IMG/VR virus record: IMGVR_UViG_3300036785_000284
Coordinates: 1-61,349 of that record
Strand: one strand, 5' to 3'
DNA from: a virus
Lineage: Duplodnaviria > Caudoviricetes
DNA: 61,349 bases
Both the position numbers and the translations under genes were made by a program. Below the pieces are notes generated by a model. It saw only the letters and a list, made by a program, of their open reading frames with translations, ran no database searches and was not told the DNA's origin. This document shows positions 1 to 61,349 of this stretch, piece after piece. How positions within the stretch are numbered: position 1 is the stretch's first letter; each line of letters opens with the position of its first letter.

Positions 1-173
1 TCATCCCGGCCCACGCGCCAGCCGGGCGAGCGATCTCGATGTAGGCGTTCCCGGATGATGGCGCGATGCGGAAGGTCGGGGTCGTGTCAGCCGCGCCCGG
101 CGACACGATGGAAACAAGGCCGGTCGCGCGGTTGATGGTCAGCGTCGAACCGATAAGCGCTCCCGCATCACTA
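1..173. repeat. Terminal overlap, left copy (circular assembly)
   Basis: Identical to 61177-61349 except position 74 (g) versus 61250 (a). It lies inside a reading frame that continues across the join. Confidence 0.95.
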
Positions 174-1297
174 TACCGATCAATCGAAAAATCCGACCCG
201 GCGTTGCCTCCGGTTTCGTTGGCGCCGATTGCGTTGATCTGGATATTCCAGCGCGCAAGTGTCGCCGTCTGAAACTGGACTGCCTTTCCTTGTGTTACCG
301 AACCGTTCAACAGGAGAAATTGGCCGCTGAACTTGGTGTAATCCACCGCGCCCGCGCCAAGCTGGGCGTTGGTCACCGCCCCGTTGGCGATCTGACCGGT
401 GGTCACCGCACCGTCGGCGATGTTGCCGGTAGCCACCGCCTTGGGGCCCAGCTTCGCCGTGCTCACCGCCCCATCGGCGATGTTGCCGTTGACGACCGCC
501 TGGGCGGCCAGCTGCTGACTGCCCACCGCGCCAGCGGCGATAGCCACCGTGCCGACCGCCCCGTTGACGATCTGTGGGGCGTCCACCTGATTGAGCGTCG
601 CCAGCGCGCCGAACCCTGTGGTGTCGGCAGCGGCTACATGGTCAAGCTGGTAGGCCCCGCCACGGACCATCAACGCCTTGCCGTTGTCGGCGCTGGTCTG
701 TGGCGGCAGCGCCCCAGGCGGACCTTGTGGGCCGACCGGGCCGACCACGCCCTGGATGCCCTGCGGACCCTGCGGTCCCACCGGGCCTATCGGACCTGTA
801 TCCCCGACCTCGCCCTGGAAGCGGGCCAGGAACACCACCTCATCCATCGCCACCAGCGCCGTCCCGGCAACCGGCGTGACGACCGGGATTTCGAAGTAGG
901 TCCCCCGGTCGAGCGGGGCGCTGGCGATCTGGTAGCTGATGTAGCTGCCGGGGGTCGTCTGATCCTCGACCAGTACCTCGTCGCCATGCCGCAGAAGGCG
1001 CAGGTAGTAGGTGACGTCGAGCGCCGAGGTCGTGGTCGTCGAGGCGTACATCGTGGTCGCCGTCGTCGGGTCGGCGGTGTCGAACCGCACTTCGCCGGTG
1101 GTGGGCGGGGCCACGGCTGCGTTGTTGTAGACATACTCCGCAACGCTGCTGAGGACCGGAGTACCCTTCTCGACGGCGTCGTTCATCCCGATCACCTCGA
1201 CGAACCGCATGTCCAGGCCGGTGTAGTCGACCGAGACGATCATCTCCAGATCAACAGGCTGGACGATGACCAGCAGGTCCTCGCCGTTTATCGCCAT
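1..1297 (-). CDS. Tail fibre 1, N-terminal part (continues across the join into 61176-60212; about 753 aa in total)
   Basis: ATG at 1297 overlaps the upstream TGA. Translates [25 protein letters not shown]..., a paralogue of 58005-60212, with collagen-like GPxGPx and 'IADGAVT' repeats. In frame with ORF 60212-61282 after circularisation. Missing from the ORF track because it has no stop within the window. Confidence 0.9.
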
Positions 1298-1674
1298 CAG
1301 TCTGACCCTCGCAGCAGGAACTGCAGCCGGGTGTAGGGCGTGAAGGTGTTGCCCGGGCCGTAGGCCACGACGATCTCCCCGACGTAGCGCCCCGGCGTAA
1401 GGTTCAGGGCGCCCGGTGCGAACCGGAAGCGCACCCGGCCGCCACTTCCTGGCGTAGGGTATTGCGACATGTCGGCGGTGATCAGGTCGGCTTGCAGGTC
1501 CCCAGCCAGCAGTTCGCCGACCATCTGGAACAGGATGACATCGACGCCTTCGGCCATGAAGTTCAGCAGCACCTGGGCGGTGGAGACATCGAGCGGCTGG
1601 TCCGGCTGGCGTAGCTGGATGTAGATCACCGGCCGGACGTCGCCGACCACGAGGCGGATCGGACTGGTGCTCAT
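1297..1674 (-). CDS. Virion/tail protein (BppU-like beta-sandwich), 125 aa
   Basis: MSTSPIRLVVGDVRPVIYIQL...GRYVGEIVV; ATGA-coupled to the upstream gene and directly upstream of the fibre gene. Confidence 0.6.
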   Translation of the reverse strand: MSTSPIRLVVGDVRPVIYIQLRQPDQPLDVSTAQVLLNFMAEGVDVILFQMVGELLAGDLQADLITADMSQYPTPGSGGRVRFRFAPGALNLTPGRYVGEIVVAYGPGNTFTPYTRLQFLLRGSD

Positions 1675-2315
1675 ATCCATGGCCTCAGCTGGATGGACTG
1701 CACAGCCCGGGTGTGCTCCCGCATGCGTCGCGCCTTGGCTTCCGACACCCCGCCGTAGAACCGTCCCCACATCATGCCCGCGCTGCCGGGGTCGTAGTAA
1801 GGCTGACCGGCGGTCTCGACCAGCCGGGCGCGGGCCCCGTAGGCCAGCGCCTCGGAATAGTAGTCGAACACCGTGTCGTCGATCTCGGCGGCGTCTGCGG
1901 TCGGCTGCACGGCGACCAGCAGCTGCATCGCCTTCGGTGCGTCGGTGTCCGGCGCGGGCACGAGGCAGATTTCGTCCGGCTCGAACTGGGTGGCGTAGTA
2001 GGGAGTGCCGACCAGGGTCGTCCAGGCCGTCCCGTAAATCTGGTCCAGCCGGTCCTTGGTGGCGAACCGCAGCGGGTAGGTCTGGCCGTCGATAGCGGCG
2101 CGCAGCACCACCGAGGGCACGGTGTTGGGCGGCGTCTCGATCTCGTAGATGCCCTGGGTGGCCAACAGGTCGACCGGCTCCAGTTGCTCCTGCTGCCAAA
2201 GGCTAAGCTTGTAGAACTCGATGCAGGCGAACCGCGCCGCGACGATCGCCGCCGGGGTGGAGCAGTCCCGGACGAAGGGCAGGATCAGCGGGGTCAGGTC
2301 GGCGATGGCGCTCAT
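1671..2315 (-). CDS. Head-tail adaptor / tail tubular-like protein
   Basis: 214 aa, translationally coupled within the structural operon after the capsid gene. Confidence 0.6.
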   Translation of the reverse strand: MSAIADLTPLILPFVRDCSTPAAIVAARFACIEFYKLSLWQQEQLEPVDLLATQGIYEIETPPNTVPSVVLRAAIDGQTYPLRFATKDRLDQIYGTAWTTLVGTPYYATQFEPDEICLVPAPDTDAPKAMQLLVAVQPTADAAEIDDTVFDYYSEALAYGARARLVETAGQPYYDPGSAGMMWGRFYGGVSEAKARRMREHTRAVQSIQLRPWI

Positions 2316-2998
2316 GCGGCAGCCCCCCTGGGGGTCAGCTCGGTGTTGCTGGTCAGCTTGTTGGGGGCCTCGCCCTCGATGGCGCTGTCGTGCGCGGAGG
2401 CGAACATCTGGAACAGCTGCAGGTAGCCCTGCGCCACCTGATCCCCGGCCGCGTAGTCGCTGTCCTTCTGGTGGGCCCGGAACATCGTGAAGTCGAACAG
2501 CGCCGTCTGGTAGAGGTCCGGCACGGCGATGTTGCCGGTCAACGCCGTGATGTCGGCCGGGTTCTGCGCGCAGCTGACCTCAAGGAAGTTGAACCCGGTC
2601 GACGGCGGGTAGACGTAGAACACCAGCGGGATGTCGGGGTTGTAGATGTAGTGCTGGGTGACCTCCGACCGCCGCGAGACATGCCAGTTGGGGTCGGTGC
2701 GGTCGAGGTTGTCACGGCCGATGGGCGTCACCACGCGTCCTGGCGTCTTGCCGTCGAGGCCCAGGTTGCGGGTGATCTCCACCAGCATGAAGGCTCCGGC
2801 CGGAAGCACCTGCTTGGTGCCGACCACCAAAGGCATCGGCGCGGTCACCGCGCCCAGCGTCGGGTTCACCGACACCAGCGTGCGCTGGCCGTCCGACAGC
2901 CACGACAGCAACTCTGTGTCGGTCCACCGCTGGGTCGGCAGATCGTCGATCAGCTGCGTGCGGACCCGCGTGATGATGGCCTGCGCTTGGACGGGCAT
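2312..2998 (-). CDS. Head-tail adaptor (DUF6682-like)
   Basis: MPVQAQAIITRVRTQLID...RWTDTELLSWLSDGQR...FRAHQKDSDYA; GAGGGA RBS before ATG 2998; directly follows the capsid gene. Confidence 0.7.
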   Translation of the reverse strand: MPVQAQAIITRVRTQLIDDLPTQRWTDTELLSWLSDGQRTLVSVNPTLGAVTAPMPLVVGTKQVLPAGAFMLVEITRNLGLDGKTPGRVVTPIGRDNLDRTDPNWHVSRRSEVTQHYIYNPDIPLVFYVYPPSTGFNFLEVSCAQNPADITALTGNIAVPDLYQTALFDFTMFRAHQKDSDYAAGDQVAQGYLQLFQMFASAHDSAIEGEAPNKLTSNTELTPRGAAA

Positions 2999-3070
2999 GG
3001 TTCCCTCTAAGGCGAGACGCCGGGCCAGCATCGGCTGACCCGGCACGCCTGTCTACGTCAGGGTCCAGCC

Positions 3071-4033
3071 CTAGTTGGTCACGATGGCGACGACCCACGC
3101 CTCCGGCTTGATCATCTTCTTGCCGTAGACGTTGAGGCCACGCACCAGTTGTCCGAAGTCGTTGGGGTTCTGCAGGCTCTCGGTCTTGGTGATCTGCGCG
3201 GCGAAGGTCAGCGCGGTGATGTGCCCGGCGAGGATCATCCGGCGCTTCAGAGCACCCGCGTTGGCGGAGCCGTCCGGGTTCTGCCCGGCGATGGCCTTCG
3301 GCAGCTGGTTCGACAGGTAGATGGTGAACCGGTCGATCACCCCCAGCTTGCCGTTGCGCAGGATGCTCTTGTCGTCACCGGTCAGGTAGGCCTGTTGCAG
3401 CGGCGAGGCCATCAGGTGCAGACGCGTCGCCGGGTCGATCACCAGCCAGCGCTCGGTGTCCGGGACGTTCTGCTCGTCGAGCGCCGAGGCCATCGCCAGC
3501 ACGACGTTGAGGATGGTGCCGACGTTGACCGAGAGGTCGATGGGGACGGTGTCGCTGCCGAGGTTCAGCGCGCCGGAGATGGCGCCTGCGGTGACGCCCT
3601 TGTTGGCGGCCGCGCCGTTGTTGTACTCGTCGAGCAGCACGCCACGGTCGATGGCGATGGCCATCTGCTTGGTGGCGTCGTCGGTGAACATGCTCATCAG
3701 GTTGGGCTTGGCTTGGTATTCGAGGACGTCCGAGACGTTCACCCCGAAATACTTCGCATGGTCGATGACGAGGTCGACGACGTTCGGCACCGGCACTTGG
3801 TAGTTCAGGTTCTGCCCGATCACGTAGTCGCTGATCGAGATCGACGGGATGTTGTTGATGACGATCGTGTCACCCATCCCCTTGATCTCGCCCTCGTAGG
3901 AGGTGTTGCTGATTTCACCGAACACGGTGGTCAAGTAGAACTTGACGTTCAGCTTGCCGGACCACAGCTGCGGAATGAAACTACCGGAGTAAGGCGGGGT
4001 GGTGTTGAAAGGTGCCTGGACAGCAACAGCCAT
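3071..4033 (-). CDS. Major capsid protein
   Basis: 320 aa with 'FIPQLWSGKL...YEGEIKGMGDTIVI...LDEQNVPDTERWLVI...RGLNVYGKKMIKPEA', typical of podovirus HK97-fold coat proteins; follows the scaffold gene. Confidence 0.9.
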   Translation of the reverse strand: MAVAVQAPFNTTPPYSGSFIPQLWSGKLNVKFYLTTVFGEISNTSYEGEIKGMGDTIVINNIPSISISDYVIGQNLNYQVPVPNVVDLVIDHAKYFGVNVSDVLEYQAKPNLMSMFTDDATKQMAIAIDRGVLLDEYNNGAAANKGVTAGAISGALNLGSDTVPIDLSVNVGTILNVVLAMASALDEQNVPDTERWLVIDPATRLHLMASPLQQAYLTGDDKSILRNGKLGVIDRFTIYLSNQLPKAIAGQNPDGSANAGALKRRMILAGHITALTFAAQITKTESLQNPNDFGQLVRGLNVYGKKMIKPEAWVVAIVTN

Positions 4034-4082
4034 GTGAGTTGCTCACGCTGGAGGGAGGGGATGAGCCCTCCCTCCAACCGCC

Positions 4083-5060
4083 CTAGCGGACGCGGTTCTC
4101 GGCGAGAGCCCTGTCGATCTCAGCTTCGATGCGCTCCACGTCGGCTCGGCGACCGCGATAGTCTCCCCGGGACACGTCCTTGTAGAAGGCGTCCATCTCG
4201 CCGACGGTCCACATCTTGCGGCCGTCGTCGGGGGTGACCGGTGCAGACGCTCGGGCTTGGCCGGGCGACACCTGTGATGCGAGGTCGGACCCTGGAGCGA
4301 CGGGTTCTGCGGGCGGAACGGCCGGGGTCAGCGTCGGCTCTGATGTGGCCACCCCGAGGTAGGCGTTGAAGATTTTGGCGGTCCTCGGGGCGTCGAACAC
4401 CCGGAAGGCCTGTTGCAGGATGTCGTTACGGATGACCCCGGAAAACTCGTCCGGTTGCAGGAGCCACGCCTTGAACGCGTCCTGGCCGTCGGTCTCCTCG
4501 TAGGTCGGGCAGAGCTTCGCCAAGTCGGTGAAGTAGATCGCCCGTCGCTCATCCGTGACGTTACCCGCCACCTCCTCAACCTTGCTCGCGCTGGCCGCCA
4601 TCTGCTTCCGCAGTTCGGCGATCTCGCCTTGCAGCTTGGCCTTTTCCCCAGCATCGCTTTCCACAGCGACGCGACGGATCAGGTCAATCAGGTCGTCTCC
4701 GTAAGTCTCGGCGTCCTCGGTCGTGACCAACTTCGCGGGCGGCGGCGTCGCAACCGGCTGAGCGGGCTCCGGTGTCGCGGTGCGGGTGGCGTTCAGGTTC
4801 TCGATCTGCTGGCTGAGGTTGGCGACTTGGTTCCGCAACTGCGGCACCTCGGCGTTGTACTTGCCCTGCAAGGTCTGGAACTTGTGCTGCCAGTCGTCCA
4901 CGGTCGGGGCGGGCTGGACCGGTGCGGGCGGCGTCTCCGGCGGGGCGTTCGGATCAGGCGGTGTCTCCTGGGTTTCGCCCCGCTCTGCAGCGAGTTGGGC
5001 TTCCAGGGCTTCCGTCTGCTCGTGTTGCCGCTGCACGGCCTCGGGCACTCGCATCGTCAT
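4083..5060 (-). CDS. Capsid scaffolding protein
   Basis: Acidic coiled-coil 'WQHKFQTLQGKYNAEV' and C-terminal 'IEAEIDRALAENRVR'; lies between portal and capsid genes. Confidence 0.75.
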   Translation of the reverse strand: MTMRVPEAVQRQHEQTEALEAQLAAERGETQETPPDPNAPPETPPAPVQPAPTVDDWQHKFQTLQGKYNAEVPQLRNQVANLSQQIENLNATRTATPEPAQPVATPPPAKLVTTEDAETYGDDLIDLIRRVAVESDAGEKAKLQGEIAELRKQMAASASKVEEVAGNVTDERRAIYFTDLAKLCPTYEETDGQDAFKAWLLQPDEFSGVIRNDILQQAFRVFDAPRTAKIFNAYLGVATSEPTLTPAVPPAEPVAPGSDLASQVSPGQARASAPVTPDDGRKMWTVGEMDAFYKDVSRGDYRGRRADVERIEAEIDRALAENRVR

Positions 5061-5132
5061 CTACGTCTCCAGCTGCAACTCGGGGGCGGGGCGGGTCCTG
5101 GCCTGGGTGTCCGCCTGCCCCTTAATGGTCAG

Positions 5133-5384
5133 CTATGCCAGCGGAGCCTGTCGGCCCAGCTGCGCCAGCATAGACCGCGCTTCGCGGGCGGTCTGCTGGA
5201 TATCCCGGAGGGTGGCGAGGCGACCCTTGATCTCATGGACGTCTGCGGTTTTCCGCGCGCCGATGAGACGTTTGGTGACCGCCTCGATCTCCTCCGTAAA
5301 CATCTCGTCCACGTCCTTCCACCTCGGCGTCTCCACGTACTGCGACAGGGCAGTCAGGGCGGCCACGGTGGGCTTGGTGAACAT
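5133..5384 (-). CDS. Small conserved protein between portal and scaffold
   Basis: 83-aa helical ORF in a position common in podoviruses. Confidence 0.65.
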   Translation of the reverse strand: MFTKPTVAALTALSQYVETPRWKDVDEMFTEEIEAVTKRLIGARKTADVHEIKGRLATLRDIQQTAREARSMLAQLGRQAPLA

Positions 5385-5422
5385 CCGGCCCGAACCTGCG
5401 AGCGACGCACAGCTTTGTCAAC

Positions 5423-7702
5423 CTACATGGGCGGCGTGTTGTCGGTGATCGGCGCCCCGTTGGCCAGCGTCTGGACGTTGCCCTGGGTGGCCCCTGGGCC
5501 CGGCGGCGTGCCGCCCTGCATGCCGCCCATCGCCGGGCTGGAGCCCGGCGCAGGGGCCACGCCGAGGCCGCCGGGGGCGCCGGGCGGCGGCGTGGCCATG
5601 GCGCTCTTGATCGCCAGCTTCTGGCGAAGGGTGTCGATGTCCGGCACCACGTCGTCGGTGTTCATCTGCAACGACTTGGCGGTCTCGCGCAACACCGCCG
5701 CGCGGCCCTCGATGCCCATGATCTGCATGTCGACCGGGTTGGCGGTGGCGGCCAGGAACTCGGTGCGGCGCACCTGGGCGTTCTCCCGGGAGACGAGGTT
5801 GGACGCGCCGCGCGCCACGATGTTGACGTCGCCCTTCAACTCGGGGTCGGTCTCGTAGCGCATGTTGAAGTAGTACAGCCGCTCCAGCAGCGGCTCCATG
5901 ATGTTGAGGTCGATGTTGCGGATCACGGCGGTGATCATCTTGCCCGCGTTGGACATCAGCATGCTGAGGCCCGACGCCGTGCGCCCCGGACCGCCTGACG
6001 AGGCGTCGCCGGTCATGTAGCGCGGGATGCCCGAGTAGTCGTCGGCCATCAGGGCGAACTTGTCGAACACCTCCATCAGGTCCTGCAGCACCGACTGCGG
6101 CTGGAAGAACCGGATCGGCGGGTCGGCGTTGCCCTGGCCCATCGGGTCGCTGGTCATCTGCCAGATGCGCCACGGCTTCAGCTGGGTGATCTGCTCGCCG
6201 GGCGCGAGCCGGTCGATCAGGATGCCGACCTGGGGTCCAGACGCCAAAGCGCCGTTGTTGACCATCGCCCGGCCGGAGGCGTTGCAGACATCCTGCGGGT
6301 CCTTGACCAAGTCGGCCACCGAGTTGCCCCAGAACGACCCCGGGACGTTCTCGTAGCTGGTGGCGTAGTAAGGCCTGCGGTTCAACGGGTCGGGGTTGAG
6401 CATCGCCTTGATGACGTAGGGCCCGATCAGCCACGCCTCGACCTGATACTCGCGGGTGGGGTCGGGTATCTGCGCCTTCTTCATCCCCCAGTCGAGCAGC
6501 AGCTGGCCCTGCACGGAGCCCCAGTATTGCAGCGCGTCGATCAGGTTGTCGGGGTTGGAGAACACGTAGGTCAGCGGCTTGCCGACCGCGTCGTCGAACT
6601 GGCTCTGGTCGAACAGCCACGTCTGCAGGCCCTGCGAGCCGAAGTCCTCCAGCACCATGGCGATGGCCCCGTCGTCGTAGCCGGGGACGCCGCGCAGGGT
6701 CTGCAACTCGGCCCGGCTGAGCCGGTGCTTCTCAATGAAGTCGCCGTCCTCAGGCGTGGTGGCCTGCGGCGATGGATAGACCTTGAACGGGTCGACCCGC
6801 TCCCACTCCTTGGCCAGCTTGACGTTGACTACCGGCTGGCCGTCCTGGCCCCAGGTCATGAACGGCTTCAGGCGGATCACCGGCCCCTTGATCAGCGCGG
6901 TGGGGAAGATGGTCAGGTCGTTGATGAACTCGTCCAGTGCGTCGAGGAAGTGGCCCTCGACCAGCTGGTCCTCCATCTTGTCGGCCATCCGGTCGGTGCG
7001 CTTCTTGGCCTCGTCGCGCACCGCCGACATCGCTTGGTCGTACATCATCGACATCATCTTGATGACCGCCGCCTGATCCGGCGGCGGCCCGCCGCCCTGC
7101 ATGGAGGCGGCGATCTGCTGCTGGATCGGCCCCTGCGCGGCGGCGACGATGGCGTCGTTGATGTTGGGCGGAAGCTCCGGCACCGGGGTCGGCTCGATCG
7201 ACCACGGGCGCTCCTCGCCGGTGGTCATCATCACATCCCTGATCCACGCCCCGGCCGCCCGGCACTTGGCCCCGGTGAGCCCGATGTAGACCTCCGACCC
7301 GCCTTCCTGGCGGATGGCGTTGAGCTTCTGCGGCGTGTAGACGCTCCGCCGGGCGCGCAGGTTGTCCATCATCCGCTGCTCGATGTCGCCGAACCGGCGG
7401 GCGTCGCGGGCGATGGTGAACTTGTTCTGGATGTGCCCGGCCAACCCGGTGATCAGCGGCTGGTTCTGCCGCTGCTCGGCGGCGGACCGTGCGTCGGCCT
7501 CCTGCTGCTGCAGCGCGCCCAGGCTCATCGCCCGCATGGCGGCGTTCTGCAGCACGACGACGTTGGTGCCGGGATTGGACGCCGGGACCGGCGGCGGGGC
7601 CGGACCGCCCAGCGGCGGGTTCTGGCTGCCCAGCCCGGGGACCACCCCGGGCGGCAGGCCTGGAGCGATGCCGCCACCGGTCGGATATACGCCAGCCGCC
7701 AT
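5423..7702 (-). CDS. Portal protein
   Basis: 759 aa; 'ERVDPFKVYPSP', 'NVPGSFWGNSVADL', 'RTASGLSMLM'; directly downstream of the terminase gene. Confidence 0.9.
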   Translation of the reverse strand: MAAGVYPTGGGIAPGLPPGVVPGLGSQNPPLGGPAPPPVPASNPGTNVVVLQNAAMRAMSLGALQQQEADARSAAEQRQNQPLITGLAGHIQNKFTIARDARRFGDIEQRMMDNLRARRSVYTPQKLNAIRQEGGSEVYIGLTGAKCRAAGAWIRDVMMTTGEERPWSIEPTPVPELPPNINDAIVAAAQGPIQQQIAASMQGGGPPPDQAAVIKMMSMMYDQAMSAVRDEAKKRTDRMADKMEDQLVEGHFLDALDEFINDLTIFPTALIKGPVIRLKPFMTWGQDGQPVVNVKLAKEWERVDPFKVYPSPQATTPEDGDFIEKHRLSRAELQTLRGVPGYDDGAIAMVLEDFGSQGLQTWLFDQSQFDDAVGKPLTYVFSNPDNLIDALQYWGSVQGQLLLDWGMKKAQIPDPTREYQVEAWLIGPYVIKAMLNPDPLNRRPYYATSYENVPGSFWGNSVADLVKDPQDVCNASGRAMVNNGALASGPQVGILIDRLAPGEQITQLKPWRIWQMTSDPMGQGNADPPIRFFQPQSVLQDLMEVFDKFALMADDYSGIPRYMTGDASSGGPGRTASGLSMLMSNAGKMITAVIRNIDLNIMEPLLERLYYFNMRYETDPELKGDVNIVARGASNLVSRENAQVRRTEFLAATANPVDMQIMGIEGRAAVLRETAKSLQMNTDDVVPDIDTLRQKLAIKSAMATPPPGAPGGLGVAPAPGSSPAMGGMQGGTPPGPGATQGNVQTLANGAPITDNTPPM

Positions 7703-7749
7703 GGGTCAGCCCTCTGCTCGGAGGGTCAAGGCATGGGCCAGGGGGAAGA

Positions 7750-9159
7750 TCATGTCCAGCCCATGGCGTTGACCCGCTGCACCGGCATGGCCTGCGGCCG
7801 CCCGTAGCCGACCCCGCCCTGGTCGGCGTCGGCATGCAGCGCGGCGTACTGGTCGGCGTCGGCGATGTGGCTGTAGGCCCCCTTGTCGGGGCTGTCCTCG
7901 GCGTCGCCGCTGCGACGCAGCTTGTAGCGGTAGCCGCCCCGGTAGGCGTTGATCAACGGCTTCGCCCCCTCGGGACAGAGGAGACGCCCGGGGCCGCCGT
8001 CGATCTGCCGGTTGAGGAACTTCTCCACCGCCCCGATGCGGGCGGTGGTGACGTTGGTCCGCGCCGGAATGGTCTTCAGCCCGGAGGCGGTGACCATCTC
8101 GAAACAGGTCCGCTCGTCGGTCTGGGCCCTTGCCCGGCCAGCCGGATCACCGACCACCAGCACCGGGAACCCGGGAAACTTGCTGGCCAGCAGCGGCTTG
8201 AGCTTGCTGTCGAGGAACCGCTGCACGCCCATGTTGTCGCTGGTCAACGCGTCGTAGGTCAGGAACCGGCCGCGCAAGTCCAGCTGGTTGACGGTGGCGC
8301 TGGGGTTGAGGCCGAAGTCCATGCCGATGATCAGCGGCCGGTCGGAGAGCCGGATCGGGACCAGCGGCTGCTTGGCGACGTGGAAGTCGAGCTTGAAGGT
8401 CCGGTAGACCGGCAGGCCCGAGAGCGACTTCCCGAACTTGGCGTGGATGTAGACGTCGATCCAGTCCGGCGACTTCCCCTCGGCGAGGTTCTGGTAGTAG
8501 TCCTGCGGCAGGTACTCCAGCCAGTCGGCCTCGGCGGAGAGGCCACTGGGCTGGTAGTGCACGGCGGCGTTCTTCGGCGGGTCGGTCAGGTAGCGCTCCC
8601 AGGCGGTGTCCATGTCCGGCGGGTTGGACGCGCCCCAGAGATGCTTGTTCTCGTTCCCCTGGTCGTCGACGCAGCCGACCCCGTTCTCCAGCTTCGACGG
8701 ATAGCGGCCGATGCGCCCCTGCAGGGCGTTGAACACCGCCATGTTGATCTCGCGGAACTCGTCGACGATGCCGAAGGAGACCTGCAGCGAGAGCAGCCTG
8801 CGCACGTCGTTCTGATCATCCAGTCCTCGAAACAGGACTTCGCACTGGGTGGTCCCGAAGCGCAGCTTGAACGTGCCGTCGGTCTTGGCGTAGTCCCCGG
8901 CGACGCCATCGGGGAACCAGCGCAGGAAGTCGGGGATCGAGGTGTCCTTGAGTTGTTCGCGGGTGTTGCGCACCCAGACGGCGCGCGAGCGGCGGATGCC
9001 GTCGCGGCATCTGGCCATGCGAGATGCATGATAGGCGATCTTCATGATCGCCGCCGTGGTCTTGGTGGAGCCGAACGGCCCGACAATCAGGTCGACGAAC
9101 GCCTCGTCGAGGAAGAACGGCGTCACCGTGCCGACCGGGGTGAAGGTCAGGGTCTCCAC
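7750..9159 (-). CDS. terL: Terminase large subunit
   Basis: Walker A-like 'GPFGSTKTT', 'VRNT', Walker B 'IVDE', nuclease motifs 'IGMDFG', 'GDPAG' and 'SHIADADQY'. Confidence 0.92.
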   Translation of the reverse strand: METLTFTPVGTVTPFFLDEAFVDLIVGPFGSTKTTAAIMKIAYHASRMARCRDGIRRSRAVWVRNTREQLKDTSIPDFLRWFPDGVAGDYAKTDGTFKLRFGTTQCEVLFRGLDDQNDVRRLLSLQVSFGIVDEFREINMAVFNALQGRIGRYPSKLENGVGCVDDQGNENKHLWGASNPPDMDTAWERYLTDPPKNAAVHYQPSGLSAEADWLEYLPQDYYQNLAEGKSPDWIDVYIHAKFGKSLSGLPVYRTFKLDFHVAKQPLVPIRLSDRPLIIGMDFGLNPSATVNQLDLRGRFLTYDALTSDNMGVQRFLDSKLKPLLASKFPGFPVLVVGDPAGRARAQTDERTCFEMVTASGLKTIPARTNVTTARIGAVEKFLNRQIDGGPGRLLCPEGAKPLINAYRGGYRYKLRRSGDAEDSPDKGAYSHIADADQYAALHADADQGGVGYGRPQAMPVQRVNAMGWT

Positions 9160-9168
9160 GGTGGACGG

Positions 9169-9570
9169 CTAGGCGGCGACCGGGACGCCCTTGGCGGGTG
9201 CGGCGGGTGCGGCGGCCTTGGCGGGCGGCTCGGACGGGAAGGCGAACACCCCGCCGGTGAACGTCGTCCAGACGCCGTTCATGACGCAGAAGTACATGGT
9301 CGCCCCGGGGGCTTGCGAGAACGCCGCCCCGGCCGCCCCGGCGCCGATGATGTCGGTGGGCAACTCGGGGAACACCTCGACGCCCGCGCCCGCGCCGATC
9401 ATCGTGCCGACCCCGCCGATCGCCGGGGGCAGCTTCACCGCTCCGGCGTCCTTGATCAGGTTGATGTCGTTGGTCAGCGGCGCGGCGGTGTCGATGTCGC
9501 CACCGGGGGTGGCCACGACCTTGCCGCTGGTGGAGACCCCGGCCAGGGTGGTGGAAGTCGCTCGGAACAT
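9169..9570 (-). CDS. Hypothetical protein, possibly virion decoration
   Basis: 133 aa with a GAGGAG RBS and genome-typical codon usage. Confidence 0.55.
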   Translation of the reverse strand: MFRATSTTLAGVSTSGKVVATPGGDIDTAAPLTNDINLIKDAGAVKLPPAIGGVGTMIGAGAGVEVFPELPTDIIGAGAAGAAFSQAPGATMYFCVMNGVWTTFTGGVFAFPSEPPAKAAAPAAPAKGVPVAA

Positions 9571-9608
9571 GGCGGTCGCTCCTCAGGGCTGGCGGCGCGT
9601 CGCGGACG

Positions 9609-10385
9609 CTAACCCTTCGGGAGCCGGGGGGGAAGCCCTACCGGCTGGGCATGCCGGTCGAAGGCCCGCGCGGCGGCCTGGGCCAGGGTGGTCCCGGCCA
9701 GGGAGCCCACGCCCGGCACCGCGCCCGCCACGCCGGTGGCGGGGGTCTGCGGATGGCGCACGTCGAAGTCGGGGGTCTTGAGGTTGGAGATGTAGACCGG
9801 CGGCGGCAGCGCGTGGTCGAAGGTCAGCAGCGGCGGAGCCGCAGGGGAAGGCGGCGCGGAGGTGGGGGAAGTCGGGGTCGCGACGGTGGGAAGGATTTCC
9901 GCCGCGACCCCTGGAGCCGGGCGGGTCGGGACGTTCGGGCCCGGGCTCGTACCAGGGGTAACGTTGAGAGGCGCGGTGGCGTCGCCATTGATTTGAATAT
10001 TGATCTGGAAGCCCGGCCCGGCCAGCGGAGCGGCGGCGGTCGGCTTGAGGCGGCCGATGTCGGTGAGCTGCTTGGCCACCTCCACTTGCAGGGGAGCCGC
10101 GATGGCGGCGGCCATCGACTGCTGGAACAGCCGGGTGAGCAGGGCTTCGGCCATGGCGGCGGCCTTGATCTGGAACAGCTGGCCCGCGTCCTGAAGTTCT
10201 TGTCGCTTTCTTGCGACCAGCTCGTTGAACCAGGGTAGCGCCAGCATGTGTTCGAAGTCGACCACGTCGAGGCCATGCCGCTCGGCGATGTCGTGCGGAT
10301 GGTCGGCCCCCATGGCGATCTCAAGCACCATCGCCGGGTCGAAGTTCAGCCAGGGCTGGGCCAGGGGGGCTTCGGACATGGGCAT
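9609..10385 (-). CDS. Probable terminase small subunit with long Pro-rich tail
   Basis: HTH-like N-terminus 'HPHDIAERHGL', helical body and 'GPGFQINIQING' strand; upstream of terL. Confidence 0.6.
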   Translation of the reverse strand: MPMSEAPLAQPWLNFDPAMVLEIAMGADHPHDIAERHGLDVVDFEHMLALPWFNELVARKRQELQDAGQLFQIKAAAMAEALLTRLFQQSMAAAIAAPLQVEVAKQLTDIGRLKPTAAAPLAGPGFQINIQINGDATAPLNVTPGTSPGPNVPTRPAPGVAAEILPTVATPTSPTSAPPSPAAPPLLTFDHALPPPVYISNLKTPDFDVRHPQTPATGVAGAVPGVGSLAGTTLAQAAARAFDRHAQPVGLPPRLPKG

Positions 10386-10484
10386 CTACCCTAGCTGGCC
10401 CCTGGCGTGGGGGCCAGGGGCCTACGAGCCTGAGACGCCGTGTACGTGTCCGGGGGGCGGGAGGTAAACGGTTTGCTCGCGGCC

Positions 10485-10931
10485 CTAAGGTAAGGCTCCT
10501 GGGGCGGCTTTGGAAGTGTCAGTGTCTTGTGACGTGTCAGTCTCGTGAAGCTTTTCCCGCAGCACGTAGCCCAGCTTGGGCCACATGCGGCGGACGGCGT
10601 TCTCCTTGGCGAAGGTGCGGCCCTTGTCGGGGTCGTAGTTCTCGGGAGACGCGGGGGCCGACCAGCCGACCTCGACGAAGCCGTTGTTCATCTCCAGCAG
10701 GCAGATCGTCAGCATCGACAGCGGCGAGGGTGCGACCCCGGTGTCGACGCCGACCGCCTGCCCGGCGTTGATGTAGTACTCGCGGGCGATCAGCGCCTCG
10801 ATGTCGGGGATCGCCACACGCGGCGCCACCGCGCCTCTCGCGGATAGTTTTTCGGTGGCGGCGAGGGCGTCGGAGATGGGGGCGTGTCCGGCCATGGGGG
10901 CGACCCTAATCGCCCCACTCAGGTTCGCCAA
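10485..10931 (-). CDS. N4 gp49 / Sf6 gp66 family protein
   Basis: 'LTICLLEMNNGFVEVGWSAPASPENYDPDKGRTFAKENAVRRMWPKLGY' is the characteristic family motif. Confidence 0.85.
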   Translation of the reverse strand: MANLSGAIRVAPMAGHAPISDALAATEKLSARGAVAPRVAIPDIEALIAREYYINAGQAVGVDTGVAPSPLSMLTICLLEMNNGFVEVGWSAPASPENYDPDKGRTFAKENAVRRMWPKLGYVLREKLHETDTSQDTDTSKAAPGALP

Positions 10932-11136
10932 GGTCGACGGTGTCGACAGCGTCGTGATCCTCCTCGACGGGGGGATGCTCGTGCAGCGCGGCCAGGGCCA
11001 CTTTCTTGGCCCGCTCGCGCATCAGGTCGCGGAACGCCGGGGGCTGCTCGTCCCACTCGGGGAACAAGGGCAGGGAGCCTTCGAAGGTCTCGGCGAACAG
11101 CACGCGGCCACCGGCGTCGGCGTCGATGAGGATCAT
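10906..11136 (-). CDS. Hypothetical protein
   Basis: MILIDADAGG...; first ORF of the leftward arm. Confidence 0.45.
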   Translation of the reverse strand: MILIDADAGGRVLFAETFEGSLPLFPEWDEQPPAFRDLMRERAKKVALAALHEHPPVEEDHDAVDTVDLGEPEWGD

Positions 11137-11375
11137 GGCTGGATGTCCATCTGGAGCCCCCGAGGTTGCCTGATGGACGACCACGCTAGGCCGGGTTCGG
11201 GGCGGAGGGAATGGGGATGTGACAGATGTGAACAGGAAGTATTCAAGTGTTGGCTAGCATACATGTACCTAACACAGACTTCCCTCTATACTTAAGGGTT
11301 AAAGACCCACCCCGCCTCCAACCCTCCGGTCCCATACCCTCCCGTCCCTTTGGCAAGTTGGCGACGCGTATTAGC

Positions 11376-11404
11376 TTGACACGCCTCCCGCGTTACTCTA
11401 GGTT
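11376..11404 (+). promoter_or_regulatory. Sigma70-type early promoter
   Basis: TTGACA-N17-TAGGTT. Confidence 0.65.
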
Positions 11405-11433
11405 TCTCGTTGCCGGGCGAACTATGTCCGGCG

Positions 11434-11445
11434 CGTTCTTTGACA
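11434..11445 (+). promoter_or_regulatory. boxA-like antitermination element
   Basis: CGTTCTTTGACA(TTGT) resembles rrn boxA (TGCTCTTTAACA) and follows a 5' hairpin (11412-11432) in boxB-boxA order. Confidence 0.55.
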
Positions 11446-11526
11446 TTGTTGGCTAGGTTCTACCTCCGGCCTTGAAGCCCGGACGGCGAACCTATGTGCT
11501 CCCCGTTCAAGGGGAGAAACACCCGC

Positions 11527-11543
11527 GATTGCACGGTGCAATC
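11527..11543. repeat. 17-bp palindromic element, copy 1
   Basis: GATTGCACGGTGCAATC; arms extend over 11522-11548. Confidence 0.9.
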
Positions 11544-11573
11544 GCGGGCTCACAATCCGAAGGACTAACCCCC

Positions 11574-12362
11574 ATGACTAAGAAAACCGAAGCCGCCTCC
11601 GCTCCCGCCGCTCCCGTTGCGGCCATTGTCGGTCTAACAGCCGAAGGCGCGCGAGGCGCGGCTAACGCCATTGCGAAGGCGGCGGCTTCCAACGTGGCCG
11701 CCTTGGCGAAAGCTGATCGCGATCTACTCGGGAACACGTGCAAGGCGGCTTTAGCCGTCGGCTCCGCCATAACCGAAGCGCAATGGGATCGTTGGCTTGC
11801 CGGAACCGTTCGCAAGGCGGTTGTGGCGCGTGTGTCGGCTAAGACCGTTTCGGGAACTCTCTCCCGCGCCAAGGCGACGACGCTGGCCTATCTGGCCAGC
11901 GTGGAAGCCGAGGCGGCTACGGAAACCGCTCTTAGCGGCGCCAAGCGCAACTTTGAGACGCATCCGTTGCACTTCGGTTGCGTGCTCCCGGGCGAGACTT
12001 CCAACGCCTACGTTGAACGGGTTCGCCCGTTCTTGGCGAACGCCAAGCTCGCGAACGGCGATTGGATCATGGCGCACAACGCCGACGGTTCCGCGAAGCT
12101 GAAAGGCGGCGCGAAGCCGAAGGCGAAGGCGGCCGAAGGAACCGAAGGCGGCGAGAAAGTCTCGCCCGAATTGGCCGCCGCTCGCGTGCTCCTGAAAACC
12201 AAGGGTAAGGCGGCCGATAACCTTGTTACGGCTATCGCCGAGCATCGCGCCGAATTTGATAAGTGGCTTGCACTCGTCACGTTCAACGCGGCGGAGGCGG
12301 CCAAAGTGGCCGCAACGTCTAAGGCGGTTTTCGCCGCTAAGGACAACATGCAACACGCCTAA
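11574..12362 (+). CDS. First early gene, Ala/Lys-rich hypothetical protein (262 aa)
   Basis: CCGAAGGA RBS before ATG 11574; has its own terminator; atypical codon usage. Confidence 0.75.
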   Translation: MTKKTEAASAPAAPVAAIVGLTAEGARGAANAIAKAAASNVAALAKADRDLLGNTCKAALAVGSAITEAQWDRWLAGTVRKAVVARVSAKTVSGTLSRAKATTLAYLASVEAEAATETALSGAKRNFETHPLHFGCVLPGETSNAYVERVRPFLANAKLANGDWIMAHNADGSAKLKGGAKPKAKAAEGTEGGEKVSPELAAARVLLKTKGKAADNLVTAIAEHRAEFDKWLALVTFNAAEAAKVAATSKAVFAAKDNMQHA

Positions 12363-12369
12363 CAAACCT

Positions 12370-12402
12370 AACCCCCATGCCGCGAGGCATGGGGGTTTTT
12401 TT
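12370..12402 (+). terminator. Rho-independent terminator
   Basis: AACCCCCATGCC-gcga-GGCATGGGGGTT followed by a T-run. Confidence 0.9.
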
Positions 12403-12423
12403 GTGCCTGAAATTTGGTTAGGC

Positions 12424-12440
12424 GATTGCACCGTGCAATC
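12424..12440. repeat. 17-bp palindromic element, copy 2
   Basis: GATTGCACCGTGCAATC. Confidence 0.9.
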
Positions 12441-12513
12441 AAACTGGCCACGGGTTGTTAGGTTGTTAGATAGATTGGGATCGAAGCGACTAGCTGGCCA
12501 CAGGTTGTTAGGT

Positions 12514-12530
12514 GATTGCACCATGCAATC
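12514..12530. repeat. 17-bp palindromic element, copy 3 (variant)
   Basis: GATTGCACCATGCAATC. Confidence 0.85.
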
Positions 12531-13054
12531 ACAAATCGGGATCGAAGCGACCATTTCGGAATACACTTGTGTAATTTCTCGCCTCTGCGCGCGTACGCGC
12601 GTACGCGCCTCTGCGCGCCTCTGCGCCTCTGCGCGCGCGAGGCATATCGAGTACCGATAAAAACAGCTAACATAAGTGTAGTGTTAGGTCGGCCATCTGT
12701 GGCCACCTAACGGATTTTCGGAAAATTGGAACAATAGATTGGAACATGCTAAGTATATGTAAAATAATAATAATTTAATAGGTTGTTCCAATTGTTCCAT
12801 TTGTTCAATCAAAAAATAATAGAACCCCATGATGCGCGCCCACATGCGCACGTGCGCGTGCGCCCGCATACACATGTGTGCGCGCGTATTCGAAAAAAAC
12901 CTGCCACAAATGGAACAATTGGAACAATCCTTGATTTCATTGACCTTTTTCAAAAAAGCTTGGAACAACCCCTGGAACAATCGCCACAACCCACTTTGGC
13001 CGCCAAACCCGTCCGATCTGGCCCTTGATTATGGTCCAGCTTCATAGCTAGGCT

Positions 13055-13429
13055 GTGGCCATGATCTACCTCGACATCAAATGCGCGTGCCCGAGTTGCC
13101 AAGCTCTGCGACTGCCGGTTAAGCTCCGTGTCATGAGCATCAGGATCGCCGACCAGTTGGACCGTGTTGAACTGCTCCTCGACCCAAGGGTCGACCGCGC
13201 CATCGCGCCGCTCGTTGGCCGGTTGCGCAACCGCACCCTGACGCGCACCCAGTACCGTCGCCTCGTCTCCCTCATCGTTCAGAACGCCATACTGACCGGT
13301 CAGTCAGACGCGACGGTCTCCGTTCTCGACGTCGTGGCCCAGAAATGGCGCAAATGCCCGATGCGCTACATCCCCTCGCTCCCTTGGTCGCGCTTGTATC
13401 CTGAGCCGACCAGCGTCACCCTGGCCTGA
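13055..13429 (+). CDS. Hypothetical protein (CxCxxC)
   Basis: ORF with plausible codon usage after the non-coding region. Confidence 0.5.
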   Translation: MAMIYLDIKCACPSCQALRLPVKLRVMSIRIADQLDRVELLLDPRVDRAIAPLVGRLRNRTLTRTQYRRLVSLIVQNAILTGQSDATVSVLDVVAQKWRKCPMRYIPSLPWSRLYPEPTSVTLA

Positions 13430-13484
13430 ACACATTCCGAAACAGCGATGCGTCGCAGGAACAAGGAACACGTTCCGAAACATC

Positions 13485-13865
13485 ATGCCCGGCCGACCCA
13501 TCCCCTCGTCAGCCCTGCTCACAGCCGGAGCAATCAACGCGGTCGACGCCATGGCCTTCATGCTGCTGGCGACGCATCCGGCGATCAGGCACCGCCCACC
13601 CCCGCCTCAGCCTCGCCAGCCAGACACCTCCATCGTCGCCGAGTTCGACAGCCTGCTGATGGCGCTGGACGACCACTCGATCAGCCGAGAAGATTGGGAC
13701 AACTTCCGCAAAATCCTCGCCATCGCCGCTGGCGAGGCCGCGCCCGACAGCCGCTTGGCCGCCGAGGACGCGCTCCAGGGCTTCCTCAACGCCCACAAGC
13801 GCTGGAAGGAGGCTTACGCTTACTCAGGGCCTGCGCCCAAGCGCCCAGACCCGTCACATCCATGA
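13485..13865 (+). CDS. Hypothetical protein
   Basis: ATGA-coupled to the next ORF. Confidence 0.55.
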   Translation: MPGRPIPSSALLTAGAINAVDAMAFMLLATHPAIRHRPPPPQPRQPDTSIVAEFDSLLMALDDHSISREDWDNFRKILAIAAGEAAPDSRLAAEDALQGFLNAHKRWKEAYAYSGPAPKRPDPSHP

Positions 13866-14104
13866 CCGCCCGCGCTAACCCTCGCACCCTCTCCCAGATC
13901 GCCACCGCACGCAGCAACCGCGCGCTGCTGGCCTCCCGCCTGATCATGGGCGCGTGCGAACTGGAGGTGCTGGGCGACTACCGCGCCACCCTGATCGCCT
14001 CCAGACTTCTCGGCGACATCACCGCCGAGGAGGCCGAGACCTCCTACGCCCGCGCCGTCGACGTCTACGCCATCAATGTCACCAACGAAGCTGCGTCGCT
14101 CTGA
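13862..14104 (+). CDS. Hypothetical protein
   Basis: MTARANPRTLSQIATAR...; coupled start. Confidence 0.6.
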   Translation: MTARANPRTLSQIATARSNRALLASRLIMGACELEVLGDYRATLIASRLLGDITAEEAETSYARAVDVYAINVTNEAASL

Positions 14105-14162
14105 AACCTACCCCTGACGTTCAAACGTACCCTCAGGCCGGAAAACGTTCACAAGCTTCACC

Positions 14163-14179
14163 GATTGCACGGTGCAATC
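14163..14179. repeat. 17-bp palindromic element, copy 4
   Basis: GATTGCACGGTGCAATC upstream of the KGG gene. Confidence 0.9.
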
Positions 14180-14200
14180 ATCTCGCCTATAGGTGAAGCT

Positions 14201-14584
14201 ATGACCAGTTCTCGTATCGCCAAGACCCCAGCCCCGCGCAAGCTGCGCCAAGCCAAGCGCGCTTCCCAGCCTGCGACATCCGTCGCTGCGGCCCCCACCC
14301 ACCCCGACATCATCGTCGACCCCAAGCCTGCCGGTGCGCCCAAGCGTGGCCTGCGCGGGTTCGCGGCCATGGACCCCGAGAAACGCCGCCTGATCGCCCG
14401 CAAGGGCGGGGCTTCCGTCAAGCCGCACAACCGCTCGTTCGCCAAGGACCGCAAGCTGGCCATCTCAGCCGGGAGTAAGGGAGGGTCCGCCTCGCGTGGC
14501 GGCGGCCGCAAGGCGCGCGATCGCGAGTTCGACCAGCCGCACCACGGTCACGACACGGCGCCTGCGCACAAGCGCGACGACTGA
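14201..14584 (+). CDS. KGG-domain general stress protein (YciG/GsiB-like)
   Basis: 'RGFAAMDPEKRRLIARKGG...RSFAKDRKLAISAGSKGG'. Confidence 0.85.
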   Translation: MTSSRIAKTPAPRKLRQAKRASQPATSVAAAPTHPDIIVDPKPAGAPKRGLRGFAAMDPEKRRLIARKGGASVKPHNRSFAKDRKLAISAGSKGGSASRGGGRKARDREFDQPHHGHDTAPAHKRDD

Positions 14585-15003
14585 TGCCTGCCGCCCTGAC
14601 CCACGTGGACGAACTCCACGTCCACACCTGTCCGACCTGCTTCATCGCCTACGCCATCCCCACGGCGATGGAGACCCGCAAGCACGAGGACGGTGGGTCA
14701 TGGTATTGCCCCAACGGCCACAGCATCAGCTTCACCAAGAGCATGAAGGACAAGCTCGACGAGATGCGCCGCGAGCGAGACCGCCTCAAGCAGGAACAGG
14801 CTTGGTACGACGACCGCCACCGGGAGCAGGCGGCTGAACTGGCCAGCGCCAAGCGCGCAGCCGCCGCGCTCAAGGGACAAGTCACCAAGATCACGCGGCG
14901 CGTTGGCCACGGCGTCTGTCCGTGCTGCAATCGCACCTTCGCGCAACTGGCCCGCCACATGGCCGCCAAGCACGCCGACTTCAAACTGGAGGTGGTGAAA
15001 TGA
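14584..15003 (+). CDS. Zinc-binding coiled-coil protein
   Basis: CPTC...CPNGH, then coiled coil, then CPCC...HMAAKH (C2H2-like). Confidence 0.7.
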   Translation: MPAALTHVDELHVHTCPTCFIAYAIPTAMETRKHEDGGSWYCPNGHSISFTKSMKDKLDEMRRERDRLKQEQAWYDDRHREQAAELASAKRAAAALKGQVTKITRRVGHGVCPCCNRTFAQLARHMAAKHADFKLEVVK

Positions 15004-15125
15004 TGCAGGACGTCGCCTTGATCCTCGCCGGATGCGTGCTCTCCGCGTTCATCTACGCTCTGGGCTTCCGTCTTGGACGCCTGCATCGCAAGCTGACGGA
15101 TCGCCGCCCTGAGCCGCACGCATGA
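15000..15125 (+). CDS. Small membrane protein
   Basis: One hydrophobic helix with a basic tail; coupled start and stop. Confidence 0.5.
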   Translation: MMQDVALILAGCVLSAFIYALGFRLGRLHRKLTDRRPEPHA

Positions 15126-15232
15126 CCCAAGCCTTCTTCATCGCCGGAACCGTGGCCATCGGCGTCGGGCTGATCTGGCTCTGCGCCTGGATCGGCAGGC
15201 AGGAGATCAAGTGGCTGGAGCGCAAGAAGTGA
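15122..15232 (+). CDS. Small membrane protein (36 aa)
   Basis: MTQAFFIAGTVAIGVGLIWLCAWIGRQEIKWLERKK; coupled at both ends. Confidence 0.5.
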   Translation: MTQAFFIAGTVAIGVGLIWLCAWIGRQEIKWLERKK

Positions 15233-15411
15233 CCGACCCCCTGGCCTGCCCACCGCACATGACCCCCGACCAGTTCGCCGCGTTCAGAGCGGAGGCTCGA
15301 CGAAAGCGCGCCGACTACGAGGCGGCCCGCACCCGCTACCGCCTCGCCCATCCGATCATCCCGATCACCGGCGAATGGACCCGCGACAGCCTGCCTGAGG
15401 ACCTTCGATGA
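15229..15411 (+). CDS. Hypothetical protein
   Basis: GTGA-coupled ORF. Confidence 0.45.
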   Translation: MTDPLACPPHMTPDQFAAFRAEARRKRADYEAARTRYRLAHPIIPITGEWTRDSLPEDLR

Positions 15412-15758
15412 CCGTCACCCACACAACGCCGGAGACCCAGTGTCCGGTCTGCCTGCACATCAACGACCGGGCCACCTCGGTGGACGACCACGCCGCGCCG
15501 CCGGTGGCCGGGGACTTCACGGTCTGCGGCAACTGCGCCTGCATCCTCGTGTTCGACACCTGCAAGGAATGTGGCGAACTGGACACCCGGCTGCCGCATC
15601 CGAACGAAGCCATCGAGCTTGAGGCCACGCAGCCGGGGATCGCCGAGACCCTGGCCGCCATGCAGCGCACGGTCATCCAGCAGCTCATCGCCACCCGGCC
15701 CGACTACCAGCCGCCGTGGCTGAACGGCGAGGCCATCACTGTGTTGCGCGTGCAGTAG
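15408..15758 (+). CDS. Cys-rich (zinc ribbon) hypothetical protein
   Basis: CPVC...CGNC...CKEC. Confidence 0.65.
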   Translation: MTVTHTTPETQCPVCLHINDRATSVDDHAAPPVAGDFTVCGNCACILVFDTCKECGELDTRLPHPNEAIELEATQPGIAETLAAMQRTVIQQLIATRPDYQPPWLNGEAITVLRVQ

Positions 15759-15759
15759 C

Positions 15760-16041
15760 ATGGCCGTGCTCAGCCGTTACGCCCAGCCGATCCGCCTTGG
15801 CCACGACGCCGAGCCGTTGGCCGTGCAACTGACCGACCACGACGTCGAGCCCGACGAAGTCGCAAGCTGGCAACGCGACGCCGACGCCATCACCTACCTG
15901 AAGGGACGCATCCTCCCCGACGGTCAGGCGCTGCGCGCCTACGAGCGGCTGGCCACCCTCATCGGCCAGCGCCTCAAGGCCCGGGAAGTCACCGCCGGGC
16001 TGCGCGCCGCCTACCAAGCCAAGCAGACCACCCCGCCGTGA
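15760..16041 (+). CDS. Hypothetical protein
   Basis: Tightly packed ORF. Confidence 0.55.
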   Translation: MAVLSRYAQPIRLGHDAEPLAVQLTDHDVEPDEVASWQRDADAITYLKGRILPDGQALRAYERLATLIGQRLKAREVTAGLRAAYQAKQTTPP

Positions 16042-16361
16042 GCACGCCGCGCGACCTGACCAAGGGCCCGACCATCCCGGAGGTGCGCAAGCAGATGCGT
16101 GCGCTCGCAGACGAGCTTCGCGCCATCGGTCTCGACGACTACGCCGTGCGCCTGGAGAACATGGCCGACAACACCTGCCGGGTGGTCCGTGCGCCGATCG
16201 TCCGCAGCAAGGCCAAGCGCATCACCCCCATCCTCGCCGCCCGGGTGCGCGGCTTCAAGCGCGCCCATCCGAGCGCCCTGCACCGCGAGATCGGCATCGT
16301 GTTCGGCATCGACGGGGGACGCGTCTCGGAAATCCTCAACGGCAAGCGCAGCCCGCTGTAG
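16038..16361 (+). CDS. Putative HTH DNA-binding protein
   Basis: C-terminal 'LHREIGIVFGIDGGRVSEILNGKR'. Confidence 0.6.
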   Translation: MSTPRDLTKGPTIPEVRKQMRALADELRAIGLDDYAVRLENMADNTCRVVRAPIVRSKAKRITPILAARVRGFKRAHPSALHREIGIVFGIDGGRVSEILNGKRSPL

Positions 16362-16440
16362 GCCGTCTCGACGCCGTCGCAGACCTAGCGTAGTGGTCCG
16401 AGGGGCGTCCTCGTTCCAACCCCTGCACGGAGTTACACCC

Positions 16441-16977
16441 ATGAAGGTCACCCCGGCCGCGATCGTCACAGGCGGCGGACCCGACAACAGCCTGCCCGAA
16501 GTCCCCGGCCCGGTCGATCCCGGCTACGGCGTCGAGCTTCCTCCGGTCATCGACAACGGCCTGCCCGACAATCCCGGCGTCTGGCCGCCGCAGCGTCCCA
16601 ACTTCCCGGTCTATCCCAACCACGACCTGCCGCGCCCGCCGCACGTCTGGCCGAGCCCGCCGGTCGGGCCGGACAACTCGCTGCCGTCCCTCCCAGGGCA
16701 TCCGTCGCATCCGATCTATCGGCCGCCGGTGAAGCCCGACAACTCGCTGCCGCTGCCTCCGGGGAGTGTCTGGCCGCCGCTGCCGCCGTCGCTCGACGGC
16801 AAGTACCTCGTGTTCGCCTGGATCGTCGGCGTCGGCTACCGGTTCACGGTCATCGACACCACGCTGGACACCGGCTTCCCGCTGCCGCCGGTACACGGTC
16901 ATCCGGGCCACGAGCTTCCCAACGCCCCGGTGCGGCCAGACGCCGGACTTCCGCCCACCGCGCAGCCGAAGTCGTAA
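16441..16977 (+). CDS. Pro-rich repeat protein
   Basis: Repeated PDNSLP / HPSHPI motifs; GGAG RBS before ATG 16441. Confidence 0.7.
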   Translation: MKVTPAAIVTGGGPDNSLPEVPGPVDPGYGVELPPVIDNGLPDNPGVWPPQRPNFPVYPNHDLPRPPHVWPSPPVGPDNSLPSLPGHPSHPIYRPPVKPDNSLPLPPGSVWPPLPPSLDGKYLVFAWIVGVGYRFTVIDTTLDTGFPLPPVHGHPGHELPNAPVRPDAGLPPTAQPKS

Positions 16978-16993
16978 AAGTTGAGAAACAAGC

Positions 16994-17022
16994 TTGACGC
17001 GTCAAAAAGCGTCGAGCATGTT
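16994..17022 (+). promoter_or_regulatory. Putative promoter with palindromic overlaps
   Basis: TTGACG-N17-CATGTT. The -35 lies in TTGACGCGTCAA and the -10 in TCGAGCA-tgt-TGCTCGA. Confidence 0.4.
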
Positions 17023-17029
17023 GCTCGAA

Positions 17030-17163
17030 CGAGGCGGCCAACACCACTTGGCCTAGCCGGAGACGGAAGCGGAGGCAACTCCGTCTCCGACCCCAGCCGG
17101 ACCTTGCGGAGTGAACCGTCTCGTACATGCGGCCCATCAGGGGAAACTCTGGTGGGCCGCATC
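17030..17163 (+). ncRNA. Candidate structured RNA / leader
   Basis: Stems GGCCAA/TTGGCC, GAGACGG/CCGTCTC and CGGAG-gcaa-CTCCG, plus a long GAAA-capped hairpin at about 17127-17162. Confidence 0.45.
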
Positions 17164-17165
17164 GT

Positions 17166-17182
17166 AATTGCACCGTGCAATC
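17166..17182. repeat. 17-bp palindromic element, copy 5 (variant)
   Basis: AATTGCACCGTGCAATC upstream of the RiPP-like peptide gene. Confidence 0.85.
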
Positions 17183-17202
17183 AGCAGGACTACGCTGACC
17201 GC

Positions 17203-17358
17203 ATGGACAAGCCTGATCCTCCGCCGCTGGTCGACCACCCGCTCGACGTGCTGCTGGGCTCCGTGGCCATCCAGCGCCTCGTCGAGGAAGTCCGGCTCGA
17301 ACAGACCACCGAGGTCATCCACGGCTACAACCGCATCTTCAACCGCCACAACCGGTGA
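17203..17358 (+). CDS. YhhA/triceptide-type RiPP precursor-like peptide (51 aa)
   Basis: MDKPDPPPLVDHPLDVLLGSVAIQRLVEEVRLEQTTEVIHGYNRIFNRHNR: leader 'S.AI.RL.EEVR' and core 'YNRxxNRHNR'. Confidence 0.7.
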   Translation: MDKPDPPPLVDHPLDVLLGSVAIQRLVEEVRLEQTTEVIHGYNRIFNRHNR

Positions 17359-17364
17359 CGCGTC

Positions 17365-17517
17365 ATGCCGCTGAAGAAATCCCCATCGGACAAGGCGGTC
17401 GGTCAGAACATCAAGACCGAACTGGCGGTGGGTCGTCCGTTGAAGCAGGCCCAGGCCATCGCGCTGGACACCCAGCGCCGCGCCGGGGGTGGCTCACCAC
17501 CGAAGAAGGGCAAGTAA
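17365..17517 (+). CDS. Small basic phage protein (MPLKK...KQAQAIAL type)
   Basis: MPLKKSPSDKAVGQNIKTELAVGRPLKQAQAIALDTQRRAGGGSPPKKGK. Confidence 0.7.
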   Translation: MPLKKSPSDKAVGQNIKTELAVGRPLKQAQAIALDTQRRAGGGSPPKKGK

Positions 17518-17518
17518 C

Positions 17519-17764
17519 ATGGCCAAGGGTCCGCCTGCCAAGCCGATCCCGTCGCTGCCGCCGATGAAGGCGATGCGTCCAGGCCCGTCCGACGTCGCCA
17601 ACCCGACCGCTGCGCCGTGGTCGATGACCACCGGCACCTCGATGCGCGAGAAAGCCCTGGAAGCTGCGTCGAAAGACGCCCGGATCGCCCAGGGCGTGCC
17701 GGGCAGCCCCGGCGGCCTCGCCCCGCAGGGACAGATCGGCCAGAACCTGCTGAACACCAAGTGA
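17519..17764 (+). CDS. Pro-rich disordered small protein
   Basis: Starts 1 nt after the previous stop. Confidence 0.55.
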   Translation: MAKGPPAKPIPSLPPMKAMRPGPSDVANPTAAPWSMTTGTSMREKALEAASKDARIAQGVPGSPGGLAPQGQIGQNLLNTK

Positions 17765-17774
17765 GGACGTAGCC

Positions 17775-17912
17775 ATGCCCAAGGTCACCGTCGGCAAGTC
17801 GAAGCTGGTGCCGCCCAAAGCTCCGCCCTTCGCGCCGCCTGTCTCGCCCGCGCTGGACAAGGCGCTGGGCAGCAAGTTTCCGCCGCCGCTGCCGCCCCGC
17901 AAAGGTAAGTGA
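17775..17912 (+). CDS. Pro/Lys-rich small protein (45 aa)
   Basis: GAGGA RBS; MPKVTVGKSKLVPPKAPPF... Confidence 0.5.
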   Translation: MPKVTVGKSKLVPPKAPPFAPPVSPALDKALGSKFPPPLPPRKGK

Positions 17913-17914
17913 CC

Positions 17915-18085
17915 ATGAACGTGCTGCTCTACATCCTCGTGGTGCTGCTGTTCGTCGGCATCATCGGCGCCATCGCCTACTACATCCCCTTCCCGCCGCC
18001 GCTGGCGTGGCTGAAGTGGGTGATCCCGCTGCTGGCGCTGCTGGTGGCGATCTTCCTGATCGTCCCCAAGCTCAACGGGGCCTGA
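17915..18085 (+). CDS. Two-helix small membrane protein (Thivi_2564-like)
   Basis: MNVLLYILVVLLFVGIIGAIAYYIPFPPPLAWLKWVIPLLALLVAIFLIVPKLNGA. Confidence 0.7.
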   Translation: MNVLLYILVVLLFVGIIGAIAYYIPFPPPLAWLKWVIPLLALLVAIFLIVPKLNGA

Positions 18086-18241
18086 TGTCACAAAAATTTC
18101 CTGTGGACGGGGAACCGATCAGCTTGACTGCACATGTGGCGCAGGTCTACCCATAGGGCCAGCCTTCAGGAACACCGTTCTTTGCAGGTTGGGGGACCGG
18201 GTGCGACCCGAAAACGCGCTCCTGATCAGGATGAAACACTC

Positions 18242-18601
18242 ATGAAGAAGCTCTTTGCGGGCGTCGCCGCCCTCGCGCTGCTGGCTGCTATGCCCGCAGC
18301 CGCCGCCGTCGCGACCACCGCTGGCGCGACCAGCCAGACCGCCTCGTCCGCGTCCTCGACCACGCTCGGTGCGGGTTCGGCTTCCGGCGCTGGCTCCGCG
18401 ACCAACGTCTCGACCGCCGCCGCCAACGCCAACCACACCGTCAACCCGTTCGCCCCAACCGTGGCCAACGCCACGGTGGTGACGACCTCGACCGGCGTCG
18501 CTGCCGACACCCACACCCAGACGGGTTTCTCGATCGGCACCAGCGCGGGCGCTCAGGCGGGCCTGTCGGTGGGCACCGCCTCGGCCAGCTGGCCTTTCTA
18601 A
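18242..18601 (+). CDS. Secreted Ala/Ser/Thr-rich protein
   Basis: Sec signal MKKLFAGVAALALLAAMPAAAA; low-complexity beta-type body ending in WPF. Confidence 0.7.
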   Translation: MKKLFAGVAALALLAAMPAAAAVATTAGATSQTASSASSTTLGAGSASGAGSATNVSTAAANANHTVNPFAPTVANATVVTTSTGVAADTHTQTGFSIGTSAGAQAGLSVGTASASWPF

Positions 18602-18744
18602 GCGGCTGGCAGCAAGCCAGCTTCCGTCTCCGGGCGGCGGCTGTCCTGCTGCTGGCGCTTAGAACGGACTAGGTGTCCCCGGCGGCGGTGTTGACACGCC
18701 ACCGACCGCCGGGGATTTCTCCAACCAAAGGTGGGGCTCACCCT

Positions 18745-19689
18745 ATGAAGAACCTTCTGCTCACGGCGGCCACCGCCGCCCTCCTGGCCTTCACTCCGGC
18801 CCTCGTCTTCGCCCAGGACACCTCGACGTCCGGCGCGACCAGCGGGTCGGCCTCCAACGCCCAGAACAACGCGTCCAACGGTCCGCAGACCACCACGGTC
18901 GGGCCGCAGACCAACACGCTGGGCCCGGTCAGCGACACGTCCGCGTCCAACTCGACGTCGGGCTCCAACTCGACCAGCGGCTCGCAGGCCAACAACGGTG
19001 GCCAGAACGTCGGCGTCAGCACCAGCGGCAGCACCGCCACCTCCAACACCGCGTCGAACTCGGCCTCGATGTCGCAGGGCGGCACGGCGGCGTCCGACGC
19101 CCACTCGACCGGCGGCACGTCCAGCGCGACCGGCGGAACCGGTGGCGCCGGTGGCTCCTCGGCGGCCAACGCCAACAACGCCGCCTCCAACGCGGGCAAC
19201 GCCCAGAACATCAACTTCAACACCGTCACGCCGACCCACGTCACCGAGACCGTCAAGTCGGTGCCGCAGGTGTTCGCCCCGGCGCTGACCACCACGCTGA
19301 CCGAGACCTGCATGGGCTCGACCAGCGCCGGGGGATCGGGCGTGGGCTTCGGCTTCTCGATCGGCTCGACGTGGCGTGACGGCGAATGCGCCCGTCGCCT
19401 CGATGCGCGCGAACTGGCCCAGACGCTGGGCGATCCCGAGGCGGCCCGCGCCGTGCTCTGCGGCTCGCATGACGTGTTTGACGCCTACGAGCGCATCGGC
19501 CGTCCGTGCCCGCAGTCGCCGAACTACAAGTCGGCCGACGCCTCGGCCTACCTGCCGCAACGGCCGGTCCCGCCTGCCCCGGTGTCGCCGGTGGTGATCA
19601 ACGTGCCGCCGCCCGCAGCCGCTCCGGCTCCCATGATGGCTCCAATCCCCAACCCGCCGGAACCGAGGGCGAAGCAGCCACGCGGTTAA
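18745..19689 (+). CDS. Secreted protein with S/T/N-rich N-half and Cys-containing conserved domain
   Basis: Signal peptide ...ALVFA|QD; 'APALTTTLTETCMGSTSAGGSGVGFGFSIGSTWRDGECARRLDAREL'. Confidence 0.75.
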   Translation: MKNLLLTAATAALLAFTPALVFAQDTSTSGATSGSASNAQNNASNGPQTTTVGPQTNTLGPVSDTSASNSTSGSNSTSGSQANNGGQNVGVSTSGSTATSNTASNSASMSQGGTAASDAHSTGGTSSATGGTGGAGGSSAANANNAASNAGNAQNINFNTVTPTHVTETVKSVPQVFAPALTTTLTETCMGSTSAGGSGVGFGFSIGSTWRDGECARRLDARELAQTLGDPEAARAVLCGSHDVFDAYERIGRPCPQSPNYKSADASAYLPQRPVPPAPVSPVVINVPPPAAAPAPMMAPIPNPPEPRAKQPRG

Positions 19690-19805
19690 CCCTGTCTGCG
19701 GCGGGGCGTCGTCAGCGGCCTTTGGGAGATGGCCCGGGCGTCCCGCCGAACCACCGACGTCACCAGAGCCATGGCTCAAGGGCGGCGCGAGATGTGAAAA
19801 CTAGT

Positions 19806-19979
19806 CCCCGGCGGTAGTCTTATCCCCTCTCGACCGCCGGGGGTTCCTTTAGGCGAGCACCGCGAACCCGCGTCCTCAGTTCGACAGCCCCCTGTCCCAG
19901 CCGGGATGTGGAGCCGGGACCGGACCCGTCGCCCCACCGATAAATCCGGTCCTGTTCGCGGTGCTCTCCTAAGGGAACC
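19806..19979 (+). ncRNA. Candidate multi-branch structured RNA
   Basis: 26-nt closing stem 19842-19867 / 19954-19979 (one G.U, one mismatch) enclosing several hairpins; preceded by hairpin 19806-19842. Confidence 0.55.
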
Positions 19980-20100
19980 TTCGGGGTGTATGCTCCAGGC
20001 ATGCGTCTGCGAACCGGAGGCACCCTGCTGATCGCCATGGCCATCCTGGCCGCGATGATCGCGCTGCTGATCTTCGTCCACTCGTCCACGTAGGAACCCC

Positions 20101-20304
20101 ATGCCGTCGCTGACCGTCACCCGCCTGCGCAGCAGGATCGGCTCCATGGGCCTGCCATCGGTCATCTGGCAGGTTGGCGACGCCGACAGTCATCAGTTGG
20201 TCGGCTTCTACGACCGCGAGAAGGCGCAGGCTTACGCCGCCGCCAGCCCGGCCCGCATGCTGCTGCAAGCCCCGCTGCGGATCATGGACCCCAACCACCG
20301 ATGA
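20101..20304 (+). CDS. Hypothetical protein
   Basis: AGGA RBS; coupled to the next ORF. Confidence 0.55.
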   Translation: MPSLTVTRLRSRIGSMGLPSVIWQVGDADSHQLVGFYDREKAQAYAAASPARMLLQAPLRIMDPNHR

Positions 20305-20429
20305 AACGACAGGACGATCTGGGCGGGCGCCTCTACCTCTGGCTGGCCATCCTGCTCTGCTTCCTGTCCGGGGCAGGCTTCGTGCTGCTGCTGTTCGTGT
20401 TCTACCAACTGGCCAAGGCGATCCGCTGA
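20301..20429 (+). CDS. Small membrane protein (42 aa)
   Basis: Hydrophobic helix; ATGA/TGATG coupling. Confidence 0.5.
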   Translation: MKRQDDLGGRLYLWLAILLCFLSGAGFVLLLFVFYQLAKAIR

Positions 20430-20683
20430 TGTCGAAGCTTGACCTTCACCCGAGCGTCGTTCGCGAGATCGACCACGGCAAGTACAAGCTGTTCGGCATG
20501 GACTGTCCACAGCCGGTCATGGCCGCCTACGAGCGCAGTTGGGCGCGGCGTGGCCACATGCTCCAGAGGGATGGCGACCTGCTGATCGGCTGGGTGGTCG
20601 AGAACGCCCTGGTCGCAGGCAAGTTCGAACTGGTCTCCGAGCTTCGCGACGCGTTGGAGGCGCTAGGATGGCAGCCAAGCTAG
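20429..20683 (+). CDS. Hypothetical protein
   Basis: MSKLDLHPSVVREID...; coupled start. Confidence 0.55.
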   Translation: MSKLDLHPSVVREIDHGKYKLFGMDCPQPVMAAYERSWARRGHMLQRDGDLLIGWVVENALVAGKFELVSELRDALEALGWQPS

Positions 20684-20934
20684 ACGCAGGCATCGACCTG
20701 CTGGCCCTCAACAGCGATGCGAAACCCGTCGCCACCATGTTCGGACTGCCGATGCACCGCGCCGAAGCCCTCGCCTACATGGCCTTCCAGGCTGGCACCC
20801 ACACCGAGGACGACATCAGGACGCTCTGCGCCTGGGTGGTCAAGCAGACCCTGGTGGAAGGCACCTGGGCCGCCGATCAGCTGCGCGAAGCGGGGCTTGG
20901 ACTTATAATAGAACGCGTCGAGGGATTGACATAG
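20668..20934 (+). CDS. Hypothetical protein
   Basis: GGAGG RBS; MAAKLDAGIDLL... Confidence 0.55.
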   Translation: MAAKLDAGIDLLALNSDAKPVATMFGLPMHRAEALAYMAFQAGTHTEDDIRTLCAWVVKQTLVEGTWAADQLREAGLGLIIERVEGLT

Positions 20935-20965
20935 TCAAGCTATAGGTGTATACTAGTTAACAGTT
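20926..20965 (+). promoter_or_regulatory. Strong sigma70 promoter with conserved 20-bp -10/+1 box
   Basis: TTGACA-N17-TATACT; GTGTATACTAGTTAACAGTT. Confidence 0.85.
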
Positions 20966-20993
20966 GGGATTTTTCCCAGCGGCCCCGGAAGTC

Positions 20994-21010
20994 GATTGCA
21001 CGGTGCAATC
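20994..21010. repeat. 17-bp palindromic element, copy 6
   Basis: GATTGCACGGTGCAATC just downstream of promoter 20926. Confidence 0.9.
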
Positions 21011-21039
21011 GGCAGGGGGACTAGGAGCATCGAAGCCAG

Positions 21040-21177
21040 ATGGCCAAGATCAATACGAAGGCATCCTCTACCCGCCGCGACCCGAGCCGTATGCCGGATC
21101 GCAAGGACCGCGACCTCGCCCGCTACGAGCAGCGGATGGCCAAGCAGACCCTCCAAGGCAAGCGGGGTGGGTGGTGA
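21040..21177 (+). CDS. Small basic protein (45 aa)
   Basis: AGGAG RBS; MAKINTKASSTRRDPSRMPDRK... Confidence 0.55.
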   Translation: MAKINTKASSTRRDPSRMPDRKDRDLARYEQRMAKQTLQGKRGGW

Positions 21178-21356
21178 GCGACTTCGGCATCTTCCTTTTG
21201 ATCGCCGGTGGCGTCGGGCTGTGCATCAAGCCGGTCCGGGAGACCATGGTCGAGTTCGTCGCCATGTGGCTGTCTATCTTACCGTGGATCGCAGGCGCGG
21301 CGCTGGTCTTCGGCCTGTTCGTCATGTGGATCAACGATGGAGCCCCGGGATGGTGA
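21174..21356 (+). CDS. Small two-TM membrane protein
   Basis: GTGA-coupled; two hydrophobic segments. Confidence 0.55.
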   Translation: MSDFGIFLLIAGGVGLCIKPVRETMVEFVAMWLSILPWIAGAALVFGLFVMWINDGAPGW

Positions 21357-21676
21357 GCCCGATCCCCCAACCGTTCCACCCGGTGGCCAACATCGCCGCC
21401 GTGCAGCGCAACCCCGCCCACTGGCCGGAGCAGGTCGAAGGCTTTCTCAAGGTCGGCTACGGCGGCGAGAAGACGCGGCTCGACGAGGAGCGCAAGCGCG
21501 ACCCCAGTGGGGCCGAGCATGCGCCGCCCGGCTACTGCTTCAAGCTGGCCGAGGCGTGGTGCGCCAAGATCGACGTCTTCATCTCCGACTACTTCCTGCT
21601 GCCGAAGGGCAGCTTCCGTGACAGCGCGCTCGACCGCAGCGCCAAAGACCTAACCCCGAAGGGACCGACCCAATGA
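21350..21676 (+). CDS. Hypothetical protein
   Basis: Packed ORF with typical codon usage. Confidence 0.55.
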   Translation: MVSPIPQPFHPVANIAAVQRNPAHWPEQVEGFLKVGYGGEKTRLDEERKRDPSGAEHAPPGYCFKLAEAWCAKIDVFISDYFLLPKGSFRDSALDRSAKDLTPKGPTQ

Positions 21677-21903
21677 GCAACTTTGATCCTGAGTGCGATT
21701 GCCGCGACTGTCGGCCCGCAACCCGCGTGGCCACGCTCTCCGAGCGTGGTCTGTTCCTGCTGGAGGACTACGAGGCGGCGGTAGAACAGTGGGCTGCGGC
21801 CATAGACGAGAGCGGCCGAGCCCACGACCGTGCTTGTGCGTACAACGTGGTGGAGCGTGCTCATGCCGACCTCAAAGCGTTCCTCGAAAGCCTGGGTGCG
21901 TGA
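21673..21903 (+). CDS. Hypothetical protein
   Basis: CCGAAGGGA RBS; CDCRDC motif. Confidence 0.55.
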   Translation: MSNFDPECDCRDCRPATRVATLSERGLFLLEDYEAAVEQWAAAIDESGRAHDRACAYNVVERAHADLKAFLESLGA

Positions 21904-22145
21904 TGCCGAACCTCTTGGAACGTCACCGCGCCGCGCCGAGCTACTGGGAAATCCTCGTCTCCCATGCGGCCCAGCGGCGGGACCGCGCCTTCGCCCAGTG
22001 GCGGCAGAGCGGCTACCGCGACGCCGTCGCCTACGAGGCGTTCATGGCCAACTTCTGCGCCGCCACCGATCTGGTGGCGGAGGCGCGGGCGGCGGGTATG
22101 CCGCTGCGCCAGCCCCGGCCGTCACCACGATGGCAGGGGCTCTAG
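21903..22145 (+). CDS. Hypothetical protein
   Basis: TGATG coupling. Confidence 0.5.
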   Translation: MPNLLERHRAAPSYWEILVSHAAQRRDRAFAQWRQSGYRDAVAYEAFMANFCAATDLVAEARAAGMPLRQPRPSPRWQGL

Positions 22146-22188
22146 CGTGAGCATGAACTCCGTGCACCATGACGACGGAGGATGCGTC

Positions 22189-22299
22189 ATGGATCAGAGA
22201 CACCGCTGGCCGGGCTTCGGCTTCGTGTTCGCCCTGCTGATCTCCCTCGTCATGTGGGTGCTGGCCACCCTCGTGATGATCAGGGCTTTTACCCAGTAA
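22189..22299 (+). CDS. Small membrane peptide
   Basis: GGAGG RBS; one hydrophobic helix. Confidence 0.45.
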   Translation: MDQRHRWPGFGFVFALLISLVMWVLATLVMIRAFTQ

Positions 22300-22309
22300 C
22301 AACCTTGGC

Positions 22310-22326
22310 GATTGCACGGTGCAATC
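22310..22326. repeat. 17-bp palindromic element, copy 7
   Basis: GATTGCACGGTGCAATC. Confidence 0.9.
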
Positions 22327-22350
22327 GTCTAACACCGAAGGACATACCCA

Positions 22351-24009
22351 ATGCACTATTGGACCATCGTGGCCACCTATCAGGGTGTCGAGCAGACGCC
22401 CAACGACCGACTGTTCGCCTCGCCGTTCCAGGCGGAGACGGCCGTCGAGGAACTAAGACGTCGTCGCTCCTCCGCCTACACGTTCCGTACCCGTCTTGCG
22501 ACGTGGAAGGAGCGCGAGAAGGCGATGTTCACGACCGGCGTCTATCAGGAGCCGGTCTGGGCGCAGGAGGAGTTCTGGCGGGCCTGGGGCTCGTACTTCA
22601 GGGAGCACTTCACCCACGTCTCGCTGATGGACCCGCAGTCGATCGCCTTCACCGAGGACGCGACCAAGGGAGAGGCCGACCGGCAGACCCACATGCGGCC
22701 CGGCAAGTACCTCCAGAAGTTCCTCGGCGCCGGGCCGGACGGCAGGATCGAGCATGGCCCGCTGGCTGGCCACGAGGCGAAGGTGACCAAGCAGAAGATC
22801 GCCTTCTACGCCGCGTGGCACCGGGCGGGGGCGCGTCCGCCGAACGACGACGTGCTGGAGTTCACCGACGACCCCGACATGATGGTCGAACTCTACGAGA
22901 ACGGCCCCGACAGCTGCATGATGGGCAAGCACTGGGCGAAGGAGAGCCACCCGGTCAGGGTCTACGCCGGAGGCGGGCTGAAGCTGGCCTACATGATGTC
23001 CGCCTGCGGCACGAAGGTGGTCGGCCGGTCCTTGTGCTGGCCGGACAAGGCGGTGTTCGGCCGGGTCTACCCGACCCCCAACGGGCCCACCGACCGGGAG
23101 CGCTACGACGAACTGATGGCGCGTCTCAAGGGGCTGGGCTGGACCTCGGTGGACGAGGACAACTCGGTGTTCGAAGGCGCGTTGCTGAGCCAACTGAGCG
23201 ACCGCTACGGCAACTTCATCATGCCCTATCTCGACCACAGCTACGGTGTCGAGGAGGTCTATCGTGAGGGCAAGACGTGGTGGCGGATGACCCACGACAC
23301 GCATCATCAGGAGAACACCGACGGCACCTATCTGGACGGCGAGGACCGGATCGACTGGACCTGCGACTGTTGCGACGAGGGGTTCACCGAGGACACCGAA
23401 AGCTGCACCGTCTACACCTCGTGGCGGGCCAACCGGGATGGAGGGCGTCGGGGCGGCTGGCCTGCCGGTGAGCGCCAGTGGTGCGAGTATTGCCGTGACC
23501 AGAACACGTTCTACTGCGAGGGCAGCGACGAGTATTATCAGGACAGCTGCGACAGCATCGAGGTCGGCTACACCACCTATAACCGGCAATGGTTCCTGGC
23601 CAACGACGGTTGGCAATGCAGCCACAGCGAGGAGTATTTCTTCAGGATCGACGACAAGCCGGTCACCCTGGCCACCGGGGAACTGGTCCACCCGGACAAT
23701 CTGGAGGACGCCGCCTTCCAGTGCCTGTGGGATGGCCAATGGTGGCCGAAGGACTACGAGAGTGAGGTGGTGCCGGGCTACTCGTCCTCCTGCGACGTGG
23801 CCACCGTGCATCCCTGCGAGATGGAGCACGTCTTTCCGCCGGTGCACGGCGAGACGGTGATGGCGGCGTGGGCTCAGTCCCACGCTCTGCCTGACCTGCA
23901 CATGGCCAGTGTGCTGCCGCCCGTCCGCGTGGACATCTCGCACTTCTCGAACGCCGCCAACATCCGACCGATCCCGGTGATCGACGGCATCATTCAACTC
24001 AGCGCTTAA
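22351..24009 (+). CDS. Conserved phage protein with C-terminal Cys-rich repeats (552 aa)
   Basis: 'GPDSCM...HPVRVY...GRSLCW...GRVY...MPYLD' core followed by CxxC repeats; strong RBS. Confidence 0.75.
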   Translation: MHYWTIVATYQGVEQTPNDRLFASPFQAETAVEELRRRRSSAYTFRTRLATWKEREKAMFTTGVYQEPVWAQEEFWRAWGSYFREHFTHVSLMDPQSIAFTEDATKGEADRQTHMRPGKYLQKFLGAGPDGRIEHGPLAGHEAKVTKQKIAFYAAWHRAGARPPNDDVLEFTDDPDMMVELYENGPDSCMMGKHWAKESHPVRVYAGGGLKLAYMMSACGTKVVGRSLCWPDKAVFGRVYPTPNGPTDRERYDELMARLKGLGWTSVDEDNSVFEGALLSQLSDRYGNFIMPYLDHSYGVEEVYREGKTWWRMTHDTHHQENTDGTYLDGEDRIDWTCDCCDEGFTEDTESCTVYTSWRANRDGGRRGGWPAGERQWCEYCRDQNTFYCEGSDEYYQDSCDSIEVGYTTYNRQWFLANDGWQCSHSEEYFFRIDDKPVTLATGELVHPDNLEDAAFQCLWDGQWWPKDYESEVVPGYSSSCDVATVHPCEMEHVFPPVHGETVMAAWAQSHALPDLHMASVLPPVRVDISHFSNAANIRPIPVIDGIIQLSA

Positions 24010-24026
24010 CCGAAGGAACCCTCACC

Positions 24027-25226
24027 ATGAGCAAGATGAAGCGGGCGATCGAACGCCTGCACTCCACCGGCATCTCGACTGCCGACCAACGTGTCACCAC
24101 GACGCCGCGACAGACGCAGATCGCCGCCCTCGCCCTCAGCGACTTCAAGCTGACGGCCAAGCGCGACGATGGGCCCAAGCCGATGTCCGCCATGCAGCGG
24201 GCCAGCATGGCCTCGATGTGCGGCGTCGAGGCCATCCGTGACACCGGCTACGAGCCGGTGCCCATCGGGGTGCTGCGCGAGGACGGGGCGATCCACAAGC
24301 TGCTCGACATGCTGGAGACCTGTCGCCCGGGCAGCAGCCAGGAGGAGGAAGCCTACATCGACAAGTACATCATGCCGTACAACCCGTCGCAGGATGAGTA
24401 CGGCAACTTGATCATCGAGGTGCCTGCTCCAGAGGGACATCCGAAAATCCTCTGGTCGTGCCACACCGACACGGTGCACCGGCACGGCGGGGCGCAGAAG
24501 GTCGAGGTGACCAAGTGGGTGGCCTGGACCAGCGACGGGTCGTGCCTGGGGGCGGACGACACGGTCGGCAACTGGCTGGCCCTGGAGATGATCAACGCCA
24601 AGGTGCCCGGCGTGTACGTGTTCCACCGCGACGAGGAGAGCGGGGGGCGTGGCTCATCGTTCATGGCCAAGGAGCACAAGGACTGGCTGGGGACGTTCGA
24701 CTGCGCCATTGCGCTGGACCGGGCGGACTATGCCGACGTGATCACTCACCAAGGCTACGAGCGGTGCTGCTCCGACAACTTCGCCCTCTCGCTGGCCTCT
24801 CTCATCGGCGGCAAGTTCAAGCCCTGCGACACCGGGGTGTTCACCGACACGGCCAACTACGTCTCGCTGATCGGAGAGTGCACCAACCTCAGCGTCGGCT
24901 ACTTCAAGCAGCACGGCCCGATGGAGCACACCGACCTGGGGTTCGCCTATCGTCTGCGGGACGCGTTGCTGGCCGCCGACTGGTCCAAGCTGGTGTTCGA
25001 GCGCAAGCCCGGCGAGGTGGACGAGAGCGACGACTGGTACGCCGTCGACTACCGCTACGAGGACCGGCCGAAGGCCAAGCGCGGCAAGGCGTACGGCGAC
25101 CTCGACGAACTGGAGATGCTGGAGGACTTCATCGCCGCCTATCCGTGGGTGGTGGCCGAGTTCCTGCACAAGCAGGGGATCACCCTCGACGACCTCGAAC
25201 TGTACGACCGCGAGGAAGACCTGTGA
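24027..25226 (+). CDS. M28/M20-type zinc peptidase
   Basis: Metal-ligand motifs 'SCHTDTVH', 'LGADD', 'HRDEE', 'ALDR' and 'GYFKQH'. Confidence 0.85.
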   Translation: MSKMKRAIERLHSTGISTADQRVTTTPRQTQIAALALSDFKLTAKRDDGPKPMSAMQRASMASMCGVEAIRDTGYEPVPIGVLREDGAIHKLLDMLETCRPGSSQEEEAYIDKYIMPYNPSQDEYGNLIIEVPAPEGHPKILWSCHTDTVHRHGGAQKVEVTKWVAWTSDGSCLGADDTVGNWLALEMINAKVPGVYVFHRDEESGGRGSSFMAKEHKDWLGTFDCAIALDRADYADVITHQGYERCCSDNFALSLASLIGGKFKPCDTGVFTDTANYVSLIGECTNLSVGYFKQHGPMEHTDLGFAYRLRDALLAADWSKLVFERKPGEVDESDDWYAVDYRYEDRPKAKRGKAYGDLDELEMLEDFIAAYPWVVAEFLHKQGITLDDLELYDREEDL

Positions 25227-25555
25227 GCCGCAGACGTTTCTCTCCCAGCGTGCCCACCCTGGTCGGCAGGGTGGGCCATCCGTCCGGCAACCGGCGCATG
25301 TTCAAGTGCGCCGGGGTGATCTTCGACGACGCCATGCGCGACGGCCGCTGGACGGTGCGCATCTACCACGCCACCGACGAGTGGTCGCAGACGATGGTCT
25401 GGTGCTTCGCCAAGCGACGGGTGTCCGTGCGAGGCATCCACTCCGGCTTCCATCCGAACGACGTGGTGCCGGAGTGCGATGTCGAGCAGGCGGTCTACGA
25501 CTTCGCCTGGACAGAACTAGCTAGACTGCGCCTGACCGGTGCTGTTCAATCTTAA
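25223..25555 (+). CDS. Hypothetical protein
   Basis: GTGA-coupled ORF. Confidence 0.5.
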   Translation: MSRRRFSPSVPTLVGRVGHPSGNRRMFKCAGVIFDDAMRDGRWTVRIYHATDEWSQTMVWCFAKRRVSVRGIHSGFHPNDVVPECDVEQAVYDFAWTELARLRLTGAVQS

Positions 25556-25579
25556 CCGTAACCGAAGGAACCCCTACCC

Positions 25580-25789
25580 ATGAGCGTGTCGCAACGTCTC
25601 CGCTACACCCGGCTCCCGTCGAACGACGAACTGGACCGCATCCCGCTGGTCCACGTGGCCGAGTTCGAACTCTCCGAGAAGGAGGTGACCACCTTGCGTC
25701 GCCACCTCTACGCCATCAACAAGGACGGCATCCGCCGCTACCGCACGCTGCGAGAATTCAAGTACGTCCTCGTCTGGAGAATTAAGTAA
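25580..25789 (+). CDS. Small putative nucleic-acid-binding protein
   Basis: CCGAAGGAACCC RBS; basic C-terminus 'YRTLREFKYVLVWRIK'. Confidence 0.65.
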   Translation: MSVSQRLRYTRLPSNDELDRIPLVHVAEFELSEKEVTTLRRHLYAINKDGIRRYRTLREFKYVLVWRIK

Positions 25790-25799
25790 GCGACGTGTC

Positions 25800-25839
25800 T
25801 TGACATAGTCGTAACACTAGTGTATGCTATATAACAGTT
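25800..25839 (+). promoter_or_regulatory. Sigma70 promoter, variant of the conserved box
   Basis: TTGACA-N17-TATGCT; GTGTATGCTATATAACAGTT. Confidence 0.8.
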
Positions 25840-25873
25840 GGGGGATTGTCTCCCAACTGCCAACCCGCCCCGT

Positions 25874-25890
25874 CATTGCACGGTGCAATC
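25874..25890. repeat. 17-bp palindromic element, copy 8 (variant)
   Basis: CATTGCACGGTGCAATC downstream of promoter 25800. Confidence 0.85.
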
Positions 25891-25905
25891 ACATCGAAGG
25901 ACCCT

Positions 25906-26937
25906 ATGAACCCCAAGCTTCTCATCGAGACCATCGCTGCCCGCATGGCTCACCAGATCGCCACCGGCGAGATCATGTCCCCCATCGTTGTCGAAGGCGC
26001 ACCCGGCCTCGGCAAGACGCAGTCCATCCGCTACGCCGCCACCGACGTGGCCAAGGTGGGCTTCATCCACATCCACGGGCCGACCATGCCCGCCGAGGAC
26101 TTCGGCGTGCCGGTGCCGGTCGACGGCTCCCTCGACTTCGTGCTGCCGCTGAACAAGTTCCCGTTCGTGGACAGCGACGTGTACGGCGAGTTCGGCGTCA
26201 TCAACATCGACGAGATGGCCGGGATGAACAACGACCAGCAGAAGGTCATCGCCAACATGATGCAGGAGCGCGAACTGCACGGCCGCAAGCTCAAGCCCGG
26301 CTGGATGTTCGTGGCCAGCGGCAACCGGCAGGAGGACCGCGCCGGGGCCAACCGCATCCTGTCGCACCTCAACGACCGCTACATCACCGTGACCTACGAG
26401 ATGAAGACCGACGACTGGATCGAGTGGGCGTTGACGCGTGGCAACGTGGCCCCGGAAGTGGTCGCCTTCCTCCAGTGGCGCTCCGACCTGCTGGCCCCGA
26501 CCTTCGATCCCAACATCCCCAAGAACGCCACGCCTCGCGGCTGGGCGGAGCGGGTCAGCCCGGCCATCAGGACCACGCCCAAGGCGGCGCTGTACGAGGT
26601 GATCAAGGGCTCGGTGGGCGAAGGCCCGGCGGTCGAGTTCATGGCCTTCAACGAGACCTTCGCCTCGCTGCCCGACCCCGACCTCGTGTTCGCCAAGCCG
26701 GACAGCTTCCACGTCCCCGACGAGGCGCACATCCTGTACGCCCTGATCGGTGCGCTGATCGCCCGGGTCACCGACCAGACCTTCCAATCTTTGGTGACCT
26801 ACGGCCAGCGGATGCCGCCCGAGTTCATGGTGATGATGATGCGCAACGTGATCATCGCCCACCCGCAGATGACCCAGACCTCGGCGTTCACGACGTGGGC
26901 CGGGACCGCTGGGGCCAAGGCGCTGTTCTCCCGCTAG
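25906..26937 (+). CDS. MoxR-like AAA+ ATPase
   Basis: Walker A GAPGLGKT, Walker B INIDE, 'SGNRQEDRAG', 'TPRGW'. Confidence 0.9.
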   Translation: MNPKLLIETIAARMAHQIATGEIMSPIVVEGAPGLGKTQSIRYAATDVAKVGFIHIHGPTMPAEDFGVPVPVDGSLDFVLPLNKFPFVDSDVYGEFGVINIDEMAGMNNDQQKVIANMMQERELHGRKLKPGWMFVASGNRQEDRAGANRILSHLNDRYITVTYEMKTDDWIEWALTRGNVAPEVVAFLQWRSDLLAPTFDPNIPKNATPRGWAERVSPAIRTTPKAALYEVIKGSVGEGPAVEFMAFNETFASLPDPDLVFAKPDSFHVPDEAHILYALIGALIARVTDQTFQSLVTYGQRMPPEFMVMMMRNVIIAHPQMTQTSAFTTWAGTAGAKALFSR

Positions 26938-26949
26938 TTCAACAGGCCT

Positions 26950-26966
26950 GATTGCACGGTGCAATC
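26950..26966. repeat. 17-bp palindromic element, copy 9
   Basis: GATTGCACGGTGCAATC; arms extend over 26945-26971. Confidence 0.9.
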
Positions 26967-26994
26967 AGGCCACCTCTCTCAGAAGGAACCCTCC

Positions 26995-27864
26995 ATGTCC
27001 GCACTCTCCGAACGAGCCATCCTGACCACGTTGAACGTGAGCCAGTGGACCGCCCGCAAGCTCGACCGTCACGAGACCACCAGCCTCAACCGCCGCCACG
27101 GCTTGGCCGTCGAGGCCGCCCGGGTGAACAAGAACCTGCTTCCCTTCGGCACGGAGTTGCAGCAACTCCAGCAGGTCACCAGCGCCATCCGCAAGGCGTT
27201 CGACCAGCACACCCTGCCGTGGGGTATCGACGGGATGCGCATCCTCAAGTCCGACGCCTACATGGACTTCTCGCAGATGGCCCGCACGTGGCAGGACGAC
27301 TGGGAGCAGGCGCGCGACCGGTTCCTGGCCGCCTACCCGACGCTGAAGATCGAGGCGGCCAAGGTGCTTGGCCCGCTCTACGATGAGACCGACTACCCCC
27401 GAGGCCGCGACCTCGACCGGCTGTTCCGCTTCGACGTCCGCTTCATGCCGATCGCCGACGAGCGCGACTGGCGCATCGACGTGGGCGACGAGCAGCGCTC
27501 CCGGCTGGAGAACGACATCCGCTCCCGGTTGCAGGAGGTCGAGCAGGCTGCGATGGGCGAGGCGTGGGAACGCGTCCACGACGTGGTGTCGAAGACCGTC
27601 GAGCGACTGGCCGACCCGGCCGCCATCTTCCGCGACAGCTTGGTCAACAACGCCATCGACCTGTGCGGCATGCTGCCGTCGCTGAACCTGACCAACGACC
27701 CGGAGATGGAGGCGGTGCGGACCACCATCGAGCGGACGCTGGCCAAGTTCGCGAACAACGTCGACGCCCTGCGCCACGACCCCATCGAGCGCAACGACGC
27801 GGCTGGCAAGCTGGCCGAGGTGATGCGCAAGATGTCGGGCTACATCCCCCAGAAGGTGGCCTGA
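26995..27864 (+). CDS. DUF3150-like helical protein of the AAA/vWA module
   Basis: 'SQWTARKLD...HTLPW...DYP...FRDSLVNN'; lies between the AAA and vWA genes. Confidence 0.65.
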   Translation: MSALSERAILTTLNVSQWTARKLDRHETTSLNRRHGLAVEAARVNKNLLPFGTELQQLQQVTSAIRKAFDQHTLPWGIDGMRILKSDAYMDFSQMARTWQDDWEQARDRFLAAYPTLKIEAAKVLGPLYDETDYPRGRDLDRLFRFDVRFMPIADERDWRIDVGDEQRSRLENDIRSRLQEVEQAAMGEAWERVHDVVSKTVERLADPAAIFRDSLVNNAIDLCGMLPSLNLTNDPEMEAVRTTIERTLAKFANNVDALRHDPIERNDAAGKLAEVMRKMSGYIPQKVA

Positions 27865-27866
27865 CG

Positions 27867-28118
27867 ATGAACACGTGGACGGTGTACGGCCGGGTGAAGA
27901 CCGGCCTCACCCGGCAGGGTGTAGTGGAGTTCAGGGGACTTCACCTCGACCGTGCGCCGTCCCTGGAGATGGCCAACTCGCTGGTCGAGGACGCCATCCG
28001 TGAGTACCAAGAGCCGTGCGTGGAGTGCGTGATCGTCGAACTCCTCAACGGTGAGGACAAGTACGGGATGCGCCGCATCGTGCGACGCGTCTCCAACGCA
28101 AGGGCATGGTTCGAATAG
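27867..28118 (+). CDS. Hypothetical protein
   Basis: Fills the gap between module genes. Confidence 0.45.
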   Translation: MNTWTVYGRVKTGLTRQGVVEFRGLHLDRAPSLEMANSLVEDAIREYQEPCVECVIVELLNGEDKYGMRRIVRRVSNARAWFE

Positions 28119-28150
28119 TCGGACCCGCCGCATCAAACCCGAAGGACCCC

Positions 28151-29299
28151 ATGAGCACCGACCAACTCAAGCAGAAACTCTCCAGCGCCAAGACGGCGCT
28201 GGTCGTCGACAATCCGTTCGTTGCCTCCCTGCTCTGCTCCCTCAAGGTGAGTTGGGACGACAAGCTCGATCCGCCCACGATGGTCACCGACGGCCATACG
28301 CTGATCGTCTGCCCGGCGCACGTCGAGCGGCTGGACGCCCAGGAGCTACGCTGGGCGCTGGCCAACGTGACCATGCGTCTGGTGTTCACCCATCACCTCC
28401 GCTCTCGCATCGGGGCACGCAACCCGGTGAAGTGGGACATCGCCGCCGACATCGTGATCAACGCCATGCTGACCCACGAAAGCCGCGACGGGCGCTCCAC
28501 GGTCGGCCGTCGCTGGGGCAGCGCCATCCACGACCCGTCCCTTTACGAGCGGGGCCACAAGACCACTGAGGGGGTCTACGCCCTGCTGCCTGATCCGACC
28601 CCGGAGCAGGAGGAGAACCGTCAGGGCGTGATCATCTTCGACGGCAGCGAGGCGGAGATGAGCGAGGCCGAGGCGAGGATGCATGTCCGCATCGCTCAGG
28701 CCCGCGACGTGGCCCGTGCGGCGGGGAGCCTGAGCGACAACATGGCCCGCTTCGTCGGCGTCGAACTCACCCCGAGGATCAGGTGGCAGGATCAGCTGCG
28801 GGCGTTCTTCACCAAGCGCTCCGCGACGGAACTCTCGTGGGCTAGGCCCTCGCGACGCGGCATGGCGCAGGGCGTGCTGCGTCCCGGCAAGGATGGCCAG
28901 GGCATGGAGGAGATCGCCGTGGCCGTGGACCTCTCGGGGTCGGTGACCCCGGACGAGCTTCAGGAGTTCCTGACCGAGCTTCGCGCCATCAAGGTCGACT
29001 GCATGCCGAGCGTGACCCACGTCATCTACTTCGCCTCCAAGGTCACCCACTACGAGAGCTTCGGCATGGATGACGAGCTTCAGCTGAAGCCCAACGGCAC
29101 CGGAGGCACGGCGTTCTCGCCGATCTTCCGCTACCTGCGGGACCACGACATCGAGCCGGTGGCCGTGGTGGTGCTCACCGACCTCTACTGCCATGACTTC
29201 GGGCCGGTGCCCGCCTACCCGGTGCTGTGGGTGTCGACCGGCGCGCAGGGCCCGACGCCGTTTGGAGAAGTGCTCATGCTCCGGGAGGAGCAGCTTTGA
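28151..29299 (+). CDS. DUF2201-type metallopeptidase-like + vWA domain protein
   Basis: 'TMVTDG', 'WDIAADIVIN', 'SWARPSRR', MIDAS 'DLSGS', 'GGTAF', 'LTDL'. The HExxH motif is absent. Confidence 0.85.
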   Translation: MSTDQLKQKLSSAKTALVVDNPFVASLLCSLKVSWDDKLDPPTMVTDGHTLIVCPAHVERLDAQELRWALANVTMRLVFTHHLRSRIGARNPVKWDIAADIVINAMLTHESRDGRSTVGRRWGSAIHDPSLYERGHKTTEGVYALLPDPTPEQEENRQGVIIFDGSEAEMSEAEARMHVRIAQARDVARAAGSLSDNMARFVGVELTPRIRWQDQLRAFFTKRSATELSWARPSRRGMAQGVLRPGKDGQGMEEIAVAVDLSGSVTPDELQEFLTELRAIKVDCMPSVTHVIYFASKVTHYESFGMDDELQLKPNGTGGTAFSPIFRYLRDHDIEPVAVVVLTDLYCHDFGPVPAYPVLWVSTGAQGPTPFGEVLMLREEQL

Positions 29300-29556
29300 G
29301 CCACCCGGTCGACTACGTGAAGCACGAGACCCTGATCGTCGTCGACGACAAGGGTCGGCGCAACGTGCGCTGCTGGGCGCTCTACGACGAGAACGATGGC
29401 CTCGTCGGCCGGGCCTACCCGCCCGGCGTCGAGGGCCCGGACTGGACGTTCACCGATCGGAGCGGCGGCTGGGTGGTGATCCCATCGCCGGTCACCATGA
29501 CCCGGCTGTGCCAGCTGATGGTCGAGGCCCGGTTGCTGGGGGAGCCTGACGAATGA
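29296..29556 (+). CDS. Hypothetical protein
   Basis: TTG start with GGAGGAG RBS. Confidence 0.5.
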   Translation: MSHPVDYVKHETLIVVDDKGRRNVRCWALYDENDGLVGRAYPPGVEGPDWTFTDRSGGWVVIPSPVTMTRLCQLMVEARLLGEPDE

Positions 29557-30668
29557 GCCGCCACTCCGACTTCATGATGGAGACGCGTCCATACGGAGGC
29601 GGCTACACCAACTTCGTCGGCATCAAGTGCGGCTGGTGCGACACCGAGAGTTGGCACCCGGCGCGCAACGGCGGCTGGGCGATGCGCATCTTCCGGGCCA
29701 CCGGCTGGAAGGTCGGCTCCAAGCCGCACCAGCACAGGTGCCCGGTGTGTTTCGGCAAGGCGCGCTTCGCCCGACGCAAGGTCGACAACCCGGCAATCCC
29801 GCCGGAGATCGGCAAGAAACTGAAGGAGCAGATCATCGCATCCCACCTGAAGGACGACCTCATGAACTCGTCCACCATCGCAACCAGCGCGGAGGTCTAT
29901 CACGGCCCGCTGGAGGCCACGTTGGCGATGGCTGACCCATCACCCCCGACGGAGCCCAAAGCGGCCCCAGCGGCCGCCCCTGCCCCGCCAGTGGTCCTTC
30001 GGGCCAGGAAGGGCGGGGCGGCCATGACGCCGGGCAGGACGCTGTTCAATCGCAAGGAGAACGCCAAGCGATCGGGCGAGACCTACACCGGCAGCGTGGA
30101 CGGCAACGCTTTCTACGTCGTGCCGCTCGCCGACGGTTGGACATGGAAGTGGGCCGCCGACGTCACATCCGACGAGAAGTTCGCTTGGCAGGCGAACCGC
30201 ACCGGGCGGGGCGCACCCCGCACGCATACCAGCAAGGAGAAGAAACCCATGGCCGCCACGGTCACCCCCATTCGAAAGGACCCCATGCCCACCCCCCTAG
30301 AACAAGCTAACCAAATCGTCTCCGGCGTGAAGGCCGCGCCCGCCCCCAACCCCTCGCGTGAGCAGCGTGGTCAAATCCACGACGAGCTAACCAAGGTGTA
30401 CGACAACGTCGCGGAGCGATACCTCGGCGGCGACAGTGACAAGGTGGTCGGCGAACGCCTCGACCTACCCCGAGCCTGGGTCACCGAGGTGCGCGCCATG
30501 TTCTTCGGCGAGCACGACCGCAACCAGAACATGGAGAAGCAGATCGGCGCGCTCGACGCGGCCATCAAGCTGGCCAAGACTGCCGCCACCCGGCTGCTGG
30601 AGATGGCCAGCGAGGCCGATACTCTTGAACGCGCCCTTGTCGAAGCGCGCAAGAAACTGGAGGGCTGA
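29553..30668 (+). CDS. Hypothetical multi-domain protein (N-terminal Zn-binding, C-terminal HTH-like and coiled coil)
   Basis: CGWC...CPVC; 'SDKVVGERLDLPRAWVTEVR'; possible internal start at 30249 with AAGGAG. Confidence 0.65.
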   Translation: MSRHSDFMMETRPYGGGYTNFVGIKCGWCDTESWHPARNGGWAMRIFRATGWKVGSKPHQHRCPVCFGKARFARRKVDNPAIPPEIGKKLKEQIIASHLKDDLMNSSTIATSAEVYHGPLEATLAMADPSPPTEPKAAPAAAPAPPVVLRARKGGAAMTPGRTLFNRKENAKRSGETYTGSVDGNAFYVVPLADGWTWKWAADVTSDEKFAWQANRTGRGAPRTHTSKEKKPMAATVTPIRKDPMPTPLEQANQIVSGVKAAPAPNPSREQRGQIHDELTKVYDNVAERYLGGDSDKVVGERLDLPRAWVTEVRAMFFGEHDRNQNMEKQIGALDAAIKLAKTAATRLLEMASEADTLERALVEARKKLEG

Positions 30669-30671
30669 GCG

Positions 30672-31190
30672 ATGGGCGCAGATATTCATCTCGTGCTGGA
30701 GAAGCGGATGACGATCCCTGGCACGCAGACCGTGGCGTGGGTGGGGGTGAACGCGTTCCCCTATGTGAAGGGAACGATCTACGACTTCTCCCAGCGCCAC
30801 AGGACCCCGGACGCCCCGGTCAGGGACGCCGAGGGCCGCGTCCACTGGCATGCGAACAACCGCAACTACGAACTGTTCGCCGCCATGGCCGGGGTGCGCG
30901 GCGACGGGCCGGAGCCGAGGGGTATCCCCAACGACGTCTCAGTGCTGGCCCTGCACATGATCGAGGGCTGGGGCGAGGACGGCCACTCACACACATGGAT
31001 GCTGATGGACGAGGCGCTGCCGGTGTTCATCACCACCGGCCAGTTCGGCTCACTGTCGAAGACGGTGATCGAGGCGATGCGCACCGGCAGCATCGAGGAC
31101 GCGCTCTTGCCCTACATGGAGCACTTCTGGAACGTGAGCGAGGAGGACAGCCTGTCCGACTTCCGGCTGATCATGTGGTTCGATAACTGA
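30672..31190 (+). CDS. Conserved phage protein (MGxDIH...RNY..FA...WFDN type)
   Basis: Motifs widespread in phage hypothetical proteins. Confidence 0.75.
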   Translation: MGADIHLVLEKRMTIPGTQTVAWVGVNAFPYVKGTIYDFSQRHRTPDAPVRDAEGRVHWHANNRNYELFAAMAGVRGDGPEPRGIPNDVSVLALHMIEGWGEDGHSHTWMLMDEALPVFITTGQFGSLSKTVIEAMRTGSIEDALLPYMEHFWNVSEEDSLSDFRLIMWFDN

Positions 31191-31191
31191 G

Positions 31192-31530
31192 ATGTTCATG
31201 GTCAAGCTGCACAAGCCGTACCGGGGCAACGTCGACGTGGTGATGATCCGTGGCGACCTGATCCTTGAAGTGAGCACGCGTCGTCAGACCAAGAAGGACG
31301 AGCAGTACGCTGCGCCGGACGCGACGCCGCCCGAGCCCGGCACGGTCATCGGCTGCTGGGTGTTGCTCGACAGGCTGGGCTGGTCGCCTTGCCTGGAGAC
31401 CCCGGATGAAGTCGCCCTGGCGATGGCCGATGGCGAGGCGCTGTGGCGCGTCCGCCTTGAAGCCGTGCGGGCTGCACGCGATACTCCCTCCCTCCCGCAG
31501 GGTAGGGAGCATGAGGGTCCAGCGACCTAG
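31192..31530 (+). CDS. Hypothetical protein
   Basis: Packed ORF. Confidence 0.5.
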   Translation: MFMVKLHKPYRGNVDVVMIRGDLILEVSTRRQTKKDEQYAAPDATPPEPGTVIGCWVLLDRLGWSPCLETPDEVALAMADGEALWRVRLEAVRAARDTPSLPQGREHEGPAT

Positions 31531-31638
31531 ATCGCTGGCGGTAAGCCGTGAGAGCCGACACATCCGCGACAGCGCGCACCGTCCCTTCGGCGGGGAACGC
31601 GCCGCCCGGGGGAGCGATATCCCCCACCCCCTCTGCTC

Positions 31639-31655
31639 GATTGCATCGTGCAATC
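31639..31655. repeat. 17-bp palindromic element, copy 10 (variant)
   Basis: GATTGCATCGTGCAATC. Confidence 0.85.
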
Positions 31656-31676
31656 ACCAACCGAAGGACCCACCTC

Positions 31677-31937
31677 ATGAACGTCGACCTCAACGAGTAC
31701 GCGGAAGCCCTGGACCAGCTGGACCACGAGGCGCTGAACCGCCCGCTGGATGACCCGATCACCGAGGGCGCGGTGCTGGCGCTCTGCCATCTGGTCGACG
31801 ACTGCGTCACCCAGACCGACGTCACCGCCCTGCATGCCTGGGCCGTGCGGCTGCGCGTGCAAGAGGGTTGGAGCGACGCCGAGCTTGTGTCCACTCTGGC
31901 CATCGCCGACGCTGCGGCGGCCTCGCTGCTCAAATGA
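31677..31937 (+). CDS. Acidic hypothetical protein
   Basis: CCGAAGGACCC RBS; coupled to polA. Confidence 0.6.
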   Translation: MNVDLNEYAEALDQLDHEALNRPLDDPITEGAVLALCHLVDDCVTQTDVTALHAWAVRLRVQEGWSDAELVSTLAIADAAAASLLK

Positions 31938-33862
31938 TCAACCCGCTGACCGTCACCGCGTTCGACGTCGAGACCGGCGGCGACGAAGACCTGTTCGCCT
32001 TGCAGCCGTTCCGCATGCGGCAAGGTCATGCGTGGCTGAACAGCGCCGCCATCGCCAGCTTCGATCCTCGCGGGATGATCTTCTCCGAGAGCATCCGCGA
32101 GCCGACCCCGGAGGAACTGGCCGACTGGCTGGACACCGTGGCGGGCCAGTACGTGGTCTGCTGGAACTCGTCCTTCGACATCGCGTGGCTGCTGGTGCTC
32201 GACGAACTGCACCCCGAGTTGGGGATCAGGGCCAAGGTGTTCGCTGTCTTCTGGCTGGACGGCATGCTGCTGTACCGGCACTTCCTCAACGCCCCGCGCT
32301 ACAAGGAGCAGGGGCGAGAAAGCGTCGGCCTCAAGGAAGCGGTGGGGAAATTCTTTCCCTCTGAGGCGGGCTACGAGGAAGGAATTAACTACGCTCCGAC
32401 GACCCCCGAGGAGTGGATCAAGCTGCTCGACTACAACGAGCGCGACTGCAAGTTCACCCTGCGCATTCTCACCCATCTGGTCAGGACGCTGCCGGAACGC
32501 ATCCTGCGGTGTGCGGTCTTGGAGGCGCGCTGTCTGCCGCTGGTGGCCGACGCCAAAGTCCAAGGGCTCAAGATCAACCGTGAGCGTGCAGAGGTGTTGG
32601 GCGTCGACCTGCGGGTCAAGCGCGACGCGGCGATGGTGCAGCTGGCCCTCCAAGAGGGCATGCTTGAGTGGCAGAAGATCATCGCCTCGCCCAAGCAGCT
32701 ACGCGAACTGCTCTACGAACAGTGGGGCCTGACGATCCCACACTTCACCGACACCGGAGCGGCCTCGACGGACAAGGAAGCCCTGGCCATCCTCGGCGTG
32801 GCCGATCCCCGGGCCAACCTGATCTACACCGTGCGCGAGTGCCAGACCCGGGTGACAAAATTCGCCGACGGGGCGATCAACAGCCTCGCCTACAACGGCG
32901 ACGGCTACGTGCGGCCGGACTTCCGGGTGTTCGGCACCTACACCGGACGCGGCACCTACTCGTCCAAGGTCGGCAAGGGAAAGGCCGAGCAGCCGAGCGG
33001 CATCGCCATCCACCAGTGGGTCAACGACCCAGAGTACCGGGGGCTGATCGAGGTCGACGAGGACAGCGAACTGATCGAGGCGGACTTCGCCGGTCAGGAG
33101 TTCCGCTGGATGGCCGTCGAGAGCGACGACCCGGTGATGCTCGACTTGTGCCAGCCCGGCCAGGACGCGCACGCCTACATGGGCCACCGCATCCAGCCGG
33201 AGCTTGAGTACGACTGGATCGCCCAGCACCGCGACGACGACCCGACAGCCAAGGCCGCCCGCAAGATGGGCAAGGTCGGCAACCTGTCGGCGCAGTATCG
33301 CACTGGCTGGCTGACGCTGCGCAAGATCGCCGCCGTGCAGCACGGCGTGAAGCTCGACGCCAGCGAGGCGGAGCGGATCATCGTCACCTACCGCAAGACC
33401 TACCGACGCGTGCCCAAGTACTGGGCCCGGCAAATCCAGTTCGCCCGCGTTAACGGCTACGTCGAGACCCTGGCCGGTCGGCGGGTCAACCTGGGGGACT
33501 ACCGCACGTGGCGACGCGTCGATGAGGAGAAAGGGATGATCGACGAAATCTGGCCGCACGAGAGCACGGCCATCAACTTCCCCATCCAGGGGGTCGGGGC
33601 CGACCAGAAGTACCTCGCCCTGCTGGTGGCCCGGAATTACCTGCCGACCGTGGGCGGACGCTTCCTCATGGAGCTACACGATGGCATGTTCTTCCGGGTG
33701 CCCAAGGGGACCGGGGAGAAAGCTGCCAGGGAGATCAGGCAACTGCTCTCGAACCTGCCCTACAAGAGAGCTTGGGACCTGAGGACGGACCTGCCGATCC
33801 ACTTCCCGGTCGACGTGAAACGAGGCCCCCACTGGGGCGCATTGAAGGAGCTTGCACACTGA
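31934..33862 (+). CDS. polA: Family A DNA polymerase with 3'-5' exonuclease
   Basis: Exonuclease motifs FDVET / WNSSFD / YNERD; motif A DFAGQEFR; motif B RKMGKVGNLSAQY; motif C LHDG. Confidence 0.93.
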   Translation: MINPLTVTAFDVETGGDEDLFALQPFRMRQGHAWLNSAAIASFDPRGMIFSESIREPTPEELADWLDTVAGQYVVCWNSSFDIAWLLVLDELHPELGIRAKVFAVFWLDGMLLYRHFLNAPRYKEQGRESVGLKEAVGKFFPSEAGYEEGINYAPTTPEEWIKLLDYNERDCKFTLRILTHLVRTLPERILRCAVLEARCLPLVADAKVQGLKINRERAEVLGVDLRVKRDAAMVQLALQEGMLEWQKIIASPKQLRELLYEQWGLTIPHFTDTGAASTDKEALAILGVADPRANLIYTVRECQTRVTKFADGAINSLAYNGDGYVRPDFRVFGTYTGRGTYSSKVGKGKAEQPSGIAIHQWVNDPEYRGLIEVDEDSELIEADFAGQEFRWMAVESDDPVMLDLCQPGQDAHAYMGHRIQPELEYDWIAQHRDDDPTAKAARKMGKVGNLSAQYRTGWLTLRKIAAVQHGVKLDASEAERIIVTYRKTYRRVPKYWARQIQFARVNGYVETLAGRRVNLGDYRTWRRVDEEKGMIDEIWPHESTAINFPIQGVGADQKYLALLVARNYLPTVGGRFLMELHDGMFFRVPKGTGEKAAREIRQLLSNLPYKRAWDLRTDLPIHFPVDVKRGPHWGALKELAH

Positions 33863-34059
33863 TGGTCACCCTGATCACCCGGCCAATTCCGCCGCCACCG
33901 TTCCTCGGCAAGACCGGCGCCGAACGCGCGGCCGCTCGCGCCACATGGCTGGCCAACAGGAACGGCGAGCCGAAGCCGACGCTGGAGACCCGGCAGAACT
34001 TCCGCGCCACCATGCGCAAGGCCCACAAGCTGGCCCGCAGGCAGGGAAAGAAAGCGTGA
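33862..34059 (+). CDS. Small basic protein
   Basis: TGATG coupling; AAGGAG RBS. Confidence 0.5.
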   Translation: MVTLITRPIPPPPFLGKTGAERAAARATWLANRNGEPKPTLETRQNFRATMRKAHKLARRQGKKA

Positions 34060-34568
34060 CCGTCATCGCCTACGACGGGCGCTACGTCGCCGCCGACCGC
34101 CGCGTCACCACCGACAGCGGCATGATCGGCGTGTCATGCAAGCTGGACATCCACGAGCAACAGGTGCTGACCACCTGTGGTCCGTCCGATCACGGCGAGG
34201 CGCTGGTCATCTGGTTCAAGGACGGCAAGAACCCGGCGGCCTTCCCGTTCCCGAAGCACGGCGAGCGGGAGGCGTACCTCTACGTGTTCGGCAAGGACCA
34301 GCCGGTGATGTGCTTCCAGACGTGGCCCGCGCCGGTGCTGTTCGCGATGCGCGAGTTCGCCGCAGGCACCGGAGGTGACGTCGCCCGCACCGCTTTGCAC
34401 CTTGGCCGTGACGCCCGCGAAGCTGTACGGTTGGCCAACGAACTGAACTGCTACTGCGGTGGCGGGGTCGACTATATCGACCTGCACGAACTGGCCACCA
34501 CCGGCAAGGCGCATATCCGCAACTACTTCTCAGCCCACATGGACGACCAACAGAGAGAACCCGCATGA
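34056..34568 (+). CDS. Ntn-hydrolase / HslV-like peptidase
   Basis: (M)TVIAYDGRYVAADRRVT...AGTGG...AREAV; Thr would be exposed after Met removal. Confidence 0.7.
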   Translation: MTVIAYDGRYVAADRRVTTDSGMIGVSCKLDIHEQQVLTTCGPSDHGEALVIWFKDGKNPAAFPFPKHGEREAYLYVFGKDQPVMCFQTWPAPVLFAMREFAAGTGGDVARTALHLGRDAREAVRLANELNCYCGGGVDYIDLHELATTGKAHIRNYFSAHMDDQQREPA

Positions 34569-35107
34569 ACGCCCACGCCACCTTCGACACCGACGACCCC
34601 ATCACCGAGGCGGTGAACCTGCTGATCGAGGCCGAGAACTACAGCACCCTGGCCCAGGAGATGACCCGCGCCATCGAGCGCCCGGTCATGCGGGTAGCCT
34701 ACGTTGACGAGCACGCCTGCTTCAACGCCCTGGTCGACCTCGGCGAGACCGACCGCAACGCGTTCGAGCGTCTGCTGAAGCTGATCGACGCCAAGCGGCA
34801 GGAGAACCCGAAGACCGCCAAGCGCGACTACCAACGCGACATCATGCGCGACCGGCGCAAGCGCATGGCCAAGGCGATCCTGCTGCACGAGGCGCGCTCC
34901 GGCCCGTTAAGGGGGACGGCGCGGGCTGCTGAGATGACGGCGATCCGTGCGCGCTGGACACGCGCCAAGGCGCAGTTCATCGTTGATCGGCAATCGTCGT
35001 CGTCGGTGAACGAACGGCTACAGGCCACCCGGGACTTCTGGGAGATGGTCGACCGGCAACTGGACGCCAACCTCGCCAACGTGCACCGCACCTCTGCGGT
35101 GGTCTAG
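34565..35107 (+). CDS. Hypothetical helical protein
   Basis: Coupled ORF containing 'KRDYQRDIMRDRRKR'. Confidence 0.65.
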   Translation: MNAHATFDTDDPITEAVNLLIEAENYSTLAQEMTRAIERPVMRVAYVDEHACFNALVDLGETDRNAFERLLKLIDAKRQENPKTAKRDYQRDIMRDRRKRMAKAILLHEARSGPLRGTARAAEMTAIRARWTRAKAQFIVDRQSSSSVNERLQATRDFWEMVDRQLDANLANVHRTSAVV

Positions 35108-35115
35108 GAGGGCTC

Positions 35116-35304
35116 GTGGATCATCACCCAGAGATGAAGCTGGAAGACGTGGCCCAGGCGATGCGGGTGGCGCTCAACGAGTACGATGAGCCCGGCACCC
35201 ACGTGACCGCCTGGGCTGACGCCGCCCCCGGCAAGCGCGAGGCGTGGCTGGTCTGCGCCCGCGCCGCCTTCAAAGCCATCTTCGGCACGGAGTACCCCCA
35301 ATGA
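35116..35304 (+). CDS. Hypothetical protein
   Basis: AGGAGG RBS. Confidence 0.5.
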   Translation: MDHHPEMKLEDVAQAMRVALNEYDEPGTHVTAWADAAPGKREAWLVCARAAFKAIFGTEYPQ

Positions 35305-35987
35305 TCGCTTGGTCGCACTCGGTGCTGGAGGGGTTCGAGACCTGTCAATGGCGGTACTACCTGACCAAGGTGACCAAGGAAGTCAGTGACCCGCCGGGCG
35401 AGGCCATGCTCAACGGGAGACGCGTCCACAAATCCATGGAAGACCGGCTGAAGCATGGGGTCGTGCTGCCACCCAACCTCGCCAAGCACGAGCCGATCGT
35501 GCAGCGGCTGGAGCAACTGGCGGTCGGCGGCAAGCTGGAGGCCGAGACCCAGATGGCGCTCAACCAGAACTACCGGGTCGTGCCGTGGTTCGGGAAGGGT
35601 GTGAACTCGCCATGGGTCAGGGCGATCACGGACGTTAGTGTATTTAAGAAAACGAAAGCGTTCGTGGGTGACTGGAAGACCGGCAAGCGAAAAGAGGAAG
35701 CCACCACCCAGTTGAAGCTGAGCGCGGTGGTGCTGTTCGCCACACATCCCTGGCTGCAGGAGATCAGGAACAGCTTCATCTGGCTGGACCACCCGAACCC
35801 GAAGGAAAGGTTTACGACCGAGACGTTCCACCGCCAGCAGTCGGCCGAAATCTGGCTGGAGTTCCTGCCACGTGTCGCCCGGCTGGAGGCGGCCCATCGA
35901 AACAACCAGTGGCCCAAGCGGCCATCTGGTCTCTGCAAGGCGCACTGTCCGGTTCCCCGGGCCAAGTGTGAACATTCCGGCATTTAG
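35301..35987 (+). CDS. PD-(D/E)XK (Cas4-like) exonuclease
   Basis: 'WSHSVLEGFETC...G.RVH...DWKTGK...QL...GLCKAHCPV..C'. Confidence 0.85.
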   Translation: MIAWSHSVLEGFETCQWRYYLTKVTKEVSDPPGEAMLNGRRVHKSMEDRLKHGVVLPPNLAKHEPIVQRLEQLAVGGKLEAETQMALNQNYRVVPWFGKGVNSPWVRAITDVSVFKKTKAFVGDWKTGKRKEEATTQLKLSAVVLFATHPWLQEIRNSFIWLDHPNPKERFTTETFHRQQSAEIWLEFLPRVARLEAAHRNNQWPKRPSGLCKAHCPVPRAKCEHSGI

Positions 35988-35999
35988 AAAGGATACCTC

Positions 36000-36602
36000 G
36001 TGCATATCATGATCGACCTAGAGACGTTGGGCACCGACCCGGCGGACGCTCCCATCATCCAGATCGCCGCCGTGGCGTTCGAACTGGGTGAGGACGGCCC
36101 CAACATGGACATCGAACCCCTGCGTGTCCTCGTCGACGCGCCCTCGTGCCTGGAGCATCCGTTCCACCGCGTCATCAGCCCGGACACCGTGGCGTGGTGG
36201 GCTGACACCGACCCGGAACTGCTGGTGCAGTTGATGCGTGACCGCTCGCGCACGCCGCTGGCCGAGGCGCTGGCCGAACTCGGTCTGTGGATCATGAAGA
36301 CTGACGACGGCATCGAGGGCGTCTGGGGCAACGGGGCAACGTTCGACATCTCCATGCTGGAGGCGGCCTACAAGCAGGCTGGCCTGCGGACGCCGTGGCA
36401 TTTCCGAACGATCCGCGACGTGCGCACCATGGCCATGATCGCTGGTGACGACGACCGCTGCTTCAACGGCGGCACGGTCACCCTCATCGAGGCGCGGGGG
36501 ACCAAGCACGACGCCCTCGTGGACTGCCTGCGGCAGGTCCGCATGGTGCAGCAGACGTGGATGCTGCGCGTGAACCACAAGGAGTTGGTCCATGGGGCCT
36601 GA
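36000..36602 (+). CDS. DEDDh 3'-5' exonuclease (Rv2179c-like)
   Basis: 'MIDLETLG', 'WGNGATFD', 'RDVRT', 'HDALVD'. Confidence 0.88.
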   Translation: MHIMIDLETLGTDPADAPIIQIAAVAFELGEDGPNMDIEPLRVLVDAPSCLEHPFHRVISPDTVAWWADTDPELLVQLMRDRSRTPLAEALAELGLWIMKTDDGIEGVWGNGATFDISMLEAAYKQAGLRTPWHFRTIRDVRTMAMIAGDDDRCFNGGTVTLIEARGTKHDALVDCLRQVRMVQQTWMLRVNHKELVHGA

Positions 36603-36906
36603 GGCGAAAGTCAAGCTGACCATCAAGCACTACCTGCGCTCGCTGGATGCGTGCTGGTGGTTCATGCCTGCCGCCCACGGCTACGGGGTCAACGGCATCC
36701 CCGACTTCATCGGCTGCTACAGAGGGGTGTTCTTCGGCATCGAGGCCAAGGCGGTGGGCAAGCGCGCCCGCGCCACCGTCCTGCAGCAGCAGTCGATCCG
36801 GGGCATCAACGATGCGCTGGGCTGGGCGCTGGTGGCCGATGACCTGTCGCAGGTGATCGAGATGTTCCGGCTGATCGACCTGTCGTTGGGAGCCGTCGCA
36901 GCATGA
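36592..36906 (+). CDS. VRR-NUC domain nuclease
   Basis: 'PEAKVK...GIPDFIGC...IEAK...LQ'. Confidence 0.85.
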   Translation: MGPEAKVKLTIKHYLRSLDACWWFMPAAHGYGVNGIPDFIGCYRGVFFGIEAKAVGKRARATVLQQQSIRGINDALGWALVADDLSQVIEMFRLIDLSLGAVAA

Positions 36907-38453
36907 TCGTCTCGGAGGCCACCAAGAAACTGGTGCTGAACCTCCGCAACCCGAGGCGGGTGATGCATGTCATCCCCTCGGCGCGGGTGTTCGAGTTCCG
37001 TGGCCAACCCTTGGTGGCCATCCCGCACGGGCTCGACGAGGTGCGCGTGCTCAGGAACCTGGGGTTCAACGCACCCTCGCCGATCCTGCACCACTACGAA
37101 TGGCCGGGACGCAACCGGCCGTTCCTGGCGCAGCGGATGACATCGTCGTTCCTGACCCTGCACCCCAAGGCGTTCGTGCTGTCGGAGATGGGGACCGGGA
37201 AAACCCTGGCCGCGCTCTGGGCCTACGACTACCTGCGCCGCCAGCGGAAGGTGACCAAGATGCTGGTCATCGCCCCGCTCTCCACGCTGGAGCGGACCTG
37301 GGCCGACGAGGTTTTCGAGAACCTGCCGGACCTGCGGGTGGCCGTGCTGTACGGCGACAAGGCCCGTCGTTTGCGACTGCTCAATGACGACTACGACATC
37401 TATGTCATCAACCATCATGGCCTGGGGGTGATCGAGCGCGAGCTTATCGCCAAGGACTTCGACGTGGTGATCGTCGACGAGGGCGCGATCTTCCGCAACG
37501 CGCACACCAAACTGTGGAAGACCCTGAAACGCGTCGTGGCTGGCATCGAGCGCATCTGGTGGATGACCGGCACGCCGACCCCCAACGCACCGACCGACGT
37601 GTGGGCCCAGTGCCGCATCATCAGCCCGGAGCGGGTGCCCGCCTTCTACGGAAAGTTCCGTGACGAGATCATGAAGCCCCTGGGTCCGTTCCGCTGGGTG
37701 CCGCGCGCCAACGCCACGGCCGCCATCTCGGCGGCGATGCAGCCTGCCATCCGCTACACGCGTGACCAGTGCATGGACCTGCCGTCGTGCATGACCGTCA
37801 CCCGGGAAGTGCCGATGACCGCCGAGCAGACCACGGCCTACAAGGACATGCTGCTCAGGCTCTACATGGAGTACCAGGGTGGGCAGGTCACTGCCGTCAA
37901 CGAGGCGGTGAAGATGGGCAAGCTGATCCAGATCGCCTGCGGCGTGGTCTATGGCCACGGCGGCCAGGAGGTCGTACTGCCCAACGCGCCCCGCATCCGC
38001 GAGGTGCTGCGGATCATCGAGGAGGCGCACACCAAGACGATCGTGTTCGTGCCCTACAAGTCTGTCCTCAGGTACGTGGCCAGCGAGATGGAGAAGGCGG
38101 GCATCAAGGTCGGCATGGTCAGCGGCGACGTGTCGGCCAACGAACGGGCGCGTATCTTCCACCGGTTCCAGAAGGGCGACCTCGACGCATTGGTCGCGCA
38201 GCCCGCCGCCATGTCGCACGGCCTGACGCTGACAGCGGCTAACACCATCGTCTGGTACGGGCCCACTCTATCCAACGAGACCTACGTGCAGGCCAACGCG
38301 CGCATCACCCGGCCCGGCCAGAAGCACCACCAGTTCATCGTCAACATCGAGAGTTCAGCCGTCGAGCGCGGCGCGTTCAAGCGGCTGAAGAACAAGCAGC
38401 ACATGCAGGGCCTGCTGCTGGAAGCGGTCAAAGCCGACATGGATGAAGCTTGA
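36903..38453 (+). CDS. SNF2-family helicase
   Basis: 'MGTGKT', 'IVDE', 'MTGTP', 'HGLTLT', 'QANARI.RPGQ'. Confidence 0.92.
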   Translation: MIVSEATKKLVLNLRNPRRVMHVIPSARVFEFRGQPLVAIPHGLDEVRVLRNLGFNAPSPILHHYEWPGRNRPFLAQRMTSSFLTLHPKAFVLSEMGTGKTLAALWAYDYLRRQRKVTKMLVIAPLSTLERTWADEVFENLPDLRVAVLYGDKARRLRLLNDDYDIYVINHHGLGVIERELIAKDFDVVIVDEGAIFRNAHTKLWKTLKRVVAGIERIWWMTGTPTPNAPTDVWAQCRIISPERVPAFYGKFRDEIMKPLGPFRWVPRANATAAISAAMQPAIRYTRDQCMDLPSCMTVTREVPMTAEQTTAYKDMLLRLYMEYQGGQVTAVNEAVKMGKLIQIACGVVYGHGGQEVVLPNAPRIREVLRIIEEAHTKTIVFVPYKSVLRYVASEMEKAGIKVGMVSGDVSANERARIFHRFQKGDLDALVAQPAAMSHGLTLTAANTIVWYGPTLSNETYVQANARITRPGQKHHQFIVNIESSAVERGAFKRLKNKQHMQGLLLEAVKADMDEA

Positions 38454-38489
38454 CAATGCACACCCGTTAGTGTATACTAGTTAACAGTT
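38450..38489 (+). promoter_or_regulatory. Strong sigma70 promoter with conserved 20-bp box
   Basis: TTGACA-N17-TATACT; 38470-38489 is identical to 20946-20965. Confidence 0.85.
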
Positions 38490-38511
38490 AGAGAAGGAGC
38501 GAATACACCCC

Positions 38512-38904
38512 ATGCCCGAGACGAATATCACCCTGCTGGTCAGCCGCTACATCGCGGCCCGAGACCTGAAAGCCAAGCTGAAGGCGGCTCACGAGGCCAA
38601 GCTCGAACCCCTGAACCTTGCGATGGAGAAGACCGAGGCCGCCATCCTGCAATTCTTCGACACCCACAACATGGACAGCGCCAAGTGCGAGGCGGGCACC
38701 GCCTACAAGGCCATGAAGTCCTCGGCCACGGTCGCGGACATGGACGCGTTCCTCAACTTCGTGCGCGCCAAGGAGGCGTGGCACTTCCTCGAACGACGCG
38801 TGGCCAAAACCCAGGTCGACGAGTACGTCGCCGCCCATCAGGACCTACCCCCCGGCATCACCTACAGCCGGTTCGCCACCATCAACATCCGACGCGCATC
38901 GTAA
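38512..38904 (+). CDS. Conserved replication-module protein
   Basis: Coiled coil plus 'LERRVAKT...LPPGI'; strong RBS. Confidence 0.7.
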   Translation: MPETNITLLVSRYIAARDLKAKLKAAHEAKLEPLNLAMEKTEAAILQFFDTHNMDSAKCEAGTAYKAMKSSATVADMDAFLNFVRAKEAWHFLERRVAKTQVDEYVAAHQDLPPGITYSRFATINIRRAS

Positions 38905-38913
38905 GGAGACAGC

Positions 38914-40068
38914 ATGTCAAGCGCACTGACCACCATGACCGGGGCCATCCCGGCGCATATCCAGAAGCTGATGGGCCAGGGAGCCCTGGCCAACGCCGCG
39001 CTCGCGGCGGGGGTCGCCGCCAGCTACCCGATCATCTCCTACAAGGGGAAGGTCTGGCACGTCGTCGAGGGCGGCGAGCGCATCCTGATCACCGTCGGCG
39101 AGGGCAAGAACGCCAACGACCCGGCCGCCTCGCTGGAGGCGGTGATCGTGCTGGCCAATCCCAACCTCAACAAAGTCTACTACCCCGATGGGTATGAGGA
39201 AGGATCGACCGAGCGGCCGCTCTGCCACTCCGACGATGGGATCACGCCCTCGAACGACGCGCAGGAGAAGCAGTCGGCGGCGTGCGGCGCATGCCCGCAC
39301 AACGCCTGGGGATCGAAGATCAGCGACAACGGCTCACGTGGGAAGGCGTGCGCCGACAGCCGCCGCATGGCCATCGCCAGCCCGGACGACATCGAGAACC
39401 CGATGCTGCTGCGCTGCCCGGCGGCCTCGCTCAAGACGCTGCTCGCCTATGGCCAGCAACTCGACAAGCGCGGCTGGCCGTACCACGCGATGGTGACGCG
39501 TATCGGCTTCGACGCCAGCTTGGCCTACCCGTCGCTGACCTTCAGCCCGGAGCGCTGGTTGACCGAGGAGGAACTGGAGAAGGTCTCGGCCATGCAGGAG
39601 GATGACCTCACCCTGCAGATCACCGCCCTGCGGCCGCAGCCGATGGCCGATGCGCCGAACACCCCGACGGCCACGCAGCCCGAGGACGCGTTCGCACGCA
39701 TGGAGCGGGAAGCCGGTGGCCAGACCCAGGCCCAGCCGGTGGTCGAGCCCGCCGCCCAGCCGACCGTGGCCGCCACCCGCAAGCGGGCCGCCAAGGCCAA
39801 GGCCACCCCGGCCGAGGTCGCCGCAGCCGTGCAGCCGACGCCGCAGCCGCAGCCGCAACCGCAACCCGAGCCGGAACCCGAGGAGGCGATGCATGCCGCC
39901 CCGGCCCGTCGTGGGTTCGGTCGCGCCGCTGCGCCAGCCGCCCCGTTGCAGGCCACCGCCGCGCCGATGACCAACGGCGCCGGCGCGCTCAGCGACGAGG
40001 CGCTGAGCGAACTCGATCAGGCGCTGGCCGGGTTCGATGACGAGGAAGGCGAGGTCGTCGACGACTGA
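38914..40068 (+). CDS. Putative ssDNA-binding / annealing protein
   Basis: Cys cluster, flexible linker and acidic tail 'FDDEEGEVVDD'; lies between helicase and primase. Confidence 0.65.
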   Translation: MSSALTTMTGAIPAHIQKLMGQGALANAALAAGVAASYPIISYKGKVWHVVEGGERILITVGEGKNANDPAASLEAVIVLANPNLNKVYYPDGYEEGSTERPLCHSDDGITPSNDAQEKQSAACGACPHNAWGSKISDNGSRGKACADSRRMAIASPDDIENPMLLRCPAASLKTLLAYGQQLDKRGWPYHAMVTRIGFDASLAYPSLTFSPERWLTEEELEKVSAMQEDDLTLQITALRPQPMADAPNTPTATQPEDAFARMEREAGGQTQAQPVVEPAAQPTVAATRKRAAKAKATPAEVAAAVQPTPQPQPQPQPEPEPEEAMHAAPARRGFGRAAAPAAPLQATAAPMTNGAGALSDEALSELDQALAGFDDEEGEVVDD

Positions 40069-40081
40069 TCCCAGGCCGGGT

Positions 40082-40098
40082 GATTGCACGGTGCAATC
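40082..40098. repeat. 17-bp palindromic element, copy 11
   Basis: GATTGCACGGTGCAATC; arms extend over 40075-40105; upstream of the HTH gene. Confidence 0.9.
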
Positions 40099-40141
40099 AC
40101 CCGGCGCCCCTCTCACCTTCTGTTGAACACGGAGTACCCCC

Positions 40142-40408
40142 ATGGATGTTATCGACTTCACCCCAGTCCGCCGCGCCGATATCAAACCCGCTGAACTTGC
40201 ACAACTTGTTGGCGTGGGACGCGTCACCTGTTCGGTCTGGATGAACGGCCACAAGCAGCCACATATCCTGATCCAAGATAAGGTCCGGGCCGTCATTGAC
40301 GCTATTTCCGAGGCGACCCAAAGTGGTCTGTTGCCGGTGCCGGTGAGCACGATGCGGCGGGAACGCGCCCACTACATCCGGCAGGCCATCGACCAAGTCC
40401 AGCACTAG
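40142..40408 (+). CDS. XRE/Cro-like HTH protein
   Basis: 'IKPAELAQLVGVGRVTCSVWMNG'. Confidence 0.75.
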   Translation: MDVIDFTPVRRADIKPAELAQLVGVGRVTCSVWMNGHKQPHILIQDKVRAVIDAISEATQSGLLPVPVSTMRRERAHYIRQAIDQVQH

Positions 40409-40420
40409 GAGCGGAGGCGC

Positions 40421-43357
40421 ATGGGGGGCGATGTGAACTCGACTTTCTTCGACACCATCCTGCCGTCGCAAGGGCTGCGCTGCATCGCCCTGCCCCGGCC
40501 GGACAACAAGTGGCACCACCACTGGGGCAGCAGCAACGCGTGGCTAGTTCGTGAGGTGGCCCGCCTCGACGCCCTTGGCGAGACCGTCTATTTCGCCTGC
40601 GCCAGCTTCCAGACCACCAGCCCGGCGCGGCCCAACTCACGCCGCCGCCAGGACCACGTGGCCTTCGTGCGCGCCTTCTGGATCGACATGGACGTGGGCG
40701 TCAGCGAGCCGGGCAAGCCGAAGTACCCGACCCAGGAGGCCGCCATCCGTGCGATCGTGGCCTTCGTCAATGCGCTCAAGCTTCCCATCCCCTGGCTGGT
40801 CTCGTCGGGGACAGGTCTCCACGTCTACTGGCCGATGGACGCCGACATGGCGGTGGAGGATTGGAAGCCGGTCGCGCAGGCCCTGAAGGCGGCGCTGACG
40901 GCGATGGGCGTGCTGTTCGACCCCTCGCGCACGGCGGACGAAGCCAGCGTCCTGCGGCCGCCGGGCGCGACGCACCGCAAGGACCCGGCCAATCCGTTGC
41001 CGGTGACGATCCTAAAAGTCGGCAAGACGTCGAACTTGCCGACGTTCGCTGCGCTGCTGCCCGCCGTGGCCGCCCGCCCGTCGGCCTCGCCAAAGGCCAA
41101 GTTGTCGACAGCCAACGCCGCCCTGGGCGGCGGCATGGGCCCGACGTTCGAGCCCTCGTCCGCCCACCTGATCGCCGACCGCTGCGGGGTCATCGGGCTG
41201 ATGCGCGACACCGGCGGCAAGCTCGACCAAGCGACGTGGTATCACAGCCTGGGTGTGCTGGTGCTGACCGAGGAAGCCCCGGACATCTGCCACGAATGGT
41301 CACAGGGCGACCCGCGTTACACCGCCGCCGAGGTCGACGCCAAGCTGACCCAGATCGGGCCGTTCGCCCCGACCACCTGCGACAAGCTGGCCGAGGACCA
41401 GCCGGACATCTGCGCGGCCTGCCCGTATCGCGGCAAGATCACCACGCCTCTCCAGCTTGGCCGCGAACCGGCGACGGCCAGCGGTGGCGCGGGCCAGGGT
41501 GGCGGGGCGTTCGGCGGCGGCACGACGACGGGCGGCGACCCGTCCGATCCTGAGCCGGGGATGCCGTCGAAGGGCTACCGCATCCAGACCGACAGGGGCC
41601 ACCGCGTCCTGGCCCACTACGTGCCAGCCGACGGCACCAAGCCTGAGCGCTGGGACATCTTCTGCCGTACGCCGTTCTGGCCGACGCTGCGGGCGCGCAC
41701 CGTGAACGGCGACCACTTCTACGAATGGGCGGCCGAGGAGCGCACCGGGGGCTTGCGAACCTTTGCCTTGGATGGCGGCGTCATCGGCAAGGGCGGATCG
41801 GATGTCGCCAAGGAGCTTGGCCGAAATGATATCTACATCGTCGAAGGCAAGGAACGCGCCATGGCGGCATACCTCAAGCGCTGGATGGACCGGCTTCAGG
41901 ACACCCGCGCCGTGACCGCCCACACGAGCTTCGGCTGGAACGAGGAAGGCTTCGTCACCGGCGACTTCGTGGTCGGCTACGATGGTCGCGAGACCAAGTC
42001 GCGGATGGCCGGGCCCGCACGAAACCGCCAGGACGTCGTGGTCTGCAAGGGTAGCCTCGACGCCTGGAAGACCATGGTCGACCGGGCCTACAACGCGCCC
42101 GGCCAGGAGGCTTTCCAATTCCAGCTTCTGTGCGGCTTCGCCGCACCGCTGATGCGATTGCTGGGTATGGTGGAGGGCGTCACCGTGTACGCCCACTCCT
42201 CCGGTTCCGGGGTCGGCAAGACCACGGTGCAGCGCGCCGCCCTGAGCATCTGGGGCTACTGGCGCGAGATGATCCTGGCCCAGGACAAGACCACGATGAA
42301 CGCCCTCTGGGCGCTGATCGGCGCCTACAACACACTACCCATTGTGTACGACGAACTGACTAACGCTAAGAACGATGAGGTCTCGAACCTCGTGTTCTCG
42401 GTGTCGTCCGGCCGCGCCAAGGAGCGTCTCAATCAGGCTGGCGAAATGCGTGACAACAACTCGCACTGGACCACCATCCTGCTGGCCAGCGGCAACCTGC
42501 TGCTGTCGGACAAGCTGGCCGCCCACCGCCTGAACCCTGACGCCGAGATCAGCCGCCTGTTCGAGTTCACCCAGCCACCGCCCAACCACCTGACCGCCAA
42601 CGAGGCCAACGACCTGTTCGGACTGATGGACGACAACTACGGCCACGCTGGTCTGGTCTACGCCCGCTTCCTCGTGAAGCACCGCGCGCTGATCACCTCC
42701 GGGCTGCAGGAGATGCGCACCAGCATCAACAAGCTCTACGACATGCAGCCGGTCGATCGCTACTGGGCGGGGCTGTTCACCTGCGTACTGATGGCCTTGA
42801 AGCTATGCCACGGCCTAAAGCTGCTGGGCTTCGAAACCGCGCCGCTCAAGATGTGGATGAGTGACCAGCTTGAGGAGAACCGTGGCCAGAAGACCGCCTC
42901 GGTCGTCACGCCCGAGGAGAGCCTGGGCCTGATGATGGGGGACCTGTGGCCGAACGTGCTGGTCACCGACATCCTCGGCGACATTCGACGCGGCCGCAGG
43001 GCGAACGTGCCGCCGGACTACCGCATGCCGATGGCCGCCCTGGTCGGACGCCGCACCTTCGGCGACGTCAACGAAGCGCCGATCCTGTGGCTGAGCCGCA
43101 TGGCGATCCGCGACTGGTGCGCCCTCAAGCGGGTCAACTACAAGGACCTGTTCAACGCCGCTGTCGCCCTCGGCTGGGCTGAGAAATCCGACTGTCACAA
43201 GATGCGGCTGGGGACCGGGATGCCGTTCTCCACCACACCGGTCATCTGCTGGAAGATGATCCCGACCGCGATGCCGGACGCCGCCCACACGCCGTTCTTC
43301 ACCGTGGTTCAGGGTGGCCTTGGCCAAGCTCCGGGAGCCCAGACCGGCACGCCCTAG
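40421..43357 (+). CDS. Primase (AEP/RepB-like) fused to DUF927 helicase-like domain
   Basis: 'FWIDMD', 'SSGTGLHVYW', 'VLRPPG', Cys cluster, P-loop 'GSGVGKTT', 'YDE', 'NYGHAG'. Confidence 0.88.
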   Translation: MGGDVNSTFFDTILPSQGLRCIALPRPDNKWHHHWGSSNAWLVREVARLDALGETVYFACASFQTTSPARPNSRRRQDHVAFVRAFWIDMDVGVSEPGKPKYPTQEAAIRAIVAFVNALKLPIPWLVSSGTGLHVYWPMDADMAVEDWKPVAQALKAALTAMGVLFDPSRTADEASVLRPPGATHRKDPANPLPVTILKVGKTSNLPTFAALLPAVAARPSASPKAKLSTANAALGGGMGPTFEPSSAHLIADRCGVIGLMRDTGGKLDQATWYHSLGVLVLTEEAPDICHEWSQGDPRYTAAEVDAKLTQIGPFAPTTCDKLAEDQPDICAACPYRGKITTPLQLGREPATASGGAGQGGGAFGGGTTTGGDPSDPEPGMPSKGYRIQTDRGHRVLAHYVPADGTKPERWDIFCRTPFWPTLRARTVNGDHFYEWAAEERTGGLRTFALDGGVIGKGGSDVAKELGRNDIYIVEGKERAMAAYLKRWMDRLQDTRAVTAHTSFGWNEEGFVTGDFVVGYDGRETKSRMAGPARNRQDVVVCKGSLDAWKTMVDRAYNAPGQEAFQFQLLCGFAAPLMRLLGMVEGVTVYAHSSGSGVGKTTVQRAALSIWGYWREMILAQDKTTMNALWALIGAYNTLPIVYDELTNAKNDEVSNLVFSVSSGRAKERLNQAGEMRDNNSHWTTILLASGNLLLSDKLAAHRLNPDAEISRLFEFTQPPPNHLTANEANDLFGLMDDNYGHAGLVYARFLVKHRALITSGLQEMRTSINKLYDMQPVDRYWAGLFTCVLMALKLCHGLKLLGFETAPLKMWMSDQLEENRGQKTASVVTPEESLGLMMGDLWPNVLVTDILGDIRRGRRANVPPDYRMPMAALVGRRTFGDVNEAPILWLSRMAIRDWCALKRVNYKDLFNAAVALGWAEKSDCHKMRLGTGMPFSTTPVICWKMIPTAMPDAAHTPFFTVVQGGLGQAPGAQTGTP

Positions 43358-46300
43358 GGCGTCGCCTCGGTGGGCTGGTTGGTGGGATCGGCGGCGAAGG
43401 CGTCTTCCCCGTCCATCACGAACCGACGGTTGGCCCGGCCGAACTCGACGCCGCCAAGGGTGTGGGCCTGCCGCCGCATCGCCTCGCGGCGGGCCTGGAT
43501 CATCTCGGTCATCGGCGTCGGCAGGAAGCCGTCACGCCGCTTCGCCTGCTGGATGGCGATCCAGTCCTGCCGCAGCGCCCCCATGGTCTTGACGTCACCG
43601 TCCTGGGAGGCGCGCACCCAGCGGTTCTTCATCTGGTCGTCGATGCTCTGGTAGTATTTGGTGGCGTCGTAGACCTCGTTGGTCTTCTCGCTCTGGGTGG
43701 ACAGCATCGACGGCGTAATCCCCGAGGCGAGCAGCAGCGACTGGCCCAGGCCGAACTTGCCGGGGGCCATCAGGCGTTCGCCGCCGCGCGCCTGCATCCC
43801 CTGCTGGTTCAGCCGGATGGCCTTCGCCGTGTTGGACACCACCGACGGGGCGAAGCCTTCGATCATCTTCTCCCAGTCGCCGGTCGAGATGCCGTAGTCG
43901 AGCGCGCCCACCGCCCGGCTGACGATCCCGCCGGTCGCCCCGCCCAGCACCTTGCCGACCGTCTGATACCACTCGTCCGGGCTGTCGAACGCCTTCTCCG
44001 ATCCCTGCGGCATCAGCGCCGCGACGTTGCCCATGCCCAGCTTGTCCGACAGGTCCAGGCCCAGGGCGTAGGGTGCGCCCTTGTAGAGGAAGTCGGACAG
44101 GAAATCCTTCTTCGCGCCTTCCTTGCCCGCGCCCAGCGTCTCGCGCAGCGAGTGATGCCAGTCGGTCCACTCGCGCTTCTTGCGGTCGGGGTCGAGGGTG
44201 TTCAGCAGGTAGCCCATCGCCCAGCCCGCCAGCCCGGCGGCCGGTAGTCCGGTGATGCCAGAGAGGGCGAGCGCGTGCGCGCTGATGAAGGCCAGCGACT
44301 TGACCCCCTCCAGTTTTTCTTCCGGCGTCGCGCCCTGGAACGTCTTCCTGAACTCGCGGAGCAGCATGGCCCCTTCGTTCATCTGGAACTTCTTGAACTG
44401 CAGTATGATCTTGCTGGCGTTGCCCAGCCGGTGGAACGCCCCCGGCGCGTTGAAGCCGGAGTAGTCGCCGTGCGCATCGACAATCAGCTGCTTGGCCGTG
44501 GCCACCGCCTGATCGTGCGTCTGGCCGTCAGCTATGGCCAACCGGTAGGCGGCGATGCCGCTGGTCGTCCGGTTCATGATCTCGACGAACTGCGGAAAGC
44601 GGCGGGTGAAACGGTCGGCCCGGTTGAAGGTGGTCGGCAGAACCCCCTCGCCGCTCATCTCCCAGGCGCCACTTTCCGCGGCGAAGCCCGCATCGAGGTG
44701 ACCGTCGATCAGCAGTTGATGCACCGCCTGGGCGATGTCGGGCGGCACGTTGTCGAAGCTGACCCGATCTTGCAGGGGGTTCATCCCATGGGTCATCTTG
44801 AAGAAGTCGCCGTAGGCCTTGTTGAACTCACCGGCCGATTTGAAATAGCCGAACTTCGCGGCCAGCAGCGGTTGGGCGAACTGGACGTTCTGGGCTGAGT
44901 TCTGCACGTAATAGAACGGCTGCGACAAGACGGTGTAGAGCGACGTGCCGCGCACGATCCGGTCGACCACGCGGGCTGGCGGACGCCCCTGCGTGGCCAT
45001 GTAGCGGTACATGATCTCGTTATGGTAGAGCTGGGCCTGGGTGCGCGCATCGCCGCCCATGTCGTGCAGTTCCTGCTTCATGCCCTCTAGGTGCTGGCGC
45101 ATCTCGCCGCTGTTGGCCAACGAGGAGACGTAGTTGGCCGTCGCCATCGCCCGGCTGACGTGGGCCTTCATCATGTCGGGCACTTCGCCGGTCTTCAGGT
45201 TCTTGGCCGGGACGCCCTTGCGGCCAAGCTCGGCTTTCAGCGCGCTGTTCTCCGAGACACTGTGCAGGTAGATGTCGCGGGCCACCCGCGTCATCTCCTT
45301 CTTCGCCTTCTCGCTCAGCGTCCTGTTGGCCGCGATGGCCTCGGCCATCTTCTTGAGCGGCAGGAACAGGTCGCCGTGTTCGAAGGCGTTGTTCTCCTCG
45401 TCGGAGCCGCGCTCGAAATAGCTGACGTAGTCGTTCTTGCCGTTGAAGTGCTCCCCCATATCCTCGGCCATCTGCTTGGCTTCGTGGACGCTGTCCCGGA
45501 AGTCCACGTAGTGGTGCCGGTCGTCATCGACCATCCGGTCGACCGCATCCCAGTCCTGGGCCTTCTCGGCGGCCCGGAACGCCGCGCTCTTGGCGACGAT
45601 CGCGAACCGCCCCTGCCGCTTCATCGGGCTGTAGGGCTTGTCGTCCGCCGTATCGAAGATGCGGTTTGCGTAGGCCTGGGCCCGCTTCTGCTGCTGCTGC
45701 AGGTCAGCCCGCTCGGCGTCGGACTTGGCGGCCGCGATCTGTGGCTCGTACTCGGTGTTGATCGCCCCCGTCATCGCGCCGCGCAGTTCGTTCCGCAGTT
45801 CGTAGTTCTTCTGGAAGACGTCGCTGATGACCTTGGCGGCCTTGGCCCCGCCAGAACCGTCGGCCTTCATCGCATTGTAGCGCTTGACCAGTTCAGGATC
45901 GAGCACGGCGTTGGGGGCCCAGTCGGGCTTGAACCCCCACTTGCCCGCTACGTTGCTGTCGTACAGGAACTCCGAGACCGAACCCGGCATGGTGCCCCGG
46001 TACTTGGCCGGGAGGTCGTGGTAGTCATCCTTCTGCTTGAGCACGCTCTCGATGGTCTCGCGGCTCCTGGCGAAACTCCTTGAGTACAGGTCCACCATCT
46101 TCGCGGCCGACGGCATCTGGTGGAGCTTGGCCGCCGTCGCGGCGATGTCGTGGGTCGACGACAGGAGGAAGCTGCCTTTCTTGAGCAGGTCAGCCGCCGA
46201 GACACGCAGGTTTTCACCGGCCTGCTGGACCGCGTTGCGCTTGATCCGCGCCGCCGGGGTCTTCATGCGCGGCGGCAGATCGCGCTCGTCATCCTTCGAC

Positions 46301-49300
46301 GCCACGCGCTGCCGAAGACCGGCCTCACGCACGCCAAGATCACCACGCGTCTGGCCACGGCTGCGCGAGCCGACCTCGCCGCTCATGATGCGCTTCATCA
46401 CTTCGGTGCCGGTCGGCGACGGGTTGCCCCGGAAGGCCCGGCCGATCGCCCCGAAGATCGCCCTGATCTTGGACATGATCGCCGACACCGGGCCGGTCTC
46501 GGGCACCTCGCCGTGCGCCCAGTTCCGGTACATCTCGGCGACCATCTCCTCCTCGCGACCGGCGTCGTTGAGGTGGGCGTAGTCCTTGTCGATCCGCGAC
46601 ACGAGTTCAGGGTCGGAGCGCGCCTGCTTGGCCATCGCTTCCCACTCGCCCGGCTTGAACAGGTTCATCTCGCGCAGCGCGTGGATGACCTCGTGGCCGA
46701 GGGTGCCCATGCGGTCGGCATGGTTGAGCGCGATCTGGATCAGGTGGCGCATCCCCGGGTTCAGGTCCGGCGAGACGTAGCTCCCTCGGGCGTTGTCGGC
46801 CAGCTTGTCGAAGACCTTCAGGTCGACGTCCTTCAGGCCCAGCCGGTCAAGCTCGCGGCGCAGGCTGTCGCGGACGTTGGTCCAGTGCTTCTTGACGTCG
46901 GCGGCCTCGGGCGCGGGTTCACCGCCAAGCCGCTGCTTGCCGCCCTTGACCTCCGCAGGCCCCAGGAGGCCGTTGACCTTGGCTTCCAGAGCGTCGTTGG
47001 ACAGTTTGTAGTTGTCGTTGGTATCGGTCTCGGTGGCGCCCCGAACCAGATCAGCGGCCATGTTCGAGGGCAACAGGCCGTTGTCGCGCGCCTCCCGGAT
47101 GCGGGCCATCAGGTCGCGACGGTCCTTGTCCTGCTGGCTCTCGGTCGTCTCGTCGACCTCGGGGTTGGTCTGGGTGTTGACCCGCTCGACCTTGCCCCGC
47201 TGGGCAAGCTTCTCCTTGGCCTCGACAAGGCGTTCCTTGGTGATCTTGGCCTTGGCCTCAGGAGCGGCCTCTACAGGCTTCTTCGCTGCGGCGGCCTCCT
47301 TGGTGCGCTCGGTCGGCTCGACCGGCTTGGCGGCCTTCTCCAGGGCCTTGGCGGTGGCCTTCTCCTTCGACGCGGCCTTGGCTTTCTCGGCAGCCTTGGG
47401 TTCAGGCTTCGGCTCGGGCTTGAGTTCAGCCTTCGCCTTCGATGCGGCCTTGGCTTTCTCAGCCGCCTTAGGTGCAGGCTTCGGTGCAGGCTTGGCCTCC
47501 TTCTCAGCAGCCGCCTTCTCAGCAGCCGCCTTGTCCGCCGCCGCCTTCTCTGCTGCGGCCGCCTCACGCCGCGCAGCCTCAGCCGCCGCAGCACGCGTCA
47601 TGGGTCGCTCGGCCGGAGCTTCAGGCGTCAGCGCCTGGGCGCGTTCATGCCGGGCGAGTTCTTCCGCCGCATCCTTCTTGCCCTGTTCGAAGTTGGCCCG
47701 GAAGGAACCCTTCTTGGAGACCGGCTCCTTGTGTCGCAGATCGAGCCCGGCCTTGACGCCCTCGGCATGCCATCCCTCCGCCTTCGGCTGGCCACGCGCG
47801 GACTGCTCCTCGGCCAGTTGCTGGCGGATTTGATCCTTCGCGGTCAGCGCCCGCGCCGCCGGTGCGGCGGCCTCGGTCGGTGCAGGCGCCGCAGCCGGTG
47901 CGGGGACTTCGGCAGGCATGGGGGCTTCAGCGGGCGCAGCCTCGGCAGGCGGCGCTTCGGCAGGAGCGGCCTGCTCCGGCTGGGCGCGTTGGCTCTCCAG
48001 GCCCTGGGTACGCCGCTGCGCCACCTCCTCGGGAGTGGGAACGTGCATGCCGCCAGCGGCTTGCTCAGCCCGGGTCCGTCTGGCCGCCTCGCGTTCTAGG
48101 AAGTGCTGACGACCTCCAAGTGCGAACTGCTCGGCAGGGCTCAGGTTGGGCGAAAGTCCAACCGCCTGCATCGCCTGCTGGAACTCACCCACCGGGTCGG
48201 TGATGGCGTCGTTCTTGACGATGTCCTGCACCATCTTGGCGCGGTGGGCCAACGCCTCCGGCGACTGCTGCTTGGCCGCCTCGGCCTGGGCCGCAGCCTG
48301 GGCCTGCTCCATCTGGGTTCGCGCCGACAGGTTGTTGGCCTGATGCTGGGCCAGCTGTTGGTTCAGCGCGTCCAAGCCGGGGTTCGGCTCAGCGGGAGCT
48401 TCCCGCAGCGGACCCATGTCGGTGACGATGTTCGGGCCTCTCGCCTCGGCCAGTCGGTTGGCGATCTTCGTCGCAGCTTCCAGCACGTCTTCCCGCTGCG
48501 CCAGCCGTTGCTCCTCGAAACGGGCGTTCTCCTCCGACATGCCGGGCGCGCTCTGCGTCAACGCGTCGTGCGCAGCCGCTAGGCTGGCGCGCTCATTGGC
48601 AATCGCAGTCGCCGCGCTCTCGCCGTTGGTGGCCGACGCCTGGGCCAACGCCTTGGCCAGGACCGGCGCCTGCTGGACATCGGTGGTCCCGGCGATGTCT
48701 TCGATCTGTCGCAGCAGCGCCTGCGGCGTCACACTGGAGACATCGACGCCAGCATTGACCGCCTCGCCGGGTGTGCCGGGCTGACCGGCAAAACCCTGTA
48801 TGCCGCCGCCACGGATGATCTGCGCCTCGGTCGTCCGGCGCTCGGGGTTGGCGCTCAGCTGCTCCACCGAGGAGGCGATCTTGTTGGTGTCGCCGGAGCG
48901 AACCGCAGACGCCACCGACGCGGGCAGGTGGCCGTAGTTGTAGGCCACCGACAGCAGCGCCGCCTGGGTGTCGCTGTTCAGGCTGTCCCATTTCGGGCCG
49001 ACCGCCTTCCGCACCGAAGGTGTGAACTGCATGTTCAACCTGCGCTGCAGGTCGCGGTTGGCCCCAGGCTTGTCGACCACGTCTCCCTGCTTGGTCGGCC
49101 GGACGTTGCCGTTCTCGTCGGTGACCGTGTCGGAGCCGTAGCCCACGCGCCAGTGGTTGACGTCCCAGTAAGCCTTGTCGGAGAACCCCTCGTACCCCTG
49201 CACCATCTGGCTGGCGCGGTCGATCGTATCCGTGGGCGACGCGAGTTGAAGCTGTGCGCCGGGTGCGCCCGCATAAACCGTACTGCTGTCGGCAGGCGCG

Positions 49301-50298
49301 GGAAGCCCTGGAGGTGTCGGCGCGGGAAGCGCCAGCTGACCAGGGATGGGGCCTTGCGTTGGACTTTCGCCGGTCGGCGCAGGTAGCGCCTGCTGGGGTG
49401 CGGGCAGCGCCAGCGGAGCCGGGGGCTGATCCTCCGCAGCGGGCGGCGGCGGGGGAGCCTTGCCCAGCACATGGTGGACGCCGCCAATCACCGCGCCGGT
49501 CGCCGCGCCTTTGACAGCGCCCATCAGGATGTCGTTGGTATCCCCCTCCGTCACTTGACCCGTCGAGCCGTAGTCCTCGGCCGCTGCCGACCCACCGCCG
49601 ACCGCAGCCTGGGTCAGGGCCTCCGTCGCCACCTTCTGGCCAAGGGTCATCGCACCCTTCTTCAGGGTGCCGGTGGCCAGCTTGCCAGCGACGCGACCCG
49701 CCGGGCCCAGCATGTTCAGGCCGGTAACCGCCGCAGCCCCGGCAATGGCGGCCCCTGGATCGTCGATCCCCGCCTTGTCCTGGCGCTCGCGCTGGCTGCC
49801 GTAGCTCTGCACGGCGAGCGGCAGGTACTCACCCAGCAGGCCAAGGCCGCCGCCGATGACCGCACCAGGGACCGTGCCTTCCGGGCCGATCAGCGAACCG
49901 ATCGCCCCGCCTACCCTCGCCCCGCCCGCCAAGGCCGCGAACTGCGGCGCAAACTCGCCAGCCGTCTCCTCGCCGAACTTGAAGGGATGCTGGACGATGT
50001 CGCCCAGGCTGGTGATGGACGACGGGTTCTGCTGCTCCAGCTTCTCGCCGTACTCCTCGCCCGGCTTCCACGGCAGGCCAACATCCTGAGCAGCACGCGA
50101 GGTACCGGCGATCATGCCGCCAATGCTGCGCTTCACACTCGGTAGAAAACCCGACGGCGTCGCGGGCGGCGGCGGTGCCGCGTTGCTGTCGTCGCCTTTC
50201 ATGTAGCTGGGGTACGACCCCATCGGCACCACGGTGGTCCCGGGTGGGGCGAGTGTCCCGCCGTAGTCTGAAGGATCGCGAAGATCAGGATCAGCCAC
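43354..50298 (-). CDS. Large internal virion / DNA-ejection protein with GH24-like lysozyme, HExxH and PLxRFG-like domains
   Basis: 'YEGFSDKAYWDVNHWRVGYG', 'LGHEVIHAL...EEE', 'YSPMKRQGRF'; last gene of the structural arm. Confidence 0.85.
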   Translation of the reverse strand: MADPDLRDPSDYGGTLAPPGTTVVPMGSYPSYMKGDDSNAAPPPPATPSGFLPSVKRSIGGMIAGTSRAAQDVGLPWKPGEEYGEKLEQQNPSSITSLGDIVQHPFKFGEETAGEFAPQFAALAGGARVGGAIGSLIGPEGTVPGAVIGGGLGLLGEYLPLAVQSYGSQRERQDKAGIDDPGAAIAGAAAVTGLNMLGPAGRVAGKLATGTLKKGAMTLGQKVATEALTQAAVGGGSAAAEDYGSTGQVTEGDTNDILMGAVKGAATGAVIGGVHHVLGKAPPPPPAAEDQPPAPLALPAPQQALPAPTGESPTQGPIPGQLALPAPTPPGLPAPADSSTVYAGAPGAQLQLASPTDTIDRASQMVQGYEGFSDKAYWDVNHWRVGYGSDTVTDENGNVRPTKQGDVVDKPGANRDLQRRLNMQFTPSVRKAVGPKWDSLNSDTQAALLSVAYNYGHLPASVASAVRSGDTNKIASSVEQLSANPERRTTEAQIIRGGGIQGFAGQPGTPGEAVNAGVDVSSVTPQALLRQIEDIAGTTDVQQAPVLAKALAQASATNGESAATAIANERASLAAAHDALTQSAPGMSEENARFEEQRLAQREDVLEAATKIANRLAEARGPNIVTDMGPLREAPAEPNPGLDALNQQLAQHQANNLSARTQMEQAQAAAQAEAAKQQSPEALAHRAKMVQDIVKNDAITDPVGEFQQAMQAVGLSPNLSPAEQFALGGRQHFLEREAARRTRAEQAAGGMHVPTPEEVAQRRTQGLESQRAQPEQAAPAEAPPAEAAPAEAPMPAEVPAPAAAPAPTEAAAPAARALTAKDQIRQQLAEEQSARGQPKAEGWHAEGVKAGLDLRHKEPVSKKGSFRANFEQGKKDAAEELARHERAQALTPEAPAERPMTRAAAAEAARREAAAAEKAAADKAAAEKAAAEKEAKPAPKPAPKAAEKAKAASKAKAELKPEPKPEPKAAEKAKAASKEKATAKALEKAAKPVEPTERTKEAAAAKKPVEAAPEAKAKITKERLVEAKEKLAQRGKVERVNTQTNPEVDETTESQQDKDRRDLMARIREARDNGLLPSNMAADLVRGATETDTNDNYKLSNDALEAKVNGLLGPAEVKGGKQRLGGEPAPEAADVKKHWTNVRDSLRRELDRLGLKDVDLKVFDKLADNARGSYVSPDLNPGMRHLIQIALNHADRMGTLGHEVIHALREMNLFKPGEWEAMAKQARSDPELVSRIDKDYAHLNDAGREEEMVAEMYRNWAHGEVPETGPVSAIMSKIRAIFGAIGRAFRGNPSPTGTEVMKRIMSGEVGSRSRGQTRGDLGVREAGLRQRVASKDDERDLPPRMKTPAARIKRNAVQQAGENLRVSAADLLKKGSFLLSSTHDIAATAAKLHQMPSAAKMVDLYSRSFARSRETIESVLKQKDDYHDLPAKYRGTMPGSVSEFLYDSNVAGKWGFKPDWAPNAVLDPELVKRYNAMKADGSGGAKAAKVISDVFQKNYELRNELRGAMTGAINTEYEPQIAAAKSDAERADLQQQQKRAQAYANRIFDTADDKPYSPMKRQGRFAIVAKSAAFRAAEKAQDWDAVDRMVDDDRHHYVDFRDSVHEAKQMAEDMGEHFNGKNDYVSYFERGSDEENNAFEHGDLFLPLKKMAEAIAANRTLSEKAKKEMTRVARDIYLHSVSENSALKAELGRKGVPAKNLKTGEVPDMMKAHVSRAMATANYVSSLANSGEMRQHLEGMKQELHDMGGDARTQAQLYHNEIMYRYMATQGRPPARVVDRIVRGTSLYTVLSQPFYYVQNSAQNVQFAQPLLAAKFGYFKSAGEFNKAYGDFFKMTHGMNPLQDRVSFDNVPPDIAQAVHQLLIDGHLDAGFAAESGAWEMSGEGVLPTTFNRADRFTRRFPQFVEIMNRTTSGIAAYRLAIADGQTHDQAVATAKQLIVDAHGDYSGFNAPGAFHRLGNASKIILQFKKFQMNEGAMLLREFRKTFQGATPEEKLEGVKSLAFISAHALALSGITGLPAAGLAGWAMGYLLNTLDPDRKKREWTDWHHSLRETLGAGKEGAKKDFLSDFLYKGAPYALGLDLSDKLGMGNVAALMPQGSEKAFDSPDEWYQTVGKVLGGATGGIVSRAVGALDYGISTGDWEKMIEGFAPSVVSNTAKAIRLNQQGMQARGGERLMAPGKFGLGQSLLLASGITPSMLSTQSEKTNEVYDATKYYQSIDDQMKNRWVRASQDGDVKTMGALRQDWIAIQQAKRRDGFLPTPMTEMIQARREAMRRQAHTLGGVEFGRANRRFVMDGEDAFAADPTNQPTEATP

Positions 50299-50308
50299 CT
50301 ACTCGCCC

Positions 50309-52396
50309 CTAACGGTTGCCACCGGCCCCATAGCGCTGGGCGGCGTCAGCCACGATCTGCTGCATGGCGTCGGTGTTTGCAGGGTTCGCCGTGCTGCTCG
50401 CAACGCCTCGCCGTACCTCTGCAGCTCTAACGGCGTCGGCCGCCTGCTTCTCCGCCAGCTGCACGCGTGGCGCGTTCCTCGCGACTGTGTTCCATGCCGC
50501 CGCGCGTCTGCCGGGATCGGTCTCAGCCATCGCAGCCGCAATCAGCTTGTCGTGCCCGACCCGCAGATTGTGAGCCTGGGCCGGGGTCGATATAGCCGGA
50601 GCGGCAGCAGGCGCGGCAGCGGGGGCGGCAGCGGGGGCCGCAGCGGGGGCCGCAGCAGGCGCGGCTGCGGGCCCGGCCGCTGCGGCTGCGGGTGGGCCAG
50701 CGGTGCTGCCACGCGCAGCCCTCACGGTCGCCATGGCTTTGGCGGGGTCCTTGGTGCCGTACGCACCATGGGCCAACTGATCGTTTGCAAATCCGATCGC
50801 CTTGCCGCCGTCGTCCCCGAACAGCCACTGTTTGCCCTTGCTGTCGTAGGCTGCAAACTGGTTCTGCCCGTCCGGCGTACGCACGACATTCACCAGACCG
50901 TTGCTCACCACCGGGGTGGTGTTCCAATACTTCGTCTCAGCGTTGATCGCCTGTATCCGGGCGTTCTGGGCGTTGCGAATGACCGCGAACGTGTTGGGGT
51001 CGACGGCGCTGTCTGTCGTCACGAAGCCGGAGGGCGTCGTGACCGCACCCTCGGCGGCCCAGGCCCGCGCGCCGGACGGGTCGAGGATCGACGAGTACGG
51101 CTTGGAATACTTCTGGGTCCGACCGTAGAAGGCGGTCGCCCTATCGGCCAGGGTCTGCTCCATCCCGGTCTTGGCTGTCATCGACCCGGCCGTGGCGCGG
51201 GCCTGATCAGCAGTCGCCGCCTCCGCCGACGTCTTGGCGCGGGTGGCCACCATGTTCTGATATTCCTCCCGCGACGTCAGGGCCAGCTTGTGCCGCTCGT
51301 CAGGCCCCATGTCCTTGGCCATGAACGCCTGAAGTTCGCCCGTCGTGAGGTTGTTGTAGACCGGCGACATAGTCTTGTTGCCGTCTTTGTCAGTGTCCTG
51401 CGCCGCAATGTTGTAGAGCGTATCGCCGTCCTTCGTGATCGTACGGGTAACCTGGGCAGGCCGCCCTATAATATCTTGAGCATGATTGTTGAGTTCGCTC
51501 GACGTCATGTACGGAATGTTGCGGACGTACGTGTCCTGCACCAGCTTGGTGTAGTTCTGGTAAGCCTCGTTCGCCTTGTCGATCTGGTGTGCGGCGGCAT
51601 ACGCCTTCGCAAGGTAAAGCTGCTGATCGGTCAGCGTCGCGGGCCGCATGAGAGCGCCGTTGGTTCCGGCGACGGGGACTTGGCTCGGCGTGGGCGGTAC
51701 GCCGGGAGGAGAAGGCTGCGCGATATCAAGTCCGACCGGAGTGGTCGTAGGCGCGGCGGGGGTCGCTGGCGAGACCGGACCGCCTGCCAGGGCTGCGCCG
51801 GTGACCGGAGCCTGGGCCGCAGGCGGGGCGGCTGCTGGAGCGCCTGAAGCAGGCGTAGGTCCGGGTCCGGCCGTGGGTATCGGTGCAGGCGCAGCCGCAG
51901 GTGCGGGTGCGGGTGCGGGTCCGGCCGTGGGTATCGGTGCAGGCGCAGCCGCAGGTGCGGGTCCGGCGGGCGGCGCAGGCGGAAGCGCTCCGGGATCAAA
52001 CCCCGCAGTTCCATCTGGTGCGGGCGCTGCGACTGGAGCACCGACCCCCGCAGCAGCTGCGGTGCCTGCGACGGTGCGGGGATGAAACACGTCGGCAAGC
52101 TTGCCCATGAAACTCGACAGCCCTGCCGGGGGCGGGTTGGGCGGCAACGGCGGCGGCGTGGCGTTTTTCAATAGGGTGTCGACGCCGCCCATGCCGATCG
52201 GTGTCTGTCCAACGACCGGGGCTGCTCCGATCTGGCTGGACAGAACGTCCTCACGCTGCGTGGCCGCCCGCTTGCGAGAAGCTTCGTCAGCAGCATCCTG
52301 GGTCTGCTGCTCTCGCGCAGCGATCTCGCTGCCCTTCTCAAGGCCCTCAGACAAACCGCCAGCGAAGTGGCCAAGGCCGACCAGAAAATCCGCCAT
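50309..52396 (-). CDS. Internal virion (ejection) protein with Pro/Ala-rich linkers
   Basis: N-terminal amphipathic 'LGHFAGGLSEGL'; position between the other ejection genes. Confidence 0.7.
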   Translation of the reverse strand: MADFLVGLGHFAGGLSEGLEKGSEIAAREQQTQDAADEASRKRAATQREDVLSSQIGAAPVVGQTPIGMGGVDTLLKNATPPPLPPNPPPAGLSSFMGKLADVFHPRTVAGTAAAAGVGAPVAAPAPDGTAGFDPGALPPAPPAGPAPAAAPAPIPTAGPAPAPAPAAAPAPIPTAGPGPTPASGAPAAAPPAAQAPVTGAALAGGPVSPATPAAPTTTPVGLDIAQPSPPGVPPTPSQVPVAGTNGALMRPATLTDQQLYLAKAYAAAHQIDKANEAYQNYTKLVQDTYVRNIPYMTSSELNNHAQDIIGRPAQVTRTITKDGDTLYNIAAQDTDKDGNKTMSPVYNNLTTGELQAFMAKDMGPDERHKLALTSREEYQNMVATRAKTSAEAATADQARATAGSMTAKTGMEQTLADRATAFYGRTQKYSKPYSSILDPSGARAWAAEGAVTTPSGFVTTDSAVDPNTFAVIRNAQNARIQAINAETKYWNTTPVVSNGLVNVVRTPDGQNQFAAYDSKGKQWLFGDDGGKAIGFANDQLAHGAYGTKDPAKAMATVRAARGSTAGPPAAAAAGPAAAPAAAPAAAPAAAPAAAPAAAPAISTPAQAHNLRVGHDKLIAAAMAETDPGRRAAAWNTVARNAPRVQLAEKQAADAVRAAEVRRGVASSTANPANTDAMQQIVADAAQRYGAGGNR
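51862..51962. repeat. Intragenic direct repeat (2 x 47 bp, 54-bp period)
   Basis: Encodes PAPAAAPAPIPTAGP twice. Confidence 0.8.
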
Positions 52397-53469
52397 CAGA
52401 CTGCGACCTTGCCGTAGTCGAGCATCTTGTAGCCACCGGGCCCGGTGACCACCGCCTCAGGGAACACCGGCTCGACCTCGTCGGCCATGTAGCCGTAGCG
52501 CAGCGGCGCGCTATCCGGCTCCCAGATGTAGTGGAACATCCACACCCCGATGTCGTGGGCCAGGGTGGCGATCCGCTTGGTGTGCTTCTTGAGGCGGCGA
52601 TCAGAAAAGATATTCCCGGCAACAGAACTCGCAACACCGCCAGCACCGGGCGCGGCGGCTGAGAGCGCCGCGCCGCCCAGCGTCCCGACCAGCTGACCGA
52701 TCCCGGCCAACGGTGACGGCTGCGCCATTGCGGTCTTCTGCAGGGTGGTGAAGGCGTCGAGGTTCGCGCCGTAGGCTTTCTGAGCGAGGCCCAGGCCCGC
52801 GTTGACGTTGGCCGCGCCACCGGGAACCACGGCGGCGGTCTGGTTGGCGCCCGACGTCCCGGCGCTCGACGCGCCACTGGCCGCGCCGGAGAACCCCAGG
52901 ATGCCCGACTGGCCGCCGCGCCCGAAGTTGGCGGCGTCGCTGGTCAGCTGCATCCCAAGCTGTTGCGCGCCCCTGCGTGCGTCGGTGGCGGCCTTGGCCT
53001 GCACGGCGGCGTTCTGCACCGCCATGTCGCTGGACGCCGACAGAGCGGCCGGGCTGGTGGGGTCGACCCCCAGGCTCTGCATCTGGCGGGCCTGGGTCGC
53101 GGCCTGTCCGGCCTGCGCCGTGCGCGCGTCGCCGATCGCCGCCTGCGCCTGCTCCTCCTGCTTGGCGGGCGCGGAGTAGTCCTGCACCATCTTGTAGTAG
53201 GCGTCCTCGGCGGGGATGCCGAGTTGCTGGTAGCGCTGGTTCTGTAGCTGAGCTTCGCTCTGCGTCAGGTTGAAGATTTGCTGCTGCTGGGCGGTGTTCT
53301 GCTGGCTCGCCGCCGTCGCCGAGGTCAGCGATGGCGCGACGTACTGGTTGTAGAAGTTCTCGTTCCAGTTCTCGGCCTGCTGCGCGGTAGAGGCGTTGGA
53401 GGCGGCGGCAGCGGCGACCTGGGGGTCGGGTGCGGCGGCATTACCCTTGCGGAACCAGCGGCTATGCAT
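52396..53469 (-). CDS. Internal virion / pilot protein with C-terminal S74-like domain
   Basis: Q/A/G-rich body; 'SDRRLKK...GYMADEV...YKMLDY'. Confidence 0.75.
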   Translation of the reverse strand: MHSRWFRKGNAAAPDPQVAAAAASNASTAQQAENWNENFYNQYVAPSLTSATAASQQNTAQQQQIFNLTQSEAQLQNQRYQQLGIPAEDAYYKMVQDYSAPAKQEEQAQAAIGDARTAQAGQAATQARQMQSLGVDPTSPAALSASSDMAVQNAAVQAKAATDARRGAQQLGMQLTSDAANFGRGGQSGILGFSGAASGASSAGTSGANQTAAVVPGGAANVNAGLGLAQKAYGANLDAFTTLQKTAMAQPSPLAGIGQLVGTLGGAALSAAAPGAGGVASSVAGNIFSDRRLKKHTKRIATLAHDIGVWMFHYIWEPDSAPLRYGYMADEVEPVFPEAVVTGPGGYKMLDYGKVAV

Positions 53470-53875
53470 AGCGGCACTCCTGCCGGAACATGCGATAGAT
53501 CAAGACGTCTACGCCGTCACGCCCGGCCTTGCTGAGCACGGCCTCCATGGTGAACCCGAGGGCGACCACGAAAGCCCGACTAGGGTAGTTGGTTTCTTCC
53601 ACCCATACGGTCACCCGCGCAAGACCGGCGGTGATGAAGATGTACTTGAACGTCTCGTGCAGGGCGTGCCGGGTCAGCCACTTCTTGCTGCCATCCGAGG
53701 CCACGTGCATCCAGCAGTTATGCGTGGTGAAGGTGTCGAAGATCACCGCAGCGGTGATCACCCCGTTGCGGGTCTGCACCAGACCCTTCATGTCCTGGGT
53801 GCGGCCGATGTAGTAGTGGCCACGGATGAAGCTGTAGGCCGCCTCGGGGTCGGAGATGACGGCGTAGCGGTTCAC
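53462..53875 (-). CDS. GNAT-family acetyltransferase
   Basis: 'FKYIF...ARVTVWVEETNYPSRAFVVALGFTMEA'. Confidence 0.8.
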   Translation of the reverse strand: MNRYAVISDPEAAYSFIRGHYYIGRTQDMKGLVQTRNGVITAAVIFDTFTTHNCWMHVASDGSKKWLTRHALHETFKYIFITAGLARVTVWVEETNYPSRAFVVALGFTMEAVLSKAGRDGVDVLIYRMFRQECRYA

Positions 53876-54063
53876 GGACCCGTCTTCAGCGCCTTCAGTT
53901 CCTTCGTCAACCGGGCGATCTCGGCGTTGGCCACGGTCATCGACGCGCCGATGCTGTCCAGCCGTGCGGTGTTCTCCATGGTCGCCCGACGCATGGCCTG
54001 CAGCAGTTCGTAGAGCCCGGGATTGTCCAGCCTCGGGACGTCGGGGAACGACCTACTGACCAC
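53872..54063 (-). CDS. Small coiled-coil virion protein
   Basis: GTG start; coupled at both ends. Confidence 0.5.
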   Translation of the reverse strand: MVSRSFPDVPRLDNPGLYELLQAMRRATMENTARLDSIGASMTVANAEIARLTKELKALKTGP

Positions 54064-55855
54064 GCATGATCTCCTGCATCGTCGTGGCGAAGTGCAGGCT
54101 GCGCACGTTGATGTTGCCGAGGATCGAGACCTCAAGCTCGCGCGACTTGAACGGCGGGATGCGGATCGGGTCCAGCGTGCCGGGAGACAGGTTGGCCATC
54201 AGGTTCCCGTCGTCGCCGTAGATCACCACCTGAATGGTCCGCGACGAGGCAGGCGGCGGCAGGTTGACCAGTATCGAGCCGTCGAGGTCCCAGGTGTTCA
54301 TCGGCACCGAGTTCAGCGCGCTCTGCAGGTCGCCCGGGAAGTGGCTGTTGTTCCAGGCGATGGCGGCGTTGTAGGCGGCCTCGTAGGCGGCCATGTTGGT
54401 CAGCTGGTCGTACTCGGCGTCGAGCCGCATCAGGCTGAAGGTCGAGGCTCCCTCGAACAGGAAGCGCTTGGACTTCCACTCGTAGTCCAGCGGCGTCGTT
54501 TCGTCGGCGTCCAGTTGGTAGACCTTGTGGTCGGTGTCGTTGACGTAGAACAGGAACCCGTTCCTGGCGTCGGTGTGCAGCGCGATGGCCGGGATTTGCA
54601 GGTTGGACAGCGCCGGGGGATCGGTGCGGCTGAGCACGATCGCCTTCGACGGTTCCTGATTGGGGAACACACCGAAGTACCTCCCCTGGAGGATCGTCGA
54701 CTTCATGGTCAACGGGATCAGCGGTCGCCACTCGTCGGCGGTGAACAGGTTGGAGGTGACGATGCCGCGCACCGCGTCCGAGAGCAGCACCAGTCCGTTG
54801 GGGCTGGCGTAGATGATCCCATCTTCATCCGAGGCGATGGTCGACTTGTAGACGCACGGCTCCGGCAGTGGGACCTTCTCGGTATACATCGCGCCTGGGT
54901 CGCCGCCGTGGATGAAGGTCGGGTAGGTGCTGCTCATCACCGCCACTGAAGACCCGACCACGCCCAGGCCGATGATCGCCAGCACCGGCAAGGTGATGGC
55001 GTACTTCGGCGGCCACGCGTGCGGATGGTAGGGCTCGGAGAACCACACCGTGTTGCCGGAGAAGCCCGCCAACGTCCCGGTCGGCAGGGCGACCAGACCG
55101 GCAAGGTTGGCCGGTGGCGGCAGCCAACCCTCGGTCGGCAGGACTTCTCCCAGTTGGGCGACCGTCAGGGTGTCGGCGTAGGACGCGGTGGCCACTGGTA
55201 TCTCGGCGACGAACTCGTAGGTCACCGTCGTGGCCCCATCCACGGTGCGGTAGATGCGCCGCGAGGTGATGTTCTCGGCGGCCACCGGGGCGGCGAACCC
55301 GGAGATGGTCACCGTCGAGCCGACCTCGGGAACGTCGATGGTCGCCGGGGCCGAGGGTGCGCTCTCGTTCTGCACGGAGCCGAAGGTCTGCACGTTGGTG
55401 TAGACGTAGACCCGCGTCTCTATCGTGCCGGTGCCGCTGACCGTCAGCGCCAGCGCCGGTGCGCTCGGCGGCACGGTCATGCCCAGCGGCATCGAGGCGG
55501 ACGGGTAAGGCTCGGCCCCGCCGCTCGCCATCGCATAGTTGCTCTGCTTCGGAACCCCGTCGCCGGTGTAGTAGAAGCGGCACTCCCCATTGGTGTCGGC
55601 CAGCGGGCTCATCACCACGTTGACGTCGGTGGTCCACAGCAGGAAGACCGACGCCCCCGCCAGATTGAACAGCCGGTACAGCGTCTGGTAGGCGGCGTTC
55701 GGCGGCGCATAGACCATCGTCGGCCCACGCCAATAGCGAAGCTCCGTACTGTAGAGCTTCACGTTGTTGGCGATCTGCGAGAACGTCGCGGCCATCTCGG
55801 TCGGCGACATCCTCGGGATCATCCCGTCAAAGGCGGCGAGCCGTATTGCAGACAT
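54053..55855 (-). CDS. Tail nozzle / stabilisation protein
   Basis: 600 aa, beta-rich; 'WFSEPYHPHAWP', 'YASPNGLV', 'YEWKSKRF'. Confidence 0.75.
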   Translation of the reverse strand: MSAIRLAAFDGMIPRMSPTEMAATFSQIANNVKLYSTELRYWRGPTMVYAPPNAAYQTLYRLFNLAGASVFLLWTTDVNVVMSPLADTNGECRFYYTGDGVPKQSNYAMASGGAEPYPSASMPLGMTVPPSAPALALTVSGTGTIETRVYVYTNVQTFGSVQNESAPSAPATIDVPEVGSTVTISGFAAPVAAENITSRRIYRTVDGATTVTYEFVAEIPVATASYADTLTVAQLGEVLPTEGWLPPPANLAGLVALPTGTLAGFSGNTVWFSEPYHPHAWPPKYAITLPVLAIIGLGVVGSSVAVMSSTYPTFIHGGDPGAMYTEKVPLPEPCVYKSTIASDEDGIIYASPNGLVLLSDAVRGIVTSNLFTADEWRPLIPLTMKSTILQGRYFGVFPNQEPSKAIVLSRTDPPALSNLQIPAIALHTDARNGFLFYVNDTDHKVYQLDADETTPLDYEWKSKRFLFEGASTFSLMRLDAEYDQLTNMAAYEAAYNAAIAWNNSHFPGDLQSALNSVPMNTWDLDGSILVNLPPPASSRTIQVVIYGDDGNLMANLSPGTLDPIRIPPFKSRELEVSILGNINVRSLHFATTMQEIMRGQ

Positions 55856-55857
55856 GG

Positions 55858-56190
55858 TTACTTACGGGCGTGAGGCTTCGCCGCCGGGTCATGCTCGGGC
55901 TGCGGCTGCTGATGCGCAGCGGCGTCCTTGGTCTCGACGGTGTCCTGCACATGCACGTCGTGGGTGACCGGCTGCACCTGGGTGAACTGATCGCCTTGAC
56001 TGGTTGTCGAACCCTCGACCGCGATGCCGACTTCGCTCGCCACTTTCTTGGCCGCCGGGGTGTCCTCGACAATCAGTTCGCCTTGGACACTCTTGCCGAC
56101 CAGAATGTGCTCGGCGCCGCGTACGGCGATCATCTGACCGCCGACCGACTGCGCGCCTTCGATCTTCTGCATGGCTTCTTCGAACTTCAT
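55858..56190 (-). CDS. Hypothetical protein
   Basis: AGGAGGAG RBS. Confidence 0.65.
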   Translation of the reverse strand: MKFEEAMQKIEGAQSVGGQMIAVRGAEHILVGKSVQGELIVEDTPAAKKVASEVGIAVEGSTTSQGDQFTQVQPVTHDVHVQDTVETKDAAAHQQPQPEHDPAAKPHARK

Positions 56191-56202
56191 AAGGTGCTCC
56201 TC

Positions 56203-56601
56203 CTAGACGCCGGGGTTGGCGATAGCGTCGATGTCGGCGAAGGCGGTGTTGCCTACGGCGTCGGTGATTGTCGCACGGAATATCGTTTCCCGGTGAGCAG
56301 GACCAGTGAAGCTCAGCTGCATCGTCCAGGGGCCGAGACCGGTGACGACGTTGGGATTGACGTAGAGGCTCCAGTCGAGGGAGCCAGAGATAGGCTGGAT
56401 GCCCAGCGAGTAGGGCACCACGCCGCCAGCAGGCGTGAGGACTGCGGTGTTGGTGTAGACCGGCGCGGAGCCGGACTTCCATGTGCCGGTCAGGGTGTTC
56501 GGGGTGGCGGTGACCGTCACGGCGGTCGGCGGCGGTGGTGGCGGCGGCGCAGGCGGCGGCGACATCAGGTTCCCGGCGGCGGAAATCAGTATGCCACTCA
56601 T
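56203..56601 (-). CDS. Small tail-associated Ig-like protein
   Basis: MSGILISAAG, poly-Pro linker, then a beta domain; ATGA-coupled. Confidence 0.6.
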   Translation of the reverse strand: MSGILISAAGNLMSPPPAPPPPPPPTAVTVTATPNTLTGTWKSGSAPVYTNTAVLTPAGGVVPYSLGIQPISGSLDWSLYVNPNVVTGLGPWTMQLSFTGPAHRETIFRATITDAVGNTAFADIDAIANPGV

Positions 56602-57554
56602 GACAGACCCAGCCCGTAGACCCACCACGTGTCGCCCCAGATGCACTCGATCACGCAACTGCCCGGCGCGGCCAGGGTGCGGCCGCCGACCGTGCCGGAC
56701 GGCAGCCAGACCAGCGACACGCCGCTGACCGGGATGATCGAGACCGACCCGTACATGTTGTTGATCTTGATGATCGTGCCCGGCGCTATCCCGGCGGAGC
56801 CGTTGGTGGGGATGTAGTAGGTGTGGGCGGCCCCGTCGGACTGGATGAACACCCGGCCGATGTCAGCGATGCCGAACACGTAGTTGGCGTTCTCGACGAC
56901 GTAGGGCATGCCCCGGTAGCCCGCCGACGAGACGTCACCGTTGTTCTGCTCGGTCAGGATGTTGCCCAGGTCGGTGGCGTCGACCTGGGCCCGCAGGCGG
57001 TTCTGGCTACCCCATCCCAGAAAGACCTTGTTCGCCCCCTGCGACGCGCCGCCGCCCTGCTGCACCGGCGTGAAGCCGAGGTTGGCCTGGGCGACACCCG
57101 CAGCTAAGCGGCTGGCGTCCAGTGAGCCGGGCGCGACGTCCGCACCAACGATCGACCCATCGGCGATGGTCGCCGAGGTCACCGACCCCGCCGCCAGTTG
57201 AGCGCCGGTGATCGCCCCGGCCGGGATCATCGCGGTGGTGATCTGCCGGTCGCGCAGCGCGGTCATCACGGCAGCGGTCAGCCGCAGGTCTATCTTCTCG
57301 CCGGACGCCAGATTGCGGGCGGCGGTGCCTTCCTGGCCCCGGTTGACGGTCAGGGTGTCGGCGTTGCGGCCGATGCACTGGACGATCTCGATGACGTTCG
57401 AGGAGTTGACGATGGTGGCCGCAAACCAATCCCCGCCTGATGGCGAGGGGAACAGCGACCCCTGGCCAGCGGTCAGCGTCAGGGCCGTGGCGCTGGCGCT
57501 GTAGGCCGCAGCCAAGGTCGCGGTGGCGTTGTTGGCGAACAGGGGGTTGGTCAT
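56598..57554 (-). CDS. Tail fibre / tail protein
   Basis: 'LFANNATATLA...EIV...LTVNRGQEGT' anchor and 'LGFTPVQQGG' fibre motif. Confidence 0.75.
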   Translation of the reverse strand: MTNPLFANNATATLAAAYSASATALTLTAGQGSLFPSPSGGDWFAATIVNSSNVIEIVQCIGRNADTLTVNRGQEGTAARNLASGEKIDLRLTAAVMTALRDRQITTAMIPAGAITGAQLAAGSVTSATIADGSIVGADVAPGSLDASRLAAGVAQANLGFTPVQQGGGASQGANKVFLGWGSQNRLRAQVDATDLGNILTEQNNGDVSSAGYRGMPYVVENANYVFGIADIGRVFIQSDGAAHTYYIPTNGSAGIAPGTIIKINNMYGSVSIIPVSGVSLVWLPSGTVGGRTLAAPGSCVIECIWGDTWWVYGLGLS

Positions 57555-57558
57555 GAGC

Positions 57559-58008
57559 CTAGCCTATCGTGACATCCCACGTCAGGTTCAGGGTCTGGTC
57601 GTCGAACTTATCCACAGCCAGGAAGACCACACGCGCCAGCATGTCGCCAGCCACCGCGTCGTTGAACAGCCCGGTCTCGGTCAGGGTGCCGGAGCCGACG
57701 CCGGGCGGCATCGAGGCGGTGTAGACGATCAGGTTGCCGGTCACCACGGTGGTCAGCGGCATGCGGGTGCCCGCCACCTCGTTGCCCAGCGCGGTGTCGA
57801 GCAGGCTCGGAGGCGTCGAGAACGAGCCGAACGCCGCATAGCTCATCGGGACTTTGGTGGGAGCCGCCTGCATGCGGTTGGCGACCACGCCCTTGCCGAC
57901 CGTAGTCACAAGGTTGACGGCCTCGCGATGCGCGGCGAGGCCGTCCGGCCCGACCAGTTCCAGCCGGACCAACCCTGTCACCCGGATGCCGTCGGGCGAT
58001 ACGTTCAA
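57559..58008 (-). CDS. Tail protein
   Basis: 'NLVTTVGK...DTALGNE...TETGLFN...MLARVVF'. Confidence 0.7.
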   Translation of the reverse strand: MNVSPDGIRVTGLVRLELVGPDGLAAHREAVNLVTTVGKGVVANRMQAAPTKVPMSYAAFGSFSTPPSLLDTALGNEVAGTRMPLTTVVTGNLIVYTASMPPGVGSGTLTETGLFNDAVAGDMLARVVFLAVDKFDDQTLNLTWDVTIG

Positions 58009-60212
58009 TGCACTGTCCCCGCTATCTGGGCTTCCAGGCTTTCCACCTTCGCGGTCAACTGTTGCACGGCCCTGACCAGGGTCGCCACCAGCGGCAGGGT
58101 GTTGATCCCCTCCAGGCCCTTCTCCTCGTCCACCTTGGGGATGAAGGCCCTGGGGATCAGCGGTTCGATCTCATCCGCGATCAGCGCGCAGTCCCACGGC
58201 TGTTGGGGTGCGCCGGGGAACGGCTCCATGTCGCAGGCCCAGACCTTGACTTGGTTTATGACCGCCAGCGCGTCCACCGAGGCGCGTTTGAGATGATGCT
58301 TGAGCCTCCGGTCGGATGCGCTTGTGGCCCAGGAAACTTGGTGGTCGAAAGAGGTAGCTTGGCCAACATTCGAGTACATGTAGCCGTTGACGTTCTGCAT
58401 CATATTCTGGACAGCCCACTGACTGCCCGCCACGAAAGAGCTGATGACGACGGTATACGGAGCGCCGCCATCTATCGAAGCCCCCAAAGCGCCGAACCAC
58501 TTGAAGGCAATCCAGTTACTACCCGCGTAACTAATGCCTGCTGTGCCGCCGATGGCTATGTTGCCGGACGGGTGTAGATTGGCTGCGTACAATTCGCCGC
58601 AATTAAGCTGATTACCTTGAGTGTTTAAGGACGTACATACAATAGCGTTCGTGTAGGTCGTTGCAGCGCTAAGGGTACAACTGGTCCCGACAGTCAACGA
58701 GTTGATATAGACCAGTCCGCTAGACCTTGTGATATTAAACGGGCTATCTATGTAGTTTCCGCCGTCGTCATATCGCAACAACATATAGTTAGACCCGGCG
58801 TTGCCGCCGCTTTCAGCGTCGGAATTACACCCCGCCACCCAACGATTGGCTCCAGTGTTGGTTGTGTAGTAAATCGCCTTCCAATTGCCGACCGGGTTGG
58901 AAATATACAATGCAAGGTTCGTGGTAAGATTACTGGCAGCACTTATGAACCCGGCTACTCCCAAGTTCTGAGCGAGGTTCACATTGCCGTTGGCGCGGTT
59001 GATGGTCAGCGGCGAGCCGAGGATCGCCCCGTTGTCGTCATACGCATCAATCGAGAAGTTCGACCCGGTGTTGCTGCCGCCCTCGGCGACGATGTTGGCC
59101 CCGACGTTCCAGCGAAGCGATGCGTTAGGCGGCGGGTAGGTGGCCGACGAGTAGATTTGCAGCGTCCGCCCGGTTCCAGCCGCCCCGTTGATCCGCAGAT
59201 GCGGCCCGGAGATTTTGGTGTAGTCGAGACCTCCGTTCGGGATTTTGGTGCCATAGATCGAGCCGTCCGCGATCTTGTTGAATGTGACCGCGCCGTCGAT
59301 CAGTTCCGGCGTGCCGACCGCGTTGGCGGCGATATTGGCCTCGGTGACCGCGCCGCTAGCGATCTTCGGCGTGGTGACCGCGCCGTTGGCGATGTTGCCG
59401 GTGGCGACCGCCTGGGTGGCCAGCTGGTTGCTGCCCACCGCACCGACGGCGATCTTCGACGTGGTCACCGAGCCGTCGACGATCTGCGGGGTGTCAACCT
59501 GATTGAGGACCGCCAGCTGCCCGAAGCCCTGTGTGTCGGCCGCCTGCACGTGGTCAAGCACATAGGTCGGCCCGGTGCGGACCATCAGCGCCTTGCCGAC
59601 GTCGCCCGCCGCCAGCGGCGGCAGCGCCCCAGGCGGGCCTTGTGGGCCGACCGGGCCGACGACGCCCTGCGGGCCTTGCGGACCCACTGGACCTACCGGA
59701 CCCACGACCCCCTGGATGCCTTGCTCGCCCTGGAAGCGAGCCAGGAACACCACCTCGTGCGTTGAGACGAGAGCGGTCCCAGAGATGTCCAAGGTGACGG
59801 GGATTTCAAAATAAGTCCCCCGGTCGAGCGGCGTGTTGGCGACCTTAAAGCTCACATAGCTGCCGGGCGTCGCCGCATCTTCCAGCAGCAGGTCATCGCC
59901 AGTCAGCAACAGGCGCAGGTAGTAGGTGATGTCGACCGCCGAGTTGGTCGTCGTGCTGGCGTACATCGTGGTCGCCGTCGTCGGGTCGCCGTTATCGAAC
60001 CGCACTTCTCCCGTTGCCGGGGGCGGCCCGATAACGGCGTTATAGATGTAGTCCGCGACGTTGCTGAGCACCGGTGTCCCCTTCTCGACGGCGTCAACCA
60101 CACCGATCGCCTCGACGAACCGCATGTCCAGACCGCTATAGTCGACCGAGACCAGCATCTCCAGATCGACGGGCTGGACGATGACCAGCAGGTCCTCGCC
60201 GCTGACCGGCAT
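58005..60212 (-). CDS. Tail fibre 2 with C-terminal S74-like chaperone
   Basis: Paralogue of fibre 1; collagen-like stretch; 'SDRRLKHHL...LIADEI...LVRAVQQL'. Confidence 0.88.
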   Translation of the reverse strand: MPVSGEDLLVIVQPVDLEMLVSVDYSGLDMRFVEAIGVVDAVEKGTPVLSNVADYIYNAVIGPPPATGEVRFDNGDPTTATTMYASTTTNSAVDITYYLRLLLTGDDLLLEDAATPGSYVSFKVANTPLDRGTYFEIPVTLDISGTALVSTHEVVFLARFQGEQGIQGVVGPVGPVGPQGPQGVVGPVGPQGPPGALPPLAAGDVGKALMVRTGPTYVLDHVQAADTQGFGQLAVLNQVDTPQIVDGSVTTSKIAVGAVGSNQLATQAVATGNIANGAVTTPKIASGAVTEANIAANAVGTPELIDGAVTFNKIADGSIYGTKIPNGGLDYTKISGPHLRINGAAGTGRTLQIYSSATYPPPNASLRWNVGANIVAEGGSNTGSNFSIDAYDDNGAILGSPLTINRANGNVNLAQNLGVAGFISAASNLTTNLALYISNPVGNWKAIYYTTNTGANRWVAGCNSDAESGGNAGSNYMLLRYDDGGNYIDSPFNITRSSGLVYINSLTVGTSCTLSAATTYTNAIVCTSLNTQGNQLNCGELYAANLHPSGNIAIGGTAGISYAGSNWIAFKWFGALGASIDGGAPYTVVISSFVAGSQWAVQNMMQNVNGYMYSNVGQATSFDHQVSWATSASDRRLKHHLKRASVDALAVINQVKVWACDMEPFPGAPQQPWDCALIADEIEPLIPRAFIPKVDEEKGLEGINTLPLVATLVRAVQQLTAKVESLEAQIAGTVH

Positions 60213-61349
60213 CAGACCGTCCCTCCTTCAAGCTCTACCACTCTAGCCTCCAGCCGCTGCACGGCGGCCCAGAGAACGGCGATCAGGTGGTGCGGGTGCA
60301 GCGCAACCGCGCGCCCATCGTCGTCGCCTACGCCCTTGATCGCGGCGTGCGGAAGCACCGCATCCACTTCGTCGGCCATGAACGAGAACGGCCAGTGTTC
60401 CGGCGCGGCCTTCCACTCAGGACCGTCTGCGGCGGGCTTCGGCGCATAGTCGCAAGACCAGATCGACAGGTTTCGCACGATGGCCAGCGGGTCCAGCTTC
60501 GGCTTTTTGATGTTGGCTTTCCGCAAGCGGTCAGACGAGCCGGTTGACCATTGCGTGCTTGAGCCTGAGCCATACCAGAATATGCCGTTCCCCTGACTGA
60601 CAGCGACACCTGCCATTTGAGCGTTGTACCAACTGCCGCTTACGAAATAGCCGACCATGACGCAGTTAGAAGCGATACCGCCGTTTTCGGCAGCGGTCAG
60701 GTTTCCGGTAAAGAAGCCCTGACCGCTGCATCCTAGAGTACCGTTGACTTGGACGGACGCAGTAGTCATGCCCCCGTCGACACGATTAACAGTTGTCGCT
60801 CCAAGGTAATTGCCACTGTCGTCAAACCGTCGAAGGTATAGTGTAGAGCCAGCATTACCGCCCGTCTCACTATCAGCAGCAGAAAGCATATCCCAGCGCG
60901 AGACACCATTAGTCGTGAACCGTATGCCCTTAGCGGTTGCGTTAGGGCCGTCAACTCCAACAATCCCATGAAAGCTTGATGCGCCGACGACATTCAGATT
61001 GCCACCCAAGGTCACCGCGCTATTCGCGCGAGTGATCTGGACGGCGTGGCCCAAGTAGGTGGTGCCGTTGTCGGCGTAGGCGTCGAGGTAGAAATCCGAG
61101 CCAGCGTTGCCGCCGCTCTCAGCGCCGTTGCTAGCGAAGGCCCAAGACCATCGCAGCGCCGCGCCGGACCGGACATTCATCCCGGCCCACGCGCCAGCCG
61201 GGCGAGCGATCTCGATGTAGGCGTTCCCGGATGATGGCGCGATGCGGAAAGTCGGGGTCGTGTCAGCCGCGCCCGGCGACACGATGGAAACAAGGCCGGT
61301 CGCGCGGTTGATGGTCAGCGTCGAACCGATAAGCGCTCCCGCATCACTA
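60212..61349 (-). CDS. Tail fibre 1, C-terminal part with peptidase S74-like intramolecular chaperone
   Basis: Repeated 'RW..ESGGNAGS.F' fibre modules and a C-terminal 'SDRLRKANIK...FMADEV...LWAAVQRL' S74-like signature. Confidence 0.85.
   Translation of the reverse strand, partial: SDAGALIGSTLTINRATGLVSIVSPGAADTTPTFRIAPSSGNAYIEIARPAGAWAGMNVRSGAALRWSWAFASNGAESGGNAGSDFYLDAYADNGTTYLGHAVQITRANSAVTLGGNLNVVGASSFHGIVGVDGPNATAKGIRFTTNGVSRWDMLSAADSETGGNAGSTLYLRRFDDSGNYLGATTVNRVDGGMTTASVQVNGTLGCSGQGFFTGNLTAAENGGIASNCVMVGYFVSGSWYNAQMAGVAVSQGNGIFWYGSGSSTQWSTGSSDRLRKANIKKPKLDPLAIVRNLSIWSCDYAPKPAADGPEWKAAPEHWPFSFMADEVDAVLPHAAIKGVGDDDGRAVALHPHHLIAVLWAAVQRLEARVVELEGGTV
61177..61349. repeat. Terminal overlap, right copy
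   Basis: 173-bp match to 1-173 with one mismatch. Confidence 0.95.

Follow-up and report, generated by a model that had tools for sequence, protein, structure and literature searches.

The three-residue cyclophane RiPPs known as triceptides include the products of the YhhA/YhhB/YhhC pathway, which Sugiyama and colleagues reportedly described in 2022. According to the accessible text of the pathway papers, YhhB links Tyr-C3 and His-C2 to Arg-C-beta (PMC11002830), an HNR ring is also reported for this enzyme (PMC11499958), and YhhC gives rise to beta-hydroxy-Asp, seen after hydrolysis (PMC11002830, PMC11499958, PMC12186529). No biological role for YhhA-type triceptides is reported in the passages surveyed.

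Phage antitoxin mimics include the pseudo-ToxI RNA of PhiTE, which counters ToxIN, and T4 Dmd, which counters RnlA and LsoA. Retron Ec78/Eco7 is presented in the accessible parts of PMC12819146 and PMC12673091 as a type I-A retron that has co-opted the Septu proteins PtuAB, with a product that holds the effector until infection; PtuAB is sequestered via an accessory module (PMC12819146). T5 Rad and a tRNA-Tyr are phage genes that counter this retron (bioRxiv 10.1101/2023.03.15.532788, accessible text). RiPP clusters may themselves lie in defense islands: the anti-phage lanthipeptides of Streptomyces act inside the producer, and they differ from the case described here in belonging to another RiPP class and in that the accessible text mentions no precursor copy encoded by a phage (PMC12360287; bioRxiv 10.1101/2024.06.26.600839).

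The window, that is, the whole 61,349-bp record analyzed here, is a podovirus from soil that is 100% complete by CheckV; a 173-nt terminal direct repeat (D6; 1-173 and 61177-61349, 99%) agrees with the view of the earlier sequence-only reading that the genome is complete. The features of the locus are collected in Table 1. The frame at 17203-17358 (+) translates as MDKPDPPPLVDHPLDVLLGSVAIQRLVEEVRLEQTTEVIHGYNRIFNRHNR and forms the 3' part of a mechanical ORF call of 125 aa from a TTG (16981-17358); that reading had placed it inside a longer ORF call. GC content at codon positions 1/2/3 is 0.73/0.33/0.88 in 17203-17358 versus 0.62/0.59/0.59 in 16981-17202; because of this difference in composition, only the 51-aa part of the long ORF is regarded as coding. 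The reading had also assigned the peptide, by its leader and core, to the YhhA type and had proposed a search with the NCBIfam YhhA profiles, which bore the assignment out: against NF041705 (RIPP_cyclo_YhhA) the peptide scored 51.2 bits (E 1e-13, profile positions 3-33 of 33), the curated cutoff being 36 bits. A six-frame search of the whole record with this profile gave 50.7 bits, and no match was found in 14 control genomes. The peptide is a YhhA-family triceptide precursor; the same peptide (P0001) had no match in Pfam, PHROGs or PADLOC.

Table 1. Features of the yhhA locus of the phage
Feature	Position	Strand	Basis
Remainder of structured non-coding spacer	16978..17126	+	No coding signature; fold z = -9.9 (16978-17210)
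14-bp hairpin directly 5' of palindrome	17127..17162	+	Inverted repeat I2; part of MFE fold
Palindrome ATTGCACCGTGCAAT, 1 of 11 copies	17167..17181	.	Promoter- or operator-like phage element
AGGA RBS-like element, 13 nt 5' of ATG	17186..17189	+	Sequence reading
yhhA-like gene, 51-aa triceptide precursor	17203..17358 (including stop codon)	+	Translation, NF041705, GC3
Conserved leader segment, residues 14-31 (LDVLLGSVAIQRLVEEVR)	17242..17295	+	Family consensus LDVxxxSVAIxRLIEEVR
Core YNRIFNRHNR, three aromatic-x-Arg motifs (YNR, FNR, HNR), then stop	17326..17355	+	Alignment A1
50-aa gene, 6 nt 3' of yhhA stop	17365..17517	+	phrog_2423, E 1.8e-16; GC3 0.80

Within the leader, the motif S-x-A-[IL]-x-R-[LI]-[IV]-[ED]-E-[VI]-[RK] is satisfied by SVAIQRLVEEVR (residues 20-31); in an alignment of 31 sequences, R25 and E29 never vary, and conservation at S20 and A22 reaches 90% or more. 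Residues Y42, R44, R48, H49 and R51 of the core are invariant in alignment A1. The phage peptide therefore has the precursor family, the leader motif and the Tyr/His-x-Arg core in common with the pathway as its accessible descriptions give it. The Phe that the sequence-only reading had singled out as the middle aromatic residue is present, but it is not unusual: Phe is found at the second core motif in 6 of 29 other family representatives and in 10 of 65 bacterial precursor ORFs, and it is an ordinary family variant. The nearest bacterial precursors, from Caulobacteraceae, Acetobacteraceae and the Sphingomonas group, also carry Phe, and they include the Septu-linked operons L019-L021.

The structured leader and the palindrome copy that had been described upstream of the gene both held up on analysis. 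The segment 16978-17210 folds with a free energy of -122.9 kcal/mol, which none of 200 shuffles equaled, and the hairpin is kept through four compensatory changes, which alter both partners of the pairs 17131/17158, 17133/17156, 17138/17151 and 17139/17150 in the contigs from runs X2 and X3. In the same contigs a T>C change at 17137 converts a G-U pair to G-C. No Rfam family was matched anywhere in the window. Copies of the palindromic sequence ATTGCACNNTGCAAT number 11, where 0.04 would be expected, the yhhA copy lying 21 nt 5' of the ATG, and 9 of the 11 are followed by an RBS-like element and an ATG within about 50 nt (3' on the + strand). After the 8 other such copies the element is of the (G)AAGGA type and lies 4-10 nt from the ATG; the spacing at yhhA is longish. 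This combination of palindrome and RBS is common to yhhA and 8 other + strand genes, some of them in the replication region, a shared control motif that is only suggestive of early expression of yhhA. The candidate promoter of the sequence-only reading was not confirmed: a sigma-70 scan of 15300-19000 returned no promoter-like site; two terminator-like matches in the same interval were no excess over chance. No RNA runs containing the segment 16400-18100 were listed, the matches being four soil-metagenome DNA runs, one of which is possibly the source.

The 50-aa gene that follows yhhA is probably cotranscribed with it and has no Pfam or PADLOC match. No recognized anti-defense gene adjoins yhhA in the window. 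A Pro-rich protein encoded at 16438-16977 was considered as a relative of a similar-looking ORF 5' of yhhA in another viral locus (L013), and this candidate was set aside because the comparison was not significant.

The described pathway and the phage locus part company at the maturase. The viral and bacterial yhhA loci compared below were collected by pattern-based retrieval. Among the bacterial loci, 52 of 53 encode YhhB next to the precursor, versus 0 of 13 viral loci (Fisher p = 1.5e-13), and whereas the accessible pathway papers likewise place the maturase next to its precursor, the phage gene has no such partner anywhere in a complete viral genome. The sequence-only reading had found no radical SAM gene, and profile and tblastn searches agreed: a six-frame search of the 61,349-bp record with PF04055 gave no match, tblastn of the window with bacterial YhhB, YhhC and HExxH hydroxylase gave none, and PF04055 was absent from all 13 other whole viral records. 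The orphan, maturase-less state is systematic among viral yhhA genes. A maturase of another kind in a neighboring gene was considered and rejected, no family being common to the viral loci; one ORF directly 3' of yhhA is common to L007, L008 and L010 and matches viral hypothetical families only. The window and the 13 viral loci contain neither PtuA nor PtuB. The phage yhhA gene is a copy of one part of the proposed Septu-Yhh system and not a member of it.

A search of viral databases for orphan homologues, as the sequence-only reading had advised, yielded YhhA genes on 13 other IMG/VR contigs, none with a radical SAM gene. These encode 11 distinct peptides, and five of the records are at least 96% complete. 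A word-index protein search had found a single close relative, P0002, with 92% identity and a contig of 1,052 nt, and a full HMMER scan was required to find the rest of the viral set; one match of the single-protein viral scan (L002) was rejected as fortuitous, the open frame in question having no core. Among 50,697 GenBank phage records there was no match to the DNA, nor to the peptide at E up to 1. All 12 viral peptides tested (P0002 and those of 11 loci) exceeded the NF041705 cutoff, with 39.0-54.5 bits, and all 12 keep the three aromatic-x-Arg motifs, which is consistent with a product whose modification and function are still required. The phages themselves are genuine and varied: genes for terminase, portal and capsid accompany the viral yhhA loci, GC content runs from 0.38 to 0.70, and L008 is the only locus that has head genes in common with the window phage. 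By nearest-neighbor identity the viral and bacterial peptides are interspersed; because the peptides are so short, neither donors nor a number of transfers can be derived from them.

It might be argued that yhhA is a piece of a host cluster, acquired recently and without function in the phage, given that the gene is small and that phages pick up host DNA. We consider this highly improbable. The gene recurs in about 12 phage lineages at differing genomic positions, always as a complete precursor and never as a piece of yhhB; it has a phage-type codon bias, and the phage's own control motif lies upstream of it. In addition, the yhhA gene of a variant contig has two synonymous changes and two at variable leader positions and is identical over 17273-17358 (about 84 nt encoding the conserved end), versus about 8% divergence (some 19 substitutions plus indels) across 16978-17202 in the X3 variant.

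Tad2 and Acb2/Tad1 are phage anti-Thoeris/anti-CBASS sponges that bind nucleotide signals. They have no sequence relation to YhhA, although small accessory genes cluster in phages and the precursor-only phage copies sometimes adjoin such known anti-defense genes. In a 100% complete record (L011) the order is portal, small ORF, yhhA, Tad2-like (PF11195, 93.6 bits) and Acb2/Tad1-like (PF24729, 29.1 bits), the last two genes also adjoin yhhA in L012, and in L008 the pair lies 2.3 kb away. A Tad2-like gene is absent from five complete records, namely, the window's own and four of the five others that are at least 96% complete, L011 being the one remaining; the anti-defense neighborhood is thus documented in 2 of about 12 phage lineages. 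A tRNA-Tyr, which would offer an alternative route of Septu evasion, was found neither in the window nor in 11 viral loci.

On the bacterial side, the yhh genes are linked to Septu. PtuA-like genes are present in 40 and PtuB-like genes in 39 of the 53 loci, next to YhhC 2OG-Fe(II) oxygenase (51/53) and aKG-HExxH hydroxylase (50/53) genes; for example, L016 encodes a YhhC that matches NF041706 at 247 bits and an HExxH hydroxylase that matches TIGR04267 at 90.5 bits. The PADLOC PtuA profile PDLC00304 scored 473-481 bits for the L016 and L019 proteins and 391 for that of L035, and the PtuB profile PDLC00339 scored 270-287 bits. The median gap between PtuAB and yhh genes is 91.5 nt, and nine loci have a codirectional array, such as ptuA-ptuB-yhhA-yhhB-yhhC-HExxH in the Phenylobacterium-type operon of L019. 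Septu-linked loci span Alpha- and Gammaproteobacteria, Nitrospirota, Binatia, Acidobacteriota, Actinobacteriota and Syntrophobacterales. Among 301 Sphingomonadaceae genomes, YhhB is rare (over the cutoff in 4), and this PtuA subtype occurs in 3, each time beside YhhB; metagenome clusters with long flanks have PtuA/B in 8 of 10 cases. PtuAB is missing within the fetched flanks at 13 of 53 bacterial loci, including all 3 from Streptomyces, so the RiPP pathway can exist without Septu. The suggestion of the sequence-only reading that the host pathway may be an anti-phage one gains support from this linkage and from the one phage in which yhhA directly precedes the Tad2-like and Acb2/Tad1-like genes. 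We found no prior report of a link between Septu and radical SAM RiPPs or of phage-borne orphan precursors, which does not prove that none is in print.

Our tentative preference, held at a little less than even confidence, is that the phage peptide is matured by host YhhB/C enzymes and thereby subverts a Yhh-linked Septu defense. The phage copy would probably be a counter-defense mimic, because the pathway adjoins an anti-phage nuclease system in most of the bacteria that have it. One can picture the phage making the YhhA precursor from its own early/middle-type control element; the conserved leader would be recognized by the host YhhB radical SAM/SPASM enzyme, YhhC and HExxH hydroxylases, and these would install on the phage peptide the same three cyclophane rings as on the host peptide. 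If the bacterial Yhh pathway belongs integrally with a dedicated PtuA/PtuB ATPase-nuclease pair of the Septu type, the matured peptide may hold or tune PtuAB, by analogy with retron Ec78, and a precursor supplied by the phage would then prevent the nuclease from acting during infection, as an antitoxin or regulator mimic and hence a counter-defense gene. The role of the Yhh module as a PtuAB regulator is one that we infer solely from gene linkage. Maturation by host enzymes, contact with PtuAB, the direction of the effect and expression of the gene are likewise what we infer, as is the presence of YhhB in the host of this phage.

The proposed arrangement is reminiscent of retron Ec78/Eco7, as its accessible descriptions present it, in that an accessory biosynthetic module accompanies a PtuA ATPase and a PtuB HNH nuclease; in the retron a reverse transcriptase supplies msDNA as the accessory product, whereas in the Yhh case that product would be a putative radical-SAM-modified peptide. 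As with the antitoxin mimics, the phage would provide its own version of the labile partner that inhibits a host abortive-infection system. Those mimics are active as produced, whereas the YhhA copy would depend on host enzymes before it could act, which would be a new dependency. A broader formulation, which we put forward as possible but doubtful, is that Yhh, rather than being an antibiotic pathway, provides regulation or sensing for a Septu-type immune system of six genes (ptuA, ptuB, yhhA, yhhB, yhhC and the HExxH hydroxylase gene), that its cross-linked peptide, continuously matured, restrains PtuAB, and that phages of at least 12 lineages took the precursor alone and have the inhibitor made by host enzymes.

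The Yhh-Septu linkage and the Tad2/Acb2 neighbors would fit equally well with a competitive decoy, in which the phage peptide titrates host YhhB through its leader and core, the host peptide that arms or triggers the Septu-linked defense stays unmatured and the phage product itself has no role. A conserved leader is what a maturase-binding decoy needs, and the precursor alone is ever carried, with a radical SAM gene in none of the 13 viral records. However, a pure decoy need not keep every modifiable residue, yet all of the viral-type peptides tested retain the three motifs and pass the cutoff, and their core variation stays within the bacterial range; moreover, a good substrate is a weak inhibitor because it is turned over. 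We regard the decoy as unlikely.

The conserved leader also bears on the idea that the peptide acts unmodified, its Arg-rich C-terminal motif hitting a host or phage target (PtuAB, RNA or something unrelated) without cyclophane or maturase. RiPP leaders serve recognition by the maturase, and the leader is as strongly conserved in the phage copies as in bacteria. The rarity of YhhB in the one family sampled favors this idea, given that orphans occur in phages ranging in GC content from 0.38 to 0.70, as does a bacterial MAG (L061) with an orphan precursor and no YhhB over the cutoff in its genome. The L061 precursor is degenerate, however (31.5 bits, below the cutoff), as expected after loss of the enzyme, and the phage copies are not. 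Unmodified action appears distinctly unlikely.

Conservation of the core would also be expected if the phage had hijacked natural-product synthesis, with host enzymes making a triceptide of some other benefit to the phage or the infected cell, such as exclusion of competitor phages, signaling or antagonism, and with no Septu link. Prophage-borne RiPP/bacteriocin clusters are known, and as the accessible text describes them they resemble the present case in that RiPP genes are carried by a phage (bioRxiv 10.1101/2020.10.01.322628); they differ in being whole clusters on temperate phages, whereas here there is a precursor alone, and no integrase was found among the PHROG matches of the window phage. 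The bacterial flanks have no recurrent exporter or protease family (the next family by size is found in 4 loci), which fits an intracellular product, and because there is no exporter or leader protease in the bacterial clusters or beside the phage genes, a secreted product is unlikely. Furthermore, this explanation, to which we give only a small chance, leaves the tight, exclusive adjacency of PtuAB unaccounted for.

In conclusion, the Yhh-Septu linkage provides a testable answer to the question of what YhhA triceptides do: given two independent observations, the near-obligate adjacency of yhh genes to a dedicated PtuA/PtuB subtype across several phyla and the recurrent precursor-only phage copies, the pathway appears to belong to an anti-phage system of the Septu type. 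If this is true, a layer of peptide chemistry would be added to bacterial immunity, Septu effectors would have a new form of accessory-module control alongside retron msDNA, and the phage gene would represent a new class of counter-defense that depends on host maturation enzymes. Under the broader and doubtful formulation given above, YhhA would be the earliest known case of a RiPP that regulates immunity, and the phage gene would be a substrate mimic that parasitizes the posttranslational chemistry of its host and the first anti-defense gene to require maturation by the very system that it disarms. It would also follow that pipelines that discard precursors without a nearby maturase miss meaningful viral genes.

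The yhhA gene of the window is a genuine YhhA precursor gene; it is intact and lies, without a maturase gene, in a complete phage genome. The encoded peptide, MDKPDPPPLVDHPLDVLLGSVAIQRLVEEVRLEQTTEVIHGYNRIFNRHNR, matched the NCBIfam model for YhhA family cyclophane-containing RiPPs (NF041705; E = 1e-13, 51.2 bits, curated cutoff of 36 bits), which bears out the family assignment made in the sequence-only reading; no Pfam model matched the peptide. As that reading had it, the 51-aa frame sits inside a longer, mechanically called ORF of 125 aa, and only the last 51 codons of that ORF look coding: GC at codon positions 1, 2, and 3 was 0.73, 0.33, and 0.88 there and 0.62, 0.59, and 0.59 in the part upstream of yhhA. 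The N-terminal extension can be aligned with bacterial precursors of similar length; therefore, the ATG at 17203 is the likely start. HMMER, run in full against 1.84 billion representatives, returned 29 other related proteins (E up to 0.001), and their alignment with the query and P0002, a 92% identical relative, gave the consensus LDVxxxSVAIxRLIEEVR ... YNRxYNRHNR, in which R25, E29, Y42, R44, R48, H49, and R51 are invariant. The peptide itself belongs to an already known family. The core Phe that had been singled out earlier proved to be a common variant, present in 6 of the 29 other representatives and in 10 of 65 bacterial precursor ORFs, these 10 being the group nearest the phage peptide.

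The PHROG matches, tail fibers among them, show a podovirus-like phage, found in soil metagenomes. The window is the whole IMG/VR record, with a CheckV completeness of 100%; completeness is also supported by a 173-nt direct repeat at the ends (99% identical), even though the record is listed as linear in IMG/VR. This repeat has two readings: a terminal repeat, or overlapping assembly of a genome that is circularly permuted. The portal shares 39% identity with its counterpart in Rhizobium phages RHph_TM3_14A, TM27A/B, and TM29 and 26 to 29% with portals of HMO-2011-type Alphaproteobacteria phages. The earlier failure to see a radical SAM gene held: six frames of the complete record contained no radical SAM domain, and no YhhB, YhhC, or HExxH hydroxylase was found in the window. 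The 2,314-aa protein has PHROG matches to, among others, a DarB-like antirestriction family and an endolysin family; it is probably an internal virion protein that is ejected. Two tail-fiber-like genes at opposite record ends, with 72 to 82% identical stretches of several hundred nucleotides (repeat families D1, D4, D8, and D19), are paralogous receptor-binding proteins. An ARAGORN call of tRNA-Gln(CTG) falls inside a virion structural gene on the minus strand and is probably a false positive.

Coordinates of features in the window and in related viral and bacterial loci
Feature	Record	Position	Strand	Basis
yhhA	window	17203-17358	+	
125-aa ORF containing yhhA	window	16981-17358		
Last hairpin of spacer	window	17127-17162		
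Palindrome copy next to hairpin	window	17167-17181		
Palindrome copies (15 nt each), starts	window	11528, 12425, 12515, 14164, 17167, 20995, 22311, 25875, 26951, 31640, 40083		
Pro-rich protein gene	window	16438-16977		
Direct repeat	window	1-173 and 61177-61349		
Major head protein, portal, large terminase	window	3-9 kb	-	PHROG
DNA polymerase, helicase, primase	window	31-43 kb	+	PHROG
Internal virion protein (2,314 aa)	window	43354-50298	-	PHROG
Tail-fiber-like gene	window	2-1297		
Tail-fiber-like gene	window	58005-60212	-	
tRNA-Gln(CTG) call	window	53047-53114	+	ARAGORN
Virion structural gene	window	52396-53469	-	
Antidefense gene string after the portal gene (also in L012)	L011 (viral)	4861-5695		
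Tad2-like and Acb2/Tad1-like genes	L008 (viral)	12393-13228		
ORF downstream of yhhA	L007 (viral)	10338-10634		
ORF downstream of yhhA	L008 (viral)	10105-10632		
ORF downstream of yhhA	L010 (viral)	10090-10365		
ptu-yhh array	L019 (bacterial)	3524-8567		
Orphan YhhA-like ORF	L061 (bacterial)	5947-6102		
Decayed yhh cluster	L063 (bacterial)	5828-6523		

The 226-nt noncoding spacer upstream of yhhA, previously described as a structured leader, is indeed strongly structured (z = -9.9). Contigs from two other soil runs differ from the window in its last hairpin by four double compensatory changes and one G-U to G-C change; retention through compensatory changes marks it as a selected structure. 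A classical intrinsic terminator at this hairpin was ruled out, since the T-run after it is missing. Directly 3' of the hairpin lies the palindrome copy pointed out earlier, ATTGCACCGTGCAAT. Genome-wide, the palindrome ATTGCACNNTGCAAT has 11 copies, against 0.04 expected, and all of them lie in the plus-strand early/replication half, from 11.5 to 40 kb; a hairpin precedes many copies, and after 9 of the 11 an AGGA-type ribosome-binding site and then an ATG come on the plus strand. As a sequence pattern, the set resembles a phage-specific promoter or operator regulon, and because the palindrome is shared, yhhA appears to come under the phage's own control scheme, as do early and replication-region genes. 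The candidate promoter proposed earlier was not recovered, a sigma-70 scan having given nothing. A 50-aa gene (phrog_2423) starts 6 nt after the yhhA stop codon. Upstream of the spacer lies a gene for a Pro-rich protein in which PDNSLP-like units recur and the C-terminal part is hydrophobic; its kinship to a compositionally similar ORF upstream of yhhA in another phage (L013) was not significant by BLAST. In a variant contig from one soil run (X3), yhhA carries four changes: two are synonymous, and G19N and Q24K both fall on variable leader positions. None of them falls in the 84 nt that specify the core and the conserved leader end, and the spacer has about 19 differing positions; that yhhA is a neutral passenger seems to us hardly credible.

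Precursor genes without a maturase recur in about a dozen phage lineages. The suggested search for orphan viral homologues was productive: the family alignment, used to scan IMG/VR, found 13 loci, which amount to 11 distinct peptides because L006/L007 and L011/L012 are nearly identical. All have leader and core, and all 11, like P0002, score above the family cutoff (39.0 to 54.5 bits). None of the 13 records contains a radical SAM domain, and the fetched flanks hold no YhhB, YhhC, or HExxH gene; five of the records are 96 to 100% complete, one of these with terminal repeats. Terminase, portal, and capsid genes identify the carriers as real phages, with GC contents from 0.38 to 0.70, and head genes are common to the window and L008 only (35 to 45% identity). 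In the other phages, yhhA is usually flanked by the terminase gene on one side and the portal gene on the other, or else immediately precedes the small terminase subunit; its position varies even among related phages (L005 and L013, for example). Metagenome contigs, scanned separately, yielded 80 loci, with YhhB or YhhC adjoining the precursor in 65 and neither present in the available flanks of 15, only 3 of which extend for 1.5 kb or more in both directions; by blastn, 5 of these 15 are the same phages as the IMG/VR ones or close relatives. No match was found among 50,697 GenBank phage records.

In L011, a 100% complete record, and also in L012, the order is portal, small hydrophobic ORF, yhhA, Tad2-like gene (PF11195, 93.6 bits), and Acb2/Tad1-like gene (PF24729, 29.1 bits), the Tad2-like gene of L011 starting 4 nt after yhhA. 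L008 has both genes 2.3 kb away from yhhA. This support from antidefense neighbors is real but thin, because Tad2-like genes were absent from the five complete records searched (the window and four of the five others that are at least 96% complete, L011 being the fifth and outside that set). L007, L008, and L010 share an ORF just downstream of yhhA that matches viral hypothetical-protein families only; its start overlaps the yhhA stop codon in L008 and L010. It is 65 to 73% identical across phages with unrelated head modules (that of L008 differs), suggesting a small, two-gene mobile cassette.

In bacteria, the Yhh pathway is tightly, and phylogenetically broadly, linked to a dedicated Septu pair. 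A scan of one genome per species yielded 53 loci with 65 precursor ORFs, the best matches to the phage peptide coming from Sphingomonadaceae, Caulobacteraceae, and Acetobacteraceae. YhhB lies beside the precursor in 52 loci (the exception is L061, and L063 has a remnant only), YhhC in 51, and a HExxH hydroxylase in 50; identities were checked at L016 (NF041707, 497 bits against a cutoff of 445; NF041706, 247 bits; TIGR04267, 90.5 bits). In many clusters the precursor is present twice, first ahead of yhhB and again in the interval from yhhB to yhhC. Clustering of flanking ORFs revealed just two additional recurrent families: PtuA, present by tblastn in 40 of the 53 loci (PADLOC PDLC00304; 473 to 481 bits, near full length, for L016 and L019, and 391 bits for L035), and PtuB, present in 39 (PDLC00339; 270 to 287 bits), which form the Septu defense pair. 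The median Septu-to-yhh distance is 91.5 nt between aligned ends; Septu is convergent and downstream of the yhh genes in 29 loci, codirectional and upstream in 9, and divergent in 1, with overlapping hits in 1. L019 has ptuA, ptuB (overlapping by 4 nt), yhhA, yhhB, yhhC, and the HExxH gene in a single array. Septu-linked loci occur in Alpha- and Gammaproteobacteria, Nitrospirota, Binatia, Acidobacteriota, Actinobacteriota, and Syntrophobacterales, and among metagenome cluster loci, PtuA/B is present in 8 of the 10 whose flanks are long. PADLOC has no YhhA, YhhB, or hydroxylase model beyond weak generic matches, and the six genes constitute a candidate defense system missing from PADLOC 2.0.

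PtuAB was absent from the fetched flanks of 13 of the 53 loci, including 3 Streptomyces and several Sphingomonas loci; a SIR2-type gene adjoins the cluster in one of the 13, and a ThsB gene (441 bits) does so in another. That the phage gene serves to make a nondefense product is, beside the 40 loci with PtuA, very unlikely. L061, from a bacterial MAG with no YhhB over the cutoff, has an orphan ORF (31.5 bits, below the family cutoff) next to an HTH/Xre-type gene and may be a decaying copy. In L063, only short YhhB (38 aa), YhhC, and HExxH remnants are left, next to a PtuA-like gene and a precursor-like ORF that is still intact.

YhhB is described as joining Tyr-C3 and His-C2 to Arg-C-beta inside three-residue motifs (PMC11002830; PMC11499958), and YhhC as the Asp/Asn beta-hydroxylase acting in that pathway (PMC12186529). 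Neither exporters nor leader proteases are recurrent in the bacterial flanks, which speaks for an intracellular product. PtuAB is an antiphage ATPase-nuclease, and phages have anti-Septu and anti-retron genes. Septu is reported to cleave tRNA-Tyr, thereby restricting phage T6 (PMC13096335), and in retron Ec78, PtuAB is described as sequestered by an accessory module until infection (PMC12819146). We tentatively propose that the Yhh module regulates PtuAB via the matured peptide and that enzymes of whichever host the phage infects would mature its YhhA copy, thereby keeping PtuAB silent; we hold this to be quite possible, if somewhat short of probable. The phage genomes bring no maturase, and the intact leader argues for maturase recognition; that the peptide acts unmodified is quite unlikely. 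A variant in which it is a competitive decoy is unlikely, the intact core pointing to a functional product and not a dead decoy. Among the main weaknesses of the proposed silencing of PtuAB is the rarity of YhhB in the single family sampled, where it exceeds the cutoff in 4 of 301 Sphingomonadaceae genomes; 3 of the 301 have the PtuA subtype (E up to 1e-40), each time within about 1.3 kb of YhhB, and it is absent from the other 298. Many defense systems are equally rare.

The literature searched yielded no relevant paper joining PtuA/PtuB with cyclophane, triceptide, SPASM, or YhhB, and neither a precursor-only YhhA copy in viruses nor a Septu linkage of the pathway was found there. If true, regulation of PtuAB by a matured peptide and its mimicry by phages would be categorically new.
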